Shown: in pieces, positions 1 through 64,000 of the stretch
Layout: the number at the start of each line of letters is the position of its first letter
How positions within the stretch are numbered: the first letter of the stretch is position 1
Source of the DNA: Amphiscolops sp. MND2022
Taxonomy: Eukaryota
DNA: 64,000 nt
Direction: 5' to 3'
Assembly (NCBI GenBank): GCA_964187785.1
Contig: OZ076409.1
Location: 72,852,001-72,916,000 of the forward strand
The notes under the pieces: model-generated
The model's input: only the letters and a program-made list of their open reading frames with translations
Database searches by the model: none
Told to the model about the DNA's origin: nothing
Program-made: the position numbers and the translations under genes

Positions 1-1188
1 CGGTAGCTGCTAGGTGGCCGGAAATTTTTTTTTCATCAAAATCTTTGCCATTGGGGGAGGGGCCCCGGATGGCCAGTAGTACGGGATAGCTTCCTACCAA
101 ATCCAGGCGGAAAAAACGTGATTTCGGAAACTAGCCGTCAGAATTTGCTCAAATTTTGCATACGGCTTCCCATGACAATCCTAAGAACTAATCCCTACTG
201 GCATTTTGCCCAAAAAACGCAAAAAGTTGGTCAAAATCTTAGTTTTTTGGTCAAAAAATGGCGTTTTTTCGAAAAAAAAATTTTTCTGAGACAATTACTC
301 GTAACTGGTTCACCCAGCGCAAAAACGCCCAGCTGATTTATTGTTGGGCACTTCATGAGGAGTGCGTATACAAATTTTCGTCCAGATCGGAAAAAAAATG
401 ACTAAGTATTAGCCGGAATTCGGACGCATTTTTTCGCAAATTTTTGAAAACCTAGTCTATCTCTGCCGTTTTTTGCCCAGATTTTTTTCCAGGTCCTCTC
501 CTAAAAGCCTCCCCTGGCCGGTTTACTTCCCAGAAAAACCAATTGGCCCTAAATACGGAGTTTCAGCGTTCTAGCATTCCCGGGCGAAAAGATGTGGGAC
601 TTAGAAAAAATTCAAAATTTTTCAAAAAATTTTTTTTCGTTTTCCGGCCCCCCAATGAAGGGGAACGACCCCCCAACGAGGATTTTTGGTGAATTCACGT
701 GGAAAGGCCTTGTTTTGTGGAGCAAATTGCCGTTTAGAGCAACTTTTTATCTTAACTTGACGTTGACCTCTGTCGTTTTGAATTTGATATTAGTATGTGT
801 TGAGCATGTGAAAAGTTGATGATTTCAGTTGTTCTCTCGTGTTCAAGCCATTGAGATACAAGCGGTAGTGATCAAAATGTGATTTATCGCACTTTGATGG
901 TGCTTTTGGTGTATTTTGATTCTTTTAAATAAAAAGTTGTTCTTTATATTTTTGGTGTATTGATTCAAATGAACAAGAAACAGTTGAGTACATTTCATCT
1001 CCCCCCTTGTGGGGGAGATGAGGATGTACCCGCTAAATGACACGCACAATGGCCTAATTTTATTTTTATGCGACATTTTCTAGGCTTTTGCGCAAGCCCA
1101 CTAAAATTTAGACTGGTTTCCTTTTCTTTTACTCCAAAATTTTCCGTACTAACCACCTTACGCACCACCAGCTCAACGTAACATCTGT

Positions 1189-1262
1189 AACGTCAACGCC
1201 ACACACTCTCACTAACGCCCACCGTCCGTGGGCATGCCGAGGCATGCCCTTCGACGACGTAT
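1189..1262 (+). other. Conserved terminal core (representative of 45 copies): two AACGCC direct repeats followed by a palindromic hairpin
   Basis: GGGCATGCC(1230-1238)-GA-GGCATGCCC(1241-1249), extendable by CGTC(1223-1226)/GACG(1253-1256); almost invariant across all three classes. Confidence 0.95.
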
Positions 1263-1295
1263 GCCAAATAGCGCCACAGGGCGCAAACATTCCCG

Positions 1296-1302
1296 CTAGG
1301 TG
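1296..1302 (+). other. Cassette junction heptamer CTAGGTG (representative of 46)
   Basis: Invariant at every unit boundary while both flanks vary. Confidence 0.93.
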
Positions 1303-3545
1303 GCCGTGTCTTTTCGACGTGCTTTTGCATTGAGGAGTGGGTAGGGCCCCGCGACGACCTAGAAGAATTGGATGCTCACCGAAACGTGCAGAATTCTACG
1401 AGATCTCATAGTTTGAGCCATACGATTTTTCTGAAATTTGGCATGTGGCCTGGAATTGGTGAGTAGGTAAAACGTGTAGAAGGTAATTTTTCCCAAATTC
1501 CACTGTGAGACGAGATATGGGCAAATAACGGTCCCAAAAATGGCAAAAATGCACTTTTTTCAACTTTGTCAGCCCATATCTCGTTCCCAGGTGCCCGGAG
1601 CGGGACGCGTTAAGCTGATTATAAACTCTAGGGTGTTGAGGCTGTACGGGGAAGTCAGGCCCGTTCCGATCGGACTTGTAGTCTTGGAGAAATAACGGTA
1701 TTTTTGGGGAACCTTTTCTAACGGTCCAGCTTATCTTTGCCATTTTTTCGAAAATGTACTAGCCTAAAGGCCTCCCCCTGGCCGAATTTACTCCCAGCAA
1801 AACGATTTGGCCCTAAATACGGAGTTTCAGCGTTCCAGCATTCCCGGGCGAAAAGTTGTGGGACTTGGAAAATTTTCAAAATTTTTCAAATTTTTTTTTT
1901 CGTTTTCCGGGCCCCCAATGAAGGGGAAACGACCCCCCAACCAGTATTTTGAGTGAATTCATGTGGAAAGCCCTTGTTTTGACGAGAAAAGTACCGTTTA
2001 GAACATCTTTTTATCTTGACTCAACGTTGACTTATGACGTTTTGAATGTGATGTAAGGATGTAGGAGGCATGTGATAAGTTGATGTTTTGAGTCTTTATC
2101 TCATATGAAAGCGGTTGAGATGCAAGCTGTCCTGCTCAAAACGTCTTTCGTTGTAATTTTCCAGTGCACCAATACCTTTTGGTGTCATATAAACATACTT
2201 TTCGTCGATATATTAACAATTTTAATGTATTTATTCCAATTTTTATTATCTTTTAACTCAAAACAGTTGAGTACATTTCATCTCCCTTTCGGGGGAGATG
2301 AGAATGTACTTGCTAAAGACCTAGCGCCATGACCAAAAGTTTGAAACCCACGTTTTTTATCTTCTTACAGACTTGTTTTTGTATTTTTTCGGAATTTTTT
2401 AAAAATTAATATACTTGAAATACATTACTTGACTTTACTACTACAATCCACCTCCAACGTCAACGCCCCCTTGCTTGCATCAACGCCCACCGTCCGTGGG
2501 CATGCCGAGGCATGCCCTTCGACGACGTATGCCAAATGCCCAGTGCCACGCAGTCATTATCGCTAGGTGGCCGTGTCTTTTCGACGTGCTTTTGCATCGA
2601 GGAGTGGGTAGGGCCCCGCGACGACCTAGAAGAATTGGATGCTCACCGAAACGTGCAGAATTCTACGAGATCTCATAGTTTGAGCCATACGATTTTTCTG
2701 AAATTTGGCATGTGGCCTGGAATTGGTGAGTAGGTAAAACGTGTAGGAGGTAATTTTTCCCAAATTCCATTGTGAGAGGAGATATGGGCAAATAACGGAC
2801 CCAAAAATGGGGAAAATGCACTTTTTTCAAGTTTGTCAGCCAATATCTCATTTCCAGGTGCCCGTAGCGTTCCGCACGTGGACATCAATATTGCTCAGCG
2901 CTGTTAGAAGAGTGCGTGGACAAATTTTGGTTCAAATCGGACTGAAACTTGGCGAGAAATTAACGGTTTTTTGGGCGTTTCCGGGGTAAATTTTTTAACG
3001 GTCCAGCTTATCTTTGCCATTTTTTCGAAAATGTACTTGCCTAAAGGCCTCCCCCTGGCCGAATTTCTTCCAAGCAAACCCATTTGGCCCTAAATACGGA
3101 GTTTCAGCGTTCCAGCATTTCCGGGCGAAAAGTTGTGGGACTTAGAAAAATTTCAAAATTTTTCAAAAAATTTTTTTTCCGTTTTCCGCCCCCCCCAGAG
3201 GGGAAAAGACCCCCCAACCAGTATTTTGAGGGATTGCATGTCGAAAGCCCTTGTTTTGACGAGAAAAATACCGTTTAGAACATCTTTTTATTTTAACTTG
3301 ACGTTGACTAATGACGTTTTGAATGTGATGTTTGGACGTCTGAGGCATGTGAAAAGTTGATGTTTTGAGTCTTTATCTCATGTGAAAGCGATTGAGATGC
3401 AAGCTGTACTGCTCAAAACGTCTTTCGTTGTAGTTTTCCAGTGCCGCAATAACCTTTGATGTCATTTGAATATACTTTTCTTCGATATATTAACAATTTT
3501 ATTGTATTTATTCCAATTTTTGTTATCTTATAACTCAAAACAGTT

Positions 3546-3588
3546 GAGTACATTTCATCTCCCTTTCGGGGGAGATGAGAATGTACTC
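3546..3588. repeat. Class-A subterminal long hairpin (representative)
   Basis: GAGTACATT-TCATCTCCC...GGGAGATGA-G-AATGTACTC, about 19-bp stem with one bulge, about 190 nt upstream of the core. Confidence 0.92.
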
Positions 3589-5230
3589 GCTAAAAACCTA
3601 GTGCTATTGCGCCGCAATGATTGCAAAAGTTGTTTTTACTGCTGTTCCACAAGCATTTTTAAACTGACTTTTTTAAAACTATTAATTAACTTAAAGTACA
3701 TTACTTGAACTTACTACTAATACCACCTATCTCTAACGTCAACGCCCCCCTGCTTGCATCAACGCCCACCGTCCGTGGGCATGCCGAGGCATGCCCTTCG
3801 ACGACGTATGCCAAATGCCCAGTGCCACGCAGTCTTTTCCCGCTAGGTGGCCGTGTCTTTTCGACGTGCTTTTGCATTGAGGAGTGGGTAGGGCCCCGCG
3901 ACGACCTAGAAGAATTGGATGCTCACCGAAACGTGCAGAATTCTACGAGATCTCATAGTTTGAGCCATACGATTTTTCTGAAATTTGGCATGTGGCCTGG
4001 AATTGGTGAGTAGGTAAAACGTGTAGGAGGTAATTTTTCCCAAATTCCATTGTGAGAGGAGATATGGGCAAATAACGGACCCAAAAATGGGGAAAATGCA
4101 CTTTTTTCAAGTTTGTCAGCCAAAATCTCATTTCCAGGTGCCCGTAGCGTCCCGCACGTGGACGTCAATATTGCTCAGCGCTGTTAGAGGAGTGCGTGGA
4201 CAAATTTTGGTTGAAATCGGACGAAAACGTGAGGAGAAATTAACGGTTTTCCGGGTGTTTCCGGGTTGAAATTTTTAACGGTCCAGCTTATCTTTGCCAT
4301 TTTTTCGAAAATGTACTTGCCTAAAGGCCTCCCCCTGGCCGAATTTCCTCCCAGCAAACCCATTTGGCCCTAAATACGGAGTTTCAGCGTTCCAGCATTT
4401 CCGGGCGAAAAGTTGTGGGACTTAGAAAAATTTCAAAATTTTTCAAAAAATTTTTTTTCGTTTTCCGGGCCCCCAATGAAGGGGAACGACCCCCCAACCA
4501 GTATTTTGAGTGATTGCATATCGAAAGCCCTTGTTTTGACGAGAAAAATACCGTTTCGAACATCTTTTTATTTTAACTTGGCGTTGACTTATGACGTTTT
4601 GAATGTGATGTTAGGATGTGTGAGGCATGTGAAAAGTTGATGTTTTGAGTCTTTATCTCATGTGAAAGCGATTGAGATACAAGCTGTTTCGCTCAAAACG
4701 GGTTTCATCGTAATTTCGCAGTGCATCATTGACCTTTGTTGTCTTTTGAAGAATTTTTTCTTCATATAACAACAATTTTGGTGTATTTCTTCCAATTTTT
4801 CTCATCTTCTAATTTGAAACAGTTGAGTACATTTCATCTCCCTTTCGGGGGAGATGAGAATGTACTCGCTAAAAACCTAGTGCTTTTGCGCCGCAATGTT
4901 TGCAAAAGTTGTTATTATTGCTGTTCCATCAGCATTTTCTAACTGACTTTTTTAAAACTATCAATTAACTTGAAGTACATTACTTGAACTTACTACTAAT
5001 ACCATACATCTCTAACGACAACGCACCCTGCTTGCATCAACGCCCACCGTCCGTGGGCATGCCGAGGCATGCCCTTCGACGACGTATGCCAAATACCAAA
5101 TGCCACGCTGTCATTCTCGCTAGGTGCCGGGATTTCTATTCGATAAAGTATGTGGCGCGTGTGGGTAGGGTCCCTGGCGCGCTCTTGGGTATGGTGTTCA
5201 CCAGCTAGGAAATAGGGGTCGATTTTTCGG

Positions 5231-5510
5231 GATCTCCTAAACTAGCCACACGATTTGGCTGAAATTTGGCACACGTACTCCCCTCGGCACGGTGAAGATG
5301 ATTTCCTACTGACGTTTTGCTCGCTAAACATTTTTTGTTGACCAAAATAACGGTTTTTGGGGGAAAATTTTGAACTTTTTTTAAATTTCATCTTATATCT
5401 CGCCACGGGTTTACGCTAGCGCTTCAAAACCCTGCTAAAGAAAGCTTGCAAACTGTCTCAGGAATGCGGTGTGAAATTTTCAGCTCAATCGGACTTAAAC
5501 TCAGGGAGAT
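5231..5510. repeat. Inverted pair of the bipartite motif ATCTC-N14-CGATTnnGCTGAAA(A/T)TT (representative)
   Basis: Forward copy 5231-5271 GATCTC..CGATTTGGCTGAAATTTGGCA; reverse copy 5471-5510 GTGAAATTTTCAGCTCAATCG..GAGAT; both have the same 14-nt spacer. Confidence 0.75.
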
Positions 5511-8500
5511 ATAGCGTTTTTCCGGAGCGGGGGGGTTTCATTTTTCTAACGGTCCAGCTTATCTTTGCCATTTTTTCGAAAATGCACTCGCCTAAAGGCC
5601 TCCCCTGGCCGGTTTTATTCCCAGCAAAACCATTTGGCCCTAAATACGGAGTTTCAGCGTTCCAGCATTCCCGGGCGAAAAGTTGTGGGACTTAGAAAAG
5701 TTCAAAAATTTTCAAAAAATTTTTTTCCGTTTTCCGCCCTCCCCCCCTAGGGGAAAAGACCCCCCAACCAGTAATTTGAGTGAATTCATGTGGAAAGGCC
5801 ATGTTTAGAGGAGAAAAATGCCGTTTAGAACGTCTTTCTATCTCAACCTGACATTGACTTATGAAGCTTTAAAGGTGATGTTTGGACGTGTGAAGCATGT
5901 AAAAAAAGGAATTTTTTGATTTTATTTCATCAGAAAGTCATTGAATCACACGCTGTGAAGCCCAGAGCGTGGTTTCTAATAGTTTGGTATCGTTTAAACG
6001 CATTTTGGTGTCTTTTTACTCTGTTTAAAAAACTTTTCTCCTGAAAATTAATAAATTTTGATTACTTTTCTTACTTTCCATTAATTTTTTTTTCTTATAT
6101 TTTTACTTGAAACAGTTGAGTACATTCCATCGCCCTTCCCGGGGGAGATGAGAATGTACTCGCAAAAAGCCGCGAACTACGGCCCATACCTTCCCGAGAT
6201 ACGCAGTATAAAGATAACATAATGGTCCAGACTTTTTAATGGAGTTGTATCTTGGTAATATGTCTGGATTTGCAGAAAAATCAGCACGTGCCATTTTATA
6301 CCAAGTTGCTCGCAACGACAATTAATTTAAATCAACGCCCCCCACAAAAATCAACGCCCCCCGTCCGTGGGCATGCCGAGGCATGCCCTTCGACGACGTG
6401 CACCAAAATATGCTCCCAAGCGCGTTAGCCTAGGTGCCGGTGTTTTTTTACACAAAGGGGGATGTTGCGCGTGTGGGGAGGGTCCCTGACGCGCTCCCGG
6501 GATTTCGGATTTTTTAACCTTTACGTACCCATCAAAAATTTTGGGATCTCGAAAACTAGCCGTACGATTTGGCTGAAATTTGGCACACGTACCCCCCTCG
6601 GCACGGTGAAGATGATTCCCTACTGACGTTTTGCTCGCTAAACATTTTTTGTTGACCAAAATAACGGTTTTTGGGGTAAAATTTTCAATTTTTTTTAAAT
6701 TTCATCTTATATCTCGCCACGGGTTTACGCTAGCGCTTCCAAACCTTGCTGACGAAACCTTGCAAACTGTCTCAGGAATGCGGTGTGAAATTTTCAGCTC
6801 AATCGGACTTAAACTCGAGGAGATATAGCGTTTTTCCGGAGCGGGGGGGTTTCATTTTTCTAACGGTCCAGCTTATCTTTGCCATTTTTTCAAAAATGCA
6901 CTCGCCTAAAGGCCTCCCCTGGCCGGTTTTATTCCCAGCAAAACCATTTGGCCCTAAATACGGAGTTTCAGCGTTCCAGCATTCCCGGGCGAAAAGTTGT
7001 GGGACTTAGAAAATTTCAAATATTTTCAAAAAAATTTTTTTCCGTTATTTGGGCCCCCAAAGTGGGGGAAAAGACCCCCCAACCAGTAAAGCAAGTGAAT
7101 GCATGTGGAAAGCCCTTGTTTAGAGGAGAAATATGCCGTTTAGAACGTCTTTTTATCTTGGCTCAACGTTGACTTATGACGTTTTGAAGGTGATGTTTGG
7201 GTGTGTGAAGCACGTGAATAGTAAACGTTATGAGTGTTTATCTGATCTGAAAGCCATTGAGATGCAATATGGTTTGCTCAAAACGTAATTCATTGCAGTT
7301 TGGCAATCAATCAACACCCTTTGTTGTCGTTTGACATACTTTTTTGTTGTTAAAATAAAAAATTTTGTGTATTTATTCTTTTTTTTCTCATCAAATAACT
7401 TGAAACAGTTGAGTACATTCCATCCCCCCCTTCCGGGGGAGATGAGAATGTACTCGCAAAAAGCACCGAACTACGGCCCTTACCTTCCCGAGCTACGCAG
7501 TATAAGGATTACATATTGGTTCCGACATTTTCATAGAGTTATATCTTGGTAATCTGTCTGGATATGCCGAAAAATCAGCACGTGCCTTTTAATACCAAGT
7601 TGCTCACAACGACAATTATTTTATATCAACGCCCCCATATTTATCAACGCCCCCCGTCCGTGGGCATGCCGAGGCATGCCCTTCGACGACCCGCACCAAA
7701 ATATGCGTTAGCGCGGTAGCAGCTAGGTGCCGGGATTTTCTATTCGACAAGTTTGCGCGCCTTGGGGAGGGTCCCTTTGCGCGCTTTAAGATCCAGGTGT
7801 TTCCAACTCCTAAACGGGCATGTGATTTCGACGATCTCCTAAACTAGCCATACGATTTGGCTGAAATTTGGCACACGTACCCCCCTCGGCACGGTGAAGA
7901 TGATTCCCTACTGACGTTTTTCCCGCTAAACATTTTTTGTTGACCAAAATAACGGTTTTTGGGGTAAATTTTTGAACTTTTTTTAAATTTCATCTTATAT
8001 CTCGCCACGGGTACACGCTAGCGCTTCCAAACCTTGCTGACGAAAGTTTGCAAACTGTCTCAGGAATGCTGTGTGAAATTTTCAGCTCAATCGGACTCAA
8101 ACTCGAGGAGATATAGCGTTTTTCCGGAGCGGGGGGGTTTCATTTTTCTAACGGTCCAGCTTATCTTTGCCATTTTTTCGAAAATGCACTCGCCTAAAGG
8201 CCTCCCCTGGCCAGTTTTATTCCCAGCAAAACCATTTGGCCCTAAATACGGAGTTTCAGCGTTCCAGCATTCCCGGGCGAAAAGTTGTGGGACTTAGAAT
8301 TTTTCAAAAATTTTCAAAAAAATTTTTTTCCGTTATTTGGGCCCCCAAAGTGGGGGAAAGCACCCCCCAACCATTAAAGCAAGTGAATGCATGTGGAAAG
8401 CCCTTGTTTAGACAAGAAAAATGGCGTTTAGAACGTCTTTTTATCTTAACTTGACATTGACTTTTGTCGTTTTGAATGTGACCGTTAGATACAGAAAATT

Positions 8501-11500
8501 GATATTTTGAGTATTTATCCCATCTGAAAGCCATTGAGATACAACATGTTTTGCTCAAAACGTGTTTCATTGCAGTTCCGCTGTCTATTGACACCCTTTG
8601 ATGTCTTTTGACGTAATTTTCTTTTCTATAATAACAATTTTTTTGTGTATTTATTCATTTTTTTCTCATCAAATAACTTGAAACAGTTGAGTACATTCCA
8701 TCTCCCTTCCCGGGGGAGATGAGAATGTACTCGCTAAAGGTCAGGAACTACGGTCTATATCTTCCACAACACAAAAGCAATTGAAAATTGTTTCAGTTTG
8801 TTGCAGAAAACTTTTCTTTTTGCACTCAGTGACTCGGCAAAGTGAACGATTTTGACCCATATTGAATCTTACTTTACCACAACTCATCTCTAACGTCAAC
8901 GCCCCCCACACACATCAACGCCCCCCGTCCGTGGGCATGCCGAGGCATGCCCTTCGACGACGTATAGCAAAATATATTCGAACGCGGTAGCGGCTAGGTG
9001 CCGGTGTTTTTTTACACAAAGGGGGATGTTGCGCGTGTGGGGAGGGTCCCTGACGCGCTCCCGGGATTTCGGATTTTTTAACCTTTACGTACCCATCAAA
9101 AATTTTGGGATCTCGAAAACTAGCCGTACGATTTGGCTGAAATTTGGCACACGTACCCCCCTCGGCACGGTGAAGATGATTCCCTACTGACGTTTTTCCC
9201 GCTAAACATTTTTTGTTGACCAAAATAACGGTTTTTGGGGTAAAATTTTCAACTTTTTTTAAATTTCATCTTATATCTCGCCACGGGTACACGCTAGCGC
9301 TTCCGAACCTTGCTGACGAAAGTTTGCAAACTGTCTCAGGAATGCTGTGTGAAATTTTCAGCTCAATCGGACTCAAACTCGAGGAGATATAGCGTTTTTC
9401 CGGAGCGGGGGGGTTTCATTTTTCTAACGGTCCAGCTTATCTTTGCCATTTTTTTCGAAAATGCACTCGCCTAAAGGCCTCCCCTGGCCGGTTTTATTCC
9501 CAGCAAAACCATTTGGCCCTAAATACGGAGTTTCAGCGTTCCAGCATTCCCGGGCAAAAAGTTGTGGGACTTAGAATAGTTCAAAAATTTTCAAAAATTT
9601 TTTTTTCCGTTTTCCGCCCTCCCCCCCTAGGGGAAAAGACCCCCCAACCAGTAATTTGAGTGAATTCATGTGGAAAGGCCATGTTTAGAGGAGAAAAATG
9701 CCGTTTAGAACGTCTTTTTATCTTGGCTCAACGTTGACTTATGACGTTTTGAAGGTGATGTTTGGAGGTGTGAAGCACGTGAAAAGTAAACGTTATGAGT
9801 ATTTATCTGATCTGAAAGCCATTGAGATGCAATCTGTTTTGCTCAAAACGTAATTCATATCCGTTTGGTAGTCAATCAACACCCTTTGTTGTCATTTGAC
9901 ATCTTTTTTTGTTGATATAAGAAAAAATTTTGTGTATTTATTCATTTATTTCTCATCAAATAACTTGAAACAGTTGAGTACATTCCATCCCCCCTTCACG
10001 GGGGAGATGAGAATGTACTCGCAAAAAGCCCCAAACTACGGCCCTTACCTTCCTGAGCTACGCAGTATAAAGATTGCATATTGGTTCCGACATTTTGATA
10101 GAGTTATATCTTGGTAATCTGTCTGGGTATGCAGAAAAACCAGCACGTGCTTTTTTATACCAAGTTGCTCACAACTACATTTATTTTATATCAACGCCCC
10201 CATATTTATCAACGCCCCCCGTCCGTGGGCATGCCGAGGCATGCCCTTCGACGACGTGCACCAAGATATACCTGGAGCGCGTTAGCCTAGGTGGCCGTGT
10301 CTTTTCGACGTGCTTTTGCATTGAGGAGAGGGTAGGGCCCCGCGACGACCTAGAAGAATTGGATGCTCACCGAAACGTGCAGAATTCTACGAGATCTCAT
10401 AGTTTGAGCCATACGATTTTTCTGAAATTTGGCATGTGGCCTGGAATTGGTGAGTAGGTAAAACGTGTAGAAGGTAATTTTTCCCAAATTCCACTGTGAG
10501 AGGAGATATGGGCAAATAACGGACCCAAAAATGGCAAAAATGCACATTTTTCAACTTTGTCAGCCAATATCTCTTTTCCAGGTGCCCGTAGCGTTCCGCA
10601 CGTGGACATCAATATTGCTCAGCGCTGTTGGAGGAGTGCGTGGACAAATTTTGGTTTAAATCGGACTTAAACTTGACGAGAAATTAACGGTTTTTTGGGC
10701 GTTTCCGGGGTAAATTTTTTAACGGTCCAGCTTATCTTTGCCATTTTTTCGAAAATGTACATGCCTAAAGGCCTCCCCTGGCCGAATTTACTCCCAGCAA
10801 ACTCATTTGGCCCTAAATACGGAGTTTCAGCGTTCCAGCATTCCGGGGCGGAAAGTTGTGGGACTTGGAAAAATTTCAAAATTTTTTCAAAATTTTTTTT
10901 CCCGTTTTCCGGGCCCCCAATGAAGGGGAACGACCCCCCAACCAGTATTTTGAGTGAATTCATGTGGAACGCCCATGTTTGGAGGAGAAAAATGCCGTTT
11001 AGCACATCTTTTTATCTTAACTTGACATTGACTTATGACGTTTTGAATGTGATGTTAGGATATATGAAGCATGTTAAAAGTTGAAGTTTTGAGTCTTTAT
11101 CTCATCGGAAAACCATTGAGATACAAGCAGTTTTGCTAAAAACGATTTTCATTGTAGGTTAGCAGAGTATTAGTACACTTTGATGTCATTTGAGTATTTT
11201 TTTCTTCTATATAATAACTGTTTTTATGTATTTATTCCAATTTATCTCATCTTTTAACATCAAGCAGTTGAGTACATTTCATCTCCCTTTCGGGGGAGAT
11301 GAGAATGTACTCGCTAAAAACCTAATGCTATGGCGCCAATGTTTGGATGGGAAGTTTTCTATGCTTTGAAAAAAGTTATTTTTAATTACTTGATTTTTTA
11401 AAACAATAATTAACATGAAGTACATTACTTGCTCCTACTACTACCACCATACATCTCTAACGTCAACGCCCCCTGCTTGCATCAACGCCCCATCGTCCGT

Positions 11501-14500
11501 GGGCATGCCGAGGCATGCCCTTCGACGACGTATGCCAAATGCCCAGTGCCACGCAGTCTTTCCCCGCTAGGTGCCGGGATTTCTATTCGATAAAGTATTT
11601 TGCGCGGTTGGGTAGGGCCCCGTGAGCGCGCCAGGGGATTGTGTTAGAACAACCGGAAATTCGGCATACGATTTTGGCGATTTTCTAAACTATCCATACG
11701 ATTTGGCTCAAATTTGGCATACGGGTTCCTGAGACAGATATAAGAACTAATTCCTACTGGCGTTTTGCCCGGAAAATTTTTTTTGTTGCCCAAAATTGAA
11801 ATTATCGGCAAAAAAATGCGATTTTTTTTGAAAATTTTTTTTGAGAGGCCATATCTTTTTTCACGGAGCCCGGAGCGGGACGCGTTAAACTGATTATAAA
11901 CTCTACGGTTCATGGGCTTTACGGAGAACCTAGGCTCGTTCCAATCGGACTTGTAGTCTTGGAGATATTACGGTATTTTTTGAGAATTTTTGAAAATTTT
12001 TTTAACGGTCCAGCTTATCTTTGCCATTTTTTCGAAAATGTACTCGCCTAAAGGCCTCCCCCTGGCCGAATTTACTCCCAGCAAAACCATTTGGCCCTAA
12101 ATACGGAGTTTCAGCGTTCCAGCATTCCCGGGCGAAAAGTTGTGGGACTTAGAAAATTTTTTTGGAAACGCAAAATGTGTAAAGTCAACTTCTGGCCTCC
12201 CAAAGTCAAGGAACTTCCACACAACTAGTATTGCAAGTGAATGCATGTGGAGAGTACTCGAATAGACGAGGAAAATGAGCTATAGAACGTCTCTGTAGCT
12301 TAACTTGACGTTGACTTATGACCTTTTGAGTGTTAGCTTGCTATGCGAGAAAAAATTCAAAACATGAAAATGGAAGCAAAGTATCGTCGAAAACCCATCA
12401 TAAGATGTTCAACTCATCCTAGAGCGGTTTATTAACAGTTGTTTAGTAGAGCAACACCATTCATGATCATGTGACCCATTTTTATGGGTTATGAGATTGT
12501 CTTATTCATCCGATAGCCCAAAGCAGTTGAGTACATTCCATCTCACATCCGTGTGAGATGAGAATGTACTCGCTAAAGTCCAGGTACTACAGCCCATTTT
12601 GGTTTTATGCGACGCTCTGTATGCAAATGAGCTTACTTGAAGTTTTTTTAGCTGATATTTTTTTAAACTGCACTTTGACTCTGACCTGACATACTGAATA
12701 TTTAGTCCTTATAACATACACATAATTGACGTCAACGCCCCATCCTTGCATCAACGCCCACCGTCCGTGGGCATGCCGAGGCATGCCCTTCGACGACGCG
12801 CACCAAAATATTCCCCGAGCGCGTTAGCCTAGGTGCCGGGATTTCTATTCGTTCGAGTATGTGGCGCGTGTGGGTAGGGCCCCTGGCGCGCTCTTGTGTT
12901 TGGGGGTTTCCTACTTCTAAATCACGTTCAGATTTCCGGGATCTCGTAAACTATCCATACGATTTGGCTGAAATTTGGCACACGTACCCCCCTCGGCACG
13001 GTGAAGATGATTTCCTACTGACGTTTTTCCCGCTAAACATTTTTTGTTGACCAAAATAACGGTTTTTGGTGGAAAATTTTTGATTTTTTTTAAATTTTAT
13101 CTTATATCTCGCCACGGGTCCACGCTAGCGCTTCCAAACCTTGCTGACGAAACCTCGCAAACTGTCTCAGGAATGCTGTGTGAAATTTTCAGCTCAATCG
13201 GACTTAAACTCGGGGAGATATAGCGTTTTTCCGGAGCGGGGGGGTTTCATTTTTCTAACGGTCCAGCTTATCTTTGCCATTTTTTCGAAAATGCACTCGC
13301 CTAAAGGCCTCCCCTGGCCGGTTTTACTCCCAAAAAAACCATTTGGCCCTAAATACGGAGTTTCAGCGTTCTAGCATTCCGGGGCGAAAAGTTGTGGTAC
13401 TTAGTAAATTTCAAAAATTTTCAAAAATTTTTTTTTCGTTATTTGGGCCCCCAAAGTGGGGGAAAAGACCCCCCAACCAGTAATTTGAGTGAATTCATGT
13501 GGAAAGGCCATGTTTAGCGGCGAAAAATGCTTTTTAGATCGTCTTTTTATTTTAACCTGTTGTTGACTTATGTTGTTTTGAAGGTGATGTTTGGATGTGT
13601 GAAGCATGTGAAAAGGTAATTTTTTGTGTCTTTATCTCTTCTAAAAGCCATTGAGATGCAATCTGTTTTGCTCAAAACGTAATTCAATGCAATTTGGCAG
13701 TCAATGAACACAATTTGGTGTCTTTTGTTATATTTTTCTGTTGATATAATAAAAAATTTTGTGTCTTTATTAATTTTTTTTAAATAAAATAACTTGAAAC
13801 AGTTGAGTACATTCCATCCCCCCCTTCCGGGGGAGATGGAAATGTACTCGCTAAAAGCCGCGAACAAGAGCCCATACCTTCCTGCGCTACGCAGTATAAA
13901 GATTGCATGTTGGTTCCGACTTTTTGGTAGTGTTATATCTTGGTAATTTGACTGAATATGGAGAAAAATCAGCAAGTGCTCTTTTATAGCAAATTGCTGA
14001 CAACGACAATTTTTTTTTATATCAACGCCCCCATATTTATCAACGCCCCCCGTCCGTGGGCATGCCGAGGCATGCCCTTCGACGACGTATACCAAGATAT
14101 ACTCCCGAGCGCGGTAGCCGCTAGGTGCCGGTGTCTTTTTACACAATGGGGGAAGTTGCGCGGTTGGGGAGGGTCCCTGACGCGCTTCCGTGAGATCAGG
14201 TTTTTCAACTAGTGAAATCGACAAAGAAAATTGAGATCTCGTAAACTAGCCATACGATTTGGCTGAAATTTGGCACACGTACCCCCCTCGGCACGGTGAA
14301 GATGATTCCCTACTGACGTTTTTCCCGCTAAACATTTTTTGTTGACCAAAATAACGGTTTTTGGGGTAAAATTTTCAACTTTTTTTAAATTTCATCTTAT
14401 ATCTCGCCACGGGTTTACGCTAGCGCTTCGAAACCTTGCTGACGAAAGCTTGCAAACTGTCTCAGGAATGCTGTGTGAAATTTTCAGCTCAATCGGACTT

Positions 14501-17500
14501 AAACTCGAGGAAATATAGCGTTTTTCCGGAGCGGGGGGGTTTCATTTTTCTAACGGTCCAGCTTATCTTTGCCATTTTTTCGAAAATGCACTCGCCTAAA
14601 GGCCTCCCCTGGCCGGTTTTATTCCCAGCAAAACCATTTGGCCCTAAATACGGAGTTTCAGCGTTCCAGCATTCCCGGGCGAAAAGTTGTGGGACTTAGA
14701 AAAGTTCAAAAATTTTCAAAATTTTTTTTTCCGTTATTTGGGCCCCCAAAGTGGGGGAAAAGACCCCCCAACCAGTAAATCAAGTGAATGCATGTGGAAA
14801 GGCCATGTTTAGAGGAGAAAAATGCCGTTTAGAACGTCTTTTTATCTTGGCTCAACGTTGACTTATGACGTTTTGAAGGTGATGTTTGGAGGTGTAAAGC
14901 AAGTGAATAGTAAACGTTATGAGTATTTATCTGATCTGAAAGCCATTGAGATGCAATATGATTGCTCAAAACGTAATTCATTGCAGTTTGGCAATCAATC
15001 AACACCCTTTGTTGTCGTTTGACATACTTTTTTGTTGTTAAAATAAAAAATTTTGTGTATTTATTCATTTTTTTCTCATCAAATAACTTGGAACAGTTGA
15101 GTACATTCCATCCCCCCCCTTCCAGGGGGAGATGAGAATGTACTCGCAAAAAGCACCGAACTACGGCCCTTACCTTCCCGAACTACGCAGTATAAGGATT
15201 ACATATTGGTTCCGACATTTTCATAGAGTTATATCTTGGTAATCTGTCTGGATATGCCGAAAAATCAGCACGTGCCTTTTAATACCAAGTTGCTCACAAC
15301 GACAATTATTTTATATCAATGCCCCCATATTTATCAACGCCCCCCGTCCGTGGGCATGCCGAGGCATGCCCTTCGACGACCCGCACCAAAATATGCGTTA
15401 GCGCGGTAGCCGCTAGGTGCCGGGATTTCTATTCGATAAAGTATGTGGCGCGCCTTGGGTAGGGTCCCTTGCGCGCTCTTGGGTATGGTGTTCACCAGCT
15501 AGGAAACAGGGGTCGATTTTTCGGGATCTCCTAAACTAGCCACACGATTTGGCTGAAATTTGGCACACGTACTCCCCTCGGCACGGTGAAGATGATTTCC
15601 TACTGACGTTTTTCCCGCAAAATTTTTTTTGTTGTCCAAAATAACGGTTTTTGGGGTAAAATTTTGAACTTTTTTTAAATTTTATCTTATATCTCGCCAC
15701 CGGTTTACGCTAGCGCTTCAACACCCTGCTAAAGAAAGCTTGCAAACTGTCTCAGGAATGCGGTGTGAAATTTTCAGCTCAATCGGACTTAAACTTGGGG
15801 AGATATAGCGTTTTTCCGGAGCGGGGGGGTTTCATTTTTCTAACGGTCCAGCTTATCTTAGCCATTTTTTCGAAAATGTACTCGCCTAAAGACCTCCCCT
15901 GGCCGGTTTTATTCCCAGCAAAACCATTTGGCCCTAAATACGGAGTTTCAGCGTTCCAGCATTCCCGGGCGAAAAGTTGTGGGACTTAGAAAAATTCAAA
16001 AATTTTCAAAAATTTTTTTTTCCGTTTTCCGCCCTCCCCCCTAGGGGAAAAGACCCCCCAACCAGTAATTTGAGTGAATTCATGTGGAAAGGCCATGTTT
16101 AGAGGAGAAAAATCCCGTTTAAATCGTCTTTTTATCTTTATTCAACGTTGACTTATGACGTTTTGAAGGTGATGTTTGGAGGTGTGAAGCACGTGAAAAG
16201 TAAACGTTATGAGTATTTATCTGATCTGAAAGCCATTGAGATGCAACCTGTTTTGCTCAAAACGTAATTCATATCAGTTTGGTAGTCAATCAACACCCTT
16301 TGTTGTCATTTGACATCTTTTTTTGTTGATATAAGAAAAAATTTCGTGTATTTATTCATTTTTTTCTCATCAAATAACTTGAAACAGTTGAGTACATTCC
16401 ATCCCCCCTTCACGGGGGAGATGAGAATGTACTCGCAGAAAGCCCCGAACTACGGCCCTTACCTCCCTGAGCTACGCAGTATAAAGATTGCATATTGGTT
16501 CCGACATTTTGATAGAGTTATATCTTGGTAATCTGTCTGGGTATGCAGAAAAACCAGCACGTGCTTTTTTATACCAAGTTGCTCACAACGACATTTATTT
16601 TATATCAACGCCCCCATATTTATCAACGCCCCCCGTCCGTGGGCATGCCGAGGCATGCCCTTCGACGACGTATACCAAGATATGTTCGAGCGCGTTAGCC
16701 TAGGTGCCGGTGTATTTTTACACAATGGGGGATGTTGCGCGTGTGGGGAGGGTCCCTGACGCGCTTCCGTGGTTTCGGGTCTTCTAACCTATGATAGCGT
16801 GACACCTGACTTCGATCTCGTAAACTAGCCGTACGATTTGGCTGAAATTTGGCACACGTACCCCCCTCGGCACGGTGAAGATGATTTCCTACTGACGTTT
16901 TTCCCGCTAAACATTTTTTGTTGACCAAAATAACGGTTTTTGGGGTAAAATTTTCAACTTTTTTTAAGATTCGTCTTATATCTCGCCACGGGTACACGCT
17001 AGCGCTTCCAAACCTTGCTGACGAAACCTTGCAAACTGTCTCAGGAATGCGGTGTGAAATTTTCAGCTCAATCGGACTTAAACTCGGGGAGATATAGCGT
17101 TTTTCCGGAGCGGGGGGGTTTCATTTTTCTAACGGTCCAGCTTATCTTTGCCATTTTTTCGAAAATGCACTCGCCTAAAGGCCTCCCCTGGCCGGTTTTA
17201 TTCCCAACAAAACCATTTGGCCCTAAATACGGAGTTTCAGCGTTCCAGCATTCCCGGGCGAAAAGTTGTGGGACTTAGAAAAGTTCAAAAATTTTCAAAA
17301 AAATTTTTTTCCGTTATTTGGGCCCTCAAAGTGGGGGAAAAGACCCCCCAACCAGTAAAGCAAGTGAATGCATGTGGAAAGCCCTTGTTTAGACGAGAAA
17401 AATGCCGTTTAGAACGTCTTTTTATCTTAACTTGACATTGACTTTTGTCGTTTTGAAGGTGACCGTTAGATACGGAAAATTGATGTTTTGAGTATTTATC

Positions 17501-20500
17501 CCATCTGAAAGCCATTGAGATACAACATGTTTTGCTCAAAACGTGTTTCATTGCAGTTTCGCTGTCCATTATCACCATTTGGTGTCTTTTCACGTAATTT
17601 TCGTTTCTATAATAACAATTTTTTTGTGTATTTATTCATTTTTTTCTCATCAAATAACTTGAAACAGTTGAGTACATTCCATCTCCCTTCCCGGGGGAGA
17701 TGAGAATGTACTCGCTAAAGGTCAGGAACTACGGTCTATATCTTCCACAACACAAAAGGGATTGCAAATGGTTTCCGTTTGTCGCAGAAAACTTCTTTTT
17801 GCCCTCTGTGACTCGACAAAATGAACGTTTCTTACTTACTTTGAAACTCAGCATACCACAACTCATCTCTAACGTCAGCGCCCCCCTACTTGCATCAACG
17901 CCCACCGTCCGTGGGCATGCCGAGGCATGCCCTTCGACGACGTATGCCCAAGATATACCCCGAGCGCGGTAGCTGCTAGGTGCCGGGATTTCTATTCGTT
18001 CGAGTATGTGGCGCGTGTGGGTAGGGCCCCTGGCGCGCTCTTGTGTTTGGGGGTTTCCTACTTCTAAATCACGTTCAGATTTCCGGGATCTCGTAAACTA
18101 TCCATACGATTTGGCTGAAATTTGGCACACGTACCCCCCTCGGCACGGTGAAGATGATTTCCTACTGACGTTTTTCCCGCTAAACATTTTTTGTTGACCA
18201 AAATAACGGTTTTTGGTGGAAAATTTTTGATTTTTTTTAAATTTTATCTTATATCTCGCCACGGGTCCACGCTAGCGCTTCCAAACCTTGCTGACGAAAC
18301 CTCGCAAACTGTCTCAGGAATGCTGTGTGAAATTTTCAGCTCAATCGGACTTAAACTCGGGGAGATATAGCGTTTTTCCGGAGCGGGGGGGTTTCATTTT
18401 TCTAACGGTCCAGCTTATCTTTGCCATTTTTTCGAAAATGCACTCGCCTAAAGGCCTCCCCTGGCCGGTTTTACTCCCAAAAAAACCATTTGGCCCTAAA
18501 TACGGAGTTTCAGCGTTCTAGCATTCCGGGGCGAAAAGTTGTGGTACTTAGTAAATTTCAAAAATTTTCAAAAATTTTTTTTTCGTTATTTGGGCCCCCA
18601 AAGTGGGGGAAAAGACCCCCCAACCAGTAATTTGAGTGAATTCATGTGGAAAGGCCATGTTTAGCGGCGAAAAATGCTTTTTAGATCGTCTTTTTATTTT
18701 AACCTGTTGTTGACTTATGTTGTTTTGAAGGTGATGTTTGGATGTGTGAAGCATGTGAAAAGGTAATTTTTTGTGTCTTTATCTCTTCTAAAAGCCATTG
18801 AGATGCAATCTGTTTTGCTCAAAACGTAATTCAATGCAATTTGGCAGTCAATGAACACAATTTGGTGTCTTTTGTTATATTTTTCTGTTGATATAATAAA
18901 AAATTTTGTGTCTTTATTAATTTTTTTTAAATAAAATAACTTGAAACAGTTGAGTACATTCCATCCCCCCCTTCCGGGGGAGATGGAAATGTACTCGCTA
19001 AAAGCCGCGAACAAGAGCCCATACCTTCCTGCGCTACGCAGTATAAAGATTGCATGTTGGTTCCGACTTTTTGGTAGTGTTATATCTTGGTAATTTGACT
19101 GAATATGGAGAAAAATCAGCAAGTGCTCTTTTATAGCAAATTGCTGACAACGACAATTTTTTTATATCAACGCCCCCATATTTATCAACGCCCCCCGTCC
19201 GTGGGCATGCCGAGGCATGCCCTTCGACGACGTATACCAAAATATGCGTTAGCGCGGTAGCCGCTAGGTGCCGGTGTATTTTTACACAATGGGGGATGTT
19301 GCGCGTGTGGGGAGGGTCCCTGACGCGCTTCCGTGGTTTCGGGTCTTCTAACCTATGATAGCGTGACACCTGACTTCGATCTCGTAAACTAGCCGTACGA
19401 TTTGGCTGAAATTTGGCACACGTACCCCCCTCGGCACGGTGAAGATGATTTCCTACTGACGTTTTTCCCGCTAAACATTTTTTGTTGACCAAAATAACGG
19501 TTTTTGGGGTAAAATTTTCAACTTTTTTTAAATTTCATCTTATATCTCGCCACCGGTTTACGCTAGCGCTTCAAAACCTTGCTGACGAAAGCTTGCAAAC
19601 TGTCTCAGGAATGCTGTGTGAAATTTTCAGCTCAATCGGACTTAAACTCGGGGAGATATAGCGTTTTTCCGGAGCGGGGGGGTTTCATTTTTCTAACGGT
19701 CCAGCTTATCTTTGCCATTTTTTCGAAAATGCACTCGCCTAAAGGCCTCCCCTGGCCGGTTTTATTCCCAGCAAAACCATTTGGCCCTAAATACGGAGTT
19801 TCAGCGTTCCAGCATTCCCGGGCGAAAAGTTGTGGGACTTAGAAAAGTTCAAAAATTTTCAAAAAAAAATTTTTCCGTTATTTGGGCCCTCAAAGTGGGG
19901 GAAAAGACCCCCCAACCAGTAAAGCAAGTGAATGCATGTGGAAAGCCCTTGTTTAGACGAGAAAAATGCCGTTTAGAACGTCTTTTTATCTTAACTTGAC
20001 ATTGACTTTTGTCGTTTTGAAGGTGACCGTTAGATACGGAAAATTGATGTTTTGAGTATTTATCCCATCTGAAAGCCATTGAGATACAACATGTTTTGCT
20101 CAAAACGTGTTTCATTGCAGTTTCGCTGTCCATTATCACCCTTTGGTGTCTTTTCACGTAATTTTCGTTTCTATAATAACAATTTTTTTGTGTATTTATT
20201 CATTTTTTTCTCATCAAATAACTTGAAACAGTTGAGTACATTCCATCTCCCTTCCCGGGGGAGATGAGAATGTACTCGCTAAAGGTCAGGAACTACGGTC
20301 TATATCTTCCACAACACAAAAGGGATTGCAAATGGTTTCAGTTTGTTGCAGAAAACTTCTTTTTGCCCTCTGTGACTCGACAAAATGAACGTTTCTTACT
20401 TACTTTGAAACTCAGCATACCACAACTCATCTCTAACGTCAGCGCCCCCCTACTTGCATCAACGCCCACCGTCCGTGGGCATGCCGAGGCATGCCCTTCG

Positions 20501-23500
20501 ACGACGTATACCAAGATATACCTGGAGCGCGGTAGCCGCTAGGTGGCCGTGTCTTTTCGACGTGCTTTTGCATCGAGGAGTGGGTAGGGCCCCGCGACGA
20601 CCTAGAAGAATTGGATGCTCACCGAAACGTGCAGAATTCTACGAGATCTCATAGTTTGAGCCATACGATTTTTCTGAAATTTGGCATGTGGCCTGGAATT
20701 GGTGAGTAGGTAAAACGTGTAGGAGGTGATTTTTCCCAAATTCCACTGTGAGACGAGATATGGGCAAATAACGGTCCCAAAAATGGCAAAAATGCACTTT
20801 TTTCAAGTTTGTCAGCCCATATCTCGTCCCCAGGTGCCCGGAGCGGGACGCGTTAAGCTGATTATAAACTCTAGGGTGTTGAGGCTGTACGGTGAACTTG
20901 GGCCCGTTCCGATCCGACTTGTAGTCTTGGAGAAATAACGGTAATTTTGGGGAACCTTTTCTAACGGTCCAGCTTATCTTTGCCATTTTTTCGAAAATGT
21001 ACTCGCCTAAAGGCCTCCCCCTGGCCGAATTTACTCCCAGCAAAACCATTTGGCCCTAAATACGGAGTTTCAGCGTTCCAGCATTCCCGGGCGAAAAGTT
21101 GTGGGACTTGGAAAATTTTCAAAAATTTTCAAAAAATTTTTTTTTCGTTTTCCGGGCCCCCAATGAAGGGGAAACGACCCCCCAACCAGTATTTTGAGTG
21201 AATTCATGTGGAAAGCCCTTGTTTTGACGAGAAAAATACCGTTTAGAACATCTTTTTATCTTGACTCAACGTTGACTTATGACGTTTTGAATGTGATGTA
21301 AGGATGTAGGAGGCATGTGATAAGTTGATGTTTTGAGTCTTTATCTCATATGAAAGCGGTTGAGATGCAAGCTGTCCTGCTCAAAACGTCTTTCGTTGTA
21401 ATTTTCCAGTGCACCAATACCCTTTGGTGTCATATAAACATACTTTTTGTCGATATATTAACAATTTTAATGTATTTATTCCAATTTTTATTATCTTATA
21501 ACTCAAAACAGTTGAGTACATTTCATCTCCCTTTCGGGGGAGATGAGAATGTACTCGCTAAAGACCTAGCGCCATGACCAAAAGTTTGAAACCCACGTTT
21601 TTTATCTTCTTACAGACTTGTTTTTGTATTTTTTCGGAATTTTTTAAAAATTAATATACTTGAAATACATTACTTGACTTTACTACTACAACCCACCTCC
21701 AACGACAACGCCCCCCTGCTTGCATCAACGCCCACCGTCCGTGGGCATGCCGAGGCATGCCCTTCGACGACGTATGCCAAATGCCCAGTGCCACGCAGTC
21801 ATTATCGCTAGGTGGCCGTGTCTTTTCGACGTGCTTTTGCATTGAGGAGTGGGTAGGGCCCCGCGACGACCTAGAAGAATTGGATGCTCACCGAAACGTG
21901 CAGAATTCTACGAGATCTCATAGTTTGAGCCATACGATTTTGCTGAAATTTGGCATGTGGCCTGGAATTGGTGAGTAGGTAAAACGTGTAGGAGGTGATT
22001 TTTCCCAAATTCCACTGTGAGACGAGATATGGGCAAATAACGGTCCCAAAAATGGCAAAAATGCACTTTTTTCAACTTTGTCAGCCCATATCTCGTTCCC
22101 AGGTGCCCGGAGCGGGACGCGTTAAGCTGATTATAAACTCTAGGGTGTTGAGGCTGTACGGGGAAGTCAGGCCCGTTCCGATCGGACCTGTAGTCTTGGA
22201 GAAATAACGGTATTTTTGGGGAACCTTTTCTAACGGTCCAGCTTATCTTTGCCATTTTTTTCGAAAATGTACTCGCCTAAAGGCCTCCCCCTGGCCGAAT
22301 TTACTCCCAGCAAAACCATTTGGCCCTAAATACGGAGTTTCAGCGTTCCAGCATTCCCGGGCGAAAAGTTGTGGGACTTGGAAAATTTTCAAAAATTTTC
22401 AAAAATTTTTTTTTTCGTTTTCCGGGCCCCCAATGAAGGGGAAACGACCCCCCAACCAGTATTTTGAGTGAATTCATGTGGAAAGCCCTTGTTTTGACGA
22501 GAAAAATACCGTTTAGAACATCTTTTTATCTTGACTCAACGTTGACTTATGACGTTTTGAATGTGATGTAAGGATGTAGGAGGCATGTGATAAGTTGATG
22601 TTTTGAGCCTTATCTCATATGAAAGCGGTTGAGATGCAAGCTGTCCTGCTCAAAACGTCTTTCGTTGTAATTTTCCAGTGCAACAATACCCTTTGGTGTC
22701 ATATAAACATACTTTTTGTCGATATATTAACAATTTTAATGTATTTATTCCAATTTTTATTATCTTATAACTCAAAACAGTTGAGTACATTTCATCTCCC
22801 TTTCGGGGGAGATGAGAATGTACTCGCTAAAGACCTAGCGCCATGACCAAAAGTTTGAAACCCACGTTTTTTATCTTCTTACAGACTTGTTTTTGTATTT
22901 TTTCGGAATTTTTTAAAAATTAATATACTTGAAATACATTACTTGACTTTACTACTACACCACCTCCAACGACAACGCCCCCCTGCTTGCATCAACGCCC
23001 ACCGTCCGTGGGCATGCCGAGGCATGCCCTTCGACGACGTATGCCAAATGCCCAGTGCCACGCAGTCATTATCGCTAGGTGCCGGGATTTCTATTCGTTC
23101 GAGTATGTGGCGCGTGTGGGTAGGGCCCCTGGCGCGCTCTTGTGTTTGGGGGTTTCCTACTTCTAAATCACGTTCAGATTTCCGGGATCTCGTAAACTAT
23201 CCATACGATTTGGCTGAAATTTGGCACACGTACCCCCCTCGGCACGGTGAAGATGATTTCCTACTGACGTTTTTCCCGCTAAACATTTTTTGTTGACCAA
23301 AATAACGGTTTTTGGTGGAAAATTTTTGATTTTTTTTAAATTTTATCTTATATCTCGCCACGGGTCCACGCTAGCGCTTCCAAACCTTGCTGACGAAACC
23401 TCGCAAACTGTCTCAGGAATGCTGCGTGAAATTTTCAGCTCAATCGGACTTAAACTCGGGGAGATATAGCGTTTTTCCGGAGCGGGGGGGTTTCATTTTT

Positions 23501-26500
23501 CTAACGGTCCAGCTTATCTTTGCCATTTTTTCGAAAATGCACTCGCCTAAAGGCCTCCCCTGGCCGGTTTTACTCCCAAAAAAACCATTTGGCCCTAAAT
23601 ACGGAGTTTCAGCGTTCTAGCATTCCGGGGCGAAAAGTTGTGGTACTTAGTAAATTTCAAAAATTTTCAAAAATTTTTTTTTCGTTATTTGGGCCCCCAA
23701 AGTGGGGGAAAAGACCCCCCAACCAGTAATTTGAGTGAATTCATGTGGAAAGGCCATGTTTAGCGGCGAAAAATGCTTTTTAGATCGTCTTTTTATTTTA
23801 ACCTGTTGTTGACTTATGTTGTTTTGAAGGTGATGTTTGGATGTGTGAAGCATGTGAAAAGGTAATTTTTTGTGTCTTTATCTCTTCTAAAAGCCATTGA
23901 GATGCAATCTGTTTTGCTCAAAACGTAATTCAATGCAATTTGGCAGTCAATGAACACAATTTGGTGTCTTTTGTTATATTTTTCTGTTGATATAATAAAA
24001 AATTTTGTGTCTTTATTAATTTTTTTTAAATAAAATAACTTGAAACAGTTGAGTACATTCCATCCCCCCCTTCCGGGGGAGATGGAAATGTACTCGCTAA
24101 AAGCCGCGAACAAGAGCCCATACCTTCCTGCGCTACGCAGTATAAAGATTGCATGTTGGTTCCGACTTTTTGGTAGTGTTATATCTTGGTAATTTGACTG
24201 AATATGGAGAAAAATCAGCAAGTGCTCTTTTATAGCAAATTGCTGACAACGACAATTTTTTTATATCAACGCCCCCATATTTATCAACGCCCCCCGTCCG
24301 TGGGCATGCCGAGGCATGCCCTTCGACGACGTATACCAAGATATACTCCCGAGCGCGGTAGCCGCTAGGTGCCGGTGTATTTTTACACAAAAGGGGATGT
24401 TGCGCGTGTGGGGAGGGTCCCTGACGCGCTTCCGTGGTTTCGGGTCTTCTAACCTATGATAGCGTGACACCTGACTTCGATCTCGTAAACTAGCCGTACG
24501 ATTTGGCTGAAATTTGGCACACGTACCCCCCTCGGCACGGTGAAGATGATTTCCTACTGACGTTTTTCCCGCTAAACATTTTTTGTTGACCAAAATAACG
24601 GTTTTTGGGGTAAAATTTTGATTTTTTTTTAAATTTCATCTTATATCTCGCCACGGGTTTACGCTAGCGCTTCCAAACCTTGCTGACGAAACCTTGCAAA
24701 CTGTCTCAGAAATGCGGTGTGAAATTTTCAGCTCAATCGGACTCAAACTCGGGGAGAAATAGCGTTTTTCCGGAGCGGGGGGGTTTCATTTTTCTAACGG
24801 TCCAGCTTATCTTTGCCATTTTTTCAAAAATGCACTCGCCTAAAGGCCTCCCCTGGCCGGTTTTATTCCCAACAAAACCATTTGGCCCTAAATACGGAGT
24901 TTCAGCGTTCCAGCATTCCCGGGCGAAAAGTTGTGGGACTTAGAAAAGTTCAAAAATTTTCAAAAAAATTTTTTTCCGTTATTTGGGCCCTCAAAGTGGG
25001 GGAAAAGACCCCCCAACCAGTAAAGCAAGTGAATGCATGTGGAAAGCCCTTGTTTAGACGAGAAAAATGCCGTTTAGAACGTCTTTTTATCTTAACTTGA
25101 CATTGACTTTTGTCGTTTTGAAGGTGACCGTTAGATACGGAAAATTGATGTTTTGAGTATTTATCCCATCTGAAAGCCATTGAGATACAACATGTTTTGC
25201 TCAAAACGTGTTTCATTGCAGTTTCGCTGTCCATTATCACCATTTGGTGTCTTTTCACGTAATTTTCGTTTCTATAATAACAATTTTTTTGTGTATTTAT
25301 TCATTTTTTTCTCATCAAATAACTTGAAACAGTTGAGTACATTCCATCTCCCTTCCCGGGGGAGATGAGAATGTACTCGCTAAAGGTCAGGAACTACGGT
25401 CTATATCTTCCACAACACAAAAGGGATTGCAAATGGTTTCAGTTTGTCGCAGAAAACTTCTTTTTGCCCTCTGTGACTCGACAAAATGAACGTTTCTTAC
25501 TTACTTTGAAACTCAGCATACCACAACTCATCTCTAACGTCAGCGCCCCCCTACTTGCATCAACGCCCACCGTCCGTGGGCATGCCGAGGCATGCCCTTC
25601 GACGACGTATACCAAGATATACCTGGAGCGCGGTAGCTGCTAGGTGGCCGGGAATTTTTTTTCCACTCAATTCTTTGCCACTTGGGGGAGGGGCCCCTGG
25701 TGGCTGTTATCCGGATTTACTACCTACCCTAAACACGCTCAAAAAATGACGATCTCGAAAACCACCCCTTAGATTTGCCTGAAACTTTGCATGCAGCCCT
25801 AGAATCAAATCCTAAGAACTATTTCCTACTGGCGTTTTTCCGAATTTTTTCAAAAAAATGGTCAAAAATGCAACAAAAGTTGCCAATGGACATAAAAAAC
25901 GCAACTTTTCGACTTTGAGGACCTATAACTTTTTCCAGAGTGCCCGGAGCGGTTCGCACGTGGACCACAATATTGCTCAGCATTGTCCGAGCAGTGCGTG
26001 GACAAATTTTGGTTCGAATCGGATGAAAATTGACTGAGATATAAACGCAAATTTTCGTGCATTTGTTGCAAATACCAGTCTATCTCTGCCACTTTCGCCC
26101 AAAATTTTTCCCAGAGCCTTTATAGGAGGCAACCCCTGCCCAAATTTCTGCCGAGCAAACCCATTTGGCCCTAAATACGGAGTTTCAGCGTTCCAGCATT
26201 CTCGGGCAAAAAGTTGTGGGACTTGAAAATTTTTCAAAAAAACGCAAAAATTGTAAAAAGTAACTTCTGGCCTCCCAAAGTCAAGAAACTTTCACACAAC
26301 TAGTATTGCAAGTGAATGCATGTGGAAAGTACTCAGACAGGCAAGAAAAATGAGCTAAAGAACAACACTGTAGCTTAATCTGACGTTGACTTATGACATT
26401 TTGAGTGTGAGCACCCTATAGGATTTCAATGTCAAAAATGAGATTTTGTAAGTCATGTCTCATCAAAAACTCGTCGGAATACGTTCAATCATCCCCATAG

Positions 26501-29500
26501 CTGTTGAATTACCGTGGCGTAGTAGAGCAACGCCATTTATTGTCCTTGGACCCATTTTGAAAATTTTCGTTACCGTCTTATTCGTCCGATATCACGAAAC
26601 AGTTGAGTACATTCCATCTCTCCCTTAGGGGGGAGATGGGAATGTACTCGCCAAAGACCTGATACAATGGCCCATTTTGGTTTTTATTTGACCTTTTCAC
26701 GACACTGCACACGGATAGCTGTGTTTGGTAAAGTTTTCCTTTGCACCATGTCTCCAGAAGCTAAACCACTTCTTTAGCTTACTACTTCCACTCAAACATC
26801 ACTAACGTCAACGCCACATACTCGCATCAACGCCCACCGTCCGTGGGCATGCCGAGGCATGCCCTTCGACGACGTATGCCAAATAGCGCCACCTGGCGCC
26901 CCCAATTTCCGCTAGGTGCCGGGATTTCTATTCGATAAAGTAAGTTGCGCGGTTGGGTAGGGCCCCGTGAGCGCGCCCGTGTCTGTGTTTTTTGAACCTG
27001 AATTTGCGGGTGCCAAAATAGACGATCTCCTAAACTATCCATACGATTTGGCTCAAATTTGGCATACGGGTTCCTGAGACAGATATAAGAACTAATTCCC
27101 ACTGGCGTTTTGCCCGGAAAATTTTTTTTGTTGCGCAAACTTGAAATTTTTGACAAAAAAATGCGATTTTTTTTGAAAAATTTTTTTTGAGAGGCCATAT
27201 CTTTTTTCAGGGTGCCCGGAGCGGGACGCGTTAAACTGATTATAAACTCTACGGTTCACGGGCTGTACGGGGAACTTATTTTTGTTGGAATCCGACTTGT
27301 AGATTTTGAGATATATTATCAAATTTGGGTGTTTTTTTTCCAATTTTTCGAAAAACTTGGTTTATCTCTGCCGTTTTTTGCCCAGATTTTTTTCTAGACC
27401 CTCTCCTAAAGGCCTCCCCTGGCCGGATTACGTCCCAGCAAAACCATTTGGCCCTAAATACGAAGTTTCAGCGTTCTAGCATTCTCGGGCGAAAAGTTGT
27501 GGGACTTAGAATTTTTTTTTAAAAACGCAAAATGTGTAAAGTCAACTTCAGGCCTCCCAAAGTCAAGGAACTTCCACACAACTAGGATTGCAAGTGGATG
27601 CATGTGGAAAGTGCTTGAATAGACGAGGAAAATGAGCTATTATAAAACTCTGTAGCTTAACCTGACGTTGACTTATGACAATTTTAGTGTGAGCTTGCTA
27701 TGTGAGAAAAAATTTCAAAAATTGAAAATCGAAGCTAAGTCTCATCCAAAACTCATCGGAATACGTTCAATCCATTCCAAAGCGGTTTACTTCCAGCTAT
27801 AGACTGCAGCAACACTATTCAAGACCATTGTACCCCTTTATATTAGTTTTGACATTGTATTATTCATCCGAGAGCACAAACCAGTTGAGTACATTCCATC
27901 TCCCTTTCGGGGGAGATGAGAATGTACTCGCTAAAGAACAGGTACTACAGCCAATTTTTGTATTTATGCGAAGCCATTCTATGCTATTGCACATAACAAC
28001 TATGCTATTGACTTAATTTTGCCTACACTTTGCTATGACATATGCTAAACGTTTGGTCCTTACAACAACATACACATGACTAACGTCAACACCACATACT
28101 GTTACCAACGCCCACCGTCCGTGGGCATGCCGAGGCATGCCCTTCGACGACGTATGCCAAATACCTTCCAGCGACGCTCGCGCTGCCCGGCTAGGTGCCG
28201 GGATTACTATTCGATAAGGAATTTTGCGCGGTTGGGTAGGGCCCCGTGAGCGCGCCAGGGGATAGTGTTAGAACAACAAGGATTTGGGCATCAGTTGGGA
28301 GCGATTTTCTAAACTATCCGTACGATTTTGCTGAAATTTGGCACGAAGCTTCCTTGGAACATTCTAAGAACAAATCCCTACTGGCGTTTTGCTGGGAAAA
28401 ATCAAAAAGTTGGTCAAAAATGCGATTTTCCGACAAAATTTTGGGGTAAAATTTTTTTGAAACGTTATATCTCGCCACAGGGTCACGCTAGCGCCTCGCA
28501 ACCTATGATCGTGTTTTGTTGGGCGTTGTCTGTAGAACACGTATGCCAAATTTGGTGGCGATCGGACTTAAACTCAGGGAGATATAGCGATTTTTTAGGT
28601 GCATTTTTTGACATTTTTTGCATTTGCCGATTTATCTTTGCCGTTTTTGCTCAAATTTTTTTTGAGACACTCTCCTAAAGACCTCCCCTGGCCGGTTTAC
28701 CTCCCAGACAAACCATTTGGCCCTAAATACGAAGTTTCAGCGTTCTAGCATTCCCGGGCAAAAAGTTGTGGGACTTAGAATAGTTTTTATGGTAACGCAA
28801 AATGTGTAAAGTCAACTTCAGGCCTCCCAAAGTCAAAGAACTTCCACACAACTAGGATTGCAAGTGAGTGCATGTGGAAAGTACTCGGATAGACGAGAAA
28901 AATGAGCTATAGAACGACTCTGTAGCTTAACCTGACGTTGACTTATGACAATTTTTGATTTTGAGCTTGCTATTTGGTGTAAAAATTCAAATGATGAAAA
29001 TCGAAGCTAAGTCTCATCCAAAACTCATCGGAATACGTTCAATGCATCCCAAAGCGGATTAATTCGAGATGTTTAGTGCAGCAACACCATTCAAGACCAT
29101 TTGACCCATTTTTATAAGTTTTGACAACGTATTATTCATACGAGAGCACGAAACAGTTGAGTACATTCCATCTCCCTTTCGGGGGAGATGAGAATGTACT
29201 CGCTAAAGTCCAGGTACTACAGCCCATATTTGCTTTTATGCGACGCTCTTATGCTAGTGCGCATACTTTTTAATCGTTTAACTGAATTTTCTTCTGTCTG
29301 CACTTTGACTTTGACTTGACATATAGTGAACGTTTTGTCTTACAACTTACAAATGAGTAACGTCAACGCCCCATCCTTGCATCAACGCCCACCGTCCGTG
29401 GGCATGCCGAGGCATGCCCTTCGACGACGTATGCCAAGATATATCCCAAGCGCGGTAGCAGCTAGGTGCCGGTGTTTTTCACGACAGAGAAAGTTGCGCG

Positions 29501-30726
29501 CTTTGGGTAGGGTCCCGGCGCGCTTCAGGGGCTCATTTTTACAACCTGATAGGACACATGCTGAAATGACCGATCTCCTAAACTACCCTACCAATTTTGC
29601 TGAAATTTGGCACGAAGCTTCCTTGGAACATTCTAAGAACAAAACCCTACTGGCGTTTTGCTGGGAAAAATCAAAAAGTTGGTCAAAAATGCGATTTTCC
29701 GACAAAATTTTGGGGTAAAATTTTTTTGAAACGTTATATCTCGCCACAGGGTCACGCTAGCGCCTCGCAACCTATGATCGTGTTTTGTTGGGCGTTGTCT
29801 GTAGAACACGTATGCCAAATTTGATGGCGATCGGACTTAAACTCAGGGAGATATGGCGATTTTTTAGGTGCTTTTTTTGACATTTTTTGCATTTGCCGAT
29901 TTATCTCTGCCATTTTTGCCCAGATTTTTTTTGAGACACTCTCCTAAAGACCTCCCCTGGCCGGTTTAACTCCCAGAAAAACCATTTGGCCCTAAATACG
30001 AAGTTTCAGCGTTCTAGCATTCCCGGGCAAAAAGTTGTGGGACTTAGAAAAAATTTTTGGAAACGCAAAATGTGTAAAGTCAACTTCAGGCCTCCCAAAG
30101 TCAAGGAACTTCCACACAACTAGGATTGCAAGTGGATGCATGTGGAAAGTACTGGGATAGACGAGAAAAATGAGCTATAGAACGACTCTGTAGCTTAACT
30201 TGACGTTGACTTTTGATGTTTTGAATGTGTGCTTGCTAAGGGGTCCGAAACTGAAAATTTTTAAAGAAAATTAATATCGTCAAAAATTCATCGGAATGCC
30301 TGCAATATACAGTAGAGCGTGTTCAATTGTAGCTGACTAATGCATCAACGCCGTTCAAGGTCTTTTAACTCAGTTTCAAATTTTTTTACACTGTATTATC
30401 CATCCGAGAGCACAAAACAGTTGAGTACATTCCATCTCCCCTCCGTGGGAGATGAGAATGTACTCGCTAAAGTCCAGGTGCTACAGCCAATATTTGTTTT
30501 TTTTGCGGAGCTATTTATGCTAGTGCGCACACGTATTAACCTTTTACCTGATTTTACTTTTGTCAGTACTTTTACTTTGACTTGACATATACTGAACATT
30601 ATGTCCTTCTATCATACACATGACTAACGTCAACGCCCCATCCTTGCTTCAACGCCCACCGTCCGTGGGCATGCCGAGGCATGCCCTTCGACGACGTATG
30701 CCAAAGATATTCCCGAGCGCGTTAGC

Positions 30727-32147
30727 CTAGGTGGTCGGGTATTTTTTTTTACTCGTATATGACGTTTGCGAGGCTTTGGGGAGGGCCCCGTGCCGAGCCT
30801 GTACCGAAATTGGCCACATGTAGAAATCTGGCACTAAAATGCGAGATCTCAAAAAGTAGCCGTTAAAAATGTCTGAAAATTTGCATGTGGCTCTGAATCA
30901 ATGAGTAATGAAAAAGTGTAGAAGTGACCACCTCTGAAAAAAATTGTCCTTGTTGCACTTTTTGCGCAATTTTTGTCGCATTGTTGCGTTTTTTATGTCA
31001 TTTTCGACTTTGGAGGCAAAAAACTCATAGATGCTTTGTTCCTAGCGTACCAAGTGTGGAGCACGAAAAGTTGCAGCATCTTCAATTACGTATGCTGAGA
31101 AAATTTGGTTGCCCTATGGTTACCCCCCACAGAGATAGAAGGGTGCTTCCGGTTACTTTTGACCCGCTAAGTTTGGGAAACTGCTAATTTTCGTAAAGAA
31201 GCCGTAGATTTAGCGTGTCCACCCCCTGCTGAAGTATTGTTAGTCATTTTAAGATAGATCCGATGACATGCGTTCAGTTCACCCCCATCACCCCCTGGAC
31301 CGGAAATGCACTTATTTGTGTACTTTCAGACCGGAAGTCTCCATTTTCACCGGTATTAGGTCCTTGTATGAGCAACTAGCAGGACATCAAAGTTAAAGTA
31401 CAAACTGGGGTTAACTTAGTGACCACGTGCTGTCCAGTCATGGGTTCCGCTATTACCGGAAATGGGTTCAAAACCCCCCTTTTGGTCTGTTTTTCATCAA
31501 TTTGACTAGTGTTTGGTCCACATTCAAGTCGCGCAAGGCAGTTGCAACAGTTTGAGCTCAAACTGCATGTTAACTGCGTAGATGTAACTGACAATGTCAG
31601 ATACCGGAAGTAACCCTCTGTGACCGGAAGTTGTCATTTTTGAGCGGAAGTGGTCCAAAAAGTAGAGTAAATGCAGTTTTTCACTGCTTTTTAAGGCAAA
31701 GTTATTACTTTTTTCTATTAAAGTTATTACCTTTTTCTATCTTATTGTTTTTTTCTACTCACAAAACTTACATTGTAGCTTGTTTGGCTAAAGTTCTGGA
31801 AAATGATTACCTTTATCACCCCAGATAGCCTTCCAAGTTGACCTTGGGTCAATCTTGAAGGCTATCTGTTCTGAAAACGAAAAATAGTGGAAATTGGGTT
31901 TCTCGTTTCTCGTTGTTTATTTTTCCATAAAGTTAATTTGTTAAATAAGGCTTTTGTTCAATTGAGTGATCTGAAATTTGTCCAGAGGTGTCACACAGAC
32001 GAATACCATTTCAAGTTGAAGTAAACATTTGATGGTAATATTAGACAACATCACACACACTTACCAACGCCCACCGTCCGTGGGCATGCCGAGGCATGCC
32101 CTTCGACGACGTATGCCAAATAGCGCCACAGGGCGCCCCTACATTCT
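30727..32147 (+). mobile_element. Class-B cassette (1421 bp)
   Basis: Bounded by CTAGGTG at 30727 and 32148; body rich in ACCGGAA(G/A)T; GATAGCC hairpin at 31824-31866; clearly homologous to 55756-57145. Confidence 0.6.
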
Positions 32148-33446
32148 CTAGGTGGCCACGACCATGGTTTCTTGCGTATCTTGTCGAATCTTTTGTCGTT
32201 GCCGGCCGGGGAGGGACCCGTTTGCCGGCGTGTGTAGTGTGGGGCCCCCATACCCAAAAAGTGGTATTTTTTTCAGAGATCTCAAAATCGGCCCATCAGA
32301 ATTGCCTGAAATTTGGCATGAGGCTCCCAATTGGGGAAAAAATAAGAAGTGTAGGAGGCGACTTGTTCGGGTAAATATTGTATGTTGACTTTTGGCCAAA
32401 ATAGTGTTCCCCCCCCAACATGGGCAAAATCACATGAGGTGTAAAAATATGATCACAACTTTTGAACCTTTGGATTTAGGGGTACGGTCGTGGACCACAT
32501 TAAGCAAGAGCTTTGGTGAGCGGGTAGGATAGATGGGTTTTGATCCCAGTACCTTCAACCACTTTTGAGAAATTAACGTTTCAAACAAACATCCGGGAGG
32601 TATATGTTGCCCCTGAAGGCAGTTTTTTCGCCATTTTCAATGTGAAGGAGTGGGTTTAGCGCAACGTGTGTGGGGTGCTTTTTTGTTGCCCGTGTGCGGA
32701 GCGTTGTATAGAGGTGCTGGTTGTTGAAATTGGAAAAGTTGGTAAAAAGTTATACCTATACCCCCCCTACTGTCTCTGCCATTCAATTTTTTTTTCGACT
32801 TCAGGCCTCCCAAAGGTGAGAAACTTCCACACAACTAGTATTGCAAGTGAATGCATGTGGAAAGTACTCGGATAGACGAGAAAAATGAGCTATAGAACGA
32901 CTCTGTAGCTTAACTTGACGTTGACTTATGACATTTTGAGTGTGAGCTTGCTATGTGAGAAAAAAATTCAAAATTGAAAATCGACGCTAAGTCTCATCCA
33001 AAACTCATCGAAATACGTTCAATCCATCCCAAAGCGGATTAATTCCAGATATATAGTGCAGCAACACTATTCAAGACCATTTGACACAATTTTACTAGTT
33101 TTGACATTGTATTATTCATCCGAGAGCACAAAACAGTTGGGTACATTCCATCTCCCTTTCGGGGGAGATGAGAATGTACCCGCTAAATGACACGCACCAT
33201 GGCCTAATTTTTACCTTTATGCGACGTTTTCTAGGCTTTCGCGCAAGCCCACTAAAATTTAGACTGGTTTCCTTTTCTTTTACTCCAAAATTTTCCGTAC
33301 TAACCACCTTACACACCACCAGCTCAACGTAACATCTGTAACGTCAACGCCACACACTCTCACTAACGCCCACCGTCCGTGGGCATGCCGAGGCATGCCC
33401 TTCGACGACGTATGCCCGTTGTCACAACAGGGCGCCCCTACATTCT
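32148..33446 (+). mobile_element. Chimeric cassette (1299 bp): unique 5' half plus class-A 3' half
   Basis: Lacks the class-A central block; TGTGAAGGAGTGGG at 32641 is shared with class C; from about 32800 it matches class-A 3' modules, and its terminal region matches unit 1 (about 1031-1260). Confidence 0.6.
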
Positions 33447-34834
33447 CTAGGTGGTTGGGGCGGTCCCCAGAACGCACAAGGAGGCGCGGGGAGGGTCCTG
33501 CGCCGACGTAGAATAATTTCATATAATACTAGTATCCTACATGGGTGTTTTAGAGGCGATTTTGGAATCTAACCGTAGGATTTGGATAATTTTTTGCATG
33601 CGGCCATAACTCGAAATTCTAAGAACTTTTTCCTTCTGTCATTTTCCCCGCAAATTGTTTTTTGTTGACTTATGGCCGAAAAACCGGAAATAACGTCCTT
33701 TTTAGACGTTATATCCGAAGTGTCGTCATAACTTTTTTCCAGGGCATGCTAGCGTTCTCGTTCACTTTTACACTTAGTTGCAGCATCTCAAAATACAACT
33801 GGTGGAAATTTTTGGCTGCATTCGGATCACCCCCCACCGAGATAGAAGGGTTCCCCCCTCCAGTTTTACCCCCCAAATTTGCAAAATAGTCAATTTTGAG
33901 CATGAAGCCGAGGATTTAGCGTACCCGCACCCTCCTGATGTTTTGTTGTACGTATTGGGGTCAATCTGACGACATGTGTGGTTTTCACCCCCAACCCCCC
34001 CTTGGACCGGAAATGACACTTTTTTGTGTTTTTTGGCAGAATTTAGCCTTTTTCATTATTAGGCAGTCGTTTTAGGGACTCCTAGCAGGATATCGAAATT
34101 GAAATACAACCTGATCACAACCCAGTGACAACATGTTGGCCACTTGGAGGTATCATCATGACCGGAAGGGAGGTCAAACCCCCCTTTTTGTGACCGCTTT
34201 TTGACCTCGTGCACAAAACACCAACAACGTGAGGCCTAATGACGCATTCAAATCTGTACAAAGATACAACGTTAGACAACCGAAGTCCCGGAAGATCTTT
34301 AGCATATACCGGAAGTTACCCCCATGACCGGAAGTTACCCAATGTGACCGGAAATGGTCCAAAAATTAATGTAAAGTTGATTTTTTCACTATTTCAAGAC
34401 CACTTAATTGAAACTTTTCAATCTCAAAACTAGCGTACTGGCTTGTTTTGCTGAATTTATGGAAATTGATGAGCTCTATCGCCCCCGATAGCCTTCGAAG
34501 TTGACCTTGCGTCAACTTTGGAGGCTATCGATAAAGAAAAATGAACAACAAAGTACATTGTTGCTCTCGTTTTTTTCCCGTTGTTTTTCCTCAAACATTC
34601 TTGAGACATATACATGGCCGTTAGTTGAAATCAATATTTAGCCCATGTTATAGCTGGAGCAGCGAAGCGTTACACAGACTAGTGTGGTTTTGAAATCACA
34701 CTATTTAAATTAACAACTGACCGTCTTAGTCAACTCCACACATTCATACCAACGCCCACCGTCTGTGGGCATGCCGAGGCATGCCCTTCGACGACGTATG
34801 TCGAATCCATTCCAACGACACCCGCAGTCCTCAG
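33447..34834 (+). mobile_element. Divergent class-B cassette (1388 bp)
   Basis: CTAGGTG boundaries; patchy similarity to 30727-32147 (GTTGCAGCATCT, CCCCCAC.GAGATAGAAGGGT, GATTTAGCGT, CTAGCAGGA); GATAGCC hairpin at 34487-34529. Confidence 0.6.
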
Positions 34835-37800
34835 CTAGGTGGCCGGAAATTTTTTTTTCAGCAAAATCTTTGCCATTGGGGGAGGGGCCCCGGATGGCCA
34901 GTAGTACGGCATAGCTCCCTACAGAATCCAGGCGGAAAAAACGTGATTTCGGAAACTAGCCGTCAGAATTTGCTCAAAATTTGCATACGGCTTCCTATGA
35001 CAATCCTAAGAACTAATCCCTACTGGCATTTTGCCCAAAAAACGCAAAAAGTTGGTCAAAATCTTAGTTTTTTGGTCAAAAAATGGCGTTTTTTCGAAAA
35101 AAAATTTTTTCAGAGACAATTACTCGTAACTGGTTCACCCAGCGCAAAAACGCCTAGCTGATTTATTGTTGGGCACTTCATGAGGAGTGCGTATACAAAT
35201 TTTCGTCTAAATCGGATGAAAGTTGATTGAGAAATAACTGAAAATTTGAGGCATTTTTTTGGAAATTTTTGAAATCCCAGTCTATCTCTGCCGTTTTTTG
35301 CCCAGATTTTTTTCCAGACACTCTCCTAAAGACCTCCCCTGGCCGGTTTACCTCCCAGCAAAACCATTTGGCCCTAAATACGGAGTTTCAGCATTCCAGC
35401 AAACCCCGGGTAAAAGATAAATGACTTAGAATTTTTTCGAAAAATTTTCAAAAATTTTTTTTTTCAAATTCAGGCCTCCTAAAGTAAAGAAACTTCCACA
35501 CAACTAGGATTGCAAGTGATAGCATGTGGAAAGTGCTTGAATAGACGAGAAAAATGAGCTGTTATACGACTCTGTAGCTTAACCTGACGTTGACTTATGA
35601 TAATTTTAGTGTGAGCTTCGTTTGTGCTTAAAAAATTAAAAAAACCTAAAAGTCTTTTTAAGGTAATCAGGATACGTCCAATCAACCCCAGAGCTGTTAT
35701 ATTGCCGTTGTGTAGTAGAGCAACACCATTTAGAGTGTTTTGACCCATTTTGACAAGTTTTGATACAGTCTTGTTCATCCAATAGCTTAAAACAGTTGAG
35801 TACATTCCAACTCCCCCCTTGTGGGGGAGATGAGAATGTACTCGCTACAAGTCAGGTACTATAGCGCCCATTTTGTTTTATTCGACGCTAGTGATGCTAT
35901 TGCACACGAATACAATAGTTTTGTCAAATCATGTTTGACATGATGAATCTTACTTTACCTTTAATTTACGTTTACCTACTACTACAACATCGCATCCCTG
36001 ACGTCAACGCCACATACTCGCATCAACGCCCACCGTCCGTGGGCATGCCGAGGCATGCCCTTCGACGACGTATGCCAAATAGCGCCACAGGGCGCAAACT
36101 TGTCCGCTAGGTGGCCGTGTCTTTTCGACGTGCTTTTGCATTGAGGAGTGGGTAGGGCCCCGCGACGACCTAGAAGAATTGGATGCTCACCGAAACGTGC
36201 AGAATTCTACGAGATCTCATAGTTTGAGCCATACGATTTTTCTGAAATTTGGCATGTGGCCTGGAATTGGTGAGTAGGTAAAACGTGTAGGAGGTGATTT
36301 TTCCCAAATTCCACTGTGAGACGAGATATGGGCAAATAACGGTCCCAAAAATGGCAAAAATGCACATTTTTCAACTTTGTCAGCCCATATCTCGTTCCCA
36401 GGTGCCCGGAGCGGGACGCGTTAAGCTGATTTAAAACTCTAGGGTGTTGAGGCTGTACGGGGAAGTCAGGCCCGTTCCGATCGGACTTGTAGTCTTGGAG
36501 AAATAACGGTATTTTTGGGGAACCTTTTCTAACGGTCCAGCTTATCTTTGCCATTTTTTCGAAAATGTACTCGCCTAAAGGCCTCCCCCTGGCCGAATTT
36601 ACTCCCAGCAAAACCATTTGGCCCTAAATACGGAGTTTCAGCGTTCCAGCATTCCCGGGCGAAAAGTTGTGGGACTTGGAAAATTTTCAAAAATTTTCAA
36701 AAATTTTTTTTTCGTTTTTCGGGCCCCCAATGAAGGGGAAACGACCCCCCAACCAGTATTTTGAGTGAATTCATGTGGAAAGCCCTTGTTTTGACGAGAA
36801 AAGTACCGTTTAGAACATCTTTTTATCTTGACTCAACGTTGACTTATGACGTTTTGAATGTGATGTAAGGATGTAGGAGGCATGTGATAAGTTGATGTTT
36901 TGAGTCTTTATCTCATATGAAAGCGGTTGAGATGCAAGCTGTCCTGCTCAAAACGTCTTTCGTTGTAATTTTCCAGTGCACCAATACCCTTTGGTGTCAT
37001 ATAAACATACGTTTCGTTGATATATTAACAATTTTAATGTATTTATTCCAATTTTTATTATCTTTTAACTCAAAACAGTTGAGTACATTTCATCTCCCTT
37101 TCGGGGGAGATGAGAATGTACTCGCTAAAGACCTAGCGCCATGACCAAAAGTTTGAAACCCACGTTTTTTATCTTCTTACAGACTTGTTTTTGTATTTTT
37201 TCGGAATTTTTTAAAAATTAATATACTTGAAATACATTACTTGACTTTACTACTACAATCCACCTCCAACGTCAACGCCCCCTTGCTTGCATCAACGCCC
37301 ACCGTCCGTGGGCATGCCGAGGCATGCCCTTCGACGACGTATGCCAAATGCCCAGTGCCACGCAGTCATTATCGCTAGGTGCCGGGATTTCTATTCGATA
37401 AAGTATGTGGCGCGTGTGGGTAGGGTCCCTGGCGCGCTCTTGGGTATGGTGTTCACCAGCTAGGAAATAGGGGTCGATTTTTCGGGATCTCCTAAACTAG
37501 CCACACGATTTGGCTGAAATTTGGCACACGTACTCCCCTCGGCACGGTGAAGATGATTTCCTACTGACGTTTTTCCCGCAAAATTTTTTTTGTTGTCCAA
37601 AATAACGGTTTTTGGGGTAAAATTTTGAACTTTTTTTAAATTTCATCCTATATCTCGCCACGGGTTTACGCTAGCGCTTCAAAACCCTGCTAAAGAAAGC
37701 TTGCAAACTGTCTCAGGAATGCAGTGTGAAATTTTCAGCTCAATCGGACTTAAACTCAGGGAGATATAGCGTTTTTCCGGAGCGGGGGGGTTTCATTTTT

Positions 37801-39947
37801 CTAACGGTCCAGCTTATCTTTGCCATTTTTTCGAAAATGCACTCGCCTAAAGGCCTCCCCTGGCCGGTTTTATTCCCAGCAAAACCATTTGGCCCTAAAT
37901 ACGGAGTTTCAGCGTTCCAGCATTCCCGGGCGAAAAGTTGTGGGACTTAGAAAAGTTCAAAAATTTTCAAAAATTTTTTTTTCCGTTTTCCGCCCTCCCC
38001 CCCTAGGGGAAAAGACCCCCCAACCAGTAATTTGAGTGAATTCATGTGGAAAGGCCATGTTTAGAGGAGAAAAATGCCGTTTAGAACGTCTTTTTATCTT
38101 GGCTCAACGTTGACTTATGACGTTTTGAAGGTGATGTTTGGAGGTGTAAAGCACGTGAATAGTAAACGTTATGAGTATTTATCTGATCTGAAAGCCATTG
38201 AGATGAATATGGTTTGCTCAAAACGTAATTCATGGCAGTTTGGCAATCAATCAACACCCTTTGTTGTCGTTTGACATACTTTTTTGATGTTATAATAAAA
38301 AATTTTGTGTATTTATTCATTTTTTTCTCATCAAATAACTTGAAACAGTTGAGTACATTCCATCCCCCCTTCACGGGGGAGATGAGAATGTACTCGCAAA
38401 AAGCCCCAAACTACGGCCCTTACCTTCCTGAGCTACGCAGTATAAAGATTGCATATTGGTTCCGACATTTTCATAGAGTTATATCTTGGTAATCTGTCTG
38501 GGTATGCAGAAAAACCAGCACGTGCTTTTTTATAACAAGTTGCTTACAACGACAATTATTTTATATCAACGCCCCCATATTTATCAACGCCCCCCGTCCG
38601 TGGGCATGCCGAGGCATGCCCTTCGACGACGTATACCAAGATATGTTCGAGCGCGTTAGCCTAGGTGCCGGGATTTCTATTCGATAAAGTATGTGGCGCG
38701 TGTGGGTAGGGTCCCTGGCGCGCTCTTGGGTATGGTGTTCACCAGCTAGGAAATAGGGGTCGATTTTTCGGGATCTCCTAAACTAGCCACACGATTTGGC
38801 TGAAATTTGGCACACGTACCCCCCTCGGCACGGTGAAGATGATTTCCTACTGACGTTTTTCCCGCAAAATTTTTTTTGTTGTCCAAAATAACGGTTTTTG
38901 GGGTAAAATTTTGAATTTTTTTTAAATTTTATCTTATATCTCGCCACCGGTTTACGCTAGCGCTTCAAAACCCTGCTAAAGAAAGCTTGCAAACTGTCTC
39001 AGGAATGCGTTGTGAAATTTTCAGCTCAATCGGACTTAAACTCGGGGAGATATAGCGTTTTTCCGGAGCGGGGGGGTTTCATTTTTCTAACGGTCCAGCT
39101 TATCTTTGCCATTTTTTCGAAAATGCACTCGCCTAAAGGCCTCCCCTGGCCAGTTTTATTCCCAGCAAAACCATTTGGCCCTAAATACGGAGTTTCAGCG
39201 TTCCAGCATTCCCGGGCGAAAAGTTGTGGGACTTAGAAAAGTTCAAAAATTTTCAAAAAATTTTTTTTCCGTTTTCCGCCCTCCCCCCCTAGGGGAAAAG
39301 ACCCCCCAACCAGTAATTTGAGTGAATTCATGTGGAAAGGCCATGTTTAGAGGAGAAAAATGCCGTTTAGAACGTCTTTTTATCTTGGCTCAACGTTGAC
39401 TTATGACGTTTTGAAGGTGATGTTTGGAGGTGTAAAGCACGTGAATAGTAAACGTTATGAGTATTTATCTGATCTGAAAGCCATTGAGATGCAATATGAT
39501 TTGCTCAAAACGTAATTCATGGCAGTTTGGCAATCAATCAACACCCTTTGTTGTCGTTTGACATACTTTTTTGTTGTTATAATAAAAAATTTTTTGTATT
39601 TATTCATTTTTTTCTCATCAAATAACTTGAAACAGTTGAGTACATTCCATCCCCCCCTTCCGGGGGAGATGAGAATGTACTCGCAAAAAGCACCGAACTA
39701 CGGCCCTTACCTTCCCGAGCTACGCAGTATAAGGATTACATATTGGTTCCGACATTTTCATAGAGTTAAATCTTGGTAATCTGTCTGGATATGCAGAAAA
39801 ACCAGCACGTGCTTTTTTATACCAAGTTGCTTACAACGACAATTATTTTATATCAACGCCCCCATATTTATCAGCGCCCCCCGTCCGTGGGCATGCCGAG
39901 GCATGCCCTTCGACGACGTATACCAAGATATGTTCGAGCGCGTTAGC
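34835..39947 (+). mobile_element. Block of 4 class-A cassettes
   Basis: Junctions at 34835, 36107, 37375, 38661 and 39948; class-A central block and hairpin present in each. Confidence 0.6.
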
Positions 39948-39984
39948 CTAGGTGCGGGGGGGTAACCCCTACAAAGATATTGGA

Positions 39985-40008
39985 GGATTCGGGTAGGGTC
40001 CTGAATCC
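39985..40008. repeat. Head hairpin displaying GGGTAGGGTCC (representative)
   Basis: GGATTC-GGGTAGGGTCCT-GAATCC; the AGGG lies 47 nt after the C of CTAG; an equivalent motif occurs at essentially every unit head. Confidence 0.85.
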
Positions 40009-41463
40009 GATCTTAGTACCGTCAGCTATCAGTAGAAAATTTCCCTCAAAAACCGGGATCTCGGGAACTAACCGTAGGATTTGAAAGTTGGAGCGGCCCC
40101 CAGCAGATTTTCCCAAATAGATCGCCCCCCACCGGGCTCCATACCCCGGAAAATTTTTTTTTGGCCACACGGGCGACTGTTAGGGGGTCATTTTAGGGGT
40201 AAAATTCATATTGGTCCATATAACTTTTTTTCTGTTGGTTTAAAAGTTTGGGAACCCTACTAAAGGTTTTTCGACCATGTTGCAAGGGCTCCGGAGGTGC
40301 AAACCAAATTTTTCTATCTTGAAGCTATCTCCAAGTACCCCCCCGCTCAAACCGTTATTTTTCCGGAAACGCAGGTTTTTGACCCGGAAGGAGTCGTCTG
40401 AGCGCGGGGTCGTTAGGTGATGTTTTGGGGACGGCCTTGAGACGAAGTGGGGGACATGTAGTTTGCCAACCTCAGTTTACCCCCCGGACGGGAAATGACC
40501 GTTATATCAGCGGGAAAAATGCCCCCCTCCACGTTTTACCGCTATTTCCGGTGTGAAGGAGTGGGAGTAGCTCGTCGGGTGCCATATATCAAAAGTAGGT
40601 TCAGACAAGGACCTATCGGAAACATGTGGTTTGGGACCCCCTGACCCAACCCGTTAGCGGGAAATGGGGCTTCCGCCTCCTTTTTTTACGGTTAAAAACG
40701 GAAAATGGGCATTGAGGGATAAATATCTCGTGAACGCGTGGAGCTACGGTGTCCTTCACTACTACAAGGTTTCATACCCATGATATGGTGCCTTCAGGGG
40801 GGCAAACAGATTTCCGCTATCTATCACCGTTACGGACTTGGCCCCCCAGCCTAACCGCTATGTGACCGGAAATGTCACTTTTTGAGCCCAAAGGGTCGGT
40901 CCCAGCCAGGGAACGTTAGATAACTTATTGTAGTACTCATTGAGACGAGTTGGGGGACATAGTTTCAGTCACCCCCGTTACCCCTTGGGACCGGAAATGA
41001 CCGTTATGTGGGTAAAATTGGGATTTTTGTACTTTTTGAAGGGCAATTAGGTGCGGAAGGAGTGGTAATAGTTGCTTGGACACTATATGATGGAAGGGAG
41101 GACGTGAGGCGAACATTCGGACATAACCGTTATGTTGACCCTAAAGTCCCCCTGGTACCGTAAACGACCGGAAAGGGTCAAATTTTGTGTCTATTGGGTA
41201 CAAATGTTTGGTATTTTGTAAATAAAAGTATCTATTAGGTGTTTCGACGGTCTGCAGTAGTGAACATAGTCATGAAACCTTGTCGGGGGGTAACGGTATA
41301 TAGCACCGGAAGTCCAAACCGTTAGAGACGGGATAGGTTTTTTCGTTTTAAAATGTCTTTCGGCGTACTTTTGTCAACCAATATGGAATATTTTTTAAAA
41401 TTAAAGTTTTTCCATATAGTTTCAGAGACTCCCAAACCTCAAACAACATAACCGTTACCTTAT

Positions 41464-41507
41464 GATAGCCTTTCAAGTTGGCCTGGTGTCAACTTGGAAG
41501 GGCTATC
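41464..41507. repeat. Class-B/C subterminal long hairpin (representative)
   Basis: GATAGCCTTTCAAGTTGGC-CTGGT-GTCAACTTGGAAGGGCTATC, 19-bp stem with G-T pairs and one bulge. Confidence 0.92.
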
Positions 41508-44500
41508 CTTCAAAAATCGTTGATCAAGTGTGTTTTTGGGTATGTTTGAATCATTTTAGAATCAATTAGAGCTTCAAGAAAAATTTGCCAACGACAAAAA
41601 CTATGTCGTGATGATTCCGTTATTAGAGTAATAGTTAACAAAATGTTGATAAAGTTGATTTTGTACATTTCAAATGTGTACTTTATGCCAGAAAACCTTT
41701 TTACCAAACTAATGATATTGATTGAATTGTATATAACAGGTAATAAAAGTTCAAATTGAATATTACGTTTCATTTTGTAAGCTGAAACGTGATATTATAG
41801 TTTAATTAACGTCAACGCCACATACTTTACATCAACGCCCACCGTCTGTGGGCATGCCGAGGCATGCCCTTCGACGACGTATACCAAACAACCTCCAGAT
41901 CTACACCCACCCGCGGTAGCAGCTAGGTGCGGGGGGGAAACCCCAACAAAATTTTTGGAGGATTCGGGTAGGGTCCTGAATCCGAGTTCAGTGCTGCCAG
42001 CTTTCGTTAAGAAAATTTGGATAGGATTCGGGATCTCGTGATCTAACCATAGGATTTTAAAGTTGGAGCGGCCCCCACCAGATTTTCCGAAAATTAGCGC
42101 CCCCCACCGGGTTCCATACCCCGGAAAATTTTTTTCTGGCCACACGGGCGACCGTTAGGGGGTCATTTTAGGGGTAAAATTCATATTGGGCCACATAACT
42201 TTTTTTCTGTTGATTTAAAACTTTGGGACCCTGCTAAAAGTTTCTTGACCGTGTTGCAGGGGCCCCGGAGGTCCAAACCAAATTTTTCTATCTTGAAGCT
42301 ATCTCCAAGTACCCCCCCGCCCAAAACGTTATTTTTCCGGAAACGCAGGTTTTTGACCCGGAAGGAGTCGTCGGAGCGCGGGGTCGTTAGGTGATGTATT
42401 GGGGACGGCCTTGAGACGAAGTGGGGGACATGCAGTTTGCCAACCCCAGTTTACCCCCCGGACGGGAAATGACCGTTATATGAGCGGGAAAAATGCCCCC
42501 CTCCACGTTTTACCGCTATTTCCGGTGTGAAGGAGTGGGAGTAGCGCGTCGGGTGCCATATATCAAAAGTAGGTTTAGACAAGGATCTATCGGAAACATG
42601 TGGTTTGGGACCCCCTGGACCAACCCGTTAGCAGAAAATGGGGCTTCCGGCCCGTTTTTTACGGTTAAAAACGGAAAATGGGCATTGAGGGGTAAATATC
42701 TCGTGAACGCGTGGAGCTACGGTGTCCTTCACTACTACAAGGTTTCATACCCATGATATGGTGCCTTCAGGGGGGCAAACAGATTTCCGCTATCTATCGC
42801 CGTTACCGACTTGGCCCCCCAGCCTAACCGCTATGTGACCGGAAATGTCACTTTTTGAGCCCAAAGGGTCGGTCCCAGCCGGGGAATGTTAGGTAACTTA
42901 TTGTAGTGCTAATTGAGACGAGTTGGGGGATATAGTTTCAGTCACCCCCCGTTACCCCTTAGGACCGGAAATGACCGTTATGTGGGTAAATTTGCTTTTT
43001 TTGTACTTTTTGGAGGGCATTTAGATGCGGAAGGAGCGGTAATAGGTGCTTGGACACTATATGATGATAGGGAGGACGTGAGGCGAGCTTACGGAATTAA
43101 CCGTTATGTTGACCCTAAAGTCCCCCTGGTACCGGAAGTGACCCGTAATGGTCAAATTTTGTGTTTAAAGGGTACAAATGTTTGGTGTTTTATGGATAAC
43201 AGTGCCTATTAGGTGTTTCGACGGTCTGCATTCGTGAACATAGTCATGAAACCTTGTGGGGGGGTAACGGTATATAGCACCGGAAGTCCAAACCGTTGGA
43301 GACAGGATAAGTTTTTTGGTTTTAAAAAGTCTTTCGGCCTTCTTTTGTCGACTATTATGGACTATTTTTGGAAAATAAAGTTTTTCCATATAGTTTCAGA
43401 GACTCCGAAACCTCAACCAACATAACCGTTACCTTATGATAGCCTTTCAAGTTGGCCTGGTGTCAACTTGGAAGGGCTATCCTTCAAAAATCATTAATCA
43501 AGTGTGTTTTTGAGTATGTTTGTATTACTTTAGAATCAATTAGAGATTCAAGAAAAGGTTGCCAACGACAAAAACTATGTCGTGATGATTCCGTTATTGG
43601 AATAATAGTTAATAAAATATTGATAAAGTTGATTTTTTACATTTTAAATGTGTTCTAAATGCCAGAAAACTTCTTTACCAAACAAATGGAATTGATTGAA
43701 TTGTATATAACAGCTAATAAAAGTTCAAATCGAATATTACGTTTCATTATGGAAGCTGAAACGTCAAATTATAGTTTAATTAACGTCAACGCCACATACT
43801 TTACATCAACGCCCACCGTCCGTAGGCATGCCGAGGCATGCCTTTCGACGACGTATACCAAATTCCACCCACACAACACCCCCGAGCGCGGTAGCAGCTA
43901 GGTGCGGGGGGGAAACCCCAACAAAATTTTTGGAGGATTCGGGTAGGGTCCTGAATCCGAGTTCAGTGCTGCCAGCTTTCGTTAAGAAAATTTGGATAGG
44001 ATTCGGGATCTCGTGATCTAACCATAGGATTTTAAAGTTGGAGCGGCCCCCACCAGATTTTCCAAAAATTAGCGCCCCCCACCGGGTTCCATACCCCGGA
44101 AAATTTTTTTCTGGCCACACGGGCGACCGTTAGGGGGTCATTTTAGGGGTAAAATTCATATAGGGCCACATAACTTTTTTTCTGTTGATTTAAAACTTTG
44201 GGACCCTGCTAAAAGTTTCTTGACCGTGTTGCAAGGGCTCCGGAGGTCCAAACCAAATTTTTCTAGCTTGAAGCTATCTCCAAGTACCCCCCCGCCCAAA
44301 ACGTTATTTTTCCGGAAACGCAGGTTTTTGACCCGGAAGGAGTCGTCTGAGCGCGGGGTCGTTAGGTGATGTTTTGGGGACGGCCTTGAGACGAAGTGGG
44401 GGACATGTAGTTTGCCAACCCCAGTTTACCCCCCGGACGGGAAATGACCGTTATATGAGCGGGAAAATTGCCCCCCTCCACGTTTTACCGCTATTTCCGG

Positions 44501-47500
44501 TGTGAAGGAGTGGGAGTAGCGCGTCGGGTGCCATATATCAAAAGTAGGTTTAAACAAGGATCTATCGGAAACATGTGGTTTGGGACCCCCTGGACCAACC
44601 CGTTAGCGGGAAATGGGACTTCCGCCTCCTTTTTTTACGGTTAAAAACGGAAAATGGGCATTGAGGGGTAAATATCTCGTGAACGCGTGGAGCTACGGTG
44701 TCCTTCACTACTACAAGGTTTCATGCCCATCATATGGTGCCTTCAGGGGGGCAAACAGATTTCCGCTATCTATCACCGTTACGGACTTGGCCCCCCAGCC
44801 TAACCGTTAAGTGACCGGAAATGTCATATTTTGAGCCCAAAGGGTCGGTCTCAGCCAGGGAACGTTAGGTAACTTATTGTAGTACTCATTGAGACGAGTT
44901 GGGGGACATAGTTTCAGTCACCCCCCGTTACCCCTTAGGACCGGAAATGACCGTTATGTGAGTAAAATTGCCATTTTTGTCCTATTTGAAGGCCATTTAG
45001 ATGAGGAAGGAGTGGTAATAGGTGCTTGGACACTATATGAGGTAAGGGAGGACGTGAGGCGAGCATTCGGACATAACCGTTATTTTGACCCTAAAGTCCC
45101 CCTGGTACCGTAAACGACCGGAAATGGTCAAATTTTGTGTCTATTGGGTACAAATGTTTAGTATTTTGTAGATAAAAGTATCTATTAGGTGTTTCGACGG
45201 TCTGCAATAGTGAACATAGTCATGAAACCTTGTGGGGGGTAACGGGGTATATAGCACCGGAAGTCCAAACCGTTGGACACAGGATAGGTTTTTGGTTTTA
45301 AATTGTCTTTCGGCGTACTTTTGTCGACTATTATGGACTATTTTTTGAAAATTAAAGTTTTTCTATATAGTTTCAGAGACTCCGAAACCTCAACCAACAT
45401 AACCGTTACCTTATGATAGCCTTTCAAGTTGGCCTGCTGGCAACTTGGAAGGGCTATCCTTCAAAAATCGTTAATCAAGAGTGTTTTTGGGTAGGTATAT
45501 ATTCAATTAGTACCAATTAGAGCTTCATCAACAGTGTATCAACGACAAAAACTAAGCCGTCATGATTCCGTTGTTAGAATAGTAGTGAGCTAATTGTTGA
45601 CAAAAATATTTTTTTTATACAAAATGTGTCCTAAATGCCAGGAAACCTATTTACCTAACAAATGGTATTGATTGGAATGTATGTAACCTATTTATAAAAG
45701 TTCAAATTGATTATTACGTTTCATTATGGAAGCTGAAACGTCATATTTCAGTTTAATTAACGTCAACGCCACATACTTTACATCAACGCCCACCGTCTGT
45801 GGGCATGCCGAGGCATGCCCTTCGACGACGTATACCAAATACATACCCAACGACGCCCGTACATCCCGGGCTAGGTGCGGGGGGGAAACCCCAACAAAAT
45901 TTTTGGAGGATTCGGGTAGGGTCCTGAATCCGAGTTCAGTGCTGCCAGCTTTCGTTAAGAAAATTTGGATAGGATTCGGGATCTCGTGATCTAACCATAG
46001 GATTTTAAAGTTGGAGCGGCCCCCACCAGATTATCCGAAAATTAGCGCCCCCCACCGGGTTCCATACCCCGGAAAATTTTTTTCTGGCCACACGGGCGAC
46101 CGTTAGGGGGTCATTTTAGGGGTAAAATTCGTATTGGGCCACATAACTTTTTTTCTGTTGATTTAAAACTTTGGGACCCTGCTAAAAGTTTCTTGACCAT
46201 GTTGCAGGGGCCCCGGAGGTCCAAACCAAATTTTTCTAGCTTGAAGCTATCTCCAAGTACCCCCCCGCCCAAAACGTTATTTTTCCGGAAACGCAGGTTT
46301 TTGACCCGGAAGGAGTCGTCGGAGCGCGGGGTCGTTAGGTGATGTATTGGGGACGGCCTTGAGACGAAGTGGGGGACATGCAGTTTGCCAACCCCAGTTT
46401 ACCCCCCGGACGGGAAATGACCGTTATATGAGCGGGAAAAATGCCCCCCTCCACGTTTTACCGCTATTTCCGGTGTGAAGGAGTGGGAGTAGCGCGTCGG
46501 GTGCCATATATCAAAAGTAGGTTTAAACAAGGACCTATCGGAAACATGTGGTTTGGGACCCCCTGGACCAACCCGTTAGCGGGAAATGGCGCTTCCGCCT
46601 CCTTTTTTTACTGCTAAAACCGTAAAATGGGCATTGAGGGGTAAATATCTCGTGAACGCGTGGAGCAATCGTGTCCTTCACTACTACAAGGTTTCATGCC
46701 CATCATATGGTGCCTTCAGGGGGGCAAACAGATTTCCGCTATCTATCACCGTTACCGACTTGGCCCCCCAGCCTAACCGCTATGTGACCGGAAATGTCAC
46801 TTTTTAAGCCCAAAGGGTCGGTCCCAGCCGGGGAACGTTAGGTAACTTATTGTAGTACTCATTGAGACGAGTTGGGGGACATAGTTTCAGTCACCCCCCG
46901 TTACCCCTTAGGACCGGAAATGACCGTTATGTGAGTAAAATTGCCGTTTTTGTCCTATTTGAAGGGCATTTATATGCGGAAGGAGTGGTAATAGGTGCTT
47001 GGACACTATATGAGGTAAGGGAGGACGTGAGGCGAGCATTCAGACATAACCGTTATGTTGACCCCAAAGTCCCCCTGGTACCGTAAACGACCGGAAATTG
47101 TCAAATTTTGTGTCTATTGGGTACAAATGTTTGGTATTTTGTAAATAAAAGTATCTATTAGGTGTTTCGACGGTCTGCAGTAGTGAACATAGTCATGAAA
47201 CCTTGTCGGGGGTAACGGTATATAGCACCGGAAGTCCAAACCGTTAGAGATGGGATAGGTTTTTTCGTTTTAAAATGTCTTTCGGCGTACTTTTGTCAAC
47301 TAATATGGAATATTTTTTAAAATTAAAGTTTTTCCATATAGTTTCAGAGACTCCCAAACCTCAACCAACATAACCGTTACCTTATGATAGCCTTTCAAGT
47401 TGGCCTGGTGTCAACTTGGAAGGGCTATCCTTCAAAAATCGTTGATCAAGTGTGTTTTTGGGTATGTTTGAATCATTTTAGAATCAATTAGAGCTTCAAG

Positions 47501-50500
47501 AAAAGTTTGCCAACGACAAAAACTATGTCGTGATGATTCCGTTATTAGAGTAATAGTTAACAAAATGTTGATAAAGTTGATTTTTTACATTTCAAATGTG
47601 TCCTAAAAGCCAGAAAACCTCTTTACCAAACAAATGGTATTGATTGGATTGTATATAACAGGTAATAAAAGTTCAAATTGATTATTACGTTTTATTATGT
47701 AAGCTGAAACGTCATAATATAGTTTAATGAACGTCAACGCCACATACTTTACACCAACGCCCACCGTCTGTGGGCATGCCGAGGCATGCCCTTCGACGAC
47801 GTATACCAAATACATTTCATATCTACACCCACCCGCGGTAGCAGCTAGGTGCGGGGGGGTAACCCCTACAAAGATATTGGAGGATTCGGGTAGGGTCCTG
47901 AATCCGATCTTAGTACCGTCAGCTATCAGTAGAAAATTTCCCTCAAAAACCGGGATCTCGGGAACTAACCGTAGGATTTGAAAGTTGGAGCGGCCCCCAC
48001 CAGATTTTCCCAAATAGATCGCCCCCCACCGGGCTCCATACCCCGGAAAAATTTTTTTTGGCCACACGGGCGACTGTTAGGGGGTCATTTTAGGGGTAAA
48101 ATTCATATTGGTCCATATAACTTTTTTTCTGTTGGTTTAAAAGTTTGGGAACCCTACTAAAGGTTTTTCGACCATGTTGCAAGGGCTCCGGAGGTGCAAA
48201 CCAAATTTTTCTATCTTGAAGCTATCTCCAAGTACCCCCCCGCTCAAACCGTTATTTTTCCGGAAACGCAGGTTTTTGACCCGGAAGGAGTCGTCTGAGC
48301 GCGGGGTCGTTAGGTGATGTTTTGGGGACGGCCTTGAGACGAAGTGGGGGACATGTAGTTTGCCAACCTCAGTTTACCCCCGGACGGGAAATGACCGTTA
48401 TATCAGCGGGAAAAATGCCCCCCTCCACGTTTTACCGCTATTTCCGGTGTGAAGGAGTGGGAGTAGCTCGTCGGGTGCCATATATCAAAAGTAGGTTCAG
48501 ACAAGGACCTATCGGAAACATGTGGTTTGGGACCCCCTGACCCAACCCGTTAGCGGGAAATGGGGCTTCCGCCTCCTTTTTTTACGGTTAAAAACGGAAA
48601 ATGGGCATTGAGGGATAAATATCTCGTGAACGCGTGGAGCTACGGTGTCCTTCACTACTACAAGGTTTCATACCCATGATATGGTGCCTTCAGGGGGGCA
48701 AACAGATTTCCGCTATCTATCACCGTTACGGACTTGGCCCCCCAGCCTAACCGCTATGTGACCGGAAATGTCACTTTTTGAGCCCAAAGGGTCGGTCCCA
48801 GCCAGGGAACGTTAGATAACTTATTGTAGTACTCATTGAGACGAGTTGGGGGACATAGTTTCAGTCACCCCCGTTACCCCTTGGGACCGGAAATGACCGT
48901 TATGTGGGTAAAATTGGGATTTTTGTACTTTTTGAAGGGCAATTAGGTGCGGAAGGAGTGGTAATAGTTGCTTGGACACTATATGATGGAAGGGAGGACG
49001 TGAGGCGAACATTCGGACATAACCGTTATGTTGACCCTAAAGTCCCCCTGGTACCGTAAACGACCGGAAATGGTCAAATTTTGTGTCTATTGGGTACAAA
49101 TGTTTGGTATTTTGTAAATAAAAGTATCTATTAGGTGTTTCGACGGTCTGCAGTAGTGAACATAGTCATGAAACCTTGTCGGGGGGTAACGGTATATAGC
49201 ACCGGAAGTCCAAACCGTTAGAGACGGGATAGGTTTTTTCGTTTTAAAATGTCTTTCGGCGTACTTTTGTCAACTAATATGGAATATTTTTTAAAATTAA
49301 AGTTTTGCCATATAGTTTCAGAGACTCCCAAACCTCAAACAACATAACCGTTACCTTATGATAGCCTTTCAAGTTGGCCTGGTGTCAACTTGGAAGGGCT
49401 ATCCTTCAAAAATCGTTGATCAAGTGTGTTTTTGGGTATGTTTGAATCATTTTAGAATCAATTAGAGCTTCAAGAAAAATTTGCCAACGACAAAAACTAT
49501 GTCGTGATGATTCCGTTATTAGAGTAATAGTTAACAAAATGTTGATAAAGTTGATTTTGTACATTTCAAATGTGTCCTTTATGCCAGAAAACCTTTTTAC
49601 CAAACTAATGATATTGATTGAATTGTATATAACAGGTAATAAAAGTTCAAATTGAATATTACGTTTCATTTTGTAAGCTGAAACGTGATATTATAGTTTA
49701 ATTAACGTCAACGCCACATACTTTACATCAACGCCCACCGTCTGTGGGCATGCCGAGGCATGCCCTTCGACGACGTATACCAAACACCCTCCATATCTAC
49801 ACCCACCCGCGGTAGCAGCTAGGTGCGGGGGGGAAACCCCAACAAAATTTTTGGAGGATTCGGGTAGGGTCCTGAATCCGAGTTCAGTGCTGCCAGCTTT
49901 CGTTAAGAAAATTTGGATAGGATTCGGGATCTCGTGATCTAACCATAGGATTTTAAAGTTGGAGCGGCCCCCACCAGATTTTCCGAAAATTAGCGCCCCC
50001 CACCGGGTTCCATACCCCGGAAAATTTTTTTCTGGCCACACGGGCGACCGTTAGGGGGTCATTTTAGGGGTAAAATTCATATTGGGCCACATAACTTTTT
50101 TTCTGTTGATTTAAAACTTTGGGACCCTGCTAAAAGTTTCTTGACCGTGTTGCAGGGGCCCCGGAGGTCCAAACCAAATTTTTCTAGCTTGAAGCTATCT
50201 CCAAGTACCCCCCCGCCCAAAACGTTATTTTTCCGGAAACGCAGGTTTTTGACCCGGAAGGAGTCGTCGGAGCGCGGGGTCGTTAGGTGATGTATTGGGG
50301 ACGGCCTTGAGATGAAGTGGGGGACATGTAGTTTGCCGACCTCGGTTTACCCCTCGGACAGGAAATGACCGTTATATGAGCGGGAAAAATGCCCCCCTCC
50401 ACGTTTTACCGCTATTTCCGGTGTGAAGGAGTGGGAGTAGCGCGTCGGGTGCCTTATATCAAAAGTAGGTTTAGACAAGGACCTATCGGAAACATGTGGT

Positions 50501-53500
50501 TTGGGACCCCCTGGCCCAACCCGTTAGCAGAAAATGGGGCTTCCGGCCCGTTTTTTTACGGTTAAAAACGAAAAATGGGCATTGAGGGGTAAATATCTCG
50601 TGAACGCGTGGAGCTACGGTGTCCTTCACTACTACAAGGTTTCATACCCATGATATGGTGCCTTCAGGGGGGCAAACAGATTTCCGCTATCTATCACCGT
50701 TACGGACTTGGCCCCCCAGCCTAACCGTTAAGTGACCGGAAATGTCATATTTTGAGCCCAAAGGGTCGGTCTCAGCCAGGGAACGTTAGGTAACTTATTG
50801 TAGTACTCATTGAGACGAGTTGGGGGACATAGTTTCAGTCACCCCCCGTTACCCCTTAGGACCGGAAATGACCGTTATGTGAGTAAAATTGCCATTTTTG
50901 TACTTTTTGAAGGGCATTTAGGTGCGTAAGGAGTGGTAATAGGTGCTTGGACACTATATGAGGTAAGGGAGGACGTGTGGCGAGCATTCAGACATAACCG
51001 TTATGTTGACCCTAAAGTCCCCCTGGTACCGTAAACGACCGGAAATGGTCAAATTTTGTGTCTATTGGGTACAAATGTTTGGTATTTTATGGAATAAAGT
51101 ACATGGAAGGTGTTTCAAAGGCATCCAGAAATGAACATAGTCATGAAACCTTGAGGGGGGTAACGGTATATAACACCGGAAGTCCAAGCCGTTGGACACA
51201 GTATAGGTTTTTGGGTTTTAAAATGCTTATGAACGTACATTTGTGGGTTGAATTGTTCTAATATTGACTATTTTCGATATTTTTTGACATTAAAGGTTTT
51301 TCCAATAGTTTCAGGGACCTCCAAAGCTTCAATCAACATAACCTTTACATTATGATAGCCTTTCAAGTTGGCCTGGTGTCAACTTGGAAGGGCTATCCTT
51401 CACAAATCGTATATCAAGTGTGTTTTTGAGTAGGTTTTTATCACTTTAGTATCAATTAGAGCTTAATCATTAGTTTGCCAACGACAAAAACCATGTCGTG
51501 ATGATTCCGTTAGTAGAAGAATAGTTAACAACTTGTTGACAAAGTTGATTTTTTGCATTTAAAATGTTTCCTAAATGCCAGGAAAACGATTTACGTTATA
51601 AATGGTACTGATTGACCCAAATAACAGTTAAAAAAAGTTAAACATTATTTTTTCGTTTCATTATAGAAGCTGAAACCTCACGTTTTAACTTAATTAACGT
51701 CAACGCCACATACTTTACATCAACGCCCACCGTCTGTGGGCATGCCGAGGCATGCCCTTCGACGACGTATACCAAAATCCAATATATCTACACCCGATTG
51801 CGGTAGCAGCTAGGTGCGGGGGGGAAACCCCAACAAAATTTTTGGAGGATTCGGGTAGGGTCCTGAATCCGAGTTCAGTGCTGCCAGCTTTCGTTAAGAA
51901 AATTTGGATAGGATTCGGGATCTCGTGATCTAACCATAGGATTTTAAATTTGGAGCGGCCCCCACCAGATTTTCCGAAAATTAGCGCCCCCCACCGGGTT
52001 CCATACCCCGGAAAATTTTTTTCTGGCCACACGGGCGACCGTTAGGGGGTCATTTTAGGGGTAAAATTCATATTGGGCCACATAACTTTTTTTCTGTTGA
52101 TTTAAAACTTTGGGACCCTGCTAAAAGTTTCTTGACCGTGTTGCAAGGGCTCCGGAGGTCCAAACCAAATTTTTCTATCTTGAAGCTATCTCCAAGTACC
52201 CCCCCGCCCAAAACGTTATTTTTCCGGAAACGCAGGTTTTAGACCCGGAAGGAGTCGTCTGAGCGCGGGGTCGTTAGGTGATGTTTTGGGGACGGCCTTG
52301 AGACGAAGTGGGGGACATGTAGTTTGCCGACCTCGGTTTACCCCTCGGACAGGAAATGACCGTTATTTGAGCGGGAAAATTGCCCCCCTCCACGTTTTAC
52401 CGCTATTTCCGGTGTGAAGGAGTAGGAGTAGCGCGTCGTGTGTTATATATCAAAAGTAGGTTTAGACAAGGATCTATCGGAAACATGTGGTTTGGGACCC
52501 CCTGGACCAACCCGTTAGCAGGAAATGGGGCTTCCGGCCCGTTTTTTTACGGTTAAAAACGGAAAATGGGCATTGAGGGGTAAATATCTCGTGAACGCGT
52601 GGAGCTACGGTGTCCTTCACTACTTCAAGGTTTCATACCCATGATATGGTGCCTTCAGGGGGGCAAACAGATTTCCGCTATCTATCACCGTTACCGACTT
52701 GGCCCCCCAGCCTAACCGCTATGTGACCGGAAATGTCACTTTTTGAGCCCAAAGGGTCGGTCCCAGCCGGGGAACGTTAGGTAACTTATTGTAGTACTCA
52801 ATGAGACGAGTTGGGGGACATAGTTTCAGTCACCCCCCGTTACCCCTTGGGACCGGAAATGACCGTTATGTGGGTAAAATTGCAATTTTTATACTTTTTC
52901 AAGTGTATTTAGGTGCGGAAGGAGTGGTAATAGGTGCTTGGACACTATATGAGGTAAGGGAGGACGTGAGGCGAGCATTCGGAAATAACCGTTATGTTGA
53001 CCCTAAAGTCCCCCTGGTACCGTAAACGACCGGAAATGGTCAAATTTTGTGTCTATTGGGTACAAATGTTTGGTATTTTGTAAATAAAAGTATCTATTAG
53101 GTGTTTCGACGGTTTGCAGTAGTGAACATAGTCATGAAACCTTGTGGGGGGTAACAGTATATAGCACCGGAAATCCGAACCGTTGGAGACAGGATAGGTT
53201 TTTTGGTTTTAAAATGTCTTTCGGCGTACTTTTGTCGACTATTATGGACTATTTTTAAAAATTATAGTTTTTCCATATAGTTTCAGAGACTCCGAAACCT
53301 CAACCAACATAACCGTTACCTTATGATAGCCTTCCAAGTTGGCCTGGTGTCAACTTGGAAGGGCTATCCTTCAAAAATCGTTAATCAAGTGTGTTTTTGG
53401 GTATGTTTTTATCATTTTAGAATCAAATAAAGCTCCAAGAAAAGTTTGCCAACGACAAAAACTATGTCGTGATGATTCCGTTATTAGAATGATGGTTAAC

Positions 53501-55755
53501 AAAATGTTGATAAAGTTGATTTTTTACATTTCAAATGTGTCCTAAAAGCCAGAAAACCTCTTTACCAAAAAAATGGTATTGATTGAATTGTATATAACAG
53601 GTAATAAAAGTTCAAATTGATTATTACGTTTCATTATTCAAGCTAAAACTTCATAACATAGTTTAATTAACGTCAACGCCACATACTTTACATCAACGCC
53701 CACCGTCTGTGGGCATGCCGAGGCATGCCCTTCGACGACGTATACCAAATACATACCTAACGACGCCCGTACATCCCGGGCTAGGTGCGGGGGGGAAACC
53801 CCAACAAAATTTTTGGAGGATTCGGGTAGGGTCCTGAATCCGAGTTCAGTGCTGCCAGCTTTCGTTAAGAAAATTTGGATAGGATTCGGGATCTCGTGAT
53901 CTAACCATAGGATTTTAAAGTTGGAGCGGCCCCCACCAGATTTTCCGAAAATTAGCGCCCCCCACCGGGTTCCATACCCCGGAAAAATTTTTTTTGGCCA
54001 CACGGGCGACCGTTAGGGGGTCATTTTAGGGGTAAAATTCATATTGGGCCACATAACTTTTTTTCTGTTGATTTAAAACTTTGGGACCCTGCTAAAAGTT
54101 TCTTGACCGTGTTGCAGGGGCCCCGGAGGTCCAAACCAAATTTTTCTATCTTGAAGCTATCTCCAAGTACCCCCCCGCCCAAAACGTTATTTTTCCGGAA
54201 ACGCAGGTTTTTGACCCGGAAGGAGTCGTCTGAGCGCGGGGTCGTTAGGTGATGTATTGGGGACGGCCTTGAGACGAAGTGGGGGACATGTAGTTTGCCG
54301 ACCCCTGTTTACCCCCCGGACGGGAAATGACCGTTATTTGAGCGGGAAAAATGCCCCCCTCCACGTTTTACCGCTATTTCCGGTGTGAAGGAGTGGGAGT
54401 AGCGCGTCGGGTGCCATATATCAGAAGTAGGTTTAGACAAGGACCTATCGGAAACATGTGGTTTTGGACCCCCTGGACCAACCCGTTAGCGGGAAATGGG
54501 GCTTCCGCCTCCTTTTTTTACTGCTAAAACCGTAAAATGGGCATTGAGGGGTAAATATCTCGTGAACGCGTGGAGCTACGGTGTCCATCACTACTACAAG
54601 GTTTCACACCCATGATATGGTGCCTTCAGGGGGGCAAACAGATTTCCGTTATCTATCACCGTTACGGACTTGGCCCCCCAGCCTAACCGCTATGTGACCG
54701 GAAATGTCACTTTTTGAGCCCAAAGGGTCGGTCTCAGCCAGGGAACGTTAGGTAACTTATTGTAGTACTCATTGAGACGAGTTGGGGGATATAGTTTCAG
54801 TCACCCCCCGTTACCCCTTGTGACCGGAAATGACCGTTATGTGGGTAAAATTACGATTTTTGTACTTTTTGAAGGGCAATTAGGTGCGGAAGGAGTGGTA
54901 ATAGGTGCTTGGACACTATATGAGGTAAGGGAGGACGTGAGGCGAGCATTCGGAAATAACCGTTATGTTGACCCTAAAGTCCCCCTGGTACCGTAAACGA
55001 CCGGAAATGGTCAAATTTTGTGTCTATTGGGTACAAATGTTGGGTATTTTGTAGATAAAAGTATCTATTAGGTGTTTCGACGGTCTGCAGTAGTGAACAT
55101 AGTCATGAAACCTTGTGGGGGGGTAACGGTATATAGCACCGGAAGTCCAAACCGTTGGTGACAGGATAGGTTTTTTGGTTTTAAAATGTCTTTCGGCGTA
55201 CTTTTGTTGACTATTATGGACTATTTTTAAAAATTAAAGTTTTTCCATATAGTTTCAGAGACTCCGAAACCTCAACCAACATAACCGTTACCTTATGATA
55301 GCCTTTCAAGTTGGCCTGGTGTCAACTTGGAAGGGCTATCCTTCAAAAATCGTCAATCAAGTGTGTTTTTGGGTATGTTTGTATCATTTTAGAATCAATT
55401 AGAGCTTCAAGAAAAGTTTCCCAACGACAAAAACTATGTCGTGAAGATTCCGTTACTAGAATTATAGTTAGCAAATTGTTGAGAAAAATGTTTTTTTTTC
55501 CAAATTAAATGTGTCCTAAATGCCAGGAAACCTATTTAACTAACAAATGGTATTGATTGGAATGTATGTAACAGATTTATAAAAGTTCAAATTGATTATT
55601 AAGTTTCATTATGGAAGCTGAAACGTAATATTTTAGTTTAATTAACGTCAACGCCACACACTTTACATCAACGCCCACCGTCTGTGGGCATGCCGAGGCA
55701 TGCCCTTCGACGACGTATACCAAATACATACCTAACGACGCCCGTACATCCCGGG

Positions 55756-57145
55756 CTAGGTGGTCGGGTATTTTTTTTTACTCGTAGATGGCGTTTGCGA
55801 GGCTTTGGGGAGGGCCCCGTGCCGAGCCTGTACCGAAATTTACCACATACCAGAAGTGTCCGATTTAATCGAGATCTCAAAAAGTAACCGTTAGAATTCC
55901 CTAAAATTTTGCATGTGGCCCCTAATCAATGAGTAATGAAAAAGTGTAGGAGTGACGGTTGCTGAAAAACTTGTCTTTGTTGCACTTTTTGCGCAATTTG
56001 TGTCGCATTGTTGCGTTTTTTATGTCATTTTCGACTTTTCAAGCAAAAAACTCATAGATGCTTTGTTCCTAGCGTATCAAGTGTGGAGCAAGAAAAGTTG
56101 CAGCATCTTCCATTACGTATGCTGAGAAAATTTGGTTGCCCTCGGATTACCCCCCACAGAAATAGAGGGGTGCATCCGGGTATTTTTGACCCCTAAATTT
56201 GGGAAATTGCTAATTTTCGTAATAAAGCCGTAGATTTAGCGCGTGCACACCCTGCTGAAGATTTGTTAGGCATTTTGAGATAGATCCGATGACATGCGTT
56301 GAGTTCACCCCCATCACCCCCTTGACCGGAAATGAACGTTTTTGTGCACTTTCAGACCGGAAGTCTCCATTTTCACCGGTAAGGAGGCATTGTACGAGCA
56401 ACTAGCAGGATATCAAAAGTGAAGTATAACCTGGGGTCAACTTAATGACCACGTGTTGTCCAGTCATGGGTTTCGCTATGACCGGAAATGGGCTTGAAAC
56501 CCCCTTTTGGTAGTATTTTTATCAATTTTCCTTGTGCTTGGTCCACATTCAAGTTGCGTAAGTCAGTTGAACCAGTGAGAGCATGAAATATATATTCACT
56601 GCGTAGTCGTAACTGACACTGCCAGATACTAGAAGTAACCCCCTGTGACCGGAAGAGGTCAATTTTGACCGGAAATGGTCCAAAAAGTAGCGTAAATTCA
56701 GTTTTCAATGCTTTTTAAGGTCAAGTTATTAGTATTTTTCAATTTGAATGCTTTTTTCCACGCAAAAAGCTAACAACGTTGCATGTTTTGCTGAAGATCG
56801 GAAAAGTGATCACCATTATCACCCCCGAAAGCCTTTCAAGTTGACCTTTGGTCAATCTTGAAGGCTATCTGTTCTGAAAACGAAAAATAGTGGAATTTTG
56901 TTTCCTCCTTTCTCTTGATATTTTTCCTTCAAGTCAATTTGTCAAAAGAAAGACATTTGTTCAACTGAGTGATCTGAAACCTGTCCAGAGGTGTCACCCG
57001 AACGAATACCATTTCAAGCTGAAGTACACAAATCAGGGTAGTATTAGACATCACACACTCCTACCAACTCCCACCGTCTGTGGGCATGCCGAGGCATGCC
57101 CTTCGACGACGTATGCCAAATAGCGCTACAGGGCGCCCACAGTTG
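55756..57145 (+). mobile_element. Class-B cassette (1390 bp)
   Basis: Head CTAGGTGGTCGGGTATTTTTTTT and body homologous to 30727-32147; hairpin at 56827-56869. Confidence 0.6.
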
Positions 57146-60100
57146 CTAGGTGCCGGGATTTCTATTCGTTCGAGTATGTGGCGCGTGTGGGTAGGGCCCC
57201 TGGCGCGCTCTTGTGTTTCGGGTTTTCCTACTCCTAAACCGCGTTCAGATTTTCGGGATCTCGTAAACTAGCCATACGATTTGGCTGAAATTTGGCACAC
57301 GTACCCCCCTCGGCACGGTGAAGATGATTTCCTACTGACGTTTTTCCCGCTAAACATTTTTTGTTGACCAAAATAACGGTTTTTGGTGGAAAATTTTCAA
57401 CTTTTTTTAAATTTCATCTTATATCTCGCCCCAGGTTTACGCTAGCGCTTCAAACCCTTGCTGACGAAAGCTTGCAAACTGTCTCAGAAATGCTGTGTGA
57501 AATTTTCAGCTCAATCTGACTTAAACTCAGGGAGATATAGCGTTTTTCCGGAGCGGGGGGGTTTCATTTTTCTAACGGTCCAGCGTATCTTTGCCATTTT
57601 TTCGAAAATGTACTCGCCTAAAGGCCTCCCCTGGCCGGTTTTATTCCCAGCAAAACCATTTGGCCCTAAATACGGAGTTTCAGCGTTCCAGCATTCCCGG
57701 GCGAAAAGTTGTGGGACTTAGAATTTTTCAAAAATTTTCTAAAATTTTTTTTTCCGTTATTTGGGCCCCCAAAGTGGGGGAAAGCACCCCCCAACCAGTA
57801 AAGCAAGTGAATGCATGTGGAAAGCCCTTGTTTAGACAAGAAAAATGGCGTTTAGAATGTCTTTTTATCTTAACTTGACATTGACTTTTGTCGTTTTGAA
57901 GGTGACCGTTAGATACAGAAAATTGATATTTTGAGTATTTATCCCATCTGAAAGCCATTGAGATACAACATGTTTTGCTCAAAACGTGTTTCATTGCAGT
58001 TCCGCTGTCCATTGACACCCTTTGATGTCTTTTGACGTAATTTTCTTTTCTATAATAACAATTTTTTCGTGTATTTATTCATTTTTTCCTCATCAAATAA
58101 CTTGAAACAGTTGAGTACATTCCATCTCCCTTCCCGGGGGAGATGAGAATGTACTCGCTAAAGGTCAGGAACTACGGTCTATATCTTCCACAACACAAAA
58201 GCAATTGAAAATTGTTTCAGTTTGTCGCAGAAAACTTTTCTTTTTGCACTCAGTGACTCGGCAAAGTGAACGATTTTGACCCATATTGAATCTTACTTTA
58301 CCACAACTCATCTCTAACGTCAACGCCCCCCACACACATCAACGCCCCCCGTCCGTGGGCATGCCGAGGCATGCCCTTCGACGATGTATAGCAAAATATA
58401 TTCGAACGCGGTAGCCGCTAGGTGCCGGTGTTTTTTTACACAATGGGGGAAGTTGCGCGGTTGGGGAGGGTCCCTGACGCGCTCCCGGGATTTCGGATTT
58501 TTTAACCTTTACGTACCCATCAAAAATTTTGGGATCTCGAAAACTAGCCGTACGATTTGGCTGAAATTTGGCACACGTACCCCCCTCGGCACGGTGAAGA
58601 TGATTCCCTACTGACGTTTTTCTCGCTAAACATTTTTTGTTGACCAAAATAACGGTTTTTGGGGTAAAATTTTCAACTTTTTTTAAATTTCATCTTATAT
58701 CTCGCCACGGGTACACGCTAGCGCTTCCAAACCTTGCTGACGAAAGTTTGCAAACTGTCTCAGGAATGCTGTGTGAAATTTTCAGCTCAATCGAACTTGA
58801 ACTCGAGGAGATTTAGCGTTTTTCCGGAGCGGGGGGGTTTCATTTTTCTAACGGTCCAGCTTATCTTTGCCATTTTTTCGAAAATGCACTCGCCTAAAGG
58901 CCTCCCCTGGCCGGTTTTATTCCCAGCAAAACCATTTGGCCCTAAATACGGAGTTTCAGCGTTCCAGCATTCCCGGGCGAAAAGTTGTGGGACTTAGAAA
59001 AGTTCAAAAATTTTCAAAAAAATTTTTTTCCGTTATTTGGGCCCCCAAAGTGGGGAAAAGACCCCCCAACCAGTAAAGCAAGTGAATGCATGTGCAAAGC
59101 CCTTGTTTGGACGAGAAAAATGCCGTTTAGAACGTCTTTTTATCTTGGCTCAACGTTGACTTATGACGTTTTGAAGGTGATGTTTGGAGGTGTAAAGCAA
59201 GTGAATAGTAAACGTTATGAGTATTTATCTGATCTGAAAGCCATTGAGATGCAATATTGTTTGCTCAAAACGTAATTCATTGCAGTTTGGCAATCAATCA
59301 ACACCCTTTGTTGTCGTTTGACATACTTTTTTGTTGTTATAACAAAAAATTTTGTGTATTTATTCATTTTTTTCTCATCAAATAACTTGGAACAGTTGAG
59401 TACATTCCATCCCCCCTTCCGGGGGAGATGAGAATGTACTCGCAAAAAGCACCGAACTACGGCCCTTACCTTCCCGAGCTACGCAGTATAAGGATTACAT
59501 ATTGGTTCCGACATTTTCATAGAGTTATATCTTGGTAATCTGTCTGGATATGCAGAAAAACCAGCACGTGCTTTTTTATACCAAGTTGCTTACAACGACA
59601 ATTATTTTATATCAACGCCCCCATATTTATCAACGCCCCCCGTCCGTGGGCATGCCGAGGCATGCCCTTCGACGACGTATACCAAGATATGTTCGAGCGC
59701 GTTAGCCTAGGTGCCGGTGTTTTTTTACACAAAGGGGGATGTTGCGCGTGTGGGGAGGGTCCCTGACGCGCTCCCGGGATTTCGGATTTTTTAACCTTTA
59801 CGTACCCATCAAAAATTTTGGGATCTCGAAAACTAGCCGTACGATTTGGCTGAAATTTGGCACACGTACCCCCCTCGGCACGGTGAAGATGATTCCCTAC
59901 TGACGTTTTTCCCGCTAAACATTTTTTGTTGACCAAAATAACGGTTTTTGGGGTAAAATTTTCAACTTTTTTTAAAGTTCATCTTATATCTCGCCACGGG
60001 TACACGCTAGCGCTTTCAAACCTTGCTGACGAAACCTTGCAAACTGTCTCAGGAATGCTGTGTGAAATTTTCAGCTCAATCGGACTCAAACTCGAGGAGA

Positions 60101-63100
60101 TATAGCGTTTTTCCGGAGCGGGGGGGTTTCATTTTTCTAACGGTCCAGCTTATCTTTGCCATTTTTTCGAAAATGCACTCGCCTAAAGGCCTCCCCTGGC
60201 CGGTTTTATTCCCAGCAAAACCATTTGGCCCTAAATACGGAGTTTCAGCGTTCCAGCATTCCCGGGCGAAAAGTTGTGGGACTTAGAAATGTTCAAAAAT
60301 TTAAAAAAAAATTTTTTCCGTTATTTGGGCCCTCAAAGTGGGGGAAAAGACCCCCCAACCAGTAAAGCAAGTGAATGCATGTGGAAAGCCCTTGTTTAGA
60401 CGAGAAAAATGCCGTTTAGAACGTCTTTTTATCTTAACTTGACATTGACTTTTGTCGTTTTGAAGGTGACCGTTAGATACGGAAAATTGATGTTTTGAGT
60501 ATTTATCCCATCTGAAAGCCATTGAGATACAACATGTTTTGCTCAAAACGTGTTTCATTGCTGTTTCGCTGTCCATTATCACCCTTTGGTGTCTTTTCAC
60601 GTAATTTTCGTTTCTATAATAACAATTTTTTTGTGCATTTATTCATTTTTTTCTCATCAAATAACTTGAAACAGTTGAGTACATTCCATCTCCCTTCCCG
60701 GGGGAGATGAGAATGTACTCGCTAAAGGTCAGGAACTACGGTCTATATCTTCCACAACACAAAAGGGATTGCAAATGGTTTCAGTTTGTCGCAGAAAACT
60801 TCTTTTTGCCCTCTGTGACTCGACAAAGTGAACGTTTCTTACTTACTTTGAAACTCAGCATACCACAACTCATCTCTAACGTCAGCGCCCTCCTACTTGC
60901 ATCAACGCCCACCGTCCGTGGGCATGCCGAGGCATGCCCTTCGACGACGTATACCGAAATATGCGTTAGCGCGGTAGCGGCTAGGTGCCGGGATTTCTAT
61001 TCGATAAAGTATGTGGCGCGTGTGGGTAGGGTCCCTGGCGCGCTCTTGGGTATGGTGTTCACCAGCTAGGAAATAGGGGTCGATTTTTCGGGATCTCCTA
61101 AACTAGCCACACGATTTGGCTGAAATTTGGCACACGTACCCCCCTCGGCACGGTGAAGATGATTTCCTACTGACGTTTTGCTCGCAAAATTTTTTTTGTT
61201 GTCCAAAATAACGGTTTTTGGGGTAAAATTTTGAATTTTTTTTAAATTTCATCTTATATCTCGCCACGGGTTTACGCTAGCGCTTCAAAACCCTGCTAAA
61301 GAAAGCTTGCAAACTGTCTCAGGAATGCGGTGTGAAATTTTCAGCTCAATCGGACTCAAACTCGGGGAGATATAGCGTTTTTCCGGAGCGGGGGGGTTTC
61401 ATTTTTCTAACGGTCCAGCTTATCTTTGCCATTTTTTCGAAAATGCACTCGCCTAAAGGCCTCCCCTGGCCGGTTTTATTCCCAGCAAAACCATTTGGCC
61501 CTAAATACGGAGTTTCAGCGTTCCAGCATTCCCGGGCGAAAAGTTGTGGGACTTAGAAAAGTTCAAAAATTTTCAAAAAAATTTTTTTCCGTTTTCCGCC
61601 CTCCCCCCCTAGGGGAAAAGACCCCCCAACCAGTAATTTGAGTGAATTCATGTGGAAAGGCCATGTTTAGAGGAGAAAAATGCCGTTTAGAACGTCTTTT
61701 TATCTTGGCTCAACGTTGACTTATGACGTTTTGAAGGTGGTGTTTGGAGGTGTAAAGCACGCGAATAGTAAACGTTATGAGTATTTATCTGATCTGAAAG
61801 CCATTGAGATGAATATGGTTTGCTCAAAACGTAATTCATGGCAGTTTGGCAATCAATCAACAGCCTTTGTTGTCGTTTGACATACTTTTTTGTTGTTATA
61901 ATAAAAAATTTTGTGTATTTATTCATTTTTTTCTCATCAAATAACTTGAAACAGTTGAGTACATTCCATCCCCCCCTTCCGGGGGAGATGAGAATGTACT
62001 CGCAAAAAGCACCGAACTACGGCCCTTACCTTCCCGAGCTACGCAGTATAAGGATTACATATTGGTTCCGACATTTTCATAGAGTTAAATCTTGGTAATC
62101 TGTCTGGATATGCAGAAAAACCAGCACGTGCTTTTTTATACCAAGTTGCTTACAACGACAATTATTTTATATCAACGCCCCCATATTTATCAACGCCCCC
62201 CGTCCGTGGGCATGCCGAGGCATGCCCTTCGACGACGTATACCAAGATATGTTCGAGCGCGTTAGCCTAGGTGCCGGGATTTCTATTCGTTCAAGTAAGT
62301 TGCGCGTGTGGGTAGGGCCCCTGGCGCGCTCTTGTGTTTGGGGGTTTCCTACTTCTAAATCACGTTCAGATTTCCGGGATCTCGTAAACTATCCATACGA
62401 TTTGGCTGAAATTTGGCACACAGCCCCGTTGGAACATTCTAAGAACAAATCCCTACTGACGTTTTGCCCGCTAAACATTTTTTGTTGGTCAAAAATGCGA
62501 TTTTCCGACAAAATTTTTGACTTTTTTTCATTTTACAGTCTATTTCTCGCCACAGGGTCTTGCTAGCTACCCTAAACCCTGCTAATTATAATTTGCAAAC
62601 TGTCTCAGGAATGCGGTGTGAAAATTTCAGGTCAATCGGACTTAAACTCAGCGAGTTAGAGCAATTTTTTAGGTGCTTTTTTTGACATTTTTTGCATTTG
62701 CCGATTTATCTCTGCCGTTTTTTGCCCAGATTTTTTTGAGACACTCTCCTAAAGGCCTCCCCTGGCCGGTTTACCTCCCAGAGAAACCATTTGGCCCTAA
62801 ATACGGAGTTTCAGCGTTCTAGCATTCGCGGGCGAAAAGTTGTGGGACTTAGAATAAATTTTTGGAAACGCAAAATGTGTAAAGTCAACTTCAGGCCTCC
62901 CAAAGTCAAAGAACTTCCACACAACTAGGATTGCAAGTGGATGCATGTGGAAAGTACTGGGATAGACGAGAAAAATGAGCTATAGAACAACTCTGTAGCT
63001 CAACCTGACGTTGACTAATGATGTTTTGAATGTGTGCTTGCTAAGGGGTCCCAAATTGAAAATTTTTAAAGAAAGTTAATATCGTCAAAAATTCATCGGA

Positions 63101-64000
63101 AAGCCTGCAATATACAGTAGAGCGTGTTCAATTGTAGCTGAATAATGCATCAACACCGTTCAAGGTCTTTTAAGTCAGTTTCAAAATTTTTGACACTGTA
63201 ATCTTCATCCGAGAGCACAAAACAGTTGAGTACATTCCATCTCCCTTTCGGGGGAGATGAGAATGTACTCGCTAAAGAACATGTACTACAGCCAATTTTT
63301 GTTTTTATGCGAGGTCATTCTATGCTATTGCACACGAACACTTTAGTTTTGACAAACATATGTCTTTACATGCTGAATCTTACCTTACCTTTACTTTACG
63401 TTTTTGTACATACTACTACAACAACTCACCCCTAACGTCAACGTCCCATACTTTAAATCAACGCCCACCGTCCGTGGGCATGCCGAGGCATGCCCTTCGA
63501 CGACGTATGCCCTCTCAAACGCGGTAGCCGCTAGGTGCCGATCCCCTTTGGGATGCCTTAGTTTCGAGGGCGGTGTAGGGCCCCCTGCCCGAGTCTAGTA
63601 TAAACAACGTAAGGCGATTTTAACAGTGAGGTATCGATTTTCTAAACGAGCCATACGATTTGGCTGAAATTTTGCATACGGCTTCCTATAACAATCCTAA
63701 GAACTAATCCCTACTGGCGTTTTGCCCGGAAAAATCAAAAAGTGGGTCAAAATCTTAGTTTTTTGGTCAAAAAATGGCGTTTTTTTGGAAAAAAATTTTT
63801 TAAGAGCCAATATCTCGCTCCACAGGCCCCGGATCAAAAAGTGTACAATTGTTCGCGTGCTAGGCACTTCATGAACTGTCCGTAGACAAATTTTCGTCCA
63901 GATCGGATAAAAATTGACTGAGTAATAGAAAACTTTGAAAGTGATTTTGACGACATTTTTCGAAAACCTAGTCTATCTCTGCCGTTTTTTGCCCAGATTT
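57146..64000 (+). mobile_element. Five class-A cassettes plus a partial sixth
   Basis: Junctions at 57146, 58418, 59707, 60981, 62267 and 63531; the partial last unit resembles the body of unit 1 (ACAATCCTAAGAACTAATCCCTACTGGC). Confidence 0.6.

Follow-up and report, generated by a model that had tools for sequence, protein, structure and literature searches.

A near-invariant palindrome, flagged in an earlier note, belongs to the right end of discrete, gene-less units that follow one another head to tail through a stretch of Amphiscolops sp. MND2022 DNA (64,000 nt of contig OZ076409.1, called the window below). The units meet at an exact shared joint, CTAGGTG, their ends are structured, and outside a block of long units neighbouring units are unlinked at the boundary. 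Judging from this anatomy, we see about an even chance that the units are non-autonomous rolling-circle (HUH, Helitron-like) elements, which would be served by a transposase in trans and insert at existing end-to-end junctions. The palindrome is likely a subterminal recognition or pause signal of such a putative element.

The array and its unit families

The array consists of 45 complete non-coding units (14..63534), all in one orientation on the + strand, and a partial 46th unit extends to 64000. Thirty-seven of the units are 1262-1421 bp long and eight are 1971-1991 bp long. The eight 1.97-kb units (U32-U39) form one block on the + strand at 39952..55759 and are 89-99.6% mutually alike. Apart from the end block, junction and head loop, they have little in common with the short classes; an internal hairpin is also shared with some of these. 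Family identities span 99.8% down to about 45-55% (global), and the latter are near unalignable. Common to all families are the right-end block, CTAGGTG, a GGG(T/G)AGGG(T/C)CC block and a 44-nt internal hairpin.

Searches of the window found no tRNA and no Rfam match at the gathering score, with none better than E 1.1 in 40000-46000. None of the 15 ORFs tested, out of 36 in the window, passed the Pfam cut-off, and neither a poly(A) nor a truncated unit was found among the 45. CpG is not depleted in the window (o/e 0.99). Tandem Repeats Finder, with a period limit of 500, reported short arrays only. The unit bodies presumably resemble those of animal non-autonomous transposons.

The order of the units is non-random. 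The eight long units are contiguous (p 1.8e-7), and neighbouring units are more alike than chance even without the long units (p 0.013). U15-16 resembles U19-20 (99.4%, 98.5%), and a 2494-bp, 99.5% duplicate (39948-42441 and 47845-50337) begins precisely at one junction, crosses the following one and extends about 500 bp beyond it. Near-identical monomers are also found among different neighbours (U11/U19, 99.8%; U2/U29, 98.8%). The units are mosaics with internal breakpoints as well, and match ends cluster internally (at about +100, +280, +320 and +480 to +600) as high as they do at the junction. Any of three processes could account for the non-random order and the mosaics: addition of units in time order, read-through or ordinary recombination.

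In the long units (39952-55759), variable columns per 100 rise from about 5-15 at the head to about 30-50 at the right end. This polar divergence could be due to polar copying from the junction or to weaker constraint in the AT-rich part. Related contigs from sequencing run X1 show the same head-to-right-end trend (98% then 91%). Among the matches listed for this run (share 0.16), related contigs of the 1.97-kb class have 11 differences in 504 nt and 56 in about 655 nt, and the run also has a further tail ending in CTAG. X1 was the one sequencing run listed with matching sequence, no RNA run being among those listed, and under the bridging rule applied none of its records spans the junction. 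The long class carries an old internal duplication, 69% alike, at 42313-42482 and 42815-42984 (387-556 and 889-1058 of U33), and contains several internal TAGGTG motifs, which might be relic junctions. Over the whole window, the + strand contains 119 AGGTG motifs, 73 of them internal, and the - strand contains 12.

The CTAGGTG junction

The flagged variant of the palindrome is carried by unit U33 (41927..43901, + strand), and the junction CTAGGTG that bounds this unit is found at 43898..43904 (+). The + strand contains 46 copies of CTAGGT, one at each boundary, and CTAGGTG sits 39-58 nt 3' of the palindrome in 45/45 units. The earlier note had likened the repeats and hairpin near a CTAG end to a rolling-circle origin or terminator or to a recombinase recognition site. 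A putative recognition signal near a CTAG end is supported: the block around the palindrome is common to near-unalignable families, and the boundary lies downstream at this distance. A crossover at the palindrome itself is contradicted by the linkage results below.

Identical tails were found before unrelated heads. One 20-nt tail end stands before four different head sequences (U13, U30, U31, U42 and U44), and identical tails precede unrelated heads in U38 vs U39 and in U25 vs U26 as well. The class switches U31/U32 and U39/U40 fall within CTAGGTG. Since identical tails are joined to unrelated heads, the switch occurs within seven shared bases, which are too few for homologous recombination.

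Linkage between adjacent markers was calculated with 36 units; U31-U39 were dropped because the long units form a block. Base-level linkage over CTAGGTG was absent (AMI 0.00, p 0.48), and the other seven adjacent marker pairs gave AMI 0.28-0.59 (p 0.0005). With all 45 units there was residual linkage over the junction (AMI 0.14, p 0.0065; Mantel 0.31). At equal gaps, similarity carried over within units in 48/66, 40/55 and 39/44 pairs, and over the block plus the junction in 5/45, which is background (base 0.07, p 0.17). Eight of 426 high-identity self-matches span a junction. Linkage across the palindrome is retained (AMI 0.32-0.42, p 0.0005), and the -9C/+33G combination is seen in 0/14. Because linkage is kept over the palindrome and absent over the junction, the exchange point is the junction and not the palindrome. 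The central GA of the palindrome was therefore rejected as a recombinase crossover site.

Terminal inverted repeats, a feature of DDE transposons and MITEs, were found in none of the units. A ligation artefact was rejected as the origin of the joints because the units share one orientation, CTAG occurs 160 times in the window, and the same layout is present in a relative, L023. This 1172-bp metagenome contig has a body about 70% alike to the short units and the same anatomy in the same order, with CGAGGTG in place of CTAGGTG. Among the 26 loci in the scan of metagenome contigs, L023 is the one true relative; the other 25 match the motif alone and were taken as chance. Four scans of viral contigs with the core and end motifs gave 0, 0, 2 and 0 stretches, and the two matches are motif-only and due to chance. 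One motif-only match in the genome contigs was likewise taken as chance, and one short-class unit had no match among phages and plasmids. A chance motif match in a viral contig (L029, 1-1701) has one open frame of 567 aa.

Structured ends of the units

The conserved right-end block (43812..43852, +) is near-invariant at paired and unpaired positions alike and recurs in families whose bodies barely align. Its core palindrome is present in the G..C form, GGGCATGCC-GA-GGCATGCCC, exactly in 44/45 units, all on the + strand, with 0.01 matches expected by chance. The 45th unit, U33, has the A..T form, AGGCATGCC-GA-GGCATGCCT, at 43824..43843, a double variant that keeps pairing. The palindrome is thus preserved in all classes, as the earlier note had said, and the variant it had described as changed in both arms is present. 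The proposed count of single-arm versus paired changes, made over the 45 copies in the window, gave 0 single-arm changes and 1 paired change. The stem was also said to continue past a 3x3 internal loop, and CGTC (43817-20) and GACG (43847-50) are indeed unchanged in 45/45. In folding, the 9-bp stem with a 2-nt loop is replaced by an 8-bp stem with a CGAG tetraloop on either strand (z -2.3 to -3.4 in 5/5 folds), and the core folds slightly better on the - strand. The alternative hairpin GCCCAC..GTGGGC that had also been suggested is intact in just 28/45 units and broken in the flagged copy; it was discarded as a conserved switch.

The double change is weak evidence for structure. It is a single pair, and the unpaired block bases (GT, CGAG, TTC and the A after GACG) are likewise invariant in 45/45, so the invariance is not specific to the arms. 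A hairpin and a double-stranded dyad cannot be told apart from a single compensatory pair. For two changes that fall at random in the 20-mer, simple arithmetic gives a chance of about 1.6% (9/190 x 1/3) that they form a complementary pair. Hairpin-templated repair can yield such a paired change without selection. The earlier note had raised a one-off repair of this kind, which is unlikely in the flagged copy: L023 and U33 are identical at 51/51 bases over the block, the A..T pair included, so A..T is likely a standing allele. At 43821, U33 also departs from its 7 class-mates, with C in place of their T; the C matches L023 and most short units. U33 has its own tail. The A..T form is probably old, a symmetric variant that has been tolerated and was acquired by U33 through right-end exchange, and it may have originated in a single mutational event. 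Taken alone, the compensatory pair is a modest, minor observation.

The same 20-mer was found in L001, L003, L004, L011, L012, L014, L020, L022 and L024, which are unrelated, mostly bacterial-looking contigs. In those bacterial-looking contigs it forms a hairpin like that of a terminator, with runs of A or T beside it, and the matches are due to chance. Several further 20-mer matches fall in coding sequence and are also due to chance.

Two AACGCC copies lie at 43788..43793 and 43808..43813 (+), the first of which is often degenerate in other units. Two exact copies within 50 nt are present in 33/45 units, with a spacing of 18, 19 or 20 nt (9, 11 and 13 copies). A third, degenerate CAAC is found near -55 in about half of the copies. 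The CAAC motifs, at -17, -36 and -55 from the core, are 18-20 nt apart and about 75-115 nt in from the end. The repeat pair had been described as about 20 nt apart, or two helical turns. The pair itself is there in the 33 units; the spacing is below two helical turns and not fixed, and with the first copy often degenerate, a reading as iterons phased at two turns is unsupported.

The hypervariable tail from the block to the junction (43853..43897, +) goes with the upstream unit at family switches. By eye, no conserved hairpin was seen in the tails, and a small hairpin about 9-12 nt before CTAG was seen in a few of them only (U1, U21, U25, U28 and U40). Some tails (e.g. 6398-6429, 10256-10286 and 20506-20538) resemble micro-mosaics of short modules with switches at CCAA and GCGCG, which suggests short-patch exchange beside the junction. 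Upstream of the block in the long units, a 13-bp stretch (43791-43803) is the reverse complement of part of one short-class head type (e.g. 5124-5160). The two sides of this match fall in different units, so it does not form an ATIR.

The left ends also fold. About 40 nt after the junction lies the GGG(T/G)AGGG(T/C)CC block, a fixed loop between stems that differ by family yet pair. In the next unit, U34, this head hairpin (43935..43958, +) has a GGATTC/GAATCC stem, and the other stems are GCCAT/ATGGC, GCCAC/GTGGC, GCGCG/CGCGC, AGGCT/AGCCT, GCCGGC/GCCGGC and GGCGC/GCGCC. For eight unrelated heads, the true left-right stem assignment was the best of 40320, and 15 families gave p 5e-6. In one head family, the H2 type (7 units), the outer stem is nearly absent. 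Of 25 head-hairpin variants, 21 fold better on the + strand, and the + strand there is G/T-rich. Pairing in the heads survives complete sequence change, which points to a folded single strand or a cruciform and not to a double-stranded dyad. The head hairpin is better structural evidence than the palindrome pair.

The internal 44-nt imperfect hairpin (43438..43481, +) has a stem of about 19 bp. A GATAGCC type is found in the 1.97- and 1.4-kb classes, and an unrelated GTACATT type is found at a like place in the 1.27-kb classes and in L023. Among 13 copies of one type, pairing holds in 96% of cells, and 3 pairs have changed on both sides. This covariation was reached by 2/500 shuffles, a comparison in which related sequences can exceed shuffles.

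Known elements, rival explanations and a proposed mechanism

Helitron1 elements are described with 5'-TC, a 3' CTRR, a palindrome of 16-20 nt lying 10-12 nt short of the 3' end and insertion between A and T without a TSD, and Helitron2 elements with hairpins at both ends, an 8-15 bp ATIR, T-rich termini and a TT target (PMC3627910, PMC5148889, PMC4067079, PMC11417382). Autonomous partners of both types encode RepHel. The units are like Helitron1 (HLE1, e.g. Helraiser) in their CTAG 3' end, which is present at 46/46 boundaries (L023 has CGAG), their GC-rich 20-nt subterminal palindrome and the absence of a TIR. Precise head-to-tail joints and a right end more conserved than the left are further likenesses. 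Unlike Helitron1, the units start with GTG, which follows CTAG at 46/46 boundaries, and no boundary has a TC start on the other strand. The palindrome is 39-58 nt from the end in 45/45 units, compared with 10-12 nt; a hypervariable tail follows it, and the left-end hairpin covaries. Hairpins at both ends are shared with Helitron2 (Helentron/HINE, HLE2; FoHeli), with the head hairpin weak in the H2-type family, and the 3' hairpin of FoHeli1/2 is given as 38-51 bp from the end (PMC5148889). Unlike Helitron2, the units have no ATIR: the longest own inverted match has a mean of 6.2 nt vs 6.55 nt with shuffled heads, and 2/45 reach 8 nt. The left hairpin is about 35-55 nt inside, off the terminus, and the boundary lies in CTAGGTG with no T run. 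The units work most like a Helitron, yet fit neither the Helitron1 nor the Helitron2 definition and should not be filed under either.

Tandem and adjacent Helitrons are known (PMC12001565, PMC4067079, PMC13404089, PMC11934779). Distantly related Helitrons are reported to adjoin directly at times, and some Helitron arrays are ascribed to terminator bypass (PMC4067079). The array here differs in having 45 full units of mixed families; the Xenopus arrays described have 2-7 units (PMC12001565). Replitrons, as presented in PMC10288648, are similar in their non-autonomous members near 1 kb, conserved ends of about 50 bp, right-end hairpin, short terminal motif and orientation-specific insertion. Unlike those of Replitrons, the tails here are family-related and not copied host flank, and the cited parts of that source describe no tandem cassette arrays. 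The single 7-bp core shared at each junction could correspond to the short direct repeat at both Replitron termini.

A tyrosine recombinase acting on Crypton-like or integron-like cassettes is an unlikely alternative. Circles would excise and recombine joint by joint over 5-7 bp of C(T/G)AGGTG, which would be a single shared terminal direct repeat, and the hairpins would be accessory binding sites. This agrees with the exact exchange inside a 7-bp core, the single orientation without duplication or gap, and the retention of AGGTG, not CTAG, in L023. Long bulged hairpins of variable sequence recall the attC sites of integrons, and gene-less or independent units stacked in one orientation are a likeness to Crypton and bacterial integron arrays. 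Cryptons are described without TIRs, with 4-6 bp terminal direct repeats and a proposed circular movement (PMC3212892); the units also have no TIR and a short shared core, and C(T/G)AGGTG may be such a repeat. However, tyrosine recombinase sites usually consist of a 6-8 bp spacer between inverted repeats of 11-13 bp (PMC3212892), and the 3 bases flanking the core are complementary at only 3/45 junctions. Unlike in Crypton or integron arrays, the core is not flanked by inverted binding sites, attC boxes were not noted, and the window contains no recombinase gene. The near-identical copies in several slots would also need a copying step. An IS607-like serine recombinase is very unlikely, whether crossing over at the GG of CTA-GG-TG or at the palindrome, taken as two half-sites around a 2-bp asymmetric GA. 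Such elements, without TIRs or TSDs and with a GG crossover, are reported to occur in eukaryotes (PMC6188088, PMC3627910). The GG is unchanged at every junction, that of L023 included, the right end contains short direct repeats, and GG is among the positions at which the switch may lie within the 7 bp. Nevertheless, IS1535 motifs are given as 9 bp long, helically phased and 20-60 bp from the end (PMC6188088), compared with two or three CAAC motifs, spaced by 18-20 nt and about 75-115 nt in, here. Hairpin covariation is left unexplained, and the palindrome crossover conflicts with the linkage kept across it.

The covarying stems could instead reflect RNA. Structured-RNA genes or retro-copies (spliced-leader-like, Pol III RNA, or a non-autonomous retroelement whose copies are added singly, as telomeric retrotransposons are in their arrays) would make the hairpins RNA structure, with splicing or cleavage at the AG/GT of the junction. 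In line with this are the G-T pairs in + strand stems, AG/GT at every junction and T-runs soon after many junctions, but we consider it improbable given the lack of Rfam matches, tRNAs, poly(A) and truncated units. Moreover, the sequence that follows GT is variable with a high GC content, and some heads, as well as L023, lack T-runs. A tRNA or primer-binding-site reading did not fit by eye. A plain long-unit satellite would arise by unequal crossing-over and gene conversion, with the block as a conversion sink and the double change as one hairpin-templated repair. The internal mosaics, the contiguous long-unit block, the few dimer duplications and the equal invariance of paired and unpaired block bases are what such a satellite would give. 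Family switches inside 7 bp with linkage lost exactly there, head-hairpin stems that covary across unrelated families, and the same ends in a 70%-alike relative elsewhere make it highly improbable; as the whole story it is largely refuted.

For the rolling-circle elements that we favour, Helraiser offers a guide. It is reported to nick the plus strand, use a 3' hairpin as a terminator, form circles with precise RTS-LTS joints, and cleave such joints (PMC4778049, PMC5876387). A transposase would nick the + strand at a junction and peel off a single unit, at times continuing into the one that follows. The right-end block would slow the transposase, the cut would be made at CTAG, and the circle would close with a right-end/left-end joint. 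The chromosomal joint, identical to the circle joint, would carry both recognition hairpins and be the preferred place for nicking and insertion. Owing to this resemblance, it would be a favoured target, and the array would grow as a cassette stack of mixed families with no gap or duplication. Internal mosaics would be added by ordinary recombination between resident units. Homing to junctions is our inference and does not come from the Helraiser literature. No transposase or recombinase gene was found in the window, nor a flank or an empty site, so the enzyme is a guess from anatomy. The strand of action may be either one, the head hairpin favouring + and the core slightly -.

More tentatively, the units may represent a so far undescribed kind of eukaryotic mobile element, structured at both ends, which would home to its own junction by means of an HUH enzyme or a tyrosine recombinase and stack tens of gene-less cassettes of many families into arrays like those of integrons. 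The literature searched gave no description of a long, mixed, junction-targeted eukaryotic array and no occurrence of five motif strings; Repbase, Dfam and supplements were outside the search, and the family may be catalogued.

If the proposal is true, site-specific insertion at a 7-bp joint would assemble large satellite-like DNA one cassette at a time. This would be an alternative to unequal crossing-over, or rolling-circle read-through of one element, as the sole builders of satellites. The natural end variants in the array, which number dozens, define the requirements of the enzyme, namely an invariant right-end block and a left hairpin with a fixed loop and a free stem. A junction-homing eukaryotic transposase, if true, would be a precise, scar-free integration tool.
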